A stretch of DNA of 62,326 bases, counting the filler. It is 9 parts of 9 records of this genome, joined end to end, with 100 filler letters (N's around TTAATTAATTAA, not from the genome) between each part and the next. Parts side by side here need not be neighbours in the genome. Positions count along the whole stretch, not along the records: positions 19,645 to 25,616 come from SRR7504441_8083; 8 more parts are not named here. One strand, written 5' to 3'. Made by a program: the position numbers and the translations under genes. Below, piece by piece: positions 1-62,326 of this stretch (the first letter of the stretch is position 1; the number at the start of each line of letters is the position of its first letter). Below the pieces are notes generated by a model. It searched no databases and had not been told where the DNA came from. It saw only the letters and a list, made by a program, of their open reading frames with translations.

Positions 1-76
1 TGTCCATGAGGCACCTCAAGCACCCACAAGGTTATTCACAGAACCGGGATATACACAGTCACCGGTACATTAGACT

Positions 77-1210
77 TCATGTATATACAAACATATCTAA
101 CATCTCATCAATCGCACTAACATTGTCCGCCGACACTTGCGTCGAATTCTGGCACCTGCCGCTGATCGCAGGCACCTCGGTACCGTTTTTGAGTGCGATC
201 TTTGGTGTGAATACCCTGGTGGTGTTTGACACATTTTTGGGGAGAAACGCGAGGCCGTTGGCGCATTCCGTGCAATCATCAGCTCTCTCGCCAGTACATT
301 TGTCCTTTGCGCACGATCCATGGCAATGCAGGCACATTCCGAACGGTTGCCCATGCCGCTCGCCCATTTTGACAAGGGTAACGTTCACATCACATGCAGT
401 GCAGTCTCCAGATCTCGGGCCCACGCACTTGGCTGTCGCACAGTTATCTTCACATTTATGACAAAACCCCCACGGCTGCTTTGCATCCTTGGCTGCATCA
501 GCCACCACAAAGGCACGACTTCTATGGCACTCGGTACACTGATCGGGTCCCTCGCCCACACACTTGAGGGGCGAGCAGACCGCTGGGCATTCGATGCACG
601 ACCCATGCGACTTGTTAGGCTCGGGGAGCAGCACCCTACCGGCCACACACTCAGTGCAGTCCCGGCTGCCTTGCCCGATACACTTTTGGTGGGCACAGGT
701 GTCCGCGCAGACCATACAATTACCGTAACTCTTGTTTGGAAGCGGCACCAGCACTCGGCCGGGACCGCAGGCGGTGCACTGATTGTCCAGTTCACCGGCG
801 CAACGCCCCGTTTTGCACGCCTCGCTGCAGGCCAGGCAGCGGCCGGAGTCGGCCCCGGGCTCGGTGACCAGCGCCCGCCCCTCCCCGCACCCAAGGCACT
901 GGTCCCCGCCCGGCCCGACGCAGCGGCCGGGCGCGCAGATTGCGTGGCATCGGCCGCACACCCCCTTGCCGCCGGCCTGGCCGATCAGACTGTGCGGAGG
1001 GTCACAGCCGGTGCAGTCGTCGACTAGGGGGCCCTCACAGGCCCCTGGGCGGCAGCTAGAGTGGCAAGTCTTGTTCCCGACGAGTGCCACCGGGATGGGT
1101 GAGTCGGCGGCCTGCGCCCCCTCCAGCGACGCCACGTCATCCGCCGGATTGCCCGCGACCACGGCCAGCCACCAGCACGCCGCCACCACCCAAGCCCGCC
1201 GCCTCGGCAT
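77..1210 (-). CDS. Secreted/surface furin-like Cys-rich repeat protein (CHxxC..C.G...DQC..C repeats, VSP/PCSK5-repeat-like)
   Basis: Signal-like N-terminus (MPRRRAWVVAACWWLAVVAG) and about 7 tandem ~39-aa repeats such as CHAICAPGRCVGPGGDQCLGC. The 3' end may continue by splicing past the window start. Confidence 0.7.
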   Translation of the reverse strand: MPRRRAWVVAACWWLAVVAGNPADDVASLEGAQAADSPIPVALVGNKTCHSSCRPGACEGPLVDDCTGCDPPHSLIGQAGGKGVCGRCHAICAPGRCVGPGGDQCLGCGEGRALVTEPGADSGRCLACSEACKTGRCAGELDNQCTACGPGRVLVPLPNKSYGNCMVCADTCAHQKCIGQGSRDCTECVAGRVLLPEPNKSHGSCIECPAVCSPLKCVGEGPDQCTECHRSRAFVVADAAKDAKQPWGFCHKCEDNCATAKCVGPRSGDCTACDVNVTLVKMGERHGQPFGMCLHCHGSCAKDKCTGERADDCTECANGLAFLPKNVSNTTRVFTPKIALKNGTEVPAISGRCQNSTQVSADNVSAIDEMLDMFVYT

Positions 1211-1268
1211 CTCCCTGATCACCCTTGGTGAGGCCTCCAACCGCAAGCATTTTATTTGGCCGGGCAGA

Positions 1269-3500
1269 TGCCAGCGGCTCGGGGGTGGTGGTGGTGCTCG
1301 AGGACGGGCAGACGGTACTTCTGGTAGAGCTGATTGACGCTCCGCAACAGGCTGATACCCTACGTGGCGTCAGCCTGTGCGTCCATCGGATGCAATCAAT
1401 GTCCCTGACCCCACGTGGCTGCCAGGGTGTCTCACAGACTCCGCAGTCCTGAGCAGTCTCACCTGCGTCGCTTGTCGGATTTTTCTGGACCGCGGCAAGC
1501 TGAGAGACAGGTGCGCAATGTTGGTGGCCAGGCTGTGACGGCTCGGGCCGGATGGTGAAGCAACTGGACCGGCTGCTCCGGGCGGTCCGGCTGGTGCACG
1601 TCGCCTTCGACAACCCGGACGGCTGCGCGCTCTGCGGCGGAGGGCCCACTCGGCTGTGGCGGTGCGGGTACCGGTACTGTAATGCCTGCAGCACAGGAGC
1701 TCCAGGCGGCCCAGCGGATGAGGGGGCCCACGAGGCTGCGCTGTGCGCCCCCGCCGCCGGCCGGTCGAGCCCAGGGGCAGGCCGCCCCCGCCCGACCCAG
1801 AGAGCGTCTGGGCGCCGCCGAAGGCTGACGAGTGTCCGTTGCTGGCTGAGGCGCGCACCGGCGGGCTCTGAGGGCGATCCGGGGGGCAGGTGGCCAGGCT
1901 GGCGGGGGAGAAGCTGCCAGGGCTGCTCAAGCCGGCCGCCTGCATGAAGAAGGTGCTCGCCTCGTCTATATTTAGAAACCGCCTCCGGGGGCCGACAGTG
2001 CGGGGCAGTGGGCGGAGGGGCGGGGCGCTTTCATACCCGGTGCGCCTGCCGGGCTCAGTCGGCGAGTCGACCGGGCAGCGGAGGAGGCGCAGACAGTGGC
2101 GCTCGAGATGCGGCTGCTCGGCCGGCAGGAGACCATGGAGGTCTCTGTCGTGTGTTGAGCTGGTGGTTCAGGTGGTATCAAGGGAGCTGCTGGCGCTCTG
2201 CGTTAAGGCTCTCGAGCAGCTACCAAAGCTGCTGCCAGACGCCGGGGTGTCCGAGCCCTACCTGGTGATCGGGTTCAACCTGGCGATGGTGGTCTCACGA
2301 GCCCAGGTATCGCAGCCTCGCAGCCGCTGGGCTCAGCCCCGGGGCACAGGGCCAGCTGTCGCCGGAGCGAATAACGGAAACAGCCGACGGTGGATGCCGT
2401 TAGCTGGCTGGGGCGGCAGCTCGGGGCAGCGGTGGTGCGTATCTGGCAGCGGTCCGTTGACGACACACCAGTAGAGGCGCTGGAAGCTGCTGTGAACCTT
2501 TATAGTCTGATCGCTTTTGAGATTTTCTGGGCAGATTTTGGAGCTAGCCAGTCGGGTGTGCGACCCGATGACTGCCAAACGGCCTTTTATTGTGGCGCTC
2601 AAAGGCCAGCAGGCTGGGGTGGCCAAGGTGCTGCAGAAGATGGGCGTCCCGGTGAGTGTTGACTTAACGCTCGTTTAATATCGACCGAACCGCCGGCCTG
2701 AGAGTCATCTGTAGGCGCATTACGAGGAGAGCTTCACACAGTGCTGCCAGGCGTGCGTGACAGGTCTATAAATAGACGTGCCCAGGGTGCCGGACCGAGG
2801 GGGCAGCTGCGACGGGAGACTGGCCGGTGGAGCAAGTGGTGGCGGTGCTGCGGCAGGTGGAAGAGGTCTCGCTGCTCGCCCACCAGACCAAGGCGAGGCC
2901 GCAACTAACGGAATAATCATAATCATAATCATAACGGCGACTAGCCTGAGCTGGGATTAGGTGCTGATGTTTCCGCACCCGACAGAGGCCAAGAAGAAGC
3001 TCCGCCGGTTCAAAACTGCGCTAATGGAGCTGGTCAGGTCCGTTAGGACTGTGCTATTAATAGATTAGCGGCCGCAGCTCGCTGGACATCCAGCTGGAGC
3101 TCTCTGCTAACGAGTCAACGGACGTCTCAACGTTCTCGCCGCACTCTATGAGCACCACGAGTCGTTCGGCGATCTCGGGAGACGAGGCAGTTTCTAAATA
3201 TAGACGAGGCCCTGACAACGGACCGTCAGGTGGCCAACGCCGAGAAGCAGATCGCCACATATTTCCCGCGGTTTGATTATGAAGGAGATGGAGTGTTAAG
3301 GGATCTCGACGACGTGAGGATGCTGGTCACGTCGCTGTGTGTTAAGGTGACGCTTATTAATAAGCAATCTAATCTGATCAGCTGAGACCGGCTGCAGTTA
3401 AACTTGCCCGGGGATCTGGAGGAGATGAACCAGTTGATGCCAAATCAGGCCAGCACCCCGCCATCCGGCTGGACTCTTCCAGGGTTCCGCAGCTGGTGAG
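1269..3500 (+). CDS. Multi-exon hypothetical protein (helical, possibly HEAT/ARM-like); boundaries uncertain
   Basis: Successive coding-like segments (VKQLDRLLRAVRLVHVAFD; VVSRELLALCVKALEQLPKLL; EALEAAVNLYSLIAFEIFW; EAKKKLRRFKTALMEL) separated by short GT..AG blocks. No recognisable family. Confidence 0.35.
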
Positions 3501-3801
3501 CCCGACATGTCGGCCCGATATTAATTTTAATTACTTCAATGCAGGTTCCTCAGTCAGTTTAATCATAAGCTCGGAGGATTCTCGCCGTACTCGAGCCCGG
3601 CGGTCACGCCGGGTGGCTTGTCGGGCGTCGGGGCGGGCTGATGTCTGGCAGGTGGCACGCCGTCGACCTCACCCAGGAGGGGCAGCCTCAGCGCGCCGCC
3701 GGCCGCGCCGCCCGAGGCCGACTTGGAACTATAACCAATTAATTAACTAATTAATCATTAAACAGGCGGTTGCTGTTACAATGTTTGTAATTAATACGGG
3801 C

Positions 3802-4535
3802 TCAATCCACAGGCTCCGCCTCTTGGGCGTCAGCAGGCCTGCCTGCGAACGCGCCTGCGATAGCCGCGAGTCCCGCAGTGTCAGGCAACTGACTCTGCTG
3901 CTCTAGCCGGGCAGTGTTCCGTTGCAACTGGGCGATCGCGCCGAGCTCGTCCATCTCCTCCGGCTCCAGCTCGCCCTCACCCACCCCCAGCGCCGCCAGC
4001 ATCGCCCGCCGCCGATGCGCCGCAGCGATCATCGCGCAATCCGCCACCGCCGTCTTCCCGCACTGCCCCGCCCCTCGCGCCCCGTGCCCGCCTGGTCGGG
4101 CACACCACGTCGCGCACGTCTGTCCGAGCGCCGAGCTCCACCAGCTTGGCCGCCGCCTTCACCCGACTGCCCCTGGCCTCCGCCCCGGCCCGGCCACCCC
4201 GCACCCGTTGGCCACCGCCAGGTGGAGGGCCGTCTGGCCGTACTGGTTGGCGCAGTTGACGCTGACCCCCTCGGCCGCCAGCCGCGCGAGCTCAGCCACG
4301 TCCCCGTCCTGCCGGGGGTTGGGGGGGGGGGCGGCGGGGGCGGGGGTACCTGGCCGCATTCGAGCAGCTGGTCCTCACGAGGGCTGGGAAGGCGGGTCTT
4401 GGCCTGGTGCACCGCCGCCGCGGCCTTGGCCTTCTGGTCCACCAGCCGGGTCAGCTCGAGCAGCGACATGTCAGCCTCCGACGCCTTTCCCGTGGCGACA
4501 GCAGCTGCGTCCGCCTCCCCAGTGCCATCCAGCAT
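3802..4535 (-). CDS. Ankyrin-repeat protein (multi-exon)
   Basis: Spliced reading CGQ|DGDVAELARLAAEGVSVNCANQYGQTALHLAVANG|...KLVELGARTDVRD contains the canonical ankyrin GxTALHLA motif. First intron is GTACCCCC..CGGCAG. Confidence 0.75.
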
Positions 4536-4602
4536 CGCTGAATAAAAGAATAAAAAATAAAACCAGAGAAATCGGGCTTTGGCCGTTGTGCTCGAGGCCT
4601 AG

Positions 4603-6631
4603 ATGGCACAGGCGCGCGCTGCGTACCGAACGATGGAGCCGGGCGCGGCCGCTCAGGCGGCGTCGAGCCAGGCAGACCTGCGGGAGAAGCAGCACCAGCT
4701 GGTCCGGCGCCAACAGGACGCCGCGCTCGATGCGTCGTCCGGGGTCCTGGAGGACCAGGTAGCCCCCCCTCGGAGGCGCCCGGGCTCACGAGCCGCGCAG
4801 CATCTATGGGACACCCGGATGCGGCACCTGTCGGCGCTGTGCCGGCACAGCGGGAACACCGCCCCAGTCTCGTTCTACGGGCTCCGCAGGGTGGGCGGGC
4901 CTTGCCCAGCCAGCTCAGCATGGGGGTAGGTCTGCGGCCTCGCCCCGATCGAGCGTGAGGACTACGATATCATCCGCGTCGAGGTGCCCACCCTGAGGGG
5001 GGGGGGGGACGAGTCCGTTGGGCAGGTGAAGCAGCTGGTCGACTCGATGGACTCGATCGTCCGACAGTGGAAGACCACCGACGAGAAGCTGCTCTCCGGA
5101 AAGAACAAAGAACTGGTCCCCTTCGGCCCCCGAGCCGCCGGGATCGAGCCCCGGGGCAGGGTCAGATCCGGACGCTCGCCTCGACCTACACCGCCTGCCG
5201 TGACGAGTTGGACCAAACAGAGGCCCAACTGGCTGCTGTCGCGAGGGCGAACAAGGAACTGGCAGTCGCGTTAGAAGGCCAAGAAAGCAAGAAGCAACAG
5301 GCCCTGCTGTCGCGGGACGAGGCCCGGGCGGCGGTGAACACAAACATGCGGATTTACAGTGAGTGCGCCCGCCGGGCCCGGTAGATGAGTCGGGATGGCA
5401 GATGCGATGGAGCGGGAGGCGATCGACCAGCGGTACGACGAGCAGATAAGGAGCAACAGGTGCCGCAGGAGCGAGGGGGGGCTGACGGCCGTGCAGGATA
5501 ATCGAGGCACAGATGGCCGAGCTTCTGGAACATCAAAAACTGGTGAGTAAAGCCCCGAGCTGCAGCCCGAAACCAGCATCGCGTGCTGGACTCGAATAAT
5601 ATTAAGAATAATAATAATTAATAAGTCCCGGTGGCTCATCCCGGGCGCAGATCGCCAAGCTGCGGAACCAAATTGCCGAGGCCGCTGCCGCAGCCGAGTC
5701 CAAGCAGGCCACTCTCCAGGCTCAAGTTGCCTCCCTCGAAGCAGAGAAATCCGGGCTTTCGAGCGAACTGTCCGCACTCGGCGCGCAGATGGCGGCAGAG
5801 GCTAAGGCGGCCGCCGAGAAGCTGGCCCAGGAGAGCTCACGGGCCGACGCCGCCGAGCAGTCTGCTGCTGGGTTGCAACAGGAGCTGGCGCAGCTGACCC
5901 AACGGGCGGATGCCGACCGGAAGGAGGCTGCGGCCAAGCTGCAGGCAGCCGAGGAGGCGGCGGCGGGTGCGGCGGCGGCGGCAGCGGCCAAGCTCAAGCA
6001 GAGCCAGAGCGAGACTGAGGCTGCCAAAGCGCGCGGCGACAAGCTGACGAGCGAGCTGTCTGCAGCTCGGAGTGAGTGCGACAGAGTGAGCGCGAGCTTG
6101 CAGGCTGTGACCGAGCAGCTCAAGGTAACGGAATATAACGGCAACTGTCTGACTGTGACGGCAGGCTGCTGAGCTCAAGGTCGAGGAGACGGCGGCTGCA
6201 GCTGTGGCTGAGAGGCGAGCGCTTACTGCTGACAAACTCTCGCTGACCACTCAGAAGCGAGAGCTGGCGGCTGCGGCCGAGGCGGCTCAGGTGGGCGCAG
6301 GCCAGGAGCTGGGTGTGACCCTTGGCAGGCGGCGCAGGCGGCGGCTGAGGCGGCCAAGGCCGAGGCCGAAGCGAGCTGCGAGGCTGAGCTGGCGACTATG
6401 CGAGGCAAGCTGGCTGAGGCAGAGGCTCATGCCCTGGACGCCAAGGTGTGTGAGGAGCAGGGGCGGGGGGTGACGGGTGGGGGCAGGCCCGTATGGACAA
6501 AGAGATCACTAAGAGAACGAACGCGCAGCTGCAGTCACAGGCGGAGCACGCGTTTTTCAAGGCTTCGGAAGAAAGTCAAGTGTTTGATAAAATTCCACAG
6601 GTGCGTGGGGTGTGTGTGGGGGGGGGGGGAA
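4603..6631 (+). CDS. Long Ala/Glu/Lys-rich coiled-coil protein, multi-exon, 3'-truncated by the contig end
   Basis: Heptad-rich exons (QADLREKQHQLVRRQQ; ACRDELDQTEAQLAAV; AAEAKAAAEKLAQE) separated by short GT-AG introns. Confidence 0.55.
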
Positions 6632-6731
6632 NNNNNNNNNNNNNNNNNNNNNNNNNNNNNNNNNNNNNNNNNNNNTTAATTAATTAANNNNNNNNNNNNN
6701 NNNNNNNNNNNNNNNNNNNNNNNNNNNNNNN
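6632..6731. other. Artificial contig linker (N44-TTAATTAATTAA-N44)
   Basis: Fixed 100-nt spacer with stops in all six frames, identical at all 8 junctions. Confidence 0.99.
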
Positions 6732-6764
6732 CCCCCCCCCCCCCCCCTCCTAAGCCGCGCAGTC

Positions 6765-7079
6765 TCACATGACTGCGCAATCTCTGAACCCGACCGTCGC
6801 CCCTCGGATCCTATTCATCTTGCCGCAGCCCCGGCATCGCCAGCTCGGCGCGCCGGGGGGCAGCGGGTACGGCACTCCGCAGAAGGCGCACGGGGTAGGA
6901 TGCACAGCCAGGGCGGTGGGCGCAGGGCCGGCGGACACCGGCTGGGCCAGCACCGGCTGGTGGGCCGCAGGGTGGTACGGCGGGGGCGGGGCCATGGTCG
7001 GGTGCGCCGGTACCGCATGGGCCGTGTACACCGGGGTGCTCTCCTCTGACTTGTTCAGCGAGAGCTTGTCATCAGACAT
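6765..7079 (-). CDS. Small Pro-rich zinc-ribbon protein with C-terminal CaaX box
   Basis: MSDDKLSL... PPPPY, CAFC..CRGC (two CxxC) and terminal CAVM-stop. Head-to-head with the ABCA gene. Confidence 0.6.
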   Translation of the reverse strand: MSDDKLSLNKSEESTPVYTAHAVPAHPTMAPPPPYHPAAHQPVLAQPVSAGPAPTALAVHPTPCAFCGVPYPLPPGAPSWRCRGCGKMNRIRGATVGFRDCAVM

Positions 7080-7197
7080 GGCCCTCTCTCTACTGCTTTG
7101 GAAACGGACGGCGTCACTCAGACTGCAACGCGGACCCGGCAACCACGACCGGGCGCTGATAGCACCAGCGCGGAGGCTGTATCAGCCGGTGCCGCAG

Positions 7198-10100
7198 ATG
7201 AGCCGGGACCCGGCCAGCGAGCGCCCCCCTCGAGCGGGCGGGCAGCTTCCGCCTGCCCGCGCCCATCAGCTCAAAGCAGGGGCCTGCGCGCAGCTCCGGC
7301 TGCTGATGTGGAAGGCCTTCAAGCTCAAAAGCCGGCAGAAGGGGGCCTCGTGCGCCGAGATGCTGCTCCCGATCGGCTTCTTCTGGCTGCTCGCCTTCCT
7401 CAACGTGTCGCTGGTCCGCCCGATCCACGAGCCCAGCCAGAGCCAGTTCCTAGGCACCGCCGGTAACGCAAACTGGCTCTCGCCGTTTATTGCCTACCAA
7501 TTGACCGGCGGCCGGGTCCTATTCGCCCAGGGCTCCTCCGCGGAAGAGGCACCCGCCGCCCTCGACCGGCTCTGTAATAAGGCTTACCGGCTCGGCCTGT
7601 CCGCGCAGCAGACGGCTGCGGGCAAGCTGGCGGTCGAGGGGTTCGTGCGCGCGGCGATGGCGCAGGCCAATCTGACCCAGGAGCGGCTGGCGGGCGGGGT
7701 GGAGCACCCGGTCTGCCAACGGTGGGACCCGGACATCCAGCCGCATGGAGTGATGTTTGACTCGGCTGCGGAGATGGAAAGCTTTGTGATGCAGCGTGCA
7801 GGCCGCCGTAATGAAATGCTGATCAGCGCGCTGTGTGGGCCGCCCGAGAGCCCAAATGTGACCTCCTCCGACGCGGTGGGGTGTGTGGCGGCTCAGTGCG
7901 CCGGTGAGTTCGATCAGTGTGCTGTGGCTCCCGATTGCATGATTGGCATGCGGTGCATGCAGGGCTGTGAGGCTAATGCCAGCTGTACTGTCATGTGCGG
8001 GCTGAAGCACAGGGCATCGGCGGAATTCGTCGAGGCGGTGTCGTGTGGGCTGCGGGAGGGCTGCTGGACATCCGTGCGCGGGGCCGATAGTGATGATGGC
8101 AACGACGATGCAGCCGGTGAGGAAGACGACATCCCCGGTGACTTCAACGCTGGCTGTCTCTTGGCCCAGGCTATGATCAGCCAGTACACGGGTGTGGTGC
8201 TGCATAGTCCCGGCCCGCATTGGGCTTACACGATCAGGACTAATTCTACCCAGCTAGGCTCTGGATCCAGTATCGCCCGGGGCCTCGTCACCAACATGCC
8301 CAGTACCACCACACTAGTCAGGCCATTCATGCCTGGCGCGTCGGACGGCTGGCGTGGATATGCGATCAGTGGCTTCGTGTGGCTCCAAAATCTGATCAAC
8401 TCGGCCATCCTGGACGACGCAGGCTCGTCAGGCTCCGAGGGGTCTGGCTCTTACACAGCCTTCCCCACCCCTTCATACGTTGTTAACCAGTTCATTCGTG
8501 TGCTGTTTCCAGTATCTGGCGGCTCGTTTGCGGGCTTCCTGCTCCAGTGCTTCTTCGTTATCTCTATCGGTCAACTGACCAAGGGGATTGTTACTGAGAA
8601 GGAGAAGCGGATCCGCGAGGGGCTCGCGACTATGGGGCTCAACACCTCTGTATATTGGCTGCACTGGATACTATTGTATGTCATCATATACGGGCTAATG
8701 ACCCTGCTGCTGGCCAAAGTCTGCACGTGGGGTCTCTTCACGTACAGCTCCTTTTGGCTGCTAGCTGTTTTCTTCCTGCTCTATCTACTGACTTTGCTGA
8801 CCTTTGGGCTGCTCATGTCAGTGTTTTTCACTCGAGCTAACGCGGCAGCTACAGTGGCCATGATTGTCAACCTCTCGCTGTTCTTCGTATGCAGTCTCAA
8901 GACCGATTCGCACTTGAGCAACGTCATGCTATCTCTCCTGTCCCCTGTGGCGTTCTCCAAAGGTCTCGGGGTGATTGGCACAGCAGAGGGAGGCCAAGTT
9001 GGCGTGGGGTTTGCAAACGCGTCGAATCAAGTCGGTGTAAGTGGAGCACTCACTCTTACTGAGGTTCTGGTCATGCTGGCGGTAGACGCGGTCTTGTACT
9101 TGCTTCTGGCACTATACTTTGATCAAGTGATTCCGCAAGAGTTTGGTCTCACTCAGCACCCATGTTTCTTTGTGTTCCCATCGTATTGGCGCCCTACCCG
9201 TGAGGTGATGCTCCCACAGCCCGACTCGCACAGCCAGCTCGGCGACGAGGATGATGGCATTGAGCTCGTTGAAGGCAACCCGGGCCTACAAAACTCTCCA
9301 GAAACAGTGGACCCAACCACCCCTCTTTCAATACCAATAGACATGCCATCTAGCGCAGAGAGCAAGGATGTAGAGGTGCTTACTCCAGATAGCAGCACCC
9401 ATGTAGGCATCTCGGTACAGGGGCTCAGGAAAGTATACAACACAGCTGATGGCGAACAGCGAGTGGCTGTGGCTGGTCTGGAGCTTGACTTCTTCGAGGG
9501 CCAGATCACAGTCATCCTTGGACACAATGGTGCCGGCAAGACTACCACAATTAACATGCTCACTGGAATGTGCCCGCCATCAGCCGGGGATGCTTATGTG
9601 AGTGGCTTTAGTATCTGCAACGCCATGGACGCAGTCCGGGCAAATCTTGGTGCGTGAACTCATGCTGCGGTGCTTATTGGTTGCAGGTGTCTGTCCTCAA
9701 TACGACATCCTGTTTGACCATCTTACAGTTGATGAGCACTTGCAGATGTACGCACGGCTCAAAGGCGTTCCTCGAAGAGAGATTGCCGATCAAGTGGAGG
9801 CGATCGTGCATGCTGTCGATCTTGCATACAAACGGCGTGCCTACGCTTCGGCGCTGTCAGGTCACTCCACTCTTAATACGATGCTGGTTGTTGGTCTAAC
9901 GAACTGGGTTTTAGGTGGAATGAAGCGAAAATTGTCAGTTGGGATTGCCCTCATCGGTGGATCCAAGGTTGCTTTTCTCGACGAACCGTCCAGTGGAATG
10001 GACCCCTCTTCTAGGCGGAAGATTTGGGACATGCTCAAGGAAGCCCGAGCCGGCCGGACCATTGTCCTTACGACACATTTTATGGACGAAGCAGATATCC

Positions 10101-13100
10101 TAGGAGACCGGATCGCGATCCTCTCGATCGGCAAGCTCCGAGCTGCGGGCACATCTCACTTTTTGAAGGCACGCTTTGGTGTGGGCTACACACTGACGTT
10201 GGTCAAGACCGGTGAGGATTCGGGTCAAAAGCTGCGCGAGCTTGTGCTGCTAAGTATACCGACGGCAAAAGTGGTCTCAGATGCTGGATCTGAGCTGTCC
10301 TTCGGGTTGCCCTTCGCAGCTAGCGCCGACTTTCCCAAACTCCTAAAGGAGTTTGAAACTCGACGCAAAGATCTCGGTCTCGGATCATATGGTCTCTCCG
10401 TGACTACACTCGAGGAGGTCTTCTTAAAGGTTGCTGAAGGGGAGCTCACCAGTGAAGACCCACCAATCTTTGATGACCAAGCCGACGAGCACATGCTTGC
10501 CGACCAAAATATTGAAAACAAGAACGACAGCCCAGCAGAAAGCCCGCCAGCGCCACAGAACGACACGGAGATGCTAGTCAGCTCAAGGGCCGGTGGTCGA
10601 TCAGAGAGCCGTCTTGTAGATCAAGGCGAGCTCAGGACACTATGCCGCCATGTCTATGCCCAGCTGGCCAAGCGAGGTTCTCAGGCAAGACGGGATCCTA
10701 GAAGCTGCATCTTTGTGTTTCTCATCCCAATAGCAGCGGTGGGTACTGCCCGCATTCCCAAGCTTACCCTGGTGGTTTAGGTGCTATTTGGCCTCATATT
10801 TGTGACTGTACTCGGATCGCAACTTGATGAGCCCAGTCTGCAACTCGACTTCACGAATGCCTTGCTGAAGAGCGACAACCTCTATGTCCCGGCAGTGGGC
10901 GACCTGTCCTCATCAGATAGCGACGCTCTTCAACAAGCATTGCCAAAAGTCAAGCTGACCTCCCCTGTTCCCAACACTACACCGCAGCTCCCTTGCAACG
11001 AGTCGTCCACCTACTCTCGACCCTGGGTTGCTTCAGTGGTCGAAGGTCTTCCACAGGTCAAATCCTCAACTTACGAGTACTTTGTGCGTCTAGCTAAACC
11101 CTATGTGGGGATCGCTCTGAATTGCATTTATGGTCGCTATTGCTGCATTGATGCGCATTCGGAGGAGGACACTTCAGACCGGCGTGAAGGCGAGGAATGC
11201 CTTGTTACGGACAATTCCCTGTGTTCAAGCGTCGGTAATGACTGCTGCGTCACTCGAGACAAACATCAGCACGAGGAGGCGACCTGCCGCGCCGGGTATA
11301 TTCCACAGATGACGGGGAACGGCTGCGGCAACAAAGGCAAAAGTCACGAATATCGATGCTGTAAACCTCCCGAAGAGTCAAGTTGTCCTTCTCCTGATAT
11401 GGCTGTGATACCAAGCTGCGAAGAACAATCAGAAGATGGAGATGCACTTCGTGGGATCCTGAGGCTGGACGAGCACTTGCTTGACGTCACTGGCCAGCCT
11501 GGCACGAGGCTCTCACACCTCGGGTCTCTGGTGTTCCGGGGTGAGTCTTTGGATCGCTTCACAGTTCTGCACAACACAGTGGCGCTGCATGCACTGCCAA
11601 CATGGCTTGGTGCCCTCGACAACGCACGACTCACTGCAGCCAACAGTGAACAGAGCATCACTGCTAGTAATCATCCTTGGCCCAAAACCCACAAGCAGAA
11701 AGTGAGCTTCGAGCTAGCTGCGGGGCTCCTGGTGGCGCTGCTGATCACAATGGGTCTCTGCTTTGTGCCCGCTGCGTTTACGTCTTATATTGTTCGCGAG
11801 AGGGAGCGCAAGACGATGCACCAGCAGCATGTGTCCGGGCTGAGTGTCTTCGCTTACTACTTTGGCAATCTTCTCTTTGACCTGCTCAGTTTCACAATTG
11901 CTATGATTATGATTCTAGGCCTGTTCTACCTCTTTGCCGACTACGCCCCAGCTTACACACACCATTTGAGCGAAACTTGCCTCGTTTTTGTTCTGTATGG
12001 CTTATCCTCAACTGCCTTCTCCTACGCCTTTTCCTTCTGCTTCAGTTCGTATGCATCAGCAACGGTGCTCTGCCGATGCCGCTGGTGTTTATTGCTTGTT
12101 ATCAGGTCGGAGCGCTGATGATGAACATTGTTAGTGGCTTGCTTTTCATGATAACGAGCTTCATCTTGCAAGCAATTGACGATGACACCAAGCAGGTTAA
12201 CAGTGTCCTAATCGTCTTTTTCTATCTATCGCCAGCCTTTTGTCTAGGGAACTCGCTGCTTGCCATATTTGCGTACTATGCGCTCGAAATCGTTGGAGCC
12301 GAATATGACGTGGATACAACTGAGCTGGCCAGTGACTTTGTAAACCTGTGGAACCCGCATGCGCAGCTCAACATCATCGTGCCAGTGATCTACATGACTT
12401 GTGGGTTCTTCTTTTACTTTCTGTTGTCCTTGATGCTGCAGCATTGGACCGGAGAGATTAACTGGTGTCTTTGGTGCAATCGTTCCGCCACAGACGACTT
12501 AGAGGCAATCAGCGAAGACGAAGACGTCCAGGCTGAACGCCACAGGGTAGAAAGCGGGAGTGCTATGCAAGATCCCATTGTGCTCAGCCAACTTCGGAAA
12601 GTCTACCCACCGCGACGGAATGTTGGACCAAAGGTGGCGGTTGCCAGCAGTTCTTTCGCTGTGCGGGAAGGGGAGTGCTTTGGTTTACTGGGAGTCAATG
12701 GTGCGGGCAAGACAACCACCATGGCAATGCTGACAGGGGAGTTCCGCCCAACAAGTGGTGGCGCCACTCTGGCGGGCTTTGACGTGGTAAAAGAGCGAAC
12801 CAGCGTGTATCGTAATCTTGGGGTGCGCGCCTCTTTCTCATTGCGCGATTAAGGCACTGTGCGGCAGTTCTGTCCGCAATTTGACGCTCTGTTTGAGAAA
12901 TTGACCGCAAGGGAACACCTGCAGCTCTATGCGACCATACGAGGAGTGCCGAGGGCCAAACGTGATGCCGTTATCGACCAAATCATTAGAGACCTAGACC
13001 TTGGAGAGTTCCAGAACAAGCTCGCAGGGACCTATTCTGGTACGGATTTGGGGCCGAGCGCATCGCTCAGCATGTGGTGCGTGGCAGGAGGGAACCGTCG

Positions 13101-13721
13101 AAAGCTGTCAGTTGGGATTGCGCTGATCGGTGACCCTCCCATCATCTTCTTGGACGAGCCTTCGACTGGCATGGTATCAACAATCGCTTACCCCACTTAC
13201 ACGGGTGCAGGATCCTGTGGCGCGGCGGTTCATGTGGAGTGTGATTTCACGCACGATGGGCGGGCGTAGTGTAATACTGACCACAGTAACTGAGCAGCCC
13301 TTGCCCAGCTCTGACCGGTGCTGTGTGTTTGGAACAGCATTCGATGGAGGAATGCGAGGCACTTTGCCGTCGGATTGCCATCATGGTGAACGGCCGGATT
13401 ACTTGCCTCGGATCAGCCCAGCATCTCAAGAGCCGATTCGGGACCGGCTACACCATTGAGGCCCGGGCAACCCACAGCTCGCAGATGGCCTCGATCGAAG
13501 ATTATTTACTTTCGCAGTTCTCGGAGAGCAGGAAGCTAGAGTCGCAGGGAGGGCAGCTGCGGGTGCAAGTGCCGGTGGCAAGTGTCTCGGGGCTCACTCA
13601 GCTTTTTACACAACTGGAGAGCGTGAAGGAGTCGCTGGGCATCGAGAGCTACTCGGTCGGGCAGACTACTCTAGAGCAAGTGTTCCTCTCGCAAGCATCC
13701 GAGCATACCACGGAGGATTGA
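7198..13721 (+). CDS. ABCA: Full-size ABC transporter subfamily A (TMD-NBD-TMD-NBD), at least 8 short introns
   Basis: N-terminal [22 protein letters not shown], Walker [10 protein letters not shown] and [18 protein letters not shown] / [27 protein letters not shown] / TTLEQVFL. Introns at about 9650-9686, 9861-9914, 10739-10780, 12065-12105, 12823-12867, 13040-13087, 13174-13210 and 13286-13337 restore the frame (e.g. NLG|VCPQ, TT|HSMEE). Start placed at ATG 7198. Confidence 0.95.
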
Positions 13722-13928
13722 CCTATATATCGCCCTTATTCGGATTGTATTCGAACTCGTATAATTATAACAATGAATCGCGTACGTATACTTGCTATAG
13801 GGCGCATAGCTATTGTGCTTTCACCATGGATTCGAGTACGTCTTTTAAGCTAGGTACATGTACGCTCGTAGAGCCATTCATTCGCAATCAACGGATTGTC
13901 GTTACTAGCCCGATGAGACCGGAGCGGA

Positions 13929-14447
13929 ATGGACTGGAAGCACACAGCAGCGGCGGCGGTCACCGGGGCGGCAGCCGGTGGGCTCCTGGTGCACTTAGCC
14001 CGCACAGTACGCCGCCAGGCCAGTTGCCAGTTCTCTCAGACGGTTTTTGGGCCGGCCCCGGCCGAAGCGCTCGAACAGGTTCGCGACCCGGCGGCACTGA
14101 CATTTCTGCATGCCGACTTCTGCCCGTTTGCCAACAGGGCCTGGATCGCTCTGCTCGAAAAGGAGAGCGATCCTACAACGCCAGTGCTCTATGATGAGAT
14201 CATGTGTTATGAGGCCGTCTCGCGGAGGGACTACTTGATCGAGATGTACGAGTGTTATGTGGGTTTCCAGACAGCTGCACCTAAGACTGAGCTTAGTGGT
14301 TGGCAGGCTCGAGATGAAGTACAGAGTGCAAAGGATGTGCATAAGAAAGACAGCAAAGCGGGCCCGAATGCTCACAACGGCTATCATGCATTTGTCGCAA
14401 AGCAGGAAATCATGCTTCGAGCATTCAGGGGGTTTCATAAAGAATGA
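13929..14447 (+). pseudogene. Truncated glutathione S-transferase (omega/lambda-like N-terminal fragment)
   Basis: FCPFANRAWIALLEK is a Cys-type GST N-terminal motif. After ~14200 no VP / ES motifs or helical GST domain follow and the composition becomes more AT-rich. Confidence 0.5.
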
Positions 14448-14671
14448 TAATTTTCATAAGAATAGAGAATAGGGAATGATAAATTTAATCAATGCATCTA
14501 CATGACTTATACATGACTTGAATGAACATGTCTCGTGACGCATGCAGTGACGTCCTGTGTATATGCTTGATCGCACGAGTATGGTGATTGCATAGATGCC
14601 GATTCGAAACTCGACTTTTCTGTTGGCACTGCAATCTATTCAACAGGCGCGGTGTGCACCCAGCCAATCGC

Positions 14672-15520
14672 TCACGGCAGGTCGTACAGGTCAAGAGTCA
14701 TCTTGACTGGACCAAATCCGTGGGTCACAGTGGTGTCGTACTTGGCATACCCGAAGTCGTGGCACGGGGTCGGGGTATCGGAATGGGTCAGGTTCTTCTC
14801 GAAGAAATGGTAGAGCTTGTAGTCTTTGGGATCCATGCAGCACTCGCCGCAGTGCTTGGTGCCAAAGATCGATGAGGCAATCGACCAGTACTTCTCCTCG
14901 CCTGCAGTCTTGCACTTCCCCTGGCAGCACGGCTTGTCTGCCGCCGCTGCGGTGGGCGAGGGCTCGGCCGCCTGGTTGAGGGCGCCCCGCGGGAAGTTGT
15001 CGCAACGGCAGTGCATCGTGATCAACGACATGTAAGAGTTGCAAGTGGGCGGGCCGCTGATCGGGCCGGCCGTGTTGAACTCGCAGCGAGCCGACTTGGG
15101 GTTGGGCACCCCGGTCTCGTGGACAGTGATCCCGAGCCGCTGCTCGAGCGCGGTTAGCTCGGCCGTGTTGTAACGGAGCGATGCGTCCCACTGGTAGCTC
15201 GGGACGATCGACCGCTTGCCCTCAGCCGAGGCCAGAGTGAGGTTGAACACGGTGGGGCCCATTGTGGTCCGAAAGAAGACTTGGCTCGTGTTGCTCGGGG
15301 TGGCGCAGAAGTTGACCGGCCCCGCGATGGTGTAGTTAGTCCGGCAGTCCTCAGCTGGACAGCAAGAGCCATACGGGGCCAGTTCTGCATTGGCCACGCA
15401 GCATGCCGAGCCGTGGGGGCACTGGGGCTGGGTGGCCGAGCAGTACTGCACATCCAGGACGGGCGCGCTGAGCACCACTGCCGACACCAGCGCGAGCACG
15501 GCGACGAGCTGACGAAGCAT
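14672..15520 (-). CDS. Secreted Cys-rich protein of unknown function
   Basis: Signal peptide MLRQLVAVLALVSAVVLSA, Cys clusters at both ends (CPHGSACC..SCCP; PCCQGKC..HCGECCMDP..PC), uninterrupted ORF. Confidence 0.65.
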   Translation of the reverse strand: MLRQLVAVLALVSAVVLSAPVLDVQYCSATQPQCPHGSACCVANAELAPYGSCCPAEDCRTNYTIAGPVNFCATPSNTSQVFFRTTMGPTVFNLTLASAEGKRSIVPSYQWDASLRYNTAELTALEQRLGITVHETGVPNPKSARCEFNTAGPISGPPTCNSYMSLITMHCRCDNFPRGALNQAAEPSPTAAAADKPCCQGKCKTAGEEKYWSIASSIFGTKHCGECCMDPKDYKLYHFFEKNLTHSDTPTPCHDFGYAKYDTTVTHGFGPVKMTLDLYDLP

Positions 15521-15678
15521 CTTTGCCGCTCTGCTGGACGGGCGGGCACGCTCGCCAACGGCAACGGCATCGCGTGCATGGACGGTCGGACGGTCGGAGA
15601 CGGAAGTCGGTGCTGTTGAGCACCTTGCTTTGCTGCTAGCGGGTGCACAAGGTTGCTCCGCTGCCAGCCGAGCTGGAG

Positions 15679-17633
15679 ATGAGTTGCGAGGCCGAGCTGG
15701 AGCGGCTGCGGGCGGAGAACGCCGCGCTGCGGGCCCGTCTCCGCTGGGTTGGGCCGCTGATGCACCAGCAGGCCCCGGCGAGTGACGGGCGGGCCGACCG
15801 ACTCAAGGGCGCGAGCTTCGAGATGACCGGCGACCGGGCCGACCAGGACAGCTGGGTAAAGATGGCGCAGAACCGGGCCCATATGCGCGGCGCCGGCTTC
15901 CAGGCAGTCCGCCCGGTGGCAGGCCGGCTGACGGGCTGTGGCAGAGCGCAGACTTCACCAAGCCGATCGTGACGGTGGCGGTGACTTACTCGAACGCGCT
16001 GGAGTGCAACAACACGCTGCTCGACCTGGCCCGGGAGGTGTGCCGGCAGGTGGAGAGCCGGGGCGGGGTGGGGTTCTACTGCATGTGCCCGGTGATCTCA
16101 GACGGCAACACCCAGGGCACCACGGGGATGCGGTACTCGCTGATCTCCAGGGACTGGATCGCAGACTGTATAGAGATAATGCACTCCGGCTACATGGCGG
16201 ACGCGTGCATCACGCTGGGTGGCTGTGACAAAACCGTGCCTGGGTGCGTCATGCCGCTCGCCCGCACCGACGCCCCGGGCGCATTCATCTACGCCGGCCC
16301 TTTGGTGCCAGGCCATTGCGACCCGCCGCTCCGTCCAGACGCCCCAGCGCAGTACCACCGGGGGCTGGACGCGGGCAGCGTGGTGGAGGCGAGTGGCTCG
16401 TTTAAGGCCGGTCTGATCGACCTCGAGGAGCTGCACCGGATAGAGTGTGCGGCGATGCCGCGTTCAGGCACCTGCTCCGGCATGTTCACAGCAAACACAA
16501 TGGCGTGCGTAGTGGAGGCGCTCGGGATGTCTGTCCCAGGCCAGGCCGCGCACGTTGCCGCCTCGTCGGATAACCTCCCAAGCGAGGCCAAGATGCAGGA
16601 CTGCAGCGATGCGGTGGCCAGTGTCTTTCAGATGCTTGAGGCTGGAGTGACAGCGAGGCAAATCATGACCCGGCCGGCCTTTTTGAACGCGGTTGTGGTG
16701 CTGTATGCAGTCGGAGGGTCGACAAACGCCGTGATCCATCTGCTCGCGATGGCGCGTGAGGCTGGGCTCACCGAGGACGAGTTCAATATCACCATGTTCA
16801 ACCATTACAACGATACTGTGCCGATCCTGGTCAATCTAAGTCCTCACGGGCCGTACCACATGGTTGATCTGGACAGAGTAGGCGGGCTGCCGCTCATCAT
16901 GAGAGAGCTGCTCGAGAACGGGCTCATCACAGGCGACTGCCTCACTTGCACTGGAAAGACCGTATCCCAGAACCTGGCTACTATCCCGCGGCTCGCCGAC
17001 CTGCCTCCGCAAGATGTGGTGCTGCCCGTGTCCAGCCCGCGCGCCGCCCCGGGCCGGCACATCATCGTGCTGTCGGGCAACTTGTGCCCAGGCGGATCGG
17101 CTGTTTGCAAGCTCTCAGGTAAACGGATCGACAGGTTCAGCGGCTCTGCTGTCGTGTTCGATGATGAGAAGCTTGCCTACGACGCGATCCAGGCCGGGGT
17201 GGTCACTGCCGGCTGCGTGTGTGTGATACGGTACCAGGGCCCGGCTGGGGCGCCAGGCATGCCCGAGATGCTTTCGCCTGGAGGCGCGCTGGTAGGCAGA
17301 GGGCTGGGGGAGAGTGTCGCGCTGCTGACCGATGGCCGGTTCAGCGGGGCAAGCAGGGGAATCATGATCGGCCACTGCTGTCCTGAAGCAGCGCACGGCG
17401 GGCCGCTGGCTTTGTTGAGGGATGGGGATGTGATCCGAATCGACATGACGGAGAGGACGATCGATGTCGAGCTAGAAGCGCAGGAGATGGCCGAGCGGTC
17501 GCAAGTGTGGCAAGCGGTGCATCAAGGCCGGGCGCATCCCAAGCTGCCCGAGGGATACGCTGGGGTCTTGTCCAAGTATGCCTGCTCGGTCGGGTCGGCG
17601 CACGGCGGAGCGCTAACGAGCGGGCGATCATGA
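15679..17633 (+). CDS. ilvD: Dihydroxy-acid dehydratase (IlvD/Edd family)
   Basis: [84 protein letters not shown]. One intron ending at 15944 gives GF..DFTKPIV. Confidence 0.95.
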
Positions 17634-17870
17634 TGATGTCTGTCGCTACTATACTCGTACGTACCTAACCATCGTGCGTACGTGCGCATGGTGGTTTTAC
17701 GAGTACTAAGTCTTGTACTCGTAAAAGATTGACTCTAGTAAAACTCGCTTGCAATTGATTCACCAAACAAACCTTTGACTAGAAGTGAGCATGCAGATTG
17801 CTTTATTCAATCCAATCTCCCACGCCGTGTGTATATACTATGTACGTATGGCCGGCACTAAAGGTTGCAA

Positions 17871-19228
17871 TCACTTGGTGGGCAGGAACACCACCGTGAT
17901 ACTCATATTGTCAAGGCCCACCTTGTCCTGCCCTATCTCCTTGGCGCAGCACTCGTCCAGCAACTTGGACAGGGTCTGTCCGCACACTCAGCCGGCCAGT
18001 CCGCCCATCCATCACCGGCACGAGGTTGGTGGTGGCTTGACTCGGCTCAACGAGCCCTACCCTGATGAAATCAACCACCTCCTGGCTGGTCTTGCAATCA
18101 AAAACCCCGTCGCACGCCAAAACTACGAACTCGTCTTCCGGGCCGATCGGCCGGCGGACCACATCCGGCACCGCAATCACGGCCTGGGCCTCCACTGCCA
18201 CGCCTGCCCGACCGTGGGCAGCCCGCTGGTTGGGACACACCTTCAGTCTGCTTGAGAGAAAAGTCTCCCATTGCTCGAGGAACAGCCAGGGTGCCCCCAA
18301 TCCGGGGGGTGTCGTTCTCGCCGCTCACCGTCACCTCGTAGCCCGCCTTGTTGACTCGCTCCACCTCTGCCGCCAAGGTTTCAGCCCGATTGGCACGCCA
18401 GGCCGGACCAGCTGGATCAGAGAGCGTATGGTCCTTGGAGAGCTCGACAGCCGTGCCAGCTGTGGAGAGGATGCACCGCGAGTCGCCCACATTCGCCACC
18501 ACTAGGTCGGCCCCGTTGAAGACCGCCGCAACCTGTGTGGGCTCGCCCGGCTGCGGGCTGCACAGCACACCGCAGTCGAGCCACAGGTCTCACTGATCAG
18601 GCGACCCTCCACGGAAGCTTGCGGCACATCTGGCATCTGGTTCCGCATCTGGAGAAGTTTCATCTGCCCCGGGCTCCCGCCAGCCGCCTTTGGCCAGGCC
18701 ACCCGGTGCGCAGCTGGCCGGGACTTATGCCCCCCGTGGACGCAGCTTGGGATCTCAGCTGCGCCCTCCACGGCCCAGATAGAGGCATCCACCTCCAGGA
18801 AGTGTGCGCGCAGCCCCTGGCCCGGCCTCCGCCCCGGGCCAAGCGGGCTGTGATACGGCGTCTGTGAGGTCCGGGTCGTCCTGTCCGAGCGAGCCGGTGA
18901 AGTGCCGGTTGAGGTATGTAGAGACCTCTTCGCCTGATCCGCCCGCCTCGCCCGGGGGTGAGAGGGGTGCGCACCGCCATGACCGTCGAAGAGCGCAGCC
19001 AAACCGAGCCCTGCGACCCGGCTCGTTCGGCTGAGCTGCCGGGCAGGGACCGTTGGGGAGGTCGGTGATCAGTCCATTGTCCTCCATGTTACGCCGCCAC
19101 CCCTGCATTCCGACAGAGGCATAGTACCGGCCGGCCACCGAGCCCTGCTCAATGTGCTTGCACAAGTCGGGCTCCGCCCTGCCCCGCCGATCAAGAGCGC
19201 CCGGCTGGTCTTGGTACCTGAGCCCCAT
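17871..19228 (-). CDS. Protein phosphatase 2C (PPM family), many short introns
   Basis: MQGWRRNMED, FDGHG|GEEV, GSTA, VANVGDSR, LSKDH, LAVPRAMGDF, LACDGVFD, GLDNMSITVV-stop at 17871-17873. Confidence 0.92.
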
Positions 19229-19544
19229 GTGCGAAGCTGGCCGTTGCGCGAGCTCCCCTCGTTAGTGCAGGCCTGCAACTACTGTAGCCTGCAACTGCAG
19301 TGTGCTACAGCCTACAAGTACCGTACACACGTACACAGTAGCCTACAAGTGTTCGCAGAGTCTATATAGGCGCAAGCTATACGCAGTATAGAACTATTCA
19401 GATAGCTACAAGTAAACATTTTACTAAATATTCATCCTAGCTTATACCAGCACAATCTTCACCAAAGTAACTGTTTTCTGGACAGCACTGACCGGTCGCT
19501 ATAGGGGCAGTACCAGGGGCAGTACCGTATGGGCTGCTCACCGA

Positions 19545-19644
19545 NNNNNNNNNNNNNNNNNNNNNNNNNNNNNNNNNNNNNNNNNNNNTTAATTAATTAA
19601 NNNNNNNNNNNNNNNNNNNNNNNNNNNNNNNNNNNNNNNNNNNN
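19545..19644. other. Artificial contig linker
   Basis: N44-TTAATTAATTAA-N44. Confidence 0.99.
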
Positions 19645-20331
19645 CTCGCACGCCACCTGCGCAGCCTCTGCTTGCCTCAGCTGCTCGGCCCTCCCCACAG
19701 CCTGCCTCTCCATGGCCTCCAGCCGCGCCCGCTGCTCTTGGCTCTGCTCCGCCCACCGCTCGCAGCTGTCGGCCAGCTCGCCGTTCTGCTCTCTCAGCTC
19801 CGCCACCGCCGCCGCTTGCCGCTCCGCCGCTTGCCGGCTGAGCTCCAGCTGCTGGGCCAGTCCGTTGCTCCGGTCGGTCTCGTCAAGCTCCCGGCCGACC
19901 GCCTCCTCCAGCCGCCGCTCCAGCTCGTTGCACCGGGTCCGGTCCCGCTGCCGCTCGGCCCGGACCGCCTGCCGCTCGCGCTGCCGCTCGTCCACCACCG
20001 CGCTGTCGGAGGCCTTGCGCTCCCGCTCTAGCGCCTCGAGCGCCAGCGTCAGCTCGGCCTGGAGCGCCGCGTTCTGCTCCTCTTGGTCGTGCAGCCGGCA
20101 GCGGGCCTCGCGCAGCCCGGCCACCAGCGCCTGCGGGTCTGCGCGCGGCGACTCCGGGCCTACCACCGAGTAGCCCGGCCAGTACTGCGACGAGGCGATC
20201 CGGGAGGGTGTGCTAGGGTAGAACATCTCGTCCCCACCACAGGCACCGTCAGGCGGCTGTTGTAGCCCGGGCCGGGCCCAGTGAGCTTGGTGAGACCGGG
20301 AGGGCGTGCTCGGGTAGAACACTCGATCCAT
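19645..20331 (-). CDS. Coiled-coil protein with duplicated N-terminal FYPSTPSR motif, 3'-truncated by the contig end
   Basis: MDRVFYPSTPSR...EMFYPSTPSR followed by E/R/Q/A-rich heptads running into the linker. Confidence 0.6.
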
Positions 20332-20510
20332 TCAGGTGAGCAGCTCCGACCTTGCTTGAACTGAGCAAATTCCGTTACCGTTGAGCAGCCCAACGTCGAG
20401 AGCCACTCGACCTGTGCTCTCGCGTCGAGAGCCACTCCCGCAGGCTACTAGACCAGGATGCCGCGCGTTTGGGGTGGGGAGGACATCCCCAAGGCAAAGA
20501 CCGTCTTCGT

Positions 20511-21916
20511 ATGGCCATCCGGCGCCGCCCGAGCAGACAAGGCCTCCAGCCGCCGGCCGGGGCCGGTGCGAGGGCCGAGCAGGTCGACATGCAGAACGTC
20601 ACCTTCAACCCGGGCATGTCCGAGAAGCAGGTCAAGGAGTTGCTGGTCGACGAGTTCGATCTCGACTGGTACCCCCCGCCCGGCCCGCCCCCCTGACCGG
20701 CGGCGCGCAGCGACCCGAACGACATCCTCGGGCTGGTCGACGGGTACAACCAACTGTGTGACAAGCTGAGCGACATCGCCAGCAACCGCAAAGGCACCCG
20801 GCCCGGCCGCTGCGGTCTGCTAATCGCCCGCAGGCTACCACATCCGGTTCCGGGACGAGCGCAGCGTCGAGATGTCTCAGGTGGCGGGCGCCAGGCGCTA
20901 GGCTGACATCGGGGGCAGCTGCGGCGAGAGAACGACAAACTCAAGGAGCAGCTGGCCGCGGCCGGCGGCAGCTCGTCGGGCGGCGCGGATGTGCCCCGCT
21001 CGGGGTGCGGCGCTGATCCGGCGGTCAGGCTGAACTGCGGCGGCTCCGTGAGGAGAACGAGAAGCTGCGGACTGAAAACGCTAAGCTCAAGGTGCCCACG
21101 ATGCGAGAGCCCGGCGCCGACCGGCCGGACAGCGGGAGCTTAACTCTAACGACAGCTCGAGCAGCAGCAGCAAGAGGTCGCGGCCGCACAGGGAGAGGCT
21201 GACGGAGGGGCAGGACCAGCGCTGCCTCAGAGCGCAGCAACACCACCGAGGTGCGCTGCTGGCCTTGTGCTGGCACTGAGGGTGCCGTGCGCCTCAGAGC
21301 TCGAAAGATAAGCGGCGCGGCTCATTGGAGGAGCGCTCAATGAAGCTGATGCCAAGGTGCCGGCCAGCTGTGGCAGGGTGCTGAGGACGGGCAGCTCTAA
21401 GGATACCCGCAGTGACAGAATGAAGGCTGCGGCGTCCAATCCTCTGATGGCGCCTGACGAGCCCAAGCCCAAGAAGACTCAGCCCAAGAAGAGCAGTGGA
21501 GCACCTGCAGAGGGTGGTGTTGCACAGGGCGACAGAATTCAGGACATTGCTCTGGCCATACCAACTGGCGCTAGCCAGGGTACGCCTTCCACTCGGTGGA
21601 CAGCCTGCTGATCGTGTATGAAATTTCAGGGACGCAGAACTACGAGAAGCTGAAGGAGCATTGGCTGGAGGGCTGCGATGATGGAGTGCGTTGCCACTTA
21701 GAGGGCGTTGTTGACGGTGCCTGCAGGAACTTCCAGACCCTGAAGACCTGGAGGATCACGTCGACGACCTGCTGCTGTCAGAGAAGCCAAAGGTCTTGCT
21801 GTTGGCTCCAGTTTGAGCCGCTGAGTGTTGGTTGGCAGTATGTGAGGGAGGCTGTGCCACTATCGAGCTTGATTGACGCTCTTGCCGACCAATGGATGCG
21901 AGATAACGTGTTGTAG
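20511..21916 (+). CDS. Multi-exon hypothetical protein with central coiled coil
   Basis: Exon-like segments (MSEKQVKELLVDEFDLD; LRRENDKLKEQL; LREENEKLRTENAKLK; PLSSLIDALADQWMRDNVL-stop) separated by short GT-AG blocks. Confidence 0.45.
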
Positions 21917-22183
21917 AGATGATAGATTTAATTGCATCCGTGTATGCATCGCCAATTGACGAGGCCTTGAGCCCTCGACATCCATAAAATTGATAATCGT
22001 CTTCGTAAGTTACACTTGTAGTGATGTTTAGGATGAAATTATTTTGGGGAACATAAGTCATTGAACAAGCTCAAACATGAGCTGCGCATGCCTATGTAGT
22101 AATCTATGTTTGGTGTACGTGTATGGTGTTTGTTTGGTGAATTCAGGCGCAAATCGTTACGGCTTCGCATAACTTTGCTTCAT

Positions 22184-25100
22184 TCAACAATATACCCAGC
22201 CACAACAATCTTTGCTATTGCAGTAGCATGCTTGTTCAAATTGTTCGCGCTCAGGGACCGTCTCACGAGGATGGTAATTGATGGTTAGCTCTTCACCCTT
22301 TGTCACATTTCGGATGGTGATGAAGATGACGCGAGGTGGACAGCCCTCATGCTCATAGACATCGTAAGCCACCATGTTGGGGCTGCACGAGTGGTTTATA
22401 AACCGGGCTGCATTCCCGACGATCGTGGTGTCGATCGTGTACTGGGCAGTGTCTTCATTCTCAATGTCAAAGCTGAGGTACAGGCTCTGAGCATTGTATA
22501 CTTCTTCTCGGCGGTCAGCCTCGCGCTCAGTCACCACTTCCCCAATATACTCGACCACAAACTGCCCACTGGGGATGTCCGCGTCCGCAACCAGCCCTGC
22601 TCCCTTGCGCTCGTCCATGAGCTTGATTCTGAGTGGGAAGCGCACCCCTTTCCTCACCACTGCATTCCCACACACACCCCGGCTGCAATGCAGGCGAGCA
22701 AGCTCCCCCGAGCAGCGGCATCCGCCCGGCTTGTTAAGCGGGACAGGAGCAGAAACCCACGGCTGAGGGCGGCCACTGTTCATGATTTCTGGGCACCACG
22801 GTCCAATCGAGGTGCACCCAGCCATCGCGTTCTCATGCCACAGCAACAGCTGGTTCAGCGGGAGTGGTACCGACACAGGCACCTGTCCACTGTCAGTGGA
22901 TCGCCCTGCCAGGCACTTGCCTGGCCATGCAAGGTGCTGACTAGCGCTGCTCGGGTCGTGACATACCGAAAACCGAGCTGCTCAGGATCGAGATCCGACC
23001 AGACCATCGGCTCCACTTGGCAGCCACGACTCGCCTCCAAGTGCTGCAGGTTCGCGTGGCACACTTTGGCCACCTGACCACGACTAGTCAGCCCATCGGC
23101 ATTCAGCTTTGGGGTTACAAGCTCCGGATTCCACTCCAACGGCAGCGTATTTTCAAAATTGATCTGACGACCAGCTTCCTTTGCTCGGAGGTCGTACTCG
23201 GCTGCTGCGTCTTCCGGTGTGGAGTAGCATCCGAGATAGGTCTGCTGGCCGTTCACACATATGGTTGCACTCCACCTGCACACAGAGTCGCATTTTTCAG
23301 TTGATAGCTTGAACCAGAGATAGATGGCTCACCTCTCATGTGTTCCTGCCATAGCACTAACTCCCTTGTAGAGACACCTGGTCTGAGAAATGGTCCTCAC
23401 CCTGTTTTTGCTTGTGTTTGATCGTCGATGTTTCGGCTTGTGCTTGCCCTTCCCAGAGCACAGTTGCGCATGCTCCTTCTCAAGATCCTTATGTTGCTTG
23501 ATCAGACCACGTGGCCGAGTCACTGTATCAATTTTGGTTGGCCTTGTAACTGAGAGCCAAGGTCGCGGCGCCTGAGAGCGCAGGTGAGGCCACAGCGTGC
23601 GCTCATGATGCCTGTGCGCAGAAATCCAGCTTGACATATAGGACTGGCTCCGCCTCCAAGGCCACCTGCAGTGATTGGGTAAAATCCGCCGGCATCAGAT
23701 AGGCTTGCCGCTCTAAGGTGCAGCTCAAGTGGCGCCGACTTGAACAACTCTTGGGCAAATTCCTTGATCAAGTCGGGACAGAAGCAGTTGCTCTCCTCCT
23801 CCCAGGACAGTTCGGTCGACCCAACCCATTTGAGCAGAATCCAAAGGCGGCCGCTCGTGTCGACATCAAGATCCACGACTTCCTCCACCTGCCCAGCTGG
23901 TTTCAACCAGCAGCAAATCAAGCCGACCATACCTCCCAGCTAGCATCATCCGCAGCTCCTTCACCCCGTTTTGAGTGCTTGTTGGACCTTTGGTGGTCCT
24001 GCCGAAAGTCTCTGATGATAGCTAGCACCTCAGCGCCACTGGGATTGTTTTCGTCATCTAATTGCCGTTCAATTTCGACCACTGAACGAAGCTTGGTACC
24101 ATCATTACAAGTCACAATCATGTCTTTGACGCCTGCAGAGGCCCCCGACTGTCGCACCTTATACTCTACTGTCCAGCCATTGGGCAGCTCCAGACTGTCG
24201 TCGTTGGCACCACGATGGAACCTGCGTTGCTTACGCGTGCGGTCTTGCGGTGGACTGAACTTTCGGGGTGCTTCCCGCTTCCTGGAAGGTCGACGCGTCG
24301 TTCCACTGCGTCCTCTCTTGGCTTCTTTGATTGGTGCGGCATCTTCAGCATCCAATTCGCTGTCCTGCTGATTCTGCACCTCCCTGCACAGCACAGTAAG
24401 AGTGACGAACACGCAGCGATCGTCTACCTCAGCAGCATTCTCTTCCGTCCGTCGCCGATTTGCTGGTTTGAGATGCAAAGCTTGTCACATAGGATTGACA
24501 GCCGGAGCTTGCCAGCCTCGCCTCGGAATACCTTTTTGAATTCCGATTGCTCGTCGGTACTCAGGACCTACCCCCAAAGTCAAGGCTGATCTATTCGCTG
24601 CATGTGCTGGAATCTAGAGGTGCAGTTACCCGGTCATCCTCGATTCTAGTCATGAATCCTTTGTCCTCGATGGCAGCTTGTTTCACATCATGCTCCTTTC
24701 GGACAGCCCTAGGCGACCTAGCAGGAGCTTTTAGCGAGCGAGTAGGTGTCCCTTTGCTGTAGAAGCGCGCCTGCTTGTATTCTTGGATGGCATTCACAAT
24801 GTCTGTTGTCTTCTGCACAGTCTCATCGCTCAGATACTGCTGCACTTCTGGTACTGAACGAAGCCTTGTGCCATCACAAGCAGTCACAGTCAGGTCAATC
24901 CGACTTGCATCACTCTGCCGGACTCTGTGCGTGATAGTCCACCCGTGTGGCAAGTCTGTTGGCTCGAGCTCCGGGAGCCTGCTGGCAGGACTAATCTTCG
25001 GCCGGGACTTGGGTCGTTCTGCTTTGCTAGACTTCCTTGCTGCCACGCTGCAGTGGGCAGCTCTGTACTTTTGTACTGCAGCCACCACATCCACAAGTCG

Positions 25101-25616
25101 TGGATCACCATTCATGAGTCTTTCAATCTCCGGCACTGATCGAAGCCTGCTGCCATCGTTGCATATCACCACAATGTCAACGCTTCCTGCTGAATTTCCG
25201 GTCTTGCGAACGCTGTGCGCAATCTCCCAGCCATTTGGTAGTTCCATCCGCTCACAGTCTGCATGCCCTGCTCGCGACTTGGTTCGCTTGTGTGGCTTCT
25301 CGTCCTCATCATCTGAGGAATCGTCACTGTTGCGGCCATATTCAGCATAATTCACTTTTGTTCGTCTCCTAGCTGGCCTGGCCTCCAGATCCACGGGAGC
25401 GCTTGGCTCATTTAGCACGGCGCTCTTCCTCTTGAGCCTGCTGCTTGTACCAGCTTCAGGCACAGGAGCAGCAGGCTCAGCTTCAAGACCGACGGGCTCA
25501 GCTTTAATTTCGACTGTACCAGTTTGAGCTGCACCGTCCGTTGAAGGCTCCCCAGCCTGGGTTTCAAGCCCTGAAGCCTCTGCCTCGGGATCCGCAGCCT
25601 CAGCCTCAGCTGCAGG
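22184..25616 (-). CDS. SUV39/Clr4-like histone lysine methyltransferase with 3 MBD-like domains, chromodomain and AP2 domain; 5'-truncated by the contig end
   Basis: SET: KGAGL, FVVEYIGEVVT, GNAARFINHSCSPN, GEELTINY, post-SET CYCNSKDCCG. AP2: YKGVS..HE R|WSATICVNGQQTYLGCYSTPEDAAAEYD..INF. Chromo: WE|VEEVVD..LLKWVG..SWEEESNC. MBD-like: LPNGW..VRK.G.SAG..D....DG.RLRS..EI (x3). Introns 23889-23932, 23276-23332 and 22883-22920 join modules in frame. Confidence 0.8.
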
Positions 25617-25716
25617 NNNNNNNNNNNNNNNNNNNNNNNNNNNNNNNNNNNNNNNNNNNNTTAATTAATTAANNNNNNNNNNNNNNNNNNNNNNNNNNNN
25701 NNNNNNNNNNNNNNNN
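25617..25716. other. Artificial contig linker
   Basis: N44-TTAATTAATTAA-N44. Confidence 0.99.
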
Positions 25717-26109
25717 CAACACTAAAGCAAACATGTCAAATCTCGACCAGCCACCCCAGCCTCTCCTCCCTGACTGCCTTTCCTTGGGCGAAACCCATGA
25801 TTCAAGGATGATCGCTCGTGCTGATTTGACCGAACGACGGTCCTGGATTGTCCAACGGCAGGCATCCGGCGATATTACGCTTTCCCTCACCGCGGATCCG
25901 GACATGCAGAGGATGCCTCACCCATGGGACTGGACTGGACTATACGACAAGAGTGTATTGCATACATGTACTTGGTACGTATCCGCTTAGAGGAATCTGA
26001 CTCTTGAAATCACATTGACATTGTTTATGCTAAACATTTAATGATTTATTTTACGGACTCAGTGAACCTGAGTTTTATTTCAAGAGTTTGTGCCTACCGG
26101 CGTGTTTGG

Positions 26110-27359
26110 TCAAATTCTGAGAGGGGGCATCTCCTTAAAGTCTGCAATCGCGTACTGGCTCATAGAGGAGGCGGGCGAGCCGTCTCTGCTCATTGCTAGT
26201 TTGTACTCGAGCTTGTCAACTTGCTTCTCTAGCGACAAGATCCTCCTCATCTTCTCGCGCAGCAACGGACTGGGTGGCGCCACGCGCGGCCCGGCAGCTG
26301 GCACCAGCGAGGGCACCACCCAGCTGCCCCAGGAATGGATCACGCCATAGATGGTCGGGACCAGCATTATCTCGCTCAGCCGGAGTGCCCCTGAGCTGCT
26401 CGGAGTCCGACGCTTGGCTAGACGGAGCAGCCCATATGCGCTCAGTTGCCCGAGCAGCCCGAGCCCGATCCGGACCGCCCTTCGGGTGAGCGAGAGGTCG
26501 CCACAGTGCGGGAAATAGCCGAAAAGCCGTTGAGCGAGCAGCACCAGGTGACAGAGCGACGTGGACAGAGAGACACCTGCTGCGAGCGAGATGTCTTTGG
26601 CGGCCCACCGAGTTCGGCTCTTGTCGATCCATTTGAGCCCGAAGAGCAGCACGAAGCAGCCTATCACAAAGTTTCCGCACGCCACCCGCTTGGAAGGCCT
26701 CACTGGGTCTTCGGCAGTCTCACTGGACTGCATGTACCGCCGAGTGTACTCGCGGCATGGAAGCAGCACCAGCAGCCCTAGCACCAGCGCCCCGAGCACG
26801 TCGCACGGCAGGTGCGCCATCGCGCGCATCCGGGCTATCCCGACCACCCCCGCGATCCCGGCGAGCAGGGCGGACCGGCTGGTCGGCGACAGGTTTGTCT
26901 TGAACGCGAGCATGAGCCCGTGGAAGACCAAGGCCCCAGTGACGTGGCCCGAGGGGAAGCCGTACGTGGTGAGGCTCTCATCGAGCACCGCGTCGCTCAC
27001 CTGCACTTGGGACGACAGCCACATCGGCCGGGGGCCGCGGAAGGCCACTTTGCCCAGGGCCACCGCGCACACCAGCCATGAGACACTGTTCTGCAGGCAC
27101 CAGCCGAAGGCCGGGTCCACGCTCCAGAAGCAGGCGCAGCACATCGAGTTGATAGCTGCCCAGCCTGGTGAGCACCCTGGGGGGCGGCCGGCGCACCCTC
27201 GCCGCCGCTGAGCCGCTCGGCAAAGTGGGATAGGTGGGCGATCAGCTTGTTGTCCAGCCTGGGCTTGAGCGCCAGCAGCAGGCTGAGCTGGGCCCGGGGC
27301 GAGAGCAGCTTGGCCAGCAACCCGTCGGTCCAGAGCTCATCGATCTGCCCCCCCGCCAT
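26110..27359 (-). CDS. PAP2-superfamily membrane phosphatase
   Basis: C1 KVAFRGPRP, C2 GFPSGH, C3 ARMRAMAHLPCDV and multiple hydrophobic segments. Start MAGGQIDELW with one early intron. Confidence 0.85.
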
Positions 27360-27474
27360 TCCAGGGCGCGACTGCCCGCGTCCCGAGCAGTCCGAAGCCG
27401 GGCGGTGGCGGAGCAACGACTTTTGAGAGCACTGCACACGGCGGGTGTGGGAGGTCTGCGGTGTGAGAGGGTAG

Positions 27475-27828
27475 ATGGGCCGGCGGAAGAGTGCGGCCAA
27501 GCCACCGCCCAAGGCTAAGGCGCCCAAGCTCGCCATCACGTTTGACTGCCCGTTCTGCAACTCTAAGAAGTCGGTCGAGTGCAGCATGTCCCCCCCCCCC
27601 CCTCCAGCCGGCCTGAACCGGTCGGCCAGGGACAAGAAGCGGTACTTGGGGACGCTCACGTGCCGAATGTGCGGCGTCGAGTACCAGATGATCACCGACT
27701 GTGCGCCGCCCTGCCGCCGCCCGCTGAGTGGCCGGGCAGACCTGACTGAGCCGGTGGACGTGTACTGTGCCTGGATCGACGAGTGCGAGAACGTGAACGA
27801 CGACGGGAACGAGGACCGTGAGGATTAG
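27475..27828 (+). CDS. ELF1: Transcription elongation factor Elf1 (zinc ribbon), 2 introns
   Basis: MGRRKS..FDCPFCN..SVECSM|DKK...CRMC...TD Y|LTEPVDVYCAWIDECE. In-frame introns GTCCCC..CCAG and GTGCGC..GGGCAG. Confidence 0.95.
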   Translation: MGRRKSAAKPPPKAKAPKLAITFDCPFCNSKKSVECSMSPPPPPAGLNRSARDKKRYLGTLTCRMCGVEYQMITDCAPPCRRPLSGRADLTEPVDVYCAWIDECENVNDDGNEDRED

Positions 27829-28369
27829 AGCCGAACGTGCAGCTGTTGGGGCCGGGAATCGAGCACTCGCTGTGGTCTCGTCTTCGACTCGCGGGAGAGG
27901 GCCGGTGCCGAGGGAGTGCCGACAGGCAGCTCGCGCGCCGCTGCGGCTCGAGGTGTGCATGCTTTGGATGCGGATGTGGCGCGTAGGAGTGCCTCTTGCG
28001 GCTTTTACCAATGTGGCGCGGTCGGGGATAGGCGGCGACTTGTTTCATAGAAGTCTGCGAACTCCGAGTGTCACGGTACGAGTATACCTTTGCTGGACCT
28101 CCAAACGCCATGATATACGTACCAATAAAGCCATGTATAAAGTTTCTAAATTTTATGTTGCGTTGACTATAAGTGCGCATGTACAACGAGCATGCAGTGG
28201 AGTGTTGTATTTTACAGAGCTTCTAGGCTTTGTTTGGTTGTGAGTGCTCATGAAATTGGGAATCAGCCACCGAAACTCTTGCTCGATCCATCATCAATCA
28301 CAGAGTACCGCAATAAAGCTCGCAATCACTGAGCCACACATTGGTACCTCACTCAGAGAGGCTCTCGCC

Positions 28370-29389
28370 TCACAACCGAACGCTCAGATTAAGAAGCTTT
28401 GTTCGTAGATCACTCAACACTCCATCGATAGGCGAGTCCACTGTCGCCATCATTGGCTCCAGCAGGGGTGTGGCCGGCTCTTCAAGCTCTTCCTCCTTGC
28501 TAGGCTCCTCTAACTGCATTGACGCCGGCAGGCTGCTCAGGGTTGCCTCGAGAGTAGGGCGCAACTTAGCAGTCGGCACCATCTCTGGCTCAGCCTCTAC
28601 TGGCTGCTCATTCTCCGGCTCCGGCTCGTCGGTCCCCGGCATCATGTTCTGCTCGGCCATCAGCTGCACCACCTTCTGGTGGACTGTGCCCGGGACATAC
28701 TGCTGTTTGGCCGCCATCTGGTTGGTCGCAGCGCTCTGTGCAAGCGGGGCTGACGGCTCAAAACCTCGCGAGACCCGAAACTCGTGCTGGCGGGCCGCAG
28801 ACTCTTCCGCCGCCGTCAGCTTCATCCGGAGCAGGTATTCGTCCCGAGCCGCCCTGTCCGCGTGCGCGCCGGGTGCGTTCCGGCCTGGCGGCTCGCGTCG
28901 GAGAGACCGGTCAAACTGCCTCGTCCAGTGCTCCGACAGCCGGTCGCGCTGGTTGCCGGCGGTGGGGGCCGACGCGGCCTCGTGGCTGTCTGGGACGACA
29001 TGTTGGGGCGGCAGCGGCACCGAGTTGAGGTCAGCTTGGGTGGGAGCCGGGTGCTGCATCTTGAACGAGGTCGTCATGAGCTCTTGCCGGGTATGCGACG
29101 GCTGCCGCTTGAACGAGCCGTCATGGGGCTTGTACGCCTCGGTGGTGCTGCTGTGAGACGCGGCCGGGGCCCCGGGGTGGGACGGCACCCACTGCTTGGA
29201 ATAGGTCTGGTTGATCATCCGCTCGCGGCCGGTGTTGAGCGGTGCGCTGGACGGCGGTGCATCCAGGCCGTAGATCAGTCCCTTTGAGGAGGGGGCGGCC
29301 ACGCTGTCCTTCGTGTTCAAGTCGCGGAACAGGCCAGCCTCCTGAGCGGCGACCGTAGTCGGCTCTGGGCCACCAGAGTCGAGTGCCAT
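28370..29389 (-). CDS. Hypothetical, largely disordered protein
   Basis: ~340-codon ORF with coding-like composition and an acidic/Pro-rich C-terminus. No family recognised. Confidence 0.5.
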   Translation of the reverse strand: MALDSGGPEPTTVAAQEAGLFRDLNTKDSVAAPSSKGLIYGLDAPPSSAPLNTGRERMINQTYSKQWVPSHPGAPAASHSSTTEAYKPHDGSFKRQPSHTRQELMTTSFKMQHPAPTQADLNSVPLPPQHVVPDSHEAASAPTAGNQRDRLSEHWTRQFDRSLRREPPGRNAPGAHADRAARDEYLLRMKLTAAEESAARQHEFRVSRGFEPSAPLAQSAATNQMAAKQQYVPGTVHQKVVQLMAEQNMMPGTDEPEPENEQPVEAEPEMVPTAKLRPTLEATLSSLPASMQLEEPSKEEELEEPATPLLEPMMATVDSPIDGVLSDLRTKLLNLSVRL

Positions 29390-29574
29390 TGCCAACGTCT
29401 TTCGAAACGAAAAATTTCACTGTGTCAACGGTTTCTAGAGTCTAACGGCTCATGATACGAGAGAGGGGGCAGTCAATCAAGGGCATGTCGAGGCCCGAAA
29501 TGAAGCACGTTCACTACTAATTGATCATTCAGGGGCGCGAGCATGTCTTGAGAGGCCTTTATTCACAATTGGCA

Positions 29575-32305
29575 TTACAGAATCGCCGCATTGTCCTCGA
29601 GCTCCCGTGCGAGCTTATCGTACTCGATCTTGAACGCTTGTAGATTTATCAGTGCGCTTTGCCACGCGACTTCACACGACTGGTTCTGCCGGATCAGCGA
29701 GCCTAATCGGGGACCACGGCTCAGAGCGAGGAGCAGCTTGTGATGCTCGGGCTGAAAGAACTGCCGCTGGTGCTCGAGCGAGCCGAGCTCCGGTCTAGTT
29801 TCGACAAAGTCGAGGGCTGCAGCAACTAAAGGCACCAGGGGCGAGTGCAGAAGACTCGCACGCTGGTTCGGCTTGTCGACCGCAGCCATGAGCGGCAGCA
29901 CCCGCTTTCGAAACACGTAGGACTCGCTCTGGACGGCTGCGAGCTCCGCAGTCTCGCGCATCACTTCGAGGCAAGCTGCCACGTGCGCTAAGTGCCACTG
30001 CAGTGACCTCGCACTACTTTGGGCTGCTGCGTGCTGGGCACCCACACACGCAGCGAGCAGCGAGCCGGCCAGCGCGCCGTGCAGAGAAGCCACTGCAATG
30101 CACGGCCGCTCCTCGTCCATCCCACCGTACACGTTGAGAGCCCTGACCATGTTGCCCTGCTGTGCTGGCTGGTTCTGATCGAGCTTCGTCCAGTTGGTGA
30201 GCACGAATGAATGAAAACTCAGCTCTGTGCTCGAGAGCTCGAGCAGCTGGGCTAGCCGTTGCTGCAGGCCCCACACTTGGGGCGCGACCGGTGCATCCGT
30301 GGGCCCCGCTCGGCTGTGGAACGCAGCATTGGAGAGCACAGAGGCTATCGTGAGGAGCGCTCGGAGCTTTGGATGGCTCAGCAGCTCAAGTGCCGCTCCT
30401 GGCTGCAGGCACTCGTCCGGGAGAGCCGCCACTGCGGTGTGCAGCTGGTCTGCGGCGATCAGTGACGGGACAGATGTGGCCACACGCAGCCAAGCCTCAT
30501 TCAGCCCAAGCTCTGCTATCTCTCCTACTGAGGGAGCCAATCCCGACTCGACTGTCACACCATAGTCGCCCAGGAAAGCGACTGGCCTGGTGCTGGCATG
30601 CTCAGATATGGCCACCAGAATATCCTGTCGAATAGAGTGCCATGCATCAGTGCCTGCACAGACTTTGGTCAGCCCTAAAGCACCTCAGCCTATGTACGCA
30701 CCCGGCATGAGCAGCTCCTGATGATTCTTCGACGCTACACTCCGTGCTGCCACCCGGAAGCACTGCTTACTACCTGGCTTAGAGGCTCCGGGACGTGCCC
30801 AGGAACTCGACTGCAGTTCAGCAGCCTGGCCCATCTTATAATTGACGGCAACCGCATTCTGCGTATACTCCAGCATGGCTTCTTTGGCACCGTCAGACAC
30901 AGATTCGCTGCAGGCTAGGATAGTCGGGCTCTTGACAGGCAGAACACCACAAGCGGAACACTTGACATAGTCGTCATCGTCAGGGGGGTGCCCGAAGAGC
31001 TCGCCAACCGTACTCAGCGAACCCTTGGGTGCGTCTTTGGTGAGATCGGGAACTGCAGCCACCGCCAACACCAGTCGGACGACTAATTTCTGCAAACGGC
31101 CCACTGCCCACAGCGCAAACGAGGCCCCAAGCCCATAGCCTACCACACAGACGCAGCTCAGGTCAAGCGCGCCGCCCATCAGCTGCTCAGGCTGGGTCTC
31201 AATAAACTGCATCGCTTCTAGAACATCCCACGTCGCATCTGGGAGTCGGTCCCTGTACGAGAGCGCCAAAACTGCAACGCCACGCACACACAGGTCTGCG
31301 ACCAAGCCGTCGACCAGAGTGGGGAACTCGCCTCTTGGATCAGCTACAACAATGACAACGGGAGCACGTTGTGCCCTTGCGGATGGCAGGTAAAGTTTGA
31401 GGTTCTGCGACTCGAGCGATCCATACTGCACGGAAGAGCTCTCAAACGTGTTGGCAGGAGCAGGAGCCGGAGCAAAGCACTGAAGCCCTTCCTTCTCAGC
31501 TCGAGCACCATGGGCCCCTATCAGGTCAGTGGTCGTCGTTATTATACCACTCAATCGGTGTCGAACCATTGCAGCCTGCTCGTTGGCTTCATCGCTGTAA
31601 TGGTCATCTGTGTCGACACTAAAAGGGATGGTGGCACCACCCTCGATCTTGCGATAGTTATGGCTTGTCGTAGCTAATGTCGTTGCACTTCTCGCCTCAA
31701 AAGCCTCTTCATTACGACCCTCTGGTAGTGGCGACCGCATTTGAGAGCCAACACTACCTATCTCGGACGACAACTTGATGGATTGTTGAGATGTTGGTGT
31801 TGCTCCGCCCTCATCCAGAGGCTTTGACACGACAAGAGGCAGATTTTCCTCCTTTTTCGATGACTCGGGCAACTTTTCGGGTTGCTTGGGCACATCAGAG
31901 CCCCTTGACTGAAGTTTGGACAACTGAAGGGCACCTGGAGTGGGCCGTTTTCCACCATGAAAATCAGCCCACTCCGCAAAGGTGATCACGCCATCGCCAT
32001 TTGCATCGATCTGATCAAAGATTGCCATTGCCTTCTTGTACCTCTCTGGGTCGGCCTCAGCAAATTTGGCCAGTGCCTCACTCATGTCTCCCGTCCCCAC
32101 CCCATTACCGATGCCTAGATTGCCTGTCGATAGCCCGTCGACACAAGGACTGTCTGTCGACAGGCCTGGGCCCTCTCTTGAATCATTATCAGCAGCCCCT
32201 CTGCCTGTGATGCTTTTGGCATTCGCATCAGCACGCGTGGCCTGCTCCTCCATATGTACACTACCATCGCCCTTAAACCATGATCCATCTGGCGCATTTT
32301 CCGCT
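29575..32305 (-). CDS. EF-hand + alpha/beta-hydrolase-like + indoleamine 2,3-dioxygenase-like fusion protein (probable pseudoenzyme); frame open to the contig end
   Basis: EF loop DANGDGVITFAE; hydrolase YGSLESQNLKLYLP..GVAVLALSYR..VVGYGLGASFALW..HQELLMP|GTDAW; IDO-like SFVLTNWTKLD..GGMDEE..SPLVPLVAAALD..RQFFQPEHHKLL. A 48-nt GT-AG intron at 30654-30701 joins ORFs 30685-32253 and 29575-30615 in frame. Confidence 0.7.
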
Positions 32306-32405
32306 NNNNNNNNNNNNNNNNNNNNNNNNNNNNNNNNNNNNNNNNNNNNTTAATTAATTAANNNNNNNNNNNNNNNNNNNNNNNNNNNNNNNNNNNNNNN
32401 NNNNN
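32306..32405. other. Artificial contig linker
   Basis: N44-TTAATTAATTAA-N44. Confidence 0.99.
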
Positions 32406-32800
32406 GGCGCGTCGATCTCTAATTAGATTTGTTGACACTTTTTGAAATCTGGATTCGACGTCCGATCGATCATGTTAGATCATGTCGAGGATCGACAAGA
32501 GCACCCATTGACCCTAACTGACCCACATTCCCACACACGTGCACGCACTCGGGCATCGAGAGACTTAGTACTTACCGGGCTCTATGAAGACCATCCGAGA
32601 CAAATCCGAGAGATGACCAAACATGTGTGTTTCATATTCCATGCGTTTATTTACACCACCTTACACATTTACCATAGAAATCGTCGTCAAAGCCGTCCGC
32701 TGCAAATGGTTGTCAGTTGGATTTGTAGATGAGGCTTAGTTCGCCCATCGCAGCTATTTGAGTCTCCGCACGCCACCACCCAGCGACAGCTATTCTTACT

Positions 32801-34566
32801 CTACAGCCAGGGACCCCAGAATCCTTGATTCTGAACGACACGCTCGCACGCCCCGTCGCGATCTGGCGCCCCCCGATCCGGATCATACAATGTCTCGTCG
32901 AGCGCTTGCATTCGCTTCAACAAGCTAGCCGCCAGCTCCGGTTTCTCCCGGGCAAGATCCCTGTGCTCGGTCGGATCTGCAAACACATCGAACAGACAGC
33001 CCACCTTATCCCGAGTAGTACACTGCTCTACAGTAGCCCAGGTGTCCCAGTCCGAGCTGTTGGGATAAGTCGGCCCAGTCCAACTGGCCTGTGAGATGTT
33101 GCCCACAATCAGCTTATGCCGCCCGACCAGGAGAGCCGCGTCGCCCGAGCGAGTGTTGAGCCCGGCCGCACGGAGCGGGGTGAACCATACTTCTTGCCTC
33201 GGGCTCGTCTTGTTGGCGCCCGAGATATGACCCCACAGGTTCAGGCTGTCGATCGCCGGCAGCCCGGCCGCAGCTGCGACCGGGTCGCTAAGGTTGCACC
33301 CCGCCACCGCGCAGAACGTCGCCATCCAGTCGGCTAGGTGCATAAGCCCTTCCACCGACCGGCCGGCCGCGGCATCGGGCAGGTAGCCACCATTCACGAG
33401 TCCCGGGGCCCTCACACCGCCGTCCCAGTTTGTGTAGTAGCCTCCTCGCAAAGGATACGCGCTCTTGCCGCCCGTGACGCGCTCGATTGCCGCTCCATTG
33501 TCGCTGCTCCATACGAATAAGGTGTTATCCCACATCCCGGCGCTGACCAAGGCATCGACCACCCGGCCAACGCTCTCATCCATAAACGCTGCCATCGCCG
33601 CCACATACCGCCTGTCTTCATTCTCAATCGCAGCAAACCGGTCCAGCAGCGCTGGTGGGGCACACAGCGGCGAGTGCAGCAGATGCATTGCGTAGTACAG
33701 AAACATGGGCGCGCCGGGGCTTCCGGCCGCCGCAGCCTCGGCTTGGTGGTGCTCGATTATATTCACGGCACGCTGTGTGAACAACTCCTCTTCGAAGCCG
33801 GTCCCGTTCATCGTGAGATTCACGCCATGTGCCGGGCCCTCTCGCCCGTCCGCCGCCTCCCACAGGTCTGTGGTCCACCCGAGGTGCCGCGCCAGGACAG
33901 ACGCACTCGTGCAACGCGCAGCTTCGCCCGGCCTCGGCACAGTCCCATTAGCATCCGACGGGTAGCGCACAACTCCGGGGAACTGCGCGCAGCTGGCTCC
34001 CGGCGGGCCGTGCGGGGTGCCAGAGCTGCCACCTGAGCTCCAGCCGTGCAAGTAGCCGTTGTAGGCCCCGGCGATGTACCCCAAGCTTGAGTCGAACCCC
34101 CGCCCACGCGGCGTGTGCCCCTCGGTCGCGAACCCCGCGCTGCCACCCCCGCGCTCAGCAAGCCGGCGGTGGGTTGCACGCACTGCCACTTGCCAATGTG
34201 GTGCGTGCGATACCCGAGCTGCCCGAGCTTCCTCGGCAGGGTGGTCATGTTCGCTGGTATACCCGCCCTGGGCCGGGTCTGGTCGTCGTTCCGGATGTTC
34301 ACCCGCTGCGGGATACGGCCCGAGAGCAGGCTGCACCGGCTGGGCGAGCAGAACTCGTACGTGTAGAGCCGGTCGAGCACCGCACCCGATGCGGCCAGGC
34401 TGTCCAGCCGGGGGGTGGCCACCTCGGGGGATGGCCCGGCTGGCGAGGTTGCCCGGAGGTAGCCTAGCCCGCCCCATCCGATGTTGTCCGCCAGCATGTA
34501 GACAAGGTGAGGCCGGCTGCCCGTTGCCACCCGGCAGAGCAGCGCCAGCGCCATGGCGAGCCGCAT
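32801..34566 (-). CDS. Secreted formylglycine-dependent sulfatase (arylsulfatase B/I/J-like)
   Basis: Signal peptide, PHLVYMLADNIGW, CSPSRCSLLSGR (CxPxR), IGKW H|AG across intron 34140-34183, RGFD, SSDNG, YPLRGG..WDGGVR, HLADW, LFDVFADPTEHRDL. Confidence 0.93.
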
Positions 34567-34728
34567 GCAACTACTCATCACCCGACGACGCCGGAGGGGC
34601 CTGCTCATTCGTCAGCCGTTATTTCCACCCGAACTCGGGGAGAGGATGCTGGGGATAGCACCGAGCTCGCTCAAGTACTACGAGCTGGCTGTGCCAGCTC
34701 AATTAATGCCTGCTACGGTTCACTTTAA

Positions 34729-37390
34729 TCAAAATCCATAATAGTCGCCATCGTGGTCATGGTCGACCTTCTCATCAGGAATCAAAATTTCATTGGCATT
34801 GATTGCTGCCAGTGCTTCCAGCTTCTCATCAGTCCACACCCCTAATTCGGCTTCGTCGATGATCGACAGTGACTCCAATGATTCCAGAAGAGAAGGCTCA
34901 GAAGACCCGAACACGGCCGTCTCTTCTGGAGTCATTGGAGTCGACGGTCTACTCCCAGGTTGGGAACTGGTTGTCTTGGGAGAGCTTAGCTCTGCCTGGC
35001 TTAGCTCTGCTAGATGTCCTGACCCAGCCCATAGCAGCGCTGGTCTGCAATCGAAGGTGTCATCCACCGCTTGCTGGACGTACCGCGTGCCGTCAATGAT
35101 CTCATCTGTGTTGACATGCGTGTGCCCAAACAAGTGCACCGCTGGCTTGAGTTCAGCCATTGCTGGCTGGAGGTGAGCTGCCCACATGTAATCTCTCAGC
35201 TTCTCGCAGCCTCTGTACACAGTACGCTCCGGACAAAAGTGCGAGTAAGTCACGGTGAACTGTCGAATCTCGTTACGGGCTTGGTCTCTGAGTTTGTCTA
35301 TTGCTGCTTTATTCATCTTATCGAAGACGCTCCTTGGAAAGTCAATGTCACTCTTGCTCCATCTGATTGGCTCGTTTATGGCATCTCCCGCATTGTGCCA
35401 CGAGAACAATGGACAAACCAGCAGTTCTCCCATTGAGACTGGTGACACTAGCACCCCGATGTCCTGGCACATGGCCAAGTAGTACATGAATTTGGTCTCT
35501 GCTGGCACATCCTTGGTCTCTGCGGACACGTACTTGCCCCAGAGTTCGTGGTTGCCCGGGCAGTAGAACACGTGCTTGAACTTCTCCTTGAGCACCAATA
35601 GCACCGCCCGTACTCCTTCCACACCCGTATGCACATCGCCTGCCCACTGCTTAGACCGGCTTGGCCACCGGCAGGCACCGGCCACAATCAGCGCATCGTT
35701 AGGCCTGGCCTGGACCGCCTTGGCCCATTCCTGGTTGCACTGCTTCTCGCAGTGCATGTCTGAGATGCCCCACAGCCTTTCCACAGGCTCGAGCACTTGG
35801 CAGCCTGCCAAGCTTGCCCCGGGCCAGGTGGCTCGAAGCCAGGGCAGAGGTCTGAGATGCCCACAGGTCCTGTCATCCAGCTCAGGCAGAGAGCGGCCAG
35901 GGGCAGCACCGCTCGAAATTGAGAACTCGGAGTATCCTGAGCAGCACATCCTGATTCAGCGTGAGTGGTGTGTCTGCTGTCATCTCAGCTGTGCTCCACC
36001 ATGTTCCCTCCGAGAGCAAGGCGATCTTCCATTTCGTAAGCAGTTGCTCTATATGGGCTAGTCCCCACCCATCCACAGCTTCTTTGGTCACCTCAGGCGG
36101 GTCAGCCTCTTCAACACTCTGAGCCAGTATATTTATATCAAGCGTGTTGTTTGCTTTTTTACACAAAATTGACAGGTCGGCTGAGTCGATCCATCGGGCG
36201 CTGGCCTTGGACCTTGGGTGTGTCCGCTTCGCCAGCCAGCTTGTCATCACTGCATACAGTCCGGTGACCACGCGCCGTGCCCCGGCCAGGCCGCGCTCGC
36301 GAGCCGCAAGGGCTACTTCAGATATCTGCCGGGAGCATTCGATTATCTGTTCGCCAATGTACGCGCTTCCACCGATACGATAGCGACTTGCAGCTACTCG
36401 CAGAGCATTCAGACATGGATCGGACGGGTGCATTTTGGGCAAATAAGGCAAGCATTCAAAGAGCAGCGTGGGCAGCTTCGATTTGGGAGTATCCGGGCAC
36501 TCCAAGAGCTTCTTGTTTAGCCAGGGAATAGCCGCGGCCAGATCCATGAGCACTTGCGATGGCATGTATCCTCGTCTCACCAGCTTCACAACCCACTTCA
36601 AGTTCCGGCAAATCCCTCGGGAGGACAGCTCCTTAGACGGAGCGGCTAGCGAATTGCCATAAAAGTCCACCGACTCAGGGGCTGCGGCTGCTGGCGCTGT
36701 TGCCAGTGATGACCGCCGGCTAGCCGGCTGGCTGTGACAATCCAAGAACGTATCGGCTTCGGGTTGATCGGTTGGCGACTCCTTGCCAACCAGCTCCTCA
36801 AAGATCGGGCCGGAGATGTCCACCTTGTTGTCAGTTCCGAGCGCGGGGGGGCGGCTCTTGGTGTTCTCCGGCTCGAGTTGGTTGCCGGGCGGGGACGGCG
36901 TGAGCTCAAGAGACTCTAGGTCATCCCCGGGCGGCAAGATGCCCCTCGGAGTTTGCAGAGTCCATTCCACAAAACTCATGCGACGTTCATTTGGTTGGTC
37001 GGTTGGTTGCTCAGCCTCAGCCAGCCCGGGGGCGCTCAGAATGGCCGGACCCGACACAAGCTCCGGCCTCCAGCGCACTTCGGGGGGTCCCTCCCCACAA
37101 GAGCCCTCATGGTCGCCCTCGCCCGGACTCCCGAGTTCCAAACTCTTCCGAGAGCAGTTGGCGAGGGAGTTGGCCGTTGTTCCGACCGGGCGATCTTCCC
37201 CCGACCGGGCCAGCGGTCTCCGGTTCGGGCAGTACAGTGCGGGCAACGAACACTCCGCGCCCCCTGGCTCCAGCGCCCCCCCCCTCTCGCGCCCCGGCCT
37301 CTCCCTCCTCAGCCGTTCGCGGACCAGCTGCCAGGACGTCAAAGAGCCAGCGGCTGAGGCCCTCCGGCTCTTGGACAAGACTCCCATCAT
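34729..37390 (-). CDS. Large protein with C-terminal calcineurin-like metallophosphoesterase domain; start uncertain (possibly ~37613)
   Basis: GISDMH, VA|GDVH, PGNHE, YSHF, FGHTH. A 40-nt intron at 35870-35909 joins ORF 35882-37390 in frame (NFE R|TCGHLRP). Confidence 0.75.
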
Positions 37391-38528
37391 CCTGGACGGC
37401 GAACCGACCGACCACGGCCTCGGTCAGCGCCTTTGCCGCAACCGGGCCGCACAGTTGCCCGCCTTTGAGCAGGGCGCAGAGCTGCTCGAATCGGTCAGGT
37501 CGCAGCCCCAACACCCAGGCCGCGCTTGAACCATTTGCTTGAGCAGCCGGCGGAACCTGACCCGGCGGAGACTCCGCGCTCATGCTTTGTCCCCAGCGCA
37601 AGGCCTCAGCCATCCCTGAGACTCCTGGAGACCTGGAGAGAGGGCTTGCGGTCCTCCAGACTCCCTCAGGATTTCCTGAGCCACAAATTATTTTAGAGTG
37701 CTGGTCAGATGAGTCATTATACAGACTTACTACAGACTTGCTTCCCTGCAGCAGCAACTGGCCTCTCTCTGCAGCAGCAGCAGCTGGCCTCTCTCTCTCG
37801 CGGTGGTGCCGGTTTGTGATGCCGCTCCTTTTGGATCGGCCAGCTCCTCGCGAGCCGAGCCTATGTTAGTATCGGTTTAATAAACCAACCTTGGCACAAG
37901 TCAAGCAGCCTGCACGTGCGACGCATCGCGCAACCCGAACTCTGACCCCGAGCCGGCCTGAGTCTAGACATGACCGGACACGAGTCTAAGCTTACTACAG
38001 AATGATGTACATGTATGGTAGTCGCGTAAGTTATCCTAACTATGATTCTAAACAATAAAGATTACAGACTGACTGACAGAATGAAACTAATTGACCCGAG
38101 TCGGTGGTACTCTACACTCGCGACACTCGTGCTATATGTAAGATCCTAACAGATATCCTATGTCCGCCGAGCTCTTTTGTGCTTGTTGCCGGAATTGTCT
38201 CTTTGCCCAAGTCTTGCCTGGGCCGTCAATCGCACACCGATGCAGCTGGGCATGCGCCGGCAGCCGGCCCTCTATCCGGCGGCGCGGCCGCAATCCAACA
38301 CGCGAGCCATCCCAAGGCGGCCTGCCAGCACGTAGTCAGATACTAGCTTGAGGCCAACTGAGCTGCACCCACCGTTGCAACGGCCGCCTTGCCCTGTTGG
38401 CCTGACTGGAGACATTCCCCACCACAGACCTCGCCAAGCCTCCCCGGTGCGGCAACGGAACCCGTGAGGCGTGAATAGTCTGACTGGCGTTGGCTGCAAG
38501 CGTCGTCCTGGCCTGATGGCACAGCTCC

Positions 38529-38628
38529 NNNNNNNNNNNNNNNNNNNNNNNNNNNNNNNNNNNNNNNNNNNNTTAATTAATTAANNNNNNNNNNNNNNNN
38601 NNNNNNNNNNNNNNNNNNNNNNNNNNNN
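38529..38628. other. Artificial contig linker
   Basis: N44-TTAATTAATTAA-N44. Confidence 0.99.
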
Positions 38629-38698
38629 TTCTATTGATTCTATTGAATCTATTGATTCGATAAGGCAAAATTGTCCTCTCTAGATCTATTCTCTTAAG

Positions 38699-40420
38699 TC
38701 ACAACTGTGCACGGTTTCCCATCCTTTGCACCGCTTCGATGATGTAGTAGCCTCCGTATATCAAGCTCACGTTGAAGTTGTCGGGCGACCAAGCCGGGTT
38801 GGCGCCCACCGCATGCAGAAGCACTCCCTCCGTCTGATCGAAATCACCAAGGTACCCTCCCGCGAGCGACGACACCAGCCGCTCGCCCGCATCCCGGTAG
38901 TTCCGGCCCGCCACGCCTCCTAGCTCAATCAGCGCTGCGCTGGCAATCGCCGCAGCAGAGGCGTCCCGATAGTTCACCGTCTGCGGGCTTGGCCACGCAA
39001 AGTCCCACAGCGGCACGCTATCCCGTGGGTCGCCCTGCCTGCTGGTTTGATTCAGCCAATAGTCGGCACAGCGCTGGGCAGTGTCCAGGTGAAGCTTAAG
39101 CCCAGAATACCGATGGGCCATTGTGAATCCATAAATGCACCAAGCCTGCCCGCGCGACCAGGTGGAGTCGTCGGCCAGGCCCTGGGCGGTGCACCGGCGC
39201 TTGACTCGCCCGGTGGCCGGGTCATAGTCAACCACGTGATAGGTCGAACCGTCCGGCCTCACGTGGTTGGCTGCAGTGCGATTTGCATGAGAGACAGCGA
39301 TCTCATGCAACGTACGGTTCCCGGTGCGGGCCGCCGCCCAGAAGAGCAGTTCGAGATTCATCATGTTGTCGATGATCACAGGGAACTCCGCGGTGTACTC
39401 GGGATCAGCCTTGCAACGGTGCCCTGCACTCCAGCTCTGAGTGCACCCTACCACCGGGTTGAAACGGGTGGCGAGTGAGTGTGCGGCCGTGCGGACCACG
39501 CCGTCGTATCCGAGCCCGGCCAGCCGGCGGTGCGCGGCAGGGTCGGAGGCGGTGTTGAGCAATGCCTGGCCGAACGAATCAAACACCATGAATCCAATGT
39601 CATGCGTGATGGTGTTGTGCTGCTGGGAGCGCATGCCCTCGGTCCAACGGATGGCTTGCTCCATCCACTCGCGCTGGCCGGTCTGGTTGTACAGCTTCCA
39701 TAGCATCCCCGGGAAGAAGCCGGCCACCCAGCCGCTGGGGCTAGTCGAGGTCCAGGTATTGAGAGCGCCTCTGCTCACAGCGGTGTGAGTGCTCGAAGGG
39801 TAGTCGCCGTGCTCGCCCGGGACCATCGTGCTGGCTGTCCGGTTGCACTGTGCGGCAACCGCTGCCATCACCCGGCTGCTGGCCGCCGGCGCACTCAGCC
39901 CAGGTTGGCAGACGGCCGGGTCCGCAGTCCTGATGACGAATTCCCAGTCGCACCCCGCGGCCTGTTGGCCGGTAGCCGCAGTTCGCCAGGTCGGCAGCGT
40001 CGGGTCGCACTCGAGCCGCAGGCCCACGGTGGTGTTGTCCCGGCAGTCGATGTGAGCGTCCCCGAAATGCGAGAAGCGGAGAGTGAGCCCGTCTGCCGAC
40101 GGCTCAGCCGGGCGGAGATCCTCCCAGTGGGCCAGAACATCCCAGCAGGTGCCCGGCTTTTCGCCACGGTAGGCCGAGAACACATTGCCCGGCGGCATCA
40201 GGGTGCCCATCTCGGCGTCGCGGCACCGGTGGGGGAGATTACCACATACCGAGATGCCGTAATGGTTGCCGCTGGCTCCCGCGGCCCAGATCGTCTTGCT
40301 AGCCCAGCTGGACAGGTCGTACCGATGCCCGCCGGACTCAAAGATGCACTGGGGGGTAGCCGCGTTGGCCACAGCCGCAACCACGGCCAGGACGAGCATT
40401 CGGCCCATTGTCTTCATCAT
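38699..40420 (-). CDS. Secreted glycoside hydrolase family 88 (unsaturated glucuronyl hydrolase) with N-terminal MRH-like domain
   Basis: [74 protein letters not shown]-terminal signal plus C...YDLS..YGISVCG..C module. No frame-breaking intron. Confidence 0.9.
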
Positions 40421-40498
40421 GACAGCACAGCACACACTGTCAACTCAACGGCCGCAAAAGTCCGTTACCGTCGGAGCACGGCGGCAGTGATCACGCCG

Positions 40499-42626
40499 AT
40501 GCAGCAGGTGCGGTGGGCGCTGGCGGTGTGGCTGGGGCTGCTGGTGCTCCCAGCGGTGGAGGCTAGGCCGGACGAGCTGTACCAGATGCTCGGGCTGTCG
40601 AGGGCGGCCTCGGCCAAGGCGCTAAAGCGGGCATACAAGAAGCTTGCCCTGAAGTGGCACCCTGACAAACAGAAGACCCAGACTGCACGGGGCATCGCCG
40701 AGGCCCAGATGGTTCGGATCAACGCGGCGTACGACGTGCTGCGCGACCCGGCCCGTCGGGCTGAGTACGACCGGGAGCTGACGGAGGAGGAGGACGTTGA
40801 GGAGTACGACTGGCGCGAATGGGACTATTACTCGGAGACGGCCACGCCCGAGACGGCCAGCGAGGTGTTGCACGGGCACGGGTGGGTCCCGGCTTCCTGT
40901 GGGAGGCGGAGCAGTGGGCAGGGTGGACGTGCGGTACCACTCGGGGGTGCAGACGCAGCTGGCGTCGGGGGCGTGGCTGCTGTTTCTGTACGACGAACAT
41001 CATGGGCATCAGGCCCAGGTCTTCGCCAGGGCGGCCGATGCGCTCGGCAAGAGCCTGGTCACCGGTGCGCGCAGTGCCAGGTCGGTGGTTCAGCGGAGGA
41101 CAGGGATGGCTGTGGCTGCCAGTTGGGGCGCGGAAGAGGTCCTCCAAAGCTTTGGAATGGCCCACTCACCTCTGCCGGCTGTACTACTAATCATCGACGC
41201 CGCGCCGCAGCTCTTCCCGGAGAGCATAAATAACGCCACGCGGCTGGCCCAGTGGGCGGACGATGCCGTCCCGTTCCGTGGGCGTGTGCTGTCGGGGCAG
41301 AGAGTGCCACGGCATGCTCTGACACCGGCTGTACTGCTGGTTACAAAGAAGAGTTCGGTGCCGTTGGCATTTAAGTTGCTGTCACTGGAGGTCGGCCGGT
41401 CGGTCCGGCTGTTCGTTCAGCTCGCAGCTCCCTGGTACTCGGATGCTCCGTTTGTAGTCGGGTACAGAAGCGGTCTGTCTAGCGCAGAAGAACGGTGCTG
41501 CCACCAGTATCCCCGCCAGTAGCATGCTGGCTGGATTAGTCTAAGTAGCCTTACAGCCGGCTGAGTAGTGGGCAGCCATGAGGGCAAGCTAGACATGGGG
41601 GGGATTCGCGAGTTTGCGCAGGACTTGGTCCAGCTTGACGGTGGCTTCAAGGCTGGCGGCGCTCACCGCCTTGGCAGCTGTGCAGCTCGCAGGGGATTGT
41701 TCGGGGCATACGGGTAGGAAATGCAGTGCCGGGCCGGAGGCTGCCATGCGGGCCTTCTTCAGCACGCAGCCAGCGCTGCCAAAGGTCCAGAAGAGCGTTG
41801 CGTTCCCAGCTGCTGAGTGCGCCGTCCAGGTGGTTCTGTTAGTAAACGACGGCGAGGTCAGCTTTGAGTTCAAAGCTCTCACCCAAGCTGTCGGCCCAAA
41901 CGGGCGGGCCCGCGCCAACTTTGGCATATTGACTCCCGGCCCGGCCCAGGAGGTGTTTAAGGAGCAGCACTCCGTGTGGGAGGTGTGATCCTGGTTGTAA
42001 AGCCGGTTGAGCCCGCTCCAGCTGCCAGTTATAATGTTCTTTAAGAGCGGATACGCTCCCCAAACGGGTGTCCCGATGCCAGTGGACGCGATAAAATTGA
42101 CTTGGGCGCTACTGGGCAAGCATGGGCGCGGCGTTAGTCTGACTGTGGGGATAGATGACGGGCTTGCAGCTCAGGAGCCTGCTGAGGATGAGGATGAGCA
42201 GCAGCTGAATGAGGAACTCCCAGAGCAGCCTCCTGCCGAGGATGAGGATCAGTTGGAGCAGGAGGAGCGTGGTAATTGGCAAGGTGGCTGACACTGCTGG
42301 GGCTGAAGCTGAGTCCGAACAGGCGAGGGCTCTGAAGAGTCTGAGGAGGTCGCAGACGACGAGGAGCCTGCCAATGACTATGATGCATGGATGGAGTCTC
42401 GGAGCAGCCAGCCGGTAAGCAGGGCGCAATGCTGCAAGCTGACTAAGGACAGGATATTGATGGGCAGATTGGGGACCTTGAGCAGAAGATGCATGATGCT
42501 CAGCAGATGGCTGAGAGCTTGTACATGGACGGCAATATTGCTGACGCTGAAGAGATCGAAGACTATGTGCAGAGCATCAAGGACAACTTGGCTGCGATGA
42601 GAGACTACCAGGGGACGTACGAGTAG
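40499..42626 (+). CDS. Secretory-pathway DnaJ protein (signal peptide, J-domain, probable thioredoxin-like folds, acidic C-terminus), multi-exon
   Basis: [63 protein letters not shown]; later exons [17 protein letters not shown]. Inferred end ..RDYQGTYE-stop. Confidence 0.75.
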
Positions 42627-42640
42627 GCAGAGCTCGAGCT

Positions 42641-42740
42641 NNNNNNNNNNNNNNNNNNNNNNNNNNNNNNNNNNNNNNNNNNNNTTAATTAATTAANNNN
42701 NNNNNNNNNNNNNNNNNNNNNNNNNNNNNNNNNNNNNNNN
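42641..42740. other. Artificial contig linker
   Basis: N44-TTAATTAATTAA-N44. Confidence 0.99.
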
Positions 42741-43324
42741 TGGGCCTTGGCCGCTGAGCTGGCTGTGGGCTGGGCTGGGCTCTGCTGGGCTTGGTTGCGC
42801 GACGAGTACCGATCAATCAGCTGCGCGTTCCCAAAGGCGGCGAGGGCCGGGGCCGGGCTCCCACTGGTACGGCCGGCCAGCGGCTTGGGTGCTGCGACTC
42901 GCGGCTTCGACGGCTCGGAGCTCGGCTTGTCGTTCTGGTTCATGTCCTTGAGCGGCGCCCGCACCCGCTGGGCTGGCTTGCCGAGCGCCCCGCGCGCCGC
43001 GCTCGAGCTCCGAGCCCGAGCGGTCCGAGGACGAGGGAGGCCGGTGGCCACTGGCCGACCGGCCTGGTTTCGGCTCCGTGCGCTCGGTGGCTGGGCGCGG
43101 CCGGTGGCGACCACGGATCTGGGCACAACGAGGGTAAGCAGGCAGCGGCGAGCCGGGGCGCACTTGGGCGGATCGCGAAAGCGGGACTTGACTTGGATCT
43201 CAGTCACCTTCGGCCGGGCGCCCAGATCGCGTGGCTGGTTCACCGAGTGCGCAGCCCGGGTCCGCAGGTTATACCGGTGCGCCCCAGCCGGAGCGGGCGC
43301 CCCCGTGCTAACTCGCATAGCCAT
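42741..43324 (-). CDS. N-terminal basic disordered region with D-box-like motif; 3'-truncated
   Basis: ATG at 43324; RAPLKDMNQN matches RxxL...N. The remainder is lost at the contig end. Confidence 0.45.
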
Positions 43325-43806
43325 AGAATTTGTGTCGAAAATCAGTGCGGTGCCGTTACATGGCAGTGAGCCAGACGGTGGGTCGCGTGGCTCGTGTGCA
43401 TGCCCTGCGTTTTAAGTACTAATTGATCCCGATGATGGTGATGAAGCCCACCGAGTGGGCCGAGCATCGGCTCGGTGATTCAGCATTGTACAGTGTAATA
43501 CACGTCAATATGTGTATTAGTGTATACACGATTCACGATACTGTCCGTAGCCACGTCGTGCTCTCTCACGCGACGGGTTGACGGTCGTTGGACGGTCGTG
43601 ACGGTCTTCTGAATCATTGGTTCGGGCGGCGACAATAGCTTACACGCACTCGCCGCCGGAGCTCTTGCGATTCCGGCGTTGCACATGCACACTGACAGTC
43701 TCGATTTGTCCACAATCTGATCGGACATCACCCACTCGGAAGCAAATCTCAGAAGAAGAGAGGAGGCGTGTCGTGGCCTTCGTGACAGGCTTGCGGAATC
43801 CGGAGA

Positions 43807-45933
43807 ATGCTGCTGCGGCTAGCTCTAGCGCTGCTGGTCGCGGTGGGAGTGCGGGCCCAGACCACCGCCTACACGGGCACCGAGTGCTCCGGGCTCTTCT
43901 CGTCCGCGGACCAAGTGCGGGCTTCGCCGAGGATCAGCGAGGCCAACCTGCAGCGGCTCGACCGAGTGCTCGCCAGCTCGCTTACCCCGGCCTGCCGGTC
44001 GGCGTGCAAGGACGTCGGGTGCAATGCCGCGTACGCCAGCTCCTGCCCCTCCTCAACGTGCGCCGCTCCCGGGCCGGGCTCAGCGCGGGCAGGCTGTGGA
44101 GTGCGGCCAGCGCGAGTTGCAGCAGCTCGAGCACCGACTTGACCGCCTACAGCTCTTACGTCCAGCTGGTGGCGGTCTACTCGGGCGGCGCCTGCGCCCA
44201 GACCACCGCTACCGCCGCGGGCGCCTCTGGGACAGGGGCTAACGACCTGGTGCAGTGTCCGTCCCCGCTGCTGCAGGTGGTGTCGACTGGCCGGCCGGCT
44301 GAGGCTCGGGCAGTACACCGACAATATCGCGCTCGATCTGGACGAGGTGCCCAAGTTGACTGGGGCCGCTTGCAGCTTCCCGTGCTACTACCCACTGTAC
44401 GATGAATCTGACGTGCGGCTGGGCCGGATTGTGAGTTGAGCTGGCTGGCCAGATGGACACCCACATCCAAGCGCTCGACGCGATGGCATGGGCCTCGCTC
44501 GTGATGGCGCTCGGGCTGATCGCGCTCAACCTGATCAAGGCAGCCCCGACCGGCCGGCCGGCCGCTCACTGCACGTCAGGTGCCCCAGCAGGTTGGCACC
44601 GTCGCCGACTCTCCGTCCAAAGAGCCCAGTGAGACCCTCCAGTGGTACCGGCCCTGGCTCCGATACCCCGAGCGGCTCCGGCTCTGGTTCACGCTGTGCA
44701 TCGCCGGCGTCTCGATGTCGCTTACCTTTGGCTCGTTCACCGGTGGCAGCTGTCGTGGCTGTGCTCACTGTCCAGCAGGCGACGACCGGAAGCTCTGGTG
44801 TGATAAAAGCTACCAAGCCGCGTGCAAGGCGCAGGGCTCGCTGCTCCAGTTCTTCGGGCTGGCCGCCGCGCTCTGGTGGCTGGCGATCGCGCTCAACACA
44901 TACATCACCGTTGTGCGCGAGCGGTCGGTCGAGGTGGCCCAGCGGCTCGAACGATACTACCACATTGTCGCCTGGGGGGTCGCCAGCGCGGTCCGCCGGG
45001 CTGCCCGGCCGGGCTTAGTGGGCACAGGCGGCGTTCCTGGTTTTGCTGCCTGCGGATAAGATCGGGTTCCCTGGTTATGCCTCCATGTGGTGCTGGGTGG
45101 TCAGAGACGACAAATCAATATGGCAGTTCGTCTTCTTCTATGTCGAAGTCGGGCTATGCTCGGTGCTTGGGATCTGCCTGTTCGTGATGATTCTGTGGCG
45201 GCTTTACAACCTGACAGGCGGCCACCGCATACTGCCGCAGCTGATCGGGCGCAGGGTTCACAATTGGAAAGTCGCTGGTGCTGATGGGTCCGATGCTCGC
45301 TTTCATCTTGATCTACGTAGTGCTGTTCGGGTGGATGTTCGGATACCGGATCGACCTCCGGGTGCACAGAGACAGCTACAAGGACGGGTTCTCCAATTAC
45401 TATGCCTGTATTGTGCGCGACTGGTACGCCTCGGCTGGCAGCGCAAGAGTGTGCTGCAGGGCGCTCTCTGCCAACCCGTTGATCGCATTCCAGGACAACT
45501 GCTCGATCGATGATAAGCCGACGGAGGCTGCGTGGTACTTCCAGACGGTCTGAGCTGTCGGGGCGGGGCTGATCCGGGGCAGGTCGACCTTGCGGGTCTC
45601 GGGATATTCACGTTCTTCATCTTTGGGATCCCGAGCATCTACTGGCACGTCCAGACCTGGCGGCACTACAACGAGATCGGCTGCTGCCCCGGCCAAGCCC
45701 GCAAGGATCCGGAGCTGGAGATGTCGCCAGGCGGGCTGGATGGAATAGAAATTAGACAAGTCCAACTAGATGTGCAAGCTTCCCCGCCAGAGGGAGGCTC
45801 CACCAAAAGAGTGTCGCCTCCGGCTACCCCTACGAATGAGTCTCCATTGTCGGCGCGGAGTGAGGAGCCAGGTAATTCGATGGGGGGGGATTCGACACAA
45901 GCTATCCAGTCAGCGGCACCCGCACCTTACTAG
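43807..45933 (+). CDS. Frizzled/Smoothened-like (class F-like) 7TM receptor, multi-exon
   Basis: Signal peptide, Cys-rich ectodomain, CPSPLL..ACSFPCYYPLY linker, RYPER, ACKAQGSLLQFFGLAAALWWLAIALN, ERYYHIVAWG, SMWCWV, further TM segments and a disordered tail. Confidence 0.75.
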
Positions 45934-46067
45934 CGACGTCTGTAGGCCTAACATTACACACCGCGGCATGGGTCGCAAGGTGGGCTAACCACCTAAGAAT
46001 ACCCGAGATCTGTATTGTTTGTGGGTCTACCGATCCATTCTGTCCACATTCTTATCTTGATGATTGT

Positions 46068-46167
46068 NNNNNNNNNNNNNNNNNNNNNNNNNNNNNNNNN
46101 NNNNNNNNNNNTTAATTAATTAANNNNNNNNNNNNNNNNNNNNNNNNNNNNNNNNNNNNNNNNNNNN
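46068..46167. other. Artificial contig linker
   Basis: N44-TTAATTAATTAA-N44. Confidence 0.99.
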
Positions 46168-46615
46168 TCAGGCTTATTCCTGCTGGGCAGGGCGAGCTGT
46201 GCCGCGCAGCTGCAGGCCGGTGAGAGGTTCAAGAAGGAGGCGACCGAGGATGCAAATAGCCAGCCTGACGAGGCTCTCCGATGCGGTAGCTGTACTGAGG
46301 TGTTGCGGTGCTGCGAGTGCTGCTGCCTGCCTGAAGACATGCCGGCGAGTGTATCGCTTGAGCCGGTGGGAGCGGAGGGGGGGCGCAAGGGGCCCGATGA
46401 GAGCCTGATGGCTTCGTCAGATCACAAGGGCGTACGAGTAGCTAGTGTAGAGCCCAATGAGATACCCGAAAGCTAGCAGCCAGCCCTAAGTCCCATCTAT
46501 AAGCTGGTAGGCCGCTTTATTAGAGGCATCGATCATGTTAAACGCACGCTCATTGCCTCAATTAGCCCACGATTCGCCTGAGCAACGTCAGACCCAGCTA
46601 CATTCAGTTTTGTAT

Positions 46616-62326: not shown

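Follow-up and report, generated by a model that had tools for sequence, protein, structure and literature searches.

In the window, by which we mean the whole 62,326-nucleotide stretch of DNA analysed, we identified on the minus strand what is probably one nuclear gene of an uncultured marine eukaryote, a protist. With at least nine exons and its 5´ end cut, it would encode a chromatin protein no shorter than about 1014-1047 residues, in which an acidic and basic low-complexity stretch is followed by MBD1, MBD2, a 47-residue exon, MBD3, an HP1-like chromodomain, a basic linker, an AP2-type domain, a degenerate pre-SET, a SET domain and a post-SET. Homologies of the domains and the stop-free spliced frame are direct observations; all five complete gene models read as one open frame from contig edge to TGA, with no internal stops over 1014-1047 codons. 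Domain searches confirmed the collinear minus-strand order of three MBDs, chromodomain, AP2 and SET module that a sequence-only reading of this DNA had proposed. The contig carrying the gene (5972 nt) belongs to a concatenated bin from a metagenome-style assembly. A position check in the window showed that 25616 is the contig end, adjoining a synthetic linker, and the gene is therefore without its 5´ end.

The first exon (24630..25616), cut on its 5´ side by the contig end, encodes an Ala/Glu/Pro-rich acidic stretch with basic patches, MBD1 and MBD2, while exon 3 (23933..24383) encodes a basic linker, MBD3 and the first chromodomain residues (..SWE). Repeat alignment places the MBDs at 25262-25029, 24974-24741 and 24208-23975, respectively. 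All three, proposed earlier as MBD-like, lie above the cut-off of 21 bits for Pfam MBD (PF01429), the first ORF piece scoring 36.7 bits in two stretches (MBD1 and MBD2) and the second 21.7 bits (MBD3). Every one of 26 PDB matches to the MBD region is an MBD protein, MBD2, MBD3 and MeCP2 included, and so are 12 of the 13 scanned matches in a representative-sequence search. Pairwise identity among the repeats (27-33 of 76 residues), together with Arg, Asp and Arg positions kept in all three, points to selection. The gap between MBD2 and MBD3, earlier left inexact, reads as two short introns flanking a 140-nt exon. Intron 1 (24568..24629; 62 nt, GT-AG, G/GTAACT ... GGGTAG/G, phase 0) gives a stop-free frame join, exon 2 (24428..24567; VLSTDEQSEFKK...) has an ORF starting exactly at the acceptor and no Pfam match at E<=10, and intron 2 (24384..24427; 44 nt, GT-AG, AG/GTAGAC ... 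GTGCAG/G) is in phase 2.

Roles of the Arg/Asp/Arg contacts and of a conserved Tyr in MBDs are known from work on MeCP2 and MBD2/3. Here the Tyr following the Asp is replaced by V, T or I in every repeat, so the residue set of methyl-CpG-selective MBDs (Arg, Asp, Arg plus Tyr) is incomplete in all three. The same position holds Tyr in 16 of 19 comparator domains (D-V-Y in human MBD2); in two of the exceptions the Tyr stands one column further along (D-R-T-Y, D-R-C-Y), and the third carries Phe (D-R-F). This weakens the proposed CpG/5mC reading, and judging from these residues, methyl-specific reading of DNA by these Tyr-less MBDs is doubtful.

The chromodomain is interrupted by intron 3 (23889..23932; 44 nt, GT-AG; ..SWE/VEEVVD..), and exon 4 (23709..23888), the 3´ end of which is ambiguous, carries its HP1-like core (to ~23745) and then the beginning of a linker. 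Although Pfam Chromo (PF00385) stays below its cut-off (22.1 bits, E 1.5e-4, against 25.1), a phmmer search of PDB returned CBX5 as the best match (3.6e-9) and CBX1 at 1.4e-6, and all 36 matches are chromo or chromoshadow proteins; the presence of a chromodomain thus stands. In HP1/CBX chromodomains, methyl-lysine is held by an aromatic cage of three residues. The W of L-L-K-W is kept here, the third position is a Ser where CBX1 has the F of K-W-K-G-F, and the W in ..SWE at the end of the preceding exon, outside the aligned region, may be the first cage residue. Methyl-specific histone reading by this domain is accordingly doubtful as far as its residues can tell, and the Ser at the third cage position weakens the suggested read-write cycle on H3K9me. 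With Tyr-less MBDs and an incomplete chromodomain cage, both "5mC reading" and "H3K9me reading" become weaker claims than they were originally.

The last exon (22184..22882) encodes the degenerate pre-SET, the SET domain (~22603-22274) and the C-x-C-x4-C post-SET, and closes with a TGA stop codon at 22186-22184. Pfam SET scores 86.9 bits, its match running without a break through 110 residues and spanning profile positions 1-104 of 105. Motifs NHSCSPN and GEELTINY are intact and align with SUV39H2, Clr4 and nine SUV39-type proteins, and the post-SET C-Y-C-N-S-K-D-C aligns with that of a Clr4-type chain and of the nine comparators. Against PDB, the SET region matches SUV39H2 (4.4e-24), Clr4 (8.5e-24) and EHMT1/2 (2e-23), followed by KMT2D (6e-22) and SETD2 (2e-18), and in the database search Su(var)3-9, SUV39H2, EHMT and SUVR5 head the best 120 of 291 matches with 35-42% identity. 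The pre-SET/SET/post-SET module proposed earlier was recovered in its SET and post-SET parts, but its pre-SET is degenerate. The last exon has no Pfam Pre-SET match at E<=1, and instead of the nine cysteines of a Zn3Cys9 pre-SET only five of the nine aligned Cys columns are kept, with one further Cys in a 10-residue insertion and H-E-N in place of the C-x-C pair. This is a low-similarity alignment, secure only for the final C-x4-C-x-N-x-V-V-x-K-G part. Aligned to the nine SUV39-type proteins, the sequence does show the F-x-Y-[IV] flank ahead of the pre-SET. Such a degenerate pre-SET could make the enzyme unstable or inactive.

A quick-method tree of 54 rows, hand-picked from the best 120 of 291 matches, puts the SET domain inside the SUV39/EHMT/SUVR/SUVH group (SH-aLRT 91, unstarred), apart from SET2/NSD (96, starred), with a weak grouping with the chromodomain-bearing SUV39 set (SH-aLRT 83). 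Its branch is long (1.31) and sister to a second long branch, that of P0070 (SH-aLRT 86), and with two long neighbouring branches its exact place is unsure. The earlier label "SUV39-like" is weakened by the missing zinc-cluster cysteines and by the moderate support for a place of the SET domain in the SUV39/EHMT/SUVR group.

The AP2-type domain is split by an intron. The upstream exon (23333..23549) encodes a basic linker (KGKHKPKHRR...) and, from ~23376, the first AP2 strand (..LYKGVSAMAGTHE..); intron 6 (23276..23332; 57 nt, GT-AG, AG/GTGAGC ... GTGCAG/G) contains an in-frame TGA; the downstream exon (22921..23275) holds the AP2 remainder, from 23275 to ~23152, and then the SUV39-type flank preceding the pre-SET (..DLDPEQLGFRYV..). 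The C-terminal half of AP2 and the F-x-Y-V flank of the methyltransferase module hence share one exon. On the intron read-through, Pfam AP2 (PF00847) is the sole family found; its match covers profile positions 14-50 of 54, without the first AP2 strand, and scores 13.4 bits (E 0.098) against a cut-off of 33.3. The 48-residue exon piece by itself has no Pfam match. The score is probably below threshold because the intron splits the domain. The AlphaFold model of the read-through is poor (pLDDT 61.5) and has no Foldseek fold match at E<=0.001, and Atlas scores for the region (0.81-0.83) are graded by that tool as a lead only. From these values one could argue that the region is no working AP2 DNA-binding domain, its similarity to AP2 being a chance or relic one, and that the real architecture of a single gene is three MBDs, chromodomain and SET, a reading we regard as quite unlikely in view of the other searches. 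Four of six PDB sequence matches are AP2 proteins (WRI1 3.3e-7, TEM1 0.066, ERF1 0.31 among the matches), and their alignments span strands 2-3 and the helix. Three separate PHROG families of phage 'HNH endonuclease' match the same stretch, phrog_99 (2.5e-8, and 1.4e-7 on the AP2-remainder exon alone), phrog_3593 (5.5e-5, residues 5-88 of the read-through) and phrog_953 (2.4e-4); since Atlas clusters carry HNH_3 plus AP2, we infer that the matched PHROG regions are AP2 modules. AP2 entries also have the top probabilities in the Foldseek list (0.66-0.77, rmsd 1.7-2.7 A), and splicing of intron 6 brings from the upstream exon, to the right distance, a Y-K-G-V strand that we take to be an AP2 hallmark. 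An AP2-type domain, supported by PDB and PHROG homology, is the reading we retain.

Next, we turn to the question whether all these exons belong to one gene. Five firm introns of 38-62 nt share the pattern G/GY...AG/G, and a 37-nt intron of the same type occurs on another contig of the window, in the nucleotide-binding domain of an ABC transporter. The GT-AG introns 23932-23889 (44 nt) and 23332-23276 (57 nt) join frames just as previously predicted. The predicted GC-AG link from AP2 to pre-SET, intron 7 (22883..22920; 38 nt, CAG/GCAAGT ... GGACAG/G), fits and keeps the frame, but so does a GT-AG alternative (22966-22890), which would remove the F-x-Y-V motif. In the preferred models, one to three of 7-8 introns are GC-AG, an unusual proportion, and a GC-AG intron was seen in no other gene of the window.

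The ambiguous part is the chromo-to-AP2 junction zone (23550..23708), where a single intron has 209 formal solutions and seven scored models (0.155-0.191 per codon) are indistinguishable. Candidates on the minus strand are two GC-AG introns around a 54-nt exon (23708-23666 and 23611-23572), one 44-nt GT-AG intron (23593-23550), or single introns of 116-143 nt within the zone. This junction is the only link without the support of a split domain, and no splice model for it is favoured. The chromodomain frame meets a stop at 23520, and neither RNA-library contig bridges the junction. Two same-strand neighbours, a reader of three MBDs and chromodomain ending with TGA 23522-23520 and an AP2 plus SET gene just downstream, would account for these facts. 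Still, we find such an arrangement unlikely. The sole in-frame ATG of the AP2 frame downstream of 23520 lies within AP2, and starting from the next one upstream (~23640) would make the two genes overlap by ~120 nt. Coding potential passes to the AP2 frame at ~23564, so close to the stop (under 50 nt) that a 3´ UTR, intergenic DNA, a promoter and a 5´ UTR could not fit in between. GC content is 52-56% at the junction versus 42-47% at the true 3´ end; throughout the gene it is at least 51.7%, and it drops to 42-47% at 21845-22244, only past the stop codon. The 3´ UTR (22100..22183 as a minimum extent) sits there, in an AT-rich trough common to it and a convergent plus-strand gene. An in-frame ATG is absent also from the MBD3 ORF (exon 3) ahead of MBD3. 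With no usable internal starts, three domains split by introns and no intergenic GC trough, one gene is the best reading, and from the sequence we consider it likely that all the domains belong to one polypeptide, translated from what we infer to be a single transcript.

Two marine RNA libraries contain contigs matching the gene in two places, 22100-22569 (SET exon and 3´ UTR, the low end of which is covered; 3 differences in 470) and 24665-24872 (MBD2 exon, no difference in 208), though such libraries can hold DNA. Each contig lies within one exon, so that neither of the two crosses a splice junction, and no homologue was found that confirms any junction. The shortness of the genomic contig, its origin from a metagenome-style bin and its end within the gene, along with the loss of pre-SET cysteines, MBD tyrosines and one cage residue, might raise the suspicion of an assembly chimera or a decaying pseudogene, its exons being relics of chromatin genes. 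This is highly improbable given that none of the five models contains an internal stop over its whole length, splice signals are uniform, neither the catalytic SET motifs nor the post-SET shows damage, and the RNA-library contigs are 99.4-100% identical to two exons. Conservation among the MBDs, with their Arg/Asp/Arg positions, also speaks against decay.

Comparison with known proteins supports the earlier view that the architecture is rare. Among the MBD and SET relatives examined, none has an MBD or AP2 together with SET; neither PF00847 nor PF01429 occurs in the best 120 of 291 SET relatives, none of the 13 scanned matches of the MBD search has SET, chromo or AP2, and we found no description of an MBD-chromo-AP2-SET combination in the literature. 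The H3K9 methyltransferases SUV39 and Clr4 consist of chromodomain, pre-SET, SET and post-SET, plant SUVH of SRA and SET. The protein resembles SUV39H1/2, Su(var)3-9 and Clr4 in having its best SET/post-SET match there (PDB 4.4e-24 to 8.5e-24), a chromodomain N-terminal of SET and the F-x-Y-[IV] flank, and its working mode would be the same if the chromodomain reads the mark written by SET. It differs in lacking four of nine aligned pre-SET cysteines and in its extra three MBDs and AP2, and its chromodomain, with Ser in the cage, is nearer to HP1/CBX (3.6e-9) than to that of SUV39H1 itself (0.059).

Proteins in which a DNA-reading module directs a methyltransferase include plant SUVR5 (zinc fingers, pre-SET and SET), PRDM9 (PR/SET and a zinc-finger array) and SUVH (SRA and SET). 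They share with our protein a DNA-reading module in cis with a histone methyltransferase, the readers being AP2 and MBD here and C2H2 fingers or SRA there. SUVR5 is also among the closest SET relatives within the best 120 of 291 matches, and the top identity over tree columns (39%) is to a SUVR5 protein, P0023. A precedent for MBD-SET coupling is SETDB1/2 (Grau-Bove et al., bioRxiv 10.1101/2021.11.30.470311). These proteins (Tudor, MBD and bifurcated SET) likewise unite an MBD with an H3K9-type SET in one polypeptide, whereas the SET described here is unbifurcated and the MBDs are three instead of one. SETDB-type proteins are absent among the best 120 of 291 SET matches, and Pfam found no Tudor in the surviving part of the protein; the lost 5´ end could hide more domains.

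Multi-MBD proteins (P0003, P0008, P0009, P0011, P0013, P0014 and others), MBD2/3 and MeCP2 show the same conserved L-P-x-G-W, R-x-S-G, D and L/F-R-S, and the multi-MBD proteins have tandem repeats too, but theirs keep the D-x-Y that is lost here. P0070, the tree sister of our SET domain and an MMETSP transcript of 1058 aa, has a similar cysteine-poor 'LWH' pre-SET region and G-F-x-Y flank. Only its SET aligns, however (E 1.6e-25), and it has no MBD, chromo or AP2; as both branches are long, the pairing may be an artefact.

What might such a protein do? The SET module would be catalytically active as a KMT1-type (SUV39/EHMT/SUVR) lysine methyltransferase, with H3K9 as its most likely target, and the protein's own DNA-binding modules would bring it to DNA. 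AP2 may bias binding towards certain sequences, the three MBDs may hold CpG-containing DNA multivalently, and the chromodomain may bring additional affinity for methylated histone tails. At defined DNA the enzyme would then set up repressive chromatin as well as reinforce it, a mechanism that would resemble those of SUVR5 or PRDM9 with their zinc fingers, SETDB1 with its MBD and Clr4/SUV39 with their chromodomain. We put forward only tentatively that the polypeptide is a self-contained unit for heterochromatin start and spread, in which AP2 picks a motif, Tyr-less MBDs clamp CpG-rich DNA whether methylated or not, the HP1-type chromodomain re-binds the product and the SUV39-like SET with its cysteine-poor pre-SET writes H3K9me.

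The present value of the finding is limited by the uncultured organism and a predicted gene model cut at its 5´ end. Each lineage studied has its own way of first aiming H3K9 methylation at particular DNA: fission yeast uses small RNAs, vertebrates KRAB zinc fingers with SETDB1, and plants SRA domains that read 5mC. An enzyme with its own AP2 and triple MBD beside writer and reader would be a compact, testable case of recruitment in cis. What the conserved MBD and pre-SET features are needed for could be learnt from two natural variants, the Tyr-less MBD triplet and the cysteine-poor pre-SET. Alveolates and plants have AP2 as their main family of transcription factors, and this gene would physically tie it to heterochromatin writing. 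If the proposal is true, it would be the first AP2-SET fusion and an independent route to DNA-sequence-directed H3K9 methylation, in a lineage without a cultured relative.

The sequence-only reading, which placed three MBD repeats, a chromodomain, an AP2 domain and a pre-SET/SET/post-SET module in one minus-strand gene (22184-25616), was largely right in its observation of domains. The repeats MBD1, MBD2 and MBD3 (25262-25029, 24974-24741 and 24208-23975, minus strand) were identified by Pfam and repeat comparison. Both ORF pieces exceed the curated Pfam cut-off of 21 bits (36.7 bits with two stretches in one piece, 21.7 bits in the other), and all 26 PDB matches to the MBD1-MBD2 stretch are MBD proteins, confirming the three repeats. 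Pairwise, they share 27-33 of 76 residues; no tandem repeat among them was found at the DNA level. Two arginines and an aspartate (the Arg/Asp/Arg positions) are kept in all three repeats, but the D-x-Y tyrosine of comparator MBDs and human MBD2 is V, T or I in each of them. Such consistent replacement across diverged repeats looks selected rather than decayed. In MBD3 and MeCP2, this tyrosine helps distinguish methylated from unmethylated CpG. Since it is absent here, we would expect the triple MBD to bind CpG or DNA in general rather than to read 5mC strictly, which weakens the proposed CpG/5mC reading.

The chromodomain is HP1-like. All 36 phmmer matches in PDB are chromo or chromoshadow proteins, although the Pfam score (22.1 bits) lies under the cut-off of 25.1. 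The best match is CBX5 (3.6e-9), whereas the chromodomain of SUV39H1 reaches only 0.059. The tryptophan of L-L-K-W is retained and the next cage position is Ser, so that binding of methyl-lysine may be weak; in the suggested H3K9me read-write activity, it is the reading part that loses ground.

Of the domains, AP2 is the least secure: it is interrupted by a 57-nt intron and was scored only as a read-through. With the intron's TGA taken as X, AP2 was the only Pfam family matched by this read-through, at 13.4 bits (E 0.098; the cut-off is 33.3), and the 48-residue exon piece alone had no Pfam match. Homology in other collections speaks for the domain. Four of six PDB matches to the AP2 stretch are AP2 proteins: WRI1 (3.3e-7 for its two AP2 repeats together), TEM1 (0.066) and ERF1 twice. 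Three PHROG families annotated as HNH endonuclease also match (2.5e-8, 5.5e-5 and 2.4e-4), in a non-catalytic part of their profiles, and neighbours in the protein atlas include AP2 and HNH_3+AP2 clusters, with scores of 0.81-0.83 that serve as a lead only. The structure model of the read-through has a mean pLDDT of 61.5 and uses intron-encoded residues as a strand; with this low-confidence model Foldseek returned no match at E<=0.001, AP2 entries taking ranks 3, 4, 5 and 8. We conclude that the target very probably carries a DNA-binding module of the AP2 type.

For the SET domain, Pfam gave 86.9 bits. Its best PDB matches are SUV39H2 (4.4e-24), Clr4 (8.5e-24) and EHMT1/2 (about 2e-23), with KMT2D (6e-22) and SETD2 (2e-18) ranked lower. 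The post-SET C-x-C-x4-C can be aligned with solved SUV39-type relatives and with nine SUV39-type proteins. The pre-SET, in contrast, is not canonical: Pfam Pre-SET did not match the target, and the alignment with the nine proteins shows only five of nine cysteine columns retained, with H-E-N in place of the C-x-C pair. Its F-x-Y-[IV] flank and final C-x4-C-x-N-x-V-V-x-K-G are conserved. Because N-H-S-C-S-P-N, G-E-E-L-T-I-N-Y and the post-SET are retained, catalysis seems plausible, the thinned pre-SET being a caution. A SETDB1-type reading was ruled out, as the SET is not bifurcated.

Phylogeny gives only moderate support to the SUV39-like assignment of this SET, which sits on a long branch. 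In a 54-row tree it falls inside the SUV39/EHMT/SUVR/SUVH group (SH-aLRT 91), apart from SET2/NSD (96*). Its sister is P0070, an MMETSP transcript product of 1058 aa, which has in common with the target a SET and a similar cysteine-poor pre-SET (..ILWHPAH..), and nothing else. The N-terminal stretch of P0070 looks Tudor/Agenet-like by eye; Pfam gave no match there at E<=0.01. The best 120 of 291 relatives of the SET exon are Su(var)3-9/SUV39H2, EHMT and SUVR5, then SET2/NSD types, with 28-43% identity, and include no MBD or AP2 families. Neither domain was found in ten protist and other SET relatives rescanned at E<=0.01. Among metagenome contigs, 99 pattern matches to the SET exon yielded no confirmed case.

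The MBD exon gave a similar picture. Searched against 1.84 billion representatives, it had 16 weak matches (E<=1e-3), of which the strongest genuine one reached 1.7e-7, and no orthologue was found among them; of 8000 candidate longer proteins, none matched at E<=1e-3. The top match, P0001, is a SpaA-repeat protein hit on a low-complexity part and was rejected as spurious. Pfam was run on 13 of the 16 matches (all except P0012, P0015 and P0016): 12 are MBD proteins, many of them multi-MBD, and none of the 13 carries SET, chromo or AP2.

Do these domains belong to one gene? Five introns are firm: intron 1 (24629-24568, 62 nt), intron 2 (24427-24384, 44 nt), intron 3 (23932-23889, 44 nt) and intron 6 (23332-23276, 57 nt), all GT-AG, and intron 7 (22920-22883, 38 nt, GC-AG), all on the minus strand and each flanked by a G on both sides. 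The gap between MBD2 and MBD3, previously left open, consists of introns 1 and 2 around a 140-nt exon (24428-24567, minus strand, VLSTDEQSEFKKVF...) without a Pfam match at E<=10. For intron 7, a GT-AG alternative (22966-22890) is likewise in frame but would remove the conserved F-x-Y-V motif, and on this ground we prefer the GC-AG form proposed originally. In each of five complete gene models, one frame of 1014-1047 codons runs without a stop from the contig edge to the terminal TGA (22186-22184).

On balance, we consider a single MBD-chromo-AP2-SET polypeptide the probable reading. Several features argue for it. Introns 3 and 6, both already proposed and now firm, lie inside the chromodomain and the AP2 domain, respectively, and one exon carries both the C-terminal half of AP2 and the SUV39-type flank. 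The MBD3 ORF has no ATG upstream of its domain, and past the stop of the chromo frame at 23520 the sole in-frame ATG of the AP2 ORF lies inside AP2. From about 23564 on, coding potential switches to the AP2 frame, and GC stays at 52-62% across the gene, dropping to 42-47% only past the stop codon, where a convergent gene ends. The one weak link is that from chromodomain to AP2, and it is here that a division into two genes, a reader gene and behind it an AP2-SET gene, finds its footing; we regard this division as unlikely. The junction admits 209 formal single-intron solutions, and seven consensus-like models, five of which underlie the complete gene models above, are indistinguishable by codon usage (0.155-0.191 per codon). 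The RNA-library contigs contained no splice joints: the only two matching runs, covering shares of 0.10 and 0.05 of the stretch, gave one contig each, inside a single exon, and the uncovered parts count neither for nor against the model. A transposon or virus origin was ruled out, given host-type spliceosomal introns and the lack of integrase, RT and HNH domains.

The window is composed of nine contigs and is not one molecule. Eight synthetic linkers (44 N, TTAATTAATTAA, 44 N) occupy 6632-6731, 19545-19644, 25617-25716, 32306-32405, 38529-38628, 42641-42740, 46068-46167 and 53273-53372. Genes flanking a linker are not physically linked and synteny arguments across linkers are therefore void. 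Position 25616, the upper limit of the target gene, is the end of contig 19645-25616; the gene is thus cut at its 5´ end, and sequence beyond the linker is unrelated. When, to find the missing 5´ part, the terminal repeat was searched for among the window's other contig ends, only the target gene's own copy was found. On the same contig, the convergent neighbour (19645-21916, plus strand) contains exons resembling coiled coils and one that resembles a small GTPase (..SLLIVYEISGTQNYEKLKEHW..). It is very GC-rich (up to 74%), the target gene lying below it, and the trough between the two 3´ ends spans 21845-22244.

The source is an uncultured marine eukaryote. RNA-library contigs of two marine studies match two target exons at 99.4-100% identity. 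The bin has no close sequenced relative, and its contigs need not share a single origin. The intronless dihydroxy-acid dehydratase gene (15786-17633, plus strand, 615 codons) has its best match in an ENA protein (69% identity); named relatives at 52-56% come from dinoflagellates, Paradermamoeba (amoebozoan), sponges and Prymnesium (haptophyte). A short ORF (27475-27828, plus strand), starting MGRRKSAAKPPPKAK..FDCPFCN, looks like the zinc-ribbon protein transcription elongation factor 1 (Elf1/ELOF1). In the ABCA-like ABC transporter gene (6754-12852, plus strand; Pfam ABC2_membrane_3 and ABC_tran), a 37-nt GT-AG intron (9650-9686) interrupts the nucleotide-binding domain and has the same G/GT...AG/G form as in the target gene, so short introns are normal for the organism; a probable 42-nt intron (10739-10780) contains an in-frame stop. 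GC/GA donors are described for dinoflagellates in PMC12584245, but the median intron of 439 nt given there for Amphidinium does not fit the 37-62 nt found here.

The architecture is rare, as had been supposed, being absent from the scanned MBD relatives, the best 120 of 291 SET relatives and the literature found. Nowhere in that literature is a SUV39-type SET described as fused to MBD or AP2. Passages of a eukaryote-wide survey of chromatin proteins (Grau-Bove et al., 10.1101/2021.11.30.470311) name as SET-joined DNA-methylation readers MBD (animal SETDB1/2) and SRA (plants) and do not mention AP2; the supplementary architecture tables of that survey could hold a case.

What is observed are the domain homologies and a spliced frame free of stops; from these we infer the following mechanism. 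The protein would be a lysine methyltransferase of the KMT1 type with H3K9 as its probable substrate. Its own DNA binders would direct it in cis, AP2 supplying sequence preference and the triple MBD avidity on CpG-containing DNA, while the HP1-like chromodomain would assist targeting. The same targeting logic is followed by SUVR5 and PRDM9 (zinc fingers and SET), by SETDB1 (MBD and SET) and by Clr4/SUV39 (chromo and SET); the target would unite this logic in one chain. Its novelty appears to be the addition of reader and DNA-binding domains to a SUV39-type SET enzyme, and P0070 hints at a protist group of KMT1-like enzymes in which a cysteine-poor pre-SET goes with varied reader domains.

Follow-up and report, generated by a model that had tools for sequence, protein, structure and literature searches.

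In an uncultured marine eukaryote, the gene at positions 29,575 to 32,305 (minus strand) of the window, i.e., the whole stretch of 62,326 nucleotides that was analysed, appears to encode a fusion of (i) an EF-hand; (ii) an alpha/beta-hydrolase-like domain; and (iii) a domain with the fold of IDO (indoleamine 2,3-dioxygenase), with the active sites of both the hydrolase-like and the IDO-fold domain degenerate. This architecture had been put forward in a preliminary description of the sequence, and profiles, alignments and fold comparison agree with it. The best explanation, to which we give a probability of about 0.55, is that of a maintained pseudoenzyme derived from a hydrolase (presumed formamidase)–IDO fusion, to which an EF-hand and a linker would have been added and whose folds would now act as a Ca2+-switched binding module.

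Within the limits of its contig, the gene consists of two exons. Exon 1 (30702..32305) encodes the EF-hand, the linker and the larger part of the hydrolase-like domain, and ends in phase 1, on the G of a GGC codon. Exon 2 (29575..30653) encodes the last hydrolase-like helix and the IDO-fold domain, and ends with a TAA stop codon at 29575-29577. Once the 48-nt intron between them is removed, 893 codons run on the minus strand without stop or frameshift, and the spliced product has 893 residues: an EF-hand, a low-complexity linker of approximately 165 residues, the alpha/beta-hydrolase-like domain and the IDO-fold domain. The first in-frame ATG lies at 32251-32253, but the frame continues, open, to the 5' contig edge (32305), and the protein may therefore lack its N-terminus here. 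The window consists of nine contigs joined by N44-TTAATTAATTAA-N44 linkers, and no overlap between the ends of these nine contigs was found that could lengthen the 5' end. At the other end, an AATAAA lies 12 nt past the stop codon (29558..29563, minus strand), and one RNA-library contig is colinear through the stop codon and ends at 29550; as contigs do not reveal where an RNA ends, this gives no more than a weak hint. Scans for Rfam families and tRNAs had no match in the window.

The two fused domains and their active sites

The IDO-fold domain (exon-2 residues 20-358; 29578..30594, minus strand) is recognised by PF01231 of Pfam, which gives 47.7 bits (cutoff 26; E 1.3e-12) over profile positions 3-229 of 412, and by an HMM built from 12 bona fide IDOs (107 bits, positions 8-344 of 383; the E-value of 6.7e-32 counts against the window's own ORF set only). 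Full-length IDOs score 325-564 bits on this HMM, against 103.6 for the window domain, and the identity to active IDOs is 20-25%. The AlphaFold2 model (pLDDT 87.3, pTM 0.86) predicts the two-domain, all-helical IDO fold: Foldseek matches it to IDO1 with a TM of 0.72 (E 5e-11), and it is aligned to IDO1/IDO2 with Z 31.1-31.6 and an rmsd of 3.0-3.5 Å over 326-330 residues at 17-19% identity, model residues 20-358 superposing on hIDO1 7-361. Profile and predicted fold thus bear out the earlier proposal that the exon-2 half is IDO-like.

The domain has this predicted fold in common with human IDO1/IDO2 and differs from them at the haem site. As had been noted before, FKIEY (29620..29634, minus strand) stands where IDOs have FRxxH, with Lys at the Arg column and Tyr (exon-2 residue 344) at the proximal-His column, which holds His in 96% of 26 full-length IDOs. 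In hIDO1, the proximal haem-ligand His of FRxxH is H346. The absence of GTGG, also described earlier, is equally seen in the alignment with IDOs: 14 residues past the ligand column the protein is at its end, and the five GTGGT columns are gaps, so that the JK loop, GTGG and the last helix, i.e., all that lies past hIDO1 ~360, are gone. No ORF in the window matches IDO HMM positions 345-383, where a missing C-terminal exon was sought. Other losses concern (i) the G-x-[ST]-[AG]-A-Q-S loop (G→R264, A→L268, Q→H269); (ii) the WF pair of the distal pocket (W→R182, F→P183); and (iii) two conserved Arg columns (exon-2 residues 237 and 252, the latter, R→L252, likewise belonging to the distal pocket). 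From the columns conserved in at least 80% of the 26 full-length IDOs, the window domain keeps 24 of 67 and those IDOs keep 48-66.

The alpha/beta-hydrolase-like domain (approximately residues 285-553; 30598..31452, minus strand) spans the intron. By BLASTP, it matches the BD-FAE domains of two hydrolase–IDO fusions with intact motifs, those of Karlodinium veneficum (P0017; 3e-9, 31% over 206 columns) and Paulinella chromatophora (P0049; 2e-9, 29% over 164 columns); its own BD-FAE profile score is below the cutoff (11.4 bits against 26.8, E 0.23). The structure model is middling (pLDDT 62.8, from an alignment of 3 rows, and poor after residue 140), and all 40 Foldseek matches listed for it, within ranks 1-50, have the alpha/beta-hydrolase fold (probability 0.99-1.00, best E 4.7e-8, TM ~0.45), which suggests that this domain too has that fold.

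The nucleophile elbow reads GYGLG (31126..31140, minus strand), with Gly at the Ser position, and aligns with the GHSAG of P0017/P0061 (both from K. veneficum) and of P0049. The elbow without Ser that the preliminary description had pointed out therefore stands against two intact homologues, as a change from GHSAGG to GYGLGA. The HGG oxyanion-hole motif is likewise absent: DPRGEF (31324..31341, minus strand) is found at the place of HGGF[WF], PRGEF aligning with HGGFW or HGGFF. The catalytic His column, on the other hand, is kept (NHQEL against DHYNL). It belongs to NHQELLMP|G|TDAW (30640..30726, minus strand), which holds the kept His position and the next helix, joined over the intron, and which aligns with DHYNLVTADDKMW (P0017) and DHYNLITAGDKMW (P0013, from Prorocentrum cordatum). 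At the aligned acid column there is a Val, followed two residues later by an Asp; a 26-residue insertion (counted by eye) makes the alignment insecure in this region.

Upstream of both domains, the canonical EF loop of the preliminary description is confirmed by Pfam. The 12-residue loop DANGDGVITFAE (residues 100-111; 31972..32007, minus strand) fits D-x-N-x-D-G-x-I-x-x-x-E, its EF-hand_5 score exceeds the cutoff (26.6 against 25.9 bits, E 3.8e-6, residues 94-115), and the region matches EF-hand proteins in the PDB with E down to 6.2e-5. EF-hands usually function in pairs; here only one loop is seen, in a protein whose N-terminus is cut at the contig edge, and the pair model EF-hand_7 reaches 17.0 against a cutoff of 30. 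The low-complexity linker that follows (approximately residues 120-284; 31453..31947, minus strand) is rich in S, A, E, P, T and G, and no family match was found for it in Pfam. Codons of residues 1-284 have a GC3 of 0.49, against 0.61-0.69 in the hydrolase and IDO domains.

It might be argued that the protein is still an enzyme, with a new function, one or both domains using other residues for catalysis: for instance, a Tyr-ligated haem centre or a hydrolase that uses the kept His together with water or another nucleophile. Tyrosine is a possible haem ligand, as in catalase-type proteins, and here it sits exactly at the proximal-His column, in a predicted IDO fold that is whole up to the helix bearing that column; two conserved columns of the pocket have acquired a His (E→H191, Q→H269), and the hydrolase has its His column. 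Nevertheless, this alternative is improbable. The nucleophile position is taken by Gly, a residue devoid of a side chain, and HGG is lost; in the IDO domain, the loss of the WF pair, the loop, Arg 237/252 and everything past hIDO1 ~360 means that little of the known IDO pocket is left.

The intron and the joining of the two halves

The intron (30654..30701, minus strand) has 48 nt, GT..AG borders and the form GTGCGT...CTGAC...CAG, with the CTGAC branch-like site 15 nt before its 3' end; it is present at the position given in the preliminary description. One frame holds both ORFs, 30685-32349 and 29575-30684, with a single TGA (30685-30687) between them; this TGA lies inside the intron and, in consequence, splicing takes out 16 codons and yields ...HQELLMP-G-TDAW.... 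The claim that the intron joins the hydrolase and IDO-like ORFs and completes this motif is backed by the frame and by the alignment with homologues, which together make the spliced form the probable one. The junction alignment is gap-free against P0013 and P0017 and needs one gap against P0049, and, after intron removal, 35 residues separate the hydrolase His from DYGVT, with which the IDO domain starts, just as in P0013 (counted by eye).

A second short intron, proven and 44 nt long, lies in a sulfatase gene of the window and has the same GTGCGT donor. The whole pattern GTGCGT..CTGAC..CAG occurs twice, where 0.43 occurrences are expected, but 9 of 100 shuffles reach 2 as well, so that it is not significant alone. 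Among the contigs of marine RNA libraries, none crosses the intron and no joint was found; the joining of the two halves thus rests on homology and splice signals. In the exon-2 frame, the first Met is residue 178 and residues 28-177 match IDO profiles and P0003, a fragmentary relative; because these residues precede that Met, they must be translated from upstream.

A wrong gene model is nevertheless conceivable, in which the intron is at least partly kept, the IDO-like frame is untranslated or separate, or the EF-hand belongs to another gene. If the intron were retained, the product would be an EF-hand plus a truncated pseudo-hydrolase ending at the TGA. Several facts leave room for such a model: the contig is of 6.6 kb only and comes from a fragmented assembly; the 48 nt of the intron are divisible by three, and its retention would leave the frame unshifted; and the RNA-library contigs leave 30561-30828 (intron included), 31047-31764 and 32039-32300 uncovered. 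These contigs come from four of nine RNA-library runs with small shares (0.05-0.18) and, being contigs from RNA libraries, are no proof of transcription. Against it, no stop occurs between the EF-hand and the hydrolase, and RNA-library contigs are colinear over 31765-32038; removing exactly 48 nt is what gives the gap-free alignment with P0013 and P0017; the GT..AG borders and CTGAC are accompanied by the proven intron with the same donor; and IDO-matching residues lie before the first Met of the downstream frame. The wrong-model explanation is, on balance, slightly less probable still than that of a new enzymatic function.

Intact fusions, relatives and the formamidase question

Fusions in the hydrolase→IDO order are found in K. 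veneficum (P0061/P0017) and P. chromatophora (P0049), with intact catalytic motifs, and in P. cordatum (P0013/P0063), where the alignment shows the C-terminal part of the hydrolase only; intact same-order fusions, whose existence had been raised beforehand, do therefore occur. BD-FAE is recognised at 2.5e-16 in P0017/P0061 and at 3.9e-18 in P0049, and IDO is full-length in them (profile positions 4-411 and 2-409 of 412, respectively). The window protein is colinear with the three intact fusions, splice junction included: it has in common with them the domain order, a hydrolase 29-31% identical and the inter-domain linker, the length of which equals that of P0013. By contrast, the intact fusions keep HGGF[WF], GHSAGG, the D-H pair, GETGAQSS, FRxxH and GTGGT, of which the window protein keeps only the hydrolase His; moreover, it carries the additional EF-hand and ~165-residue linker, and the last ~40 profile positions are absent from it. 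In the portion of the literature accessible to the search, no paper describing hydrolase–IDO fusions was found, and the intact dinoflagellate and Paulinella fusions appear to be undescribed there.

Closer relatives are scarce. Among 1.84 billion representatives, only P0003, a fragment of 140 residues, exceeds 35% identity; it is 40% identical, has derived motifs in common with the window protein and scores 38.6 bits on the IDO HMM, a similarly low score that points to a diverged subfamily. The exon-2 protein had no match in homology searches, be it for proteins of near, of longer or of shorter length; two scans of metagenome contigs, one for alignment A2 and one for P0002, yielded no confirmed relative, and a genome contig search with P0049 found nothing. 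The end branch of the window's IDO domain measures 4.02, some five times the median of 0.76. A quick IDO tree places the domain on the midpoint root and a careful one at the deepest split, without support. The tree does not group the domain with the fused clade, and an AU test, for a group named after the tree had been seen, fails to reject a clade of the window domain plus the fused group (p 0.777). Descent from the fused clade is, then, compatible with the tree without being demonstrated by it.

As for natural variation, 10 of the 15 variant sites seen in marine RNA-library contigs, which are of low depth, are synonymous, against 4.6 expected (P 0.0036); within the hydrolase and IDO domains the figure is 9 of 11, against 3.6 expected (P 0.001). 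The preliminary description had set neutral decay against its own reading; what is found is an open frame, an IDO fold predicted with confidence and synonymous variants in excess. Decay into a unitary pseudogene, still transcribed and free of selection, of a fusion that had once been active would agree with the loss of both active sites, the long branch, a single fragment as sole close relative and a whole-gene GC3 of 0.60, somewhat under the 0.63-0.77 of most neighbouring genes, but it is very unlikely for a gene that has kept 893 codons open although its identity to active IDOs has fallen to 20-25%, with a fold predicted at pLDDT 87, that synonymous excess and a relative such as P0003 with derived motifs in common.

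The hydrolase had also been tentatively labelled a kynurenine formamidase. Of this label, the fusion to IDO is real, while the sequence groups the hydrolase with HSL-type carboxylesterases; formamidase identity is, in consequence, presumed, and rests only on the fusion. Eukaryotic kynurenine formamidase has the alpha/beta-hydrolase fold and is of the carboxylesterase type, with GXSXG (PMC5171882). The window domain probably has this fold in common with AFMID and the Drosophila enzyme and differs from them in having no nucleophile, a gap that, judged from the alignment, argues against hydrolysis of N-formylkynurenine by it. The structure of Drosophila kynurenine formamidase does occur among the predicted fold matches listed, below many esterases (4e15_B at rank 19, E 4.1e-6, TM 0.43), with 4e14 at rank 40. 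No kynurenine formamidase is named among 51 PDB sequence matches at E ≤ 10, nor in the best 60 of 194 PDB matches obtained by profile; on the intact fusions, NCBIfam gives nothing but sub-cutoff HSL-type lipase/esterase models, and no paper pairing HGGYW with kynurenine formamidase was found in the literature accessible to the search. Gene order was also examined with an HMM of two intact fusion hydrolase domains at 80 bacterial IDO loci, mostly from MAGs of freshwater Actinomycetota: a match within ±4 kb was present at one of the 80 (E 1e-4), and prokaryotic gene order therefore lends the formamidase idea no support. The intact dinoflagellate and Paulinella fusions, for their part, support a functional link between this esterase-type hydrolase and IDO.

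Known systems and biological meaning

The maintained pseudoenzyme that we favour would have arisen from a fusion of a BD-FAE/HSL-type alpha/beta-hydrolase (presumed N-formylkynurenine formamidase) and indoleamine 2,3-dioxygenase, which would have gained the EF-hand and the long flexible linker on its N-terminal side. Neither serine-hydrolase chemistry nor His-ligated haem dioxygenation would be possible any longer. The two kept folds may bind a small indole- or kynurenine-like ligand, or else another protein, for instance a paralogue that is still active, and Ca2+ at the EF-hand would switch activity or location.

Two known systems resemble parts of this proposal. On the one hand, the IDO-like myoglobin of vetigastropod molluscs is an IDO-family protein in which tryptophan dioxygenation was given up for another role (PMC4191572). 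This myoglobin still binds haem and O2, whereas the window domain has lost its His ligand as well as some of the pocket; unlike the myoglobin, it is also joined to an EF-hand and to a hydrolase that is itself dead. On the other hand, the gibberellin receptor GID1, chains of which turn up when PDB sequences are searched with the hydrolase domain of the fusion type (3ebl_A, 1.1e-4; 5e-9 by profile), belongs to the same branch (HSL) of the hydrolase superfamily as the window domain. GID1 is an HSL-family hydrolase turned non-catalytic receptor, a stand-alone plant protein which keeps the Ser and is without the His; the window hydrolase is the reverse, with its His kept and its Ser lost.

IDO is the first enzyme of the kynurenine pathway. 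A more specific idea, which we regard as doubtful and place level with that of a new enzymatic function, is that an entire pathway module of two steps (tryptophan → N-formylkynurenine → kynurenine) was turned, with both active sites lost together, into a calcium-gated receptor or regulator that would still recognise indole or kynurenine ligands, or haem via the new Tyr, without turnover. If true, an uncultured lineage of marine protists would possess a sensor made of two pseudoenzymes derived from one pathway.

As a rule, a pseudoenzyme consists of one dead domain. In the present gene, both members of a fused pair, IDO and what is presumed to be the second enzyme of the pathway, are inactivated, yet frame, fold and synonymous-biased variation appear to be kept, and a Ca2+-binding motif has been added. 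In mammals, non-enzymatic signalling has been ascribed to apo-IDO1, which raises the question of what the IDO fold does without its haem ligand; if confirmed, the protein encoded in the window would be a natural case of precisely that.

Layout and domains of the fusion gene

The stretch comprises nine contigs of 3.3-12.8 kb each, joined by identical 100-nt linkers (N44-TTAATTAATTAA-N44, at 6632-6731, 19545-19644, 25617-25716, 32306-32405, 38529-38628, 42641-42740, 46068-46167 and 53273-53372), and does not represent one chromosome stretch; neighbourhood across a linker, such as that of a sulfatase gene beside the fusion gene, is meaningless. The contig bearing the fusion gene spans 25717-32305. 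Its minus strand holds two long ORFs in one frame, at 30685-32349 and 29575-30684, with only one TGA between them; this stop falls within a 48-nt putative intron (30654-30701, minus strand). Once spliced, the frame runs uninterrupted for 893 codons between the contig edge and a TAA at 29575-29577. Its first in-frame ATG is at 32251-32253 but, as the reading frame reaches the contig end at 32305 without closing, the N-terminus may be missing; no other contig end within the window overlaps this contig and could extend it. The features listed in the preliminary description (an intron-joined frame, an EF loop, the GYGLG elbow, FKIEY and the loss of GTGG) are all present.

Other genes recognized with Pfam are an ABCA-type transporter split across several ORFs (6754-12852), an intronless dihydroxy-acid dehydratase (15786-17633), an MBD protein (24591-25616), a PAP2 phosphatase (26110-27336), a GH88 hydrolase (38699-40444) and a leucine carboxyl methyltransferase (58951-60195). 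An ORF without family match (28370-29416, minus strand) begins ~185 nt downstream of the fusion gene's stop, on the same strand and, in consequence, the genome is compact at this place. Scanning the window for tRNAs and Rfam families returned neither.

The following parts can be differentiated in the protein: (i) an EF-hand_5 match at residues 94-115 (26.6 bits vs a curated cutoff of 25.9; E 3.8e-6) with a canonical loop, DANGDGVITFAE; (ii) low-complexity residues ~120-284, with no Pfam family match; (iii) an alpha/beta-hydrolase-like domain at residues ~285-553; and (iv) an IDO-fold domain at exon-2 residues 20-358.

The hydrolase-like domain scores 11.4 bits with Pfam BD-FAE, below the cutoff of 26.8. 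BLASTP relates it to the hydrolase–IDO fusion proteins P0017 (3e-9, 31% over 206 columns) and P0049 (2e-9, 29% over 164), in both of which BD-FAE is above cutoff. Its AlphaFold2 model, based on an alignment of three rows, is of middling quality (pLDDT 62.8, pTM 0.68) and poor past residue 140; all its listed Foldseek matches are alpha/beta-hydrolases (probability 0.99-1.00), headed by esterase B 4ouk (4.7e-8, TM 0.46). When aligned with intact homologues, the nucleophile elbow GHSAGG reads GYGLGA, with Gly at the nucleophile position, and HGGFW reads PRGEF. At the acid column there is Val and, two residues on, an Asp, though a 26-residue insertion (counted by eye) makes the alignment uncertain there. 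The His column is retained.

Regarding the IDO-fold domain, PF01231 matches it with 47.7 bits (E 1.3e-12) at profile positions 3-229 only, while an HMM from 12 bona fide IDOs gives 107 bits and covers positions 8-344 of 383. The IDO fold proposed earlier for the exon-2 half was recovered in an AlphaFold2 model from 37 rows (pLDDT 87.3, pTM 0.86), which resembles human IDO1 (TM 0.72, E 5e-11) and superposes on IDO2 and IDO1 with Z 31.6-31.1 and rmsd 3.0-3.5 Å over 326-330 residues (model 20-358 on hIDO1 7-361). The domain keeps 24 of 67 conserved columns (at least 80% conserved among 26 full-length IDOs), whereas those 26 IDOs keep 48-66 (median 61). Retained columns lie mostly in the first half (NW, D158, N167, GGxDE). 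Losses include the WF pair (now RP), E (H191), R (L237), C (S242), R (L252) and D (A277); the YEGV segment is deleted, G, A and Q of the G-x-[ST]-[AG]-A-Q-S loop are R, L and H, FRxxH is FKIEY, and all five GTGGT columns are lost. Only 14 residues follow the ligand column; the protein stops at a position corresponding to hIDO1 ~360, and hence lacks the JK loop and the last helix. An HMM search found the missing segment in no other ORF of the window. One RNA-library contig stays colinear past the stop codon and ends at 29550, shortly after an AATAAA, a weak hint only. With the hydrolase His retained on one side and these motif losses in both domains on the other, a neofunctionalised enzyme is an unlikely reading, albeit the best placed of the alternatives.

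Intact relatives and the formamidase question

A HMMER search of 1.84 billion representatives yielded 58 proteins at E ≤ 0.001, headed by P0003, a 140-residue fragment with 40% identity (1.4e-15); the others are 23-38% identical. PF01231 was found in 19 of the 20 relatives scanned with Pfam, the exception being P0003. This fragment shares the derived motifs SFH, GNM and VYG with the window protein and also has a low IDO HMM score (38.6 bits); judging from these sequences, at least one further organism probably carries a member of a diverged subfamily. Word-index protein searches and metagenome scans gave no match, so the window protein and close orthologues are absent from those collections.

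Among the 20 scanned relatives, P0017 (735 aa) and P0049 (676 aa) consist of an N-terminal BD-FAE hydrolase and a full-length IDO, and P0013 is an incomplete version of this architecture. Cluster look-up placed these fusions in Karlodinium veneficum (P0061, 791 aa, from P0017's cluster), Paulinella chromatophora (P0049) and Prorocentrum cordatum (P0013, P0063). Catalytically intact fused homologues, whose search had been proposed, exist: P0017/P0061 and P0049 keep HGGF[WF], GHSAGG and His in the hydrolase, and GETGAQSS, FRxxH and GTGGT in the IDO part. In P0013, cut at both ends, only His and GETGAQSS are visible. A full-text search of paper main texts found no published description of intact BD-FAE-hydrolase–IDO fusions and no paper describing an IDO-formamidase fusion or bifunctional protein; in PMC4217691, 'fusion' and 'formamidase' occur in the reference list only, and 'fusion' and 'fused' are absent from bioRxiv 10.64898/2026.06.05.730449. 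P0028 (603 aa, on a 1.2-Mb ENA contig), an IDO with a C-terminal GDSL/SGNH lipase-type domain, is an independent fusion with a different kind of esterase/amidase fold.

Positive evidence for a formamidase is limited to three lineages in which the hydrolase is fused to IDO, together with the independent IDO–GDSL-esterase protein. In sequence searches, the hydrolase of the intact fusions falls among HSL-type carboxylesterases (top 9x6a, 2.9e-17; profile 2.5e-27), with GID1 receptors also among the matches, and no kynurenine formamidase appears by name among 51 matches at E ≤ 10 or the best 60 of 194 profile matches; NCBIfam gives sub-cutoff lipase models only. When the window model is compared by fold, the Drosophila kynurenine formamidase entries 4e15_B and 4e14 come at ranks 19 and 40. 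A related hydrolase lies within 4 kb in 1 of 80 bacterial IDO loci (L001-L080). The IDO homologues at these loci share 37-42% identity with P0004 and are frequent among freshwater Actinomycetota MAGs (Nanopelagicaceae, Planktophila, Ilumatobacteraceae); a few come from Melainabacteria, Fimbriimonadia and Runella. Animal kynurenine formamidases are reported to group with carboxylesterase-like hydrolases that carry GXSXG (PMC5171882), which is compatible with the assignment, not specific to it. In any case, the formamidase label is tentative, as it was when first proposed.

The predicted short intron

The putative 48-nt intron is of the GT..AG type, with GTGCGT as donor, CAG as acceptor and CTGAC 15 nt upstream of the 3' end, and its excision joins ...HQELLMP to G-TDAW... 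Across the junction, the spliced protein aligns gap-free with P0017 and P0013 out of the three intact homologues (NHQELLMPGTDAWHSIRQDILVAISE vs DHYNLITAGDKMWHQVARKLTAMLQE). The window protein and P0013 also share the same distance, 35 residues by an eye count of the alignment, from the hydrolase His to DYGVT, at the IDO domain start. Furthermore, exon-2 residues 28-177 are homologous to IDOs and P0003, yet precede the exon's first Met, so they must be translated from upstream. The sulfatase gene has a 44-nt intron (34140-34183, minus strand; GTGCGT...CTGAG...CAG) with the same donor hexamer; its removal restores GKWH-AGFATEGHTPRGRGFD (GKWH-AGF...RGFD) and links the Pfam Sulfatase half-matches of ORFs 33820-34611 and 32801-34570, which indicates that the organism has very short introns. 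A 49-nt element with the same layout (GTGCGT...CTGAC...CAG) occurs at 1377-1425 (plus strand).

A gene-model error or intron retention, with the two ORFs wrongly joined or the intron left in the transcript, is improbable. No RNA-library contig crosses 30654-30701, and the pattern GTGCGT..CTGAC..CAG is not significant alone (2 matches vs 0.43 expected; 9 of 100 shuffles reach 2). Junction alignment, homology ahead of the Met and the second short intron support the predicted splicing indirectly.

Maintenance, origin and possible role

The window IDO domain has clearly evolved fast: its end branch in the IDO tree is 4.02 changes per column vs a median of 0.76, and its HMM score is 103.6 bits vs 325-564 for full-length IDOs. 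The 893 codons hold no stop or frameshift, and the fold is predicted with confidence. Variants came from nine contig pieces (95-100% identity) in four marine RNA-library runs of three studies; such contigs, which do not prove transcription, cover 1478 of 2682 coding positions, in both exons. Of the 15 differences from the window, ten are synonymous and five non-synonymous, whereas matching mutation types would predict 4.6 synonymous ones (P 0.0036); for the two domains, the figures are 9 of 11 vs 3.6 expected (P 0.001). Numbers are small and depth is low, and random errors would bias against a synonymous excess. Fast divergence notwithstanding, a decaying pseudogene is very improbable.

In the EF-hand and linker part (31453-32304), one of four variants is synonymous, and this part carries three of the five non-synonymous ones; its GC3, 0.49, is below that of both domains (0.61-0.69) and of other genes (0.63-0.77). 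This part seems either under weaker constraint than the remainder or younger.

Colinear architecture, hydrolase homology and a linker as long as that of P0013 suggest that the window protein descends from a fusion of the intact type, a descent that the IDO tree is unable to confirm. In a quick tree the root falls on the window branch; in a careful one (lnL -25038.16) the window domain attaches at the deepest split, without supported neighbours. Forcing it with the fused clade, a group chosen post hoc, costs ~3 lnL units and is not rejected (p-AU 0.777). The tree left out the redundant rows P0017, P0062 and P0064 and rows covering <250 HMM positions.

We favour, with a probability of roughly 0.55, a maintained descendant of a hydrolase–IDO fusion in which both active sites were lost while the frame was kept, to which an EF-hand was added, and which may now act as a Ca2+-responsive binding or regulatory protein. 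Of the earlier proposal of a repurposed kynurenine-pathway fusion, the doubly inactivated hydrolase–IDO fusion and its motif losses stand; the Ca2+-responsive role is something that we infer. A full-text search for an IDO-like pseudoenzyme with haem and proximal histidine returned nothing. As a published precedent for an IDO fold without an enzymatic role, the IDO-like myoglobins, which lost tryptophan metabolism, come nearest (PMC4191572, section 13). Pseudoenzymes and non-catalytic IDO folds being already known, the hydrolase–IDO fusion protein is a variant of these, of moderate interest, which would be greater if ligand sensing were shown.
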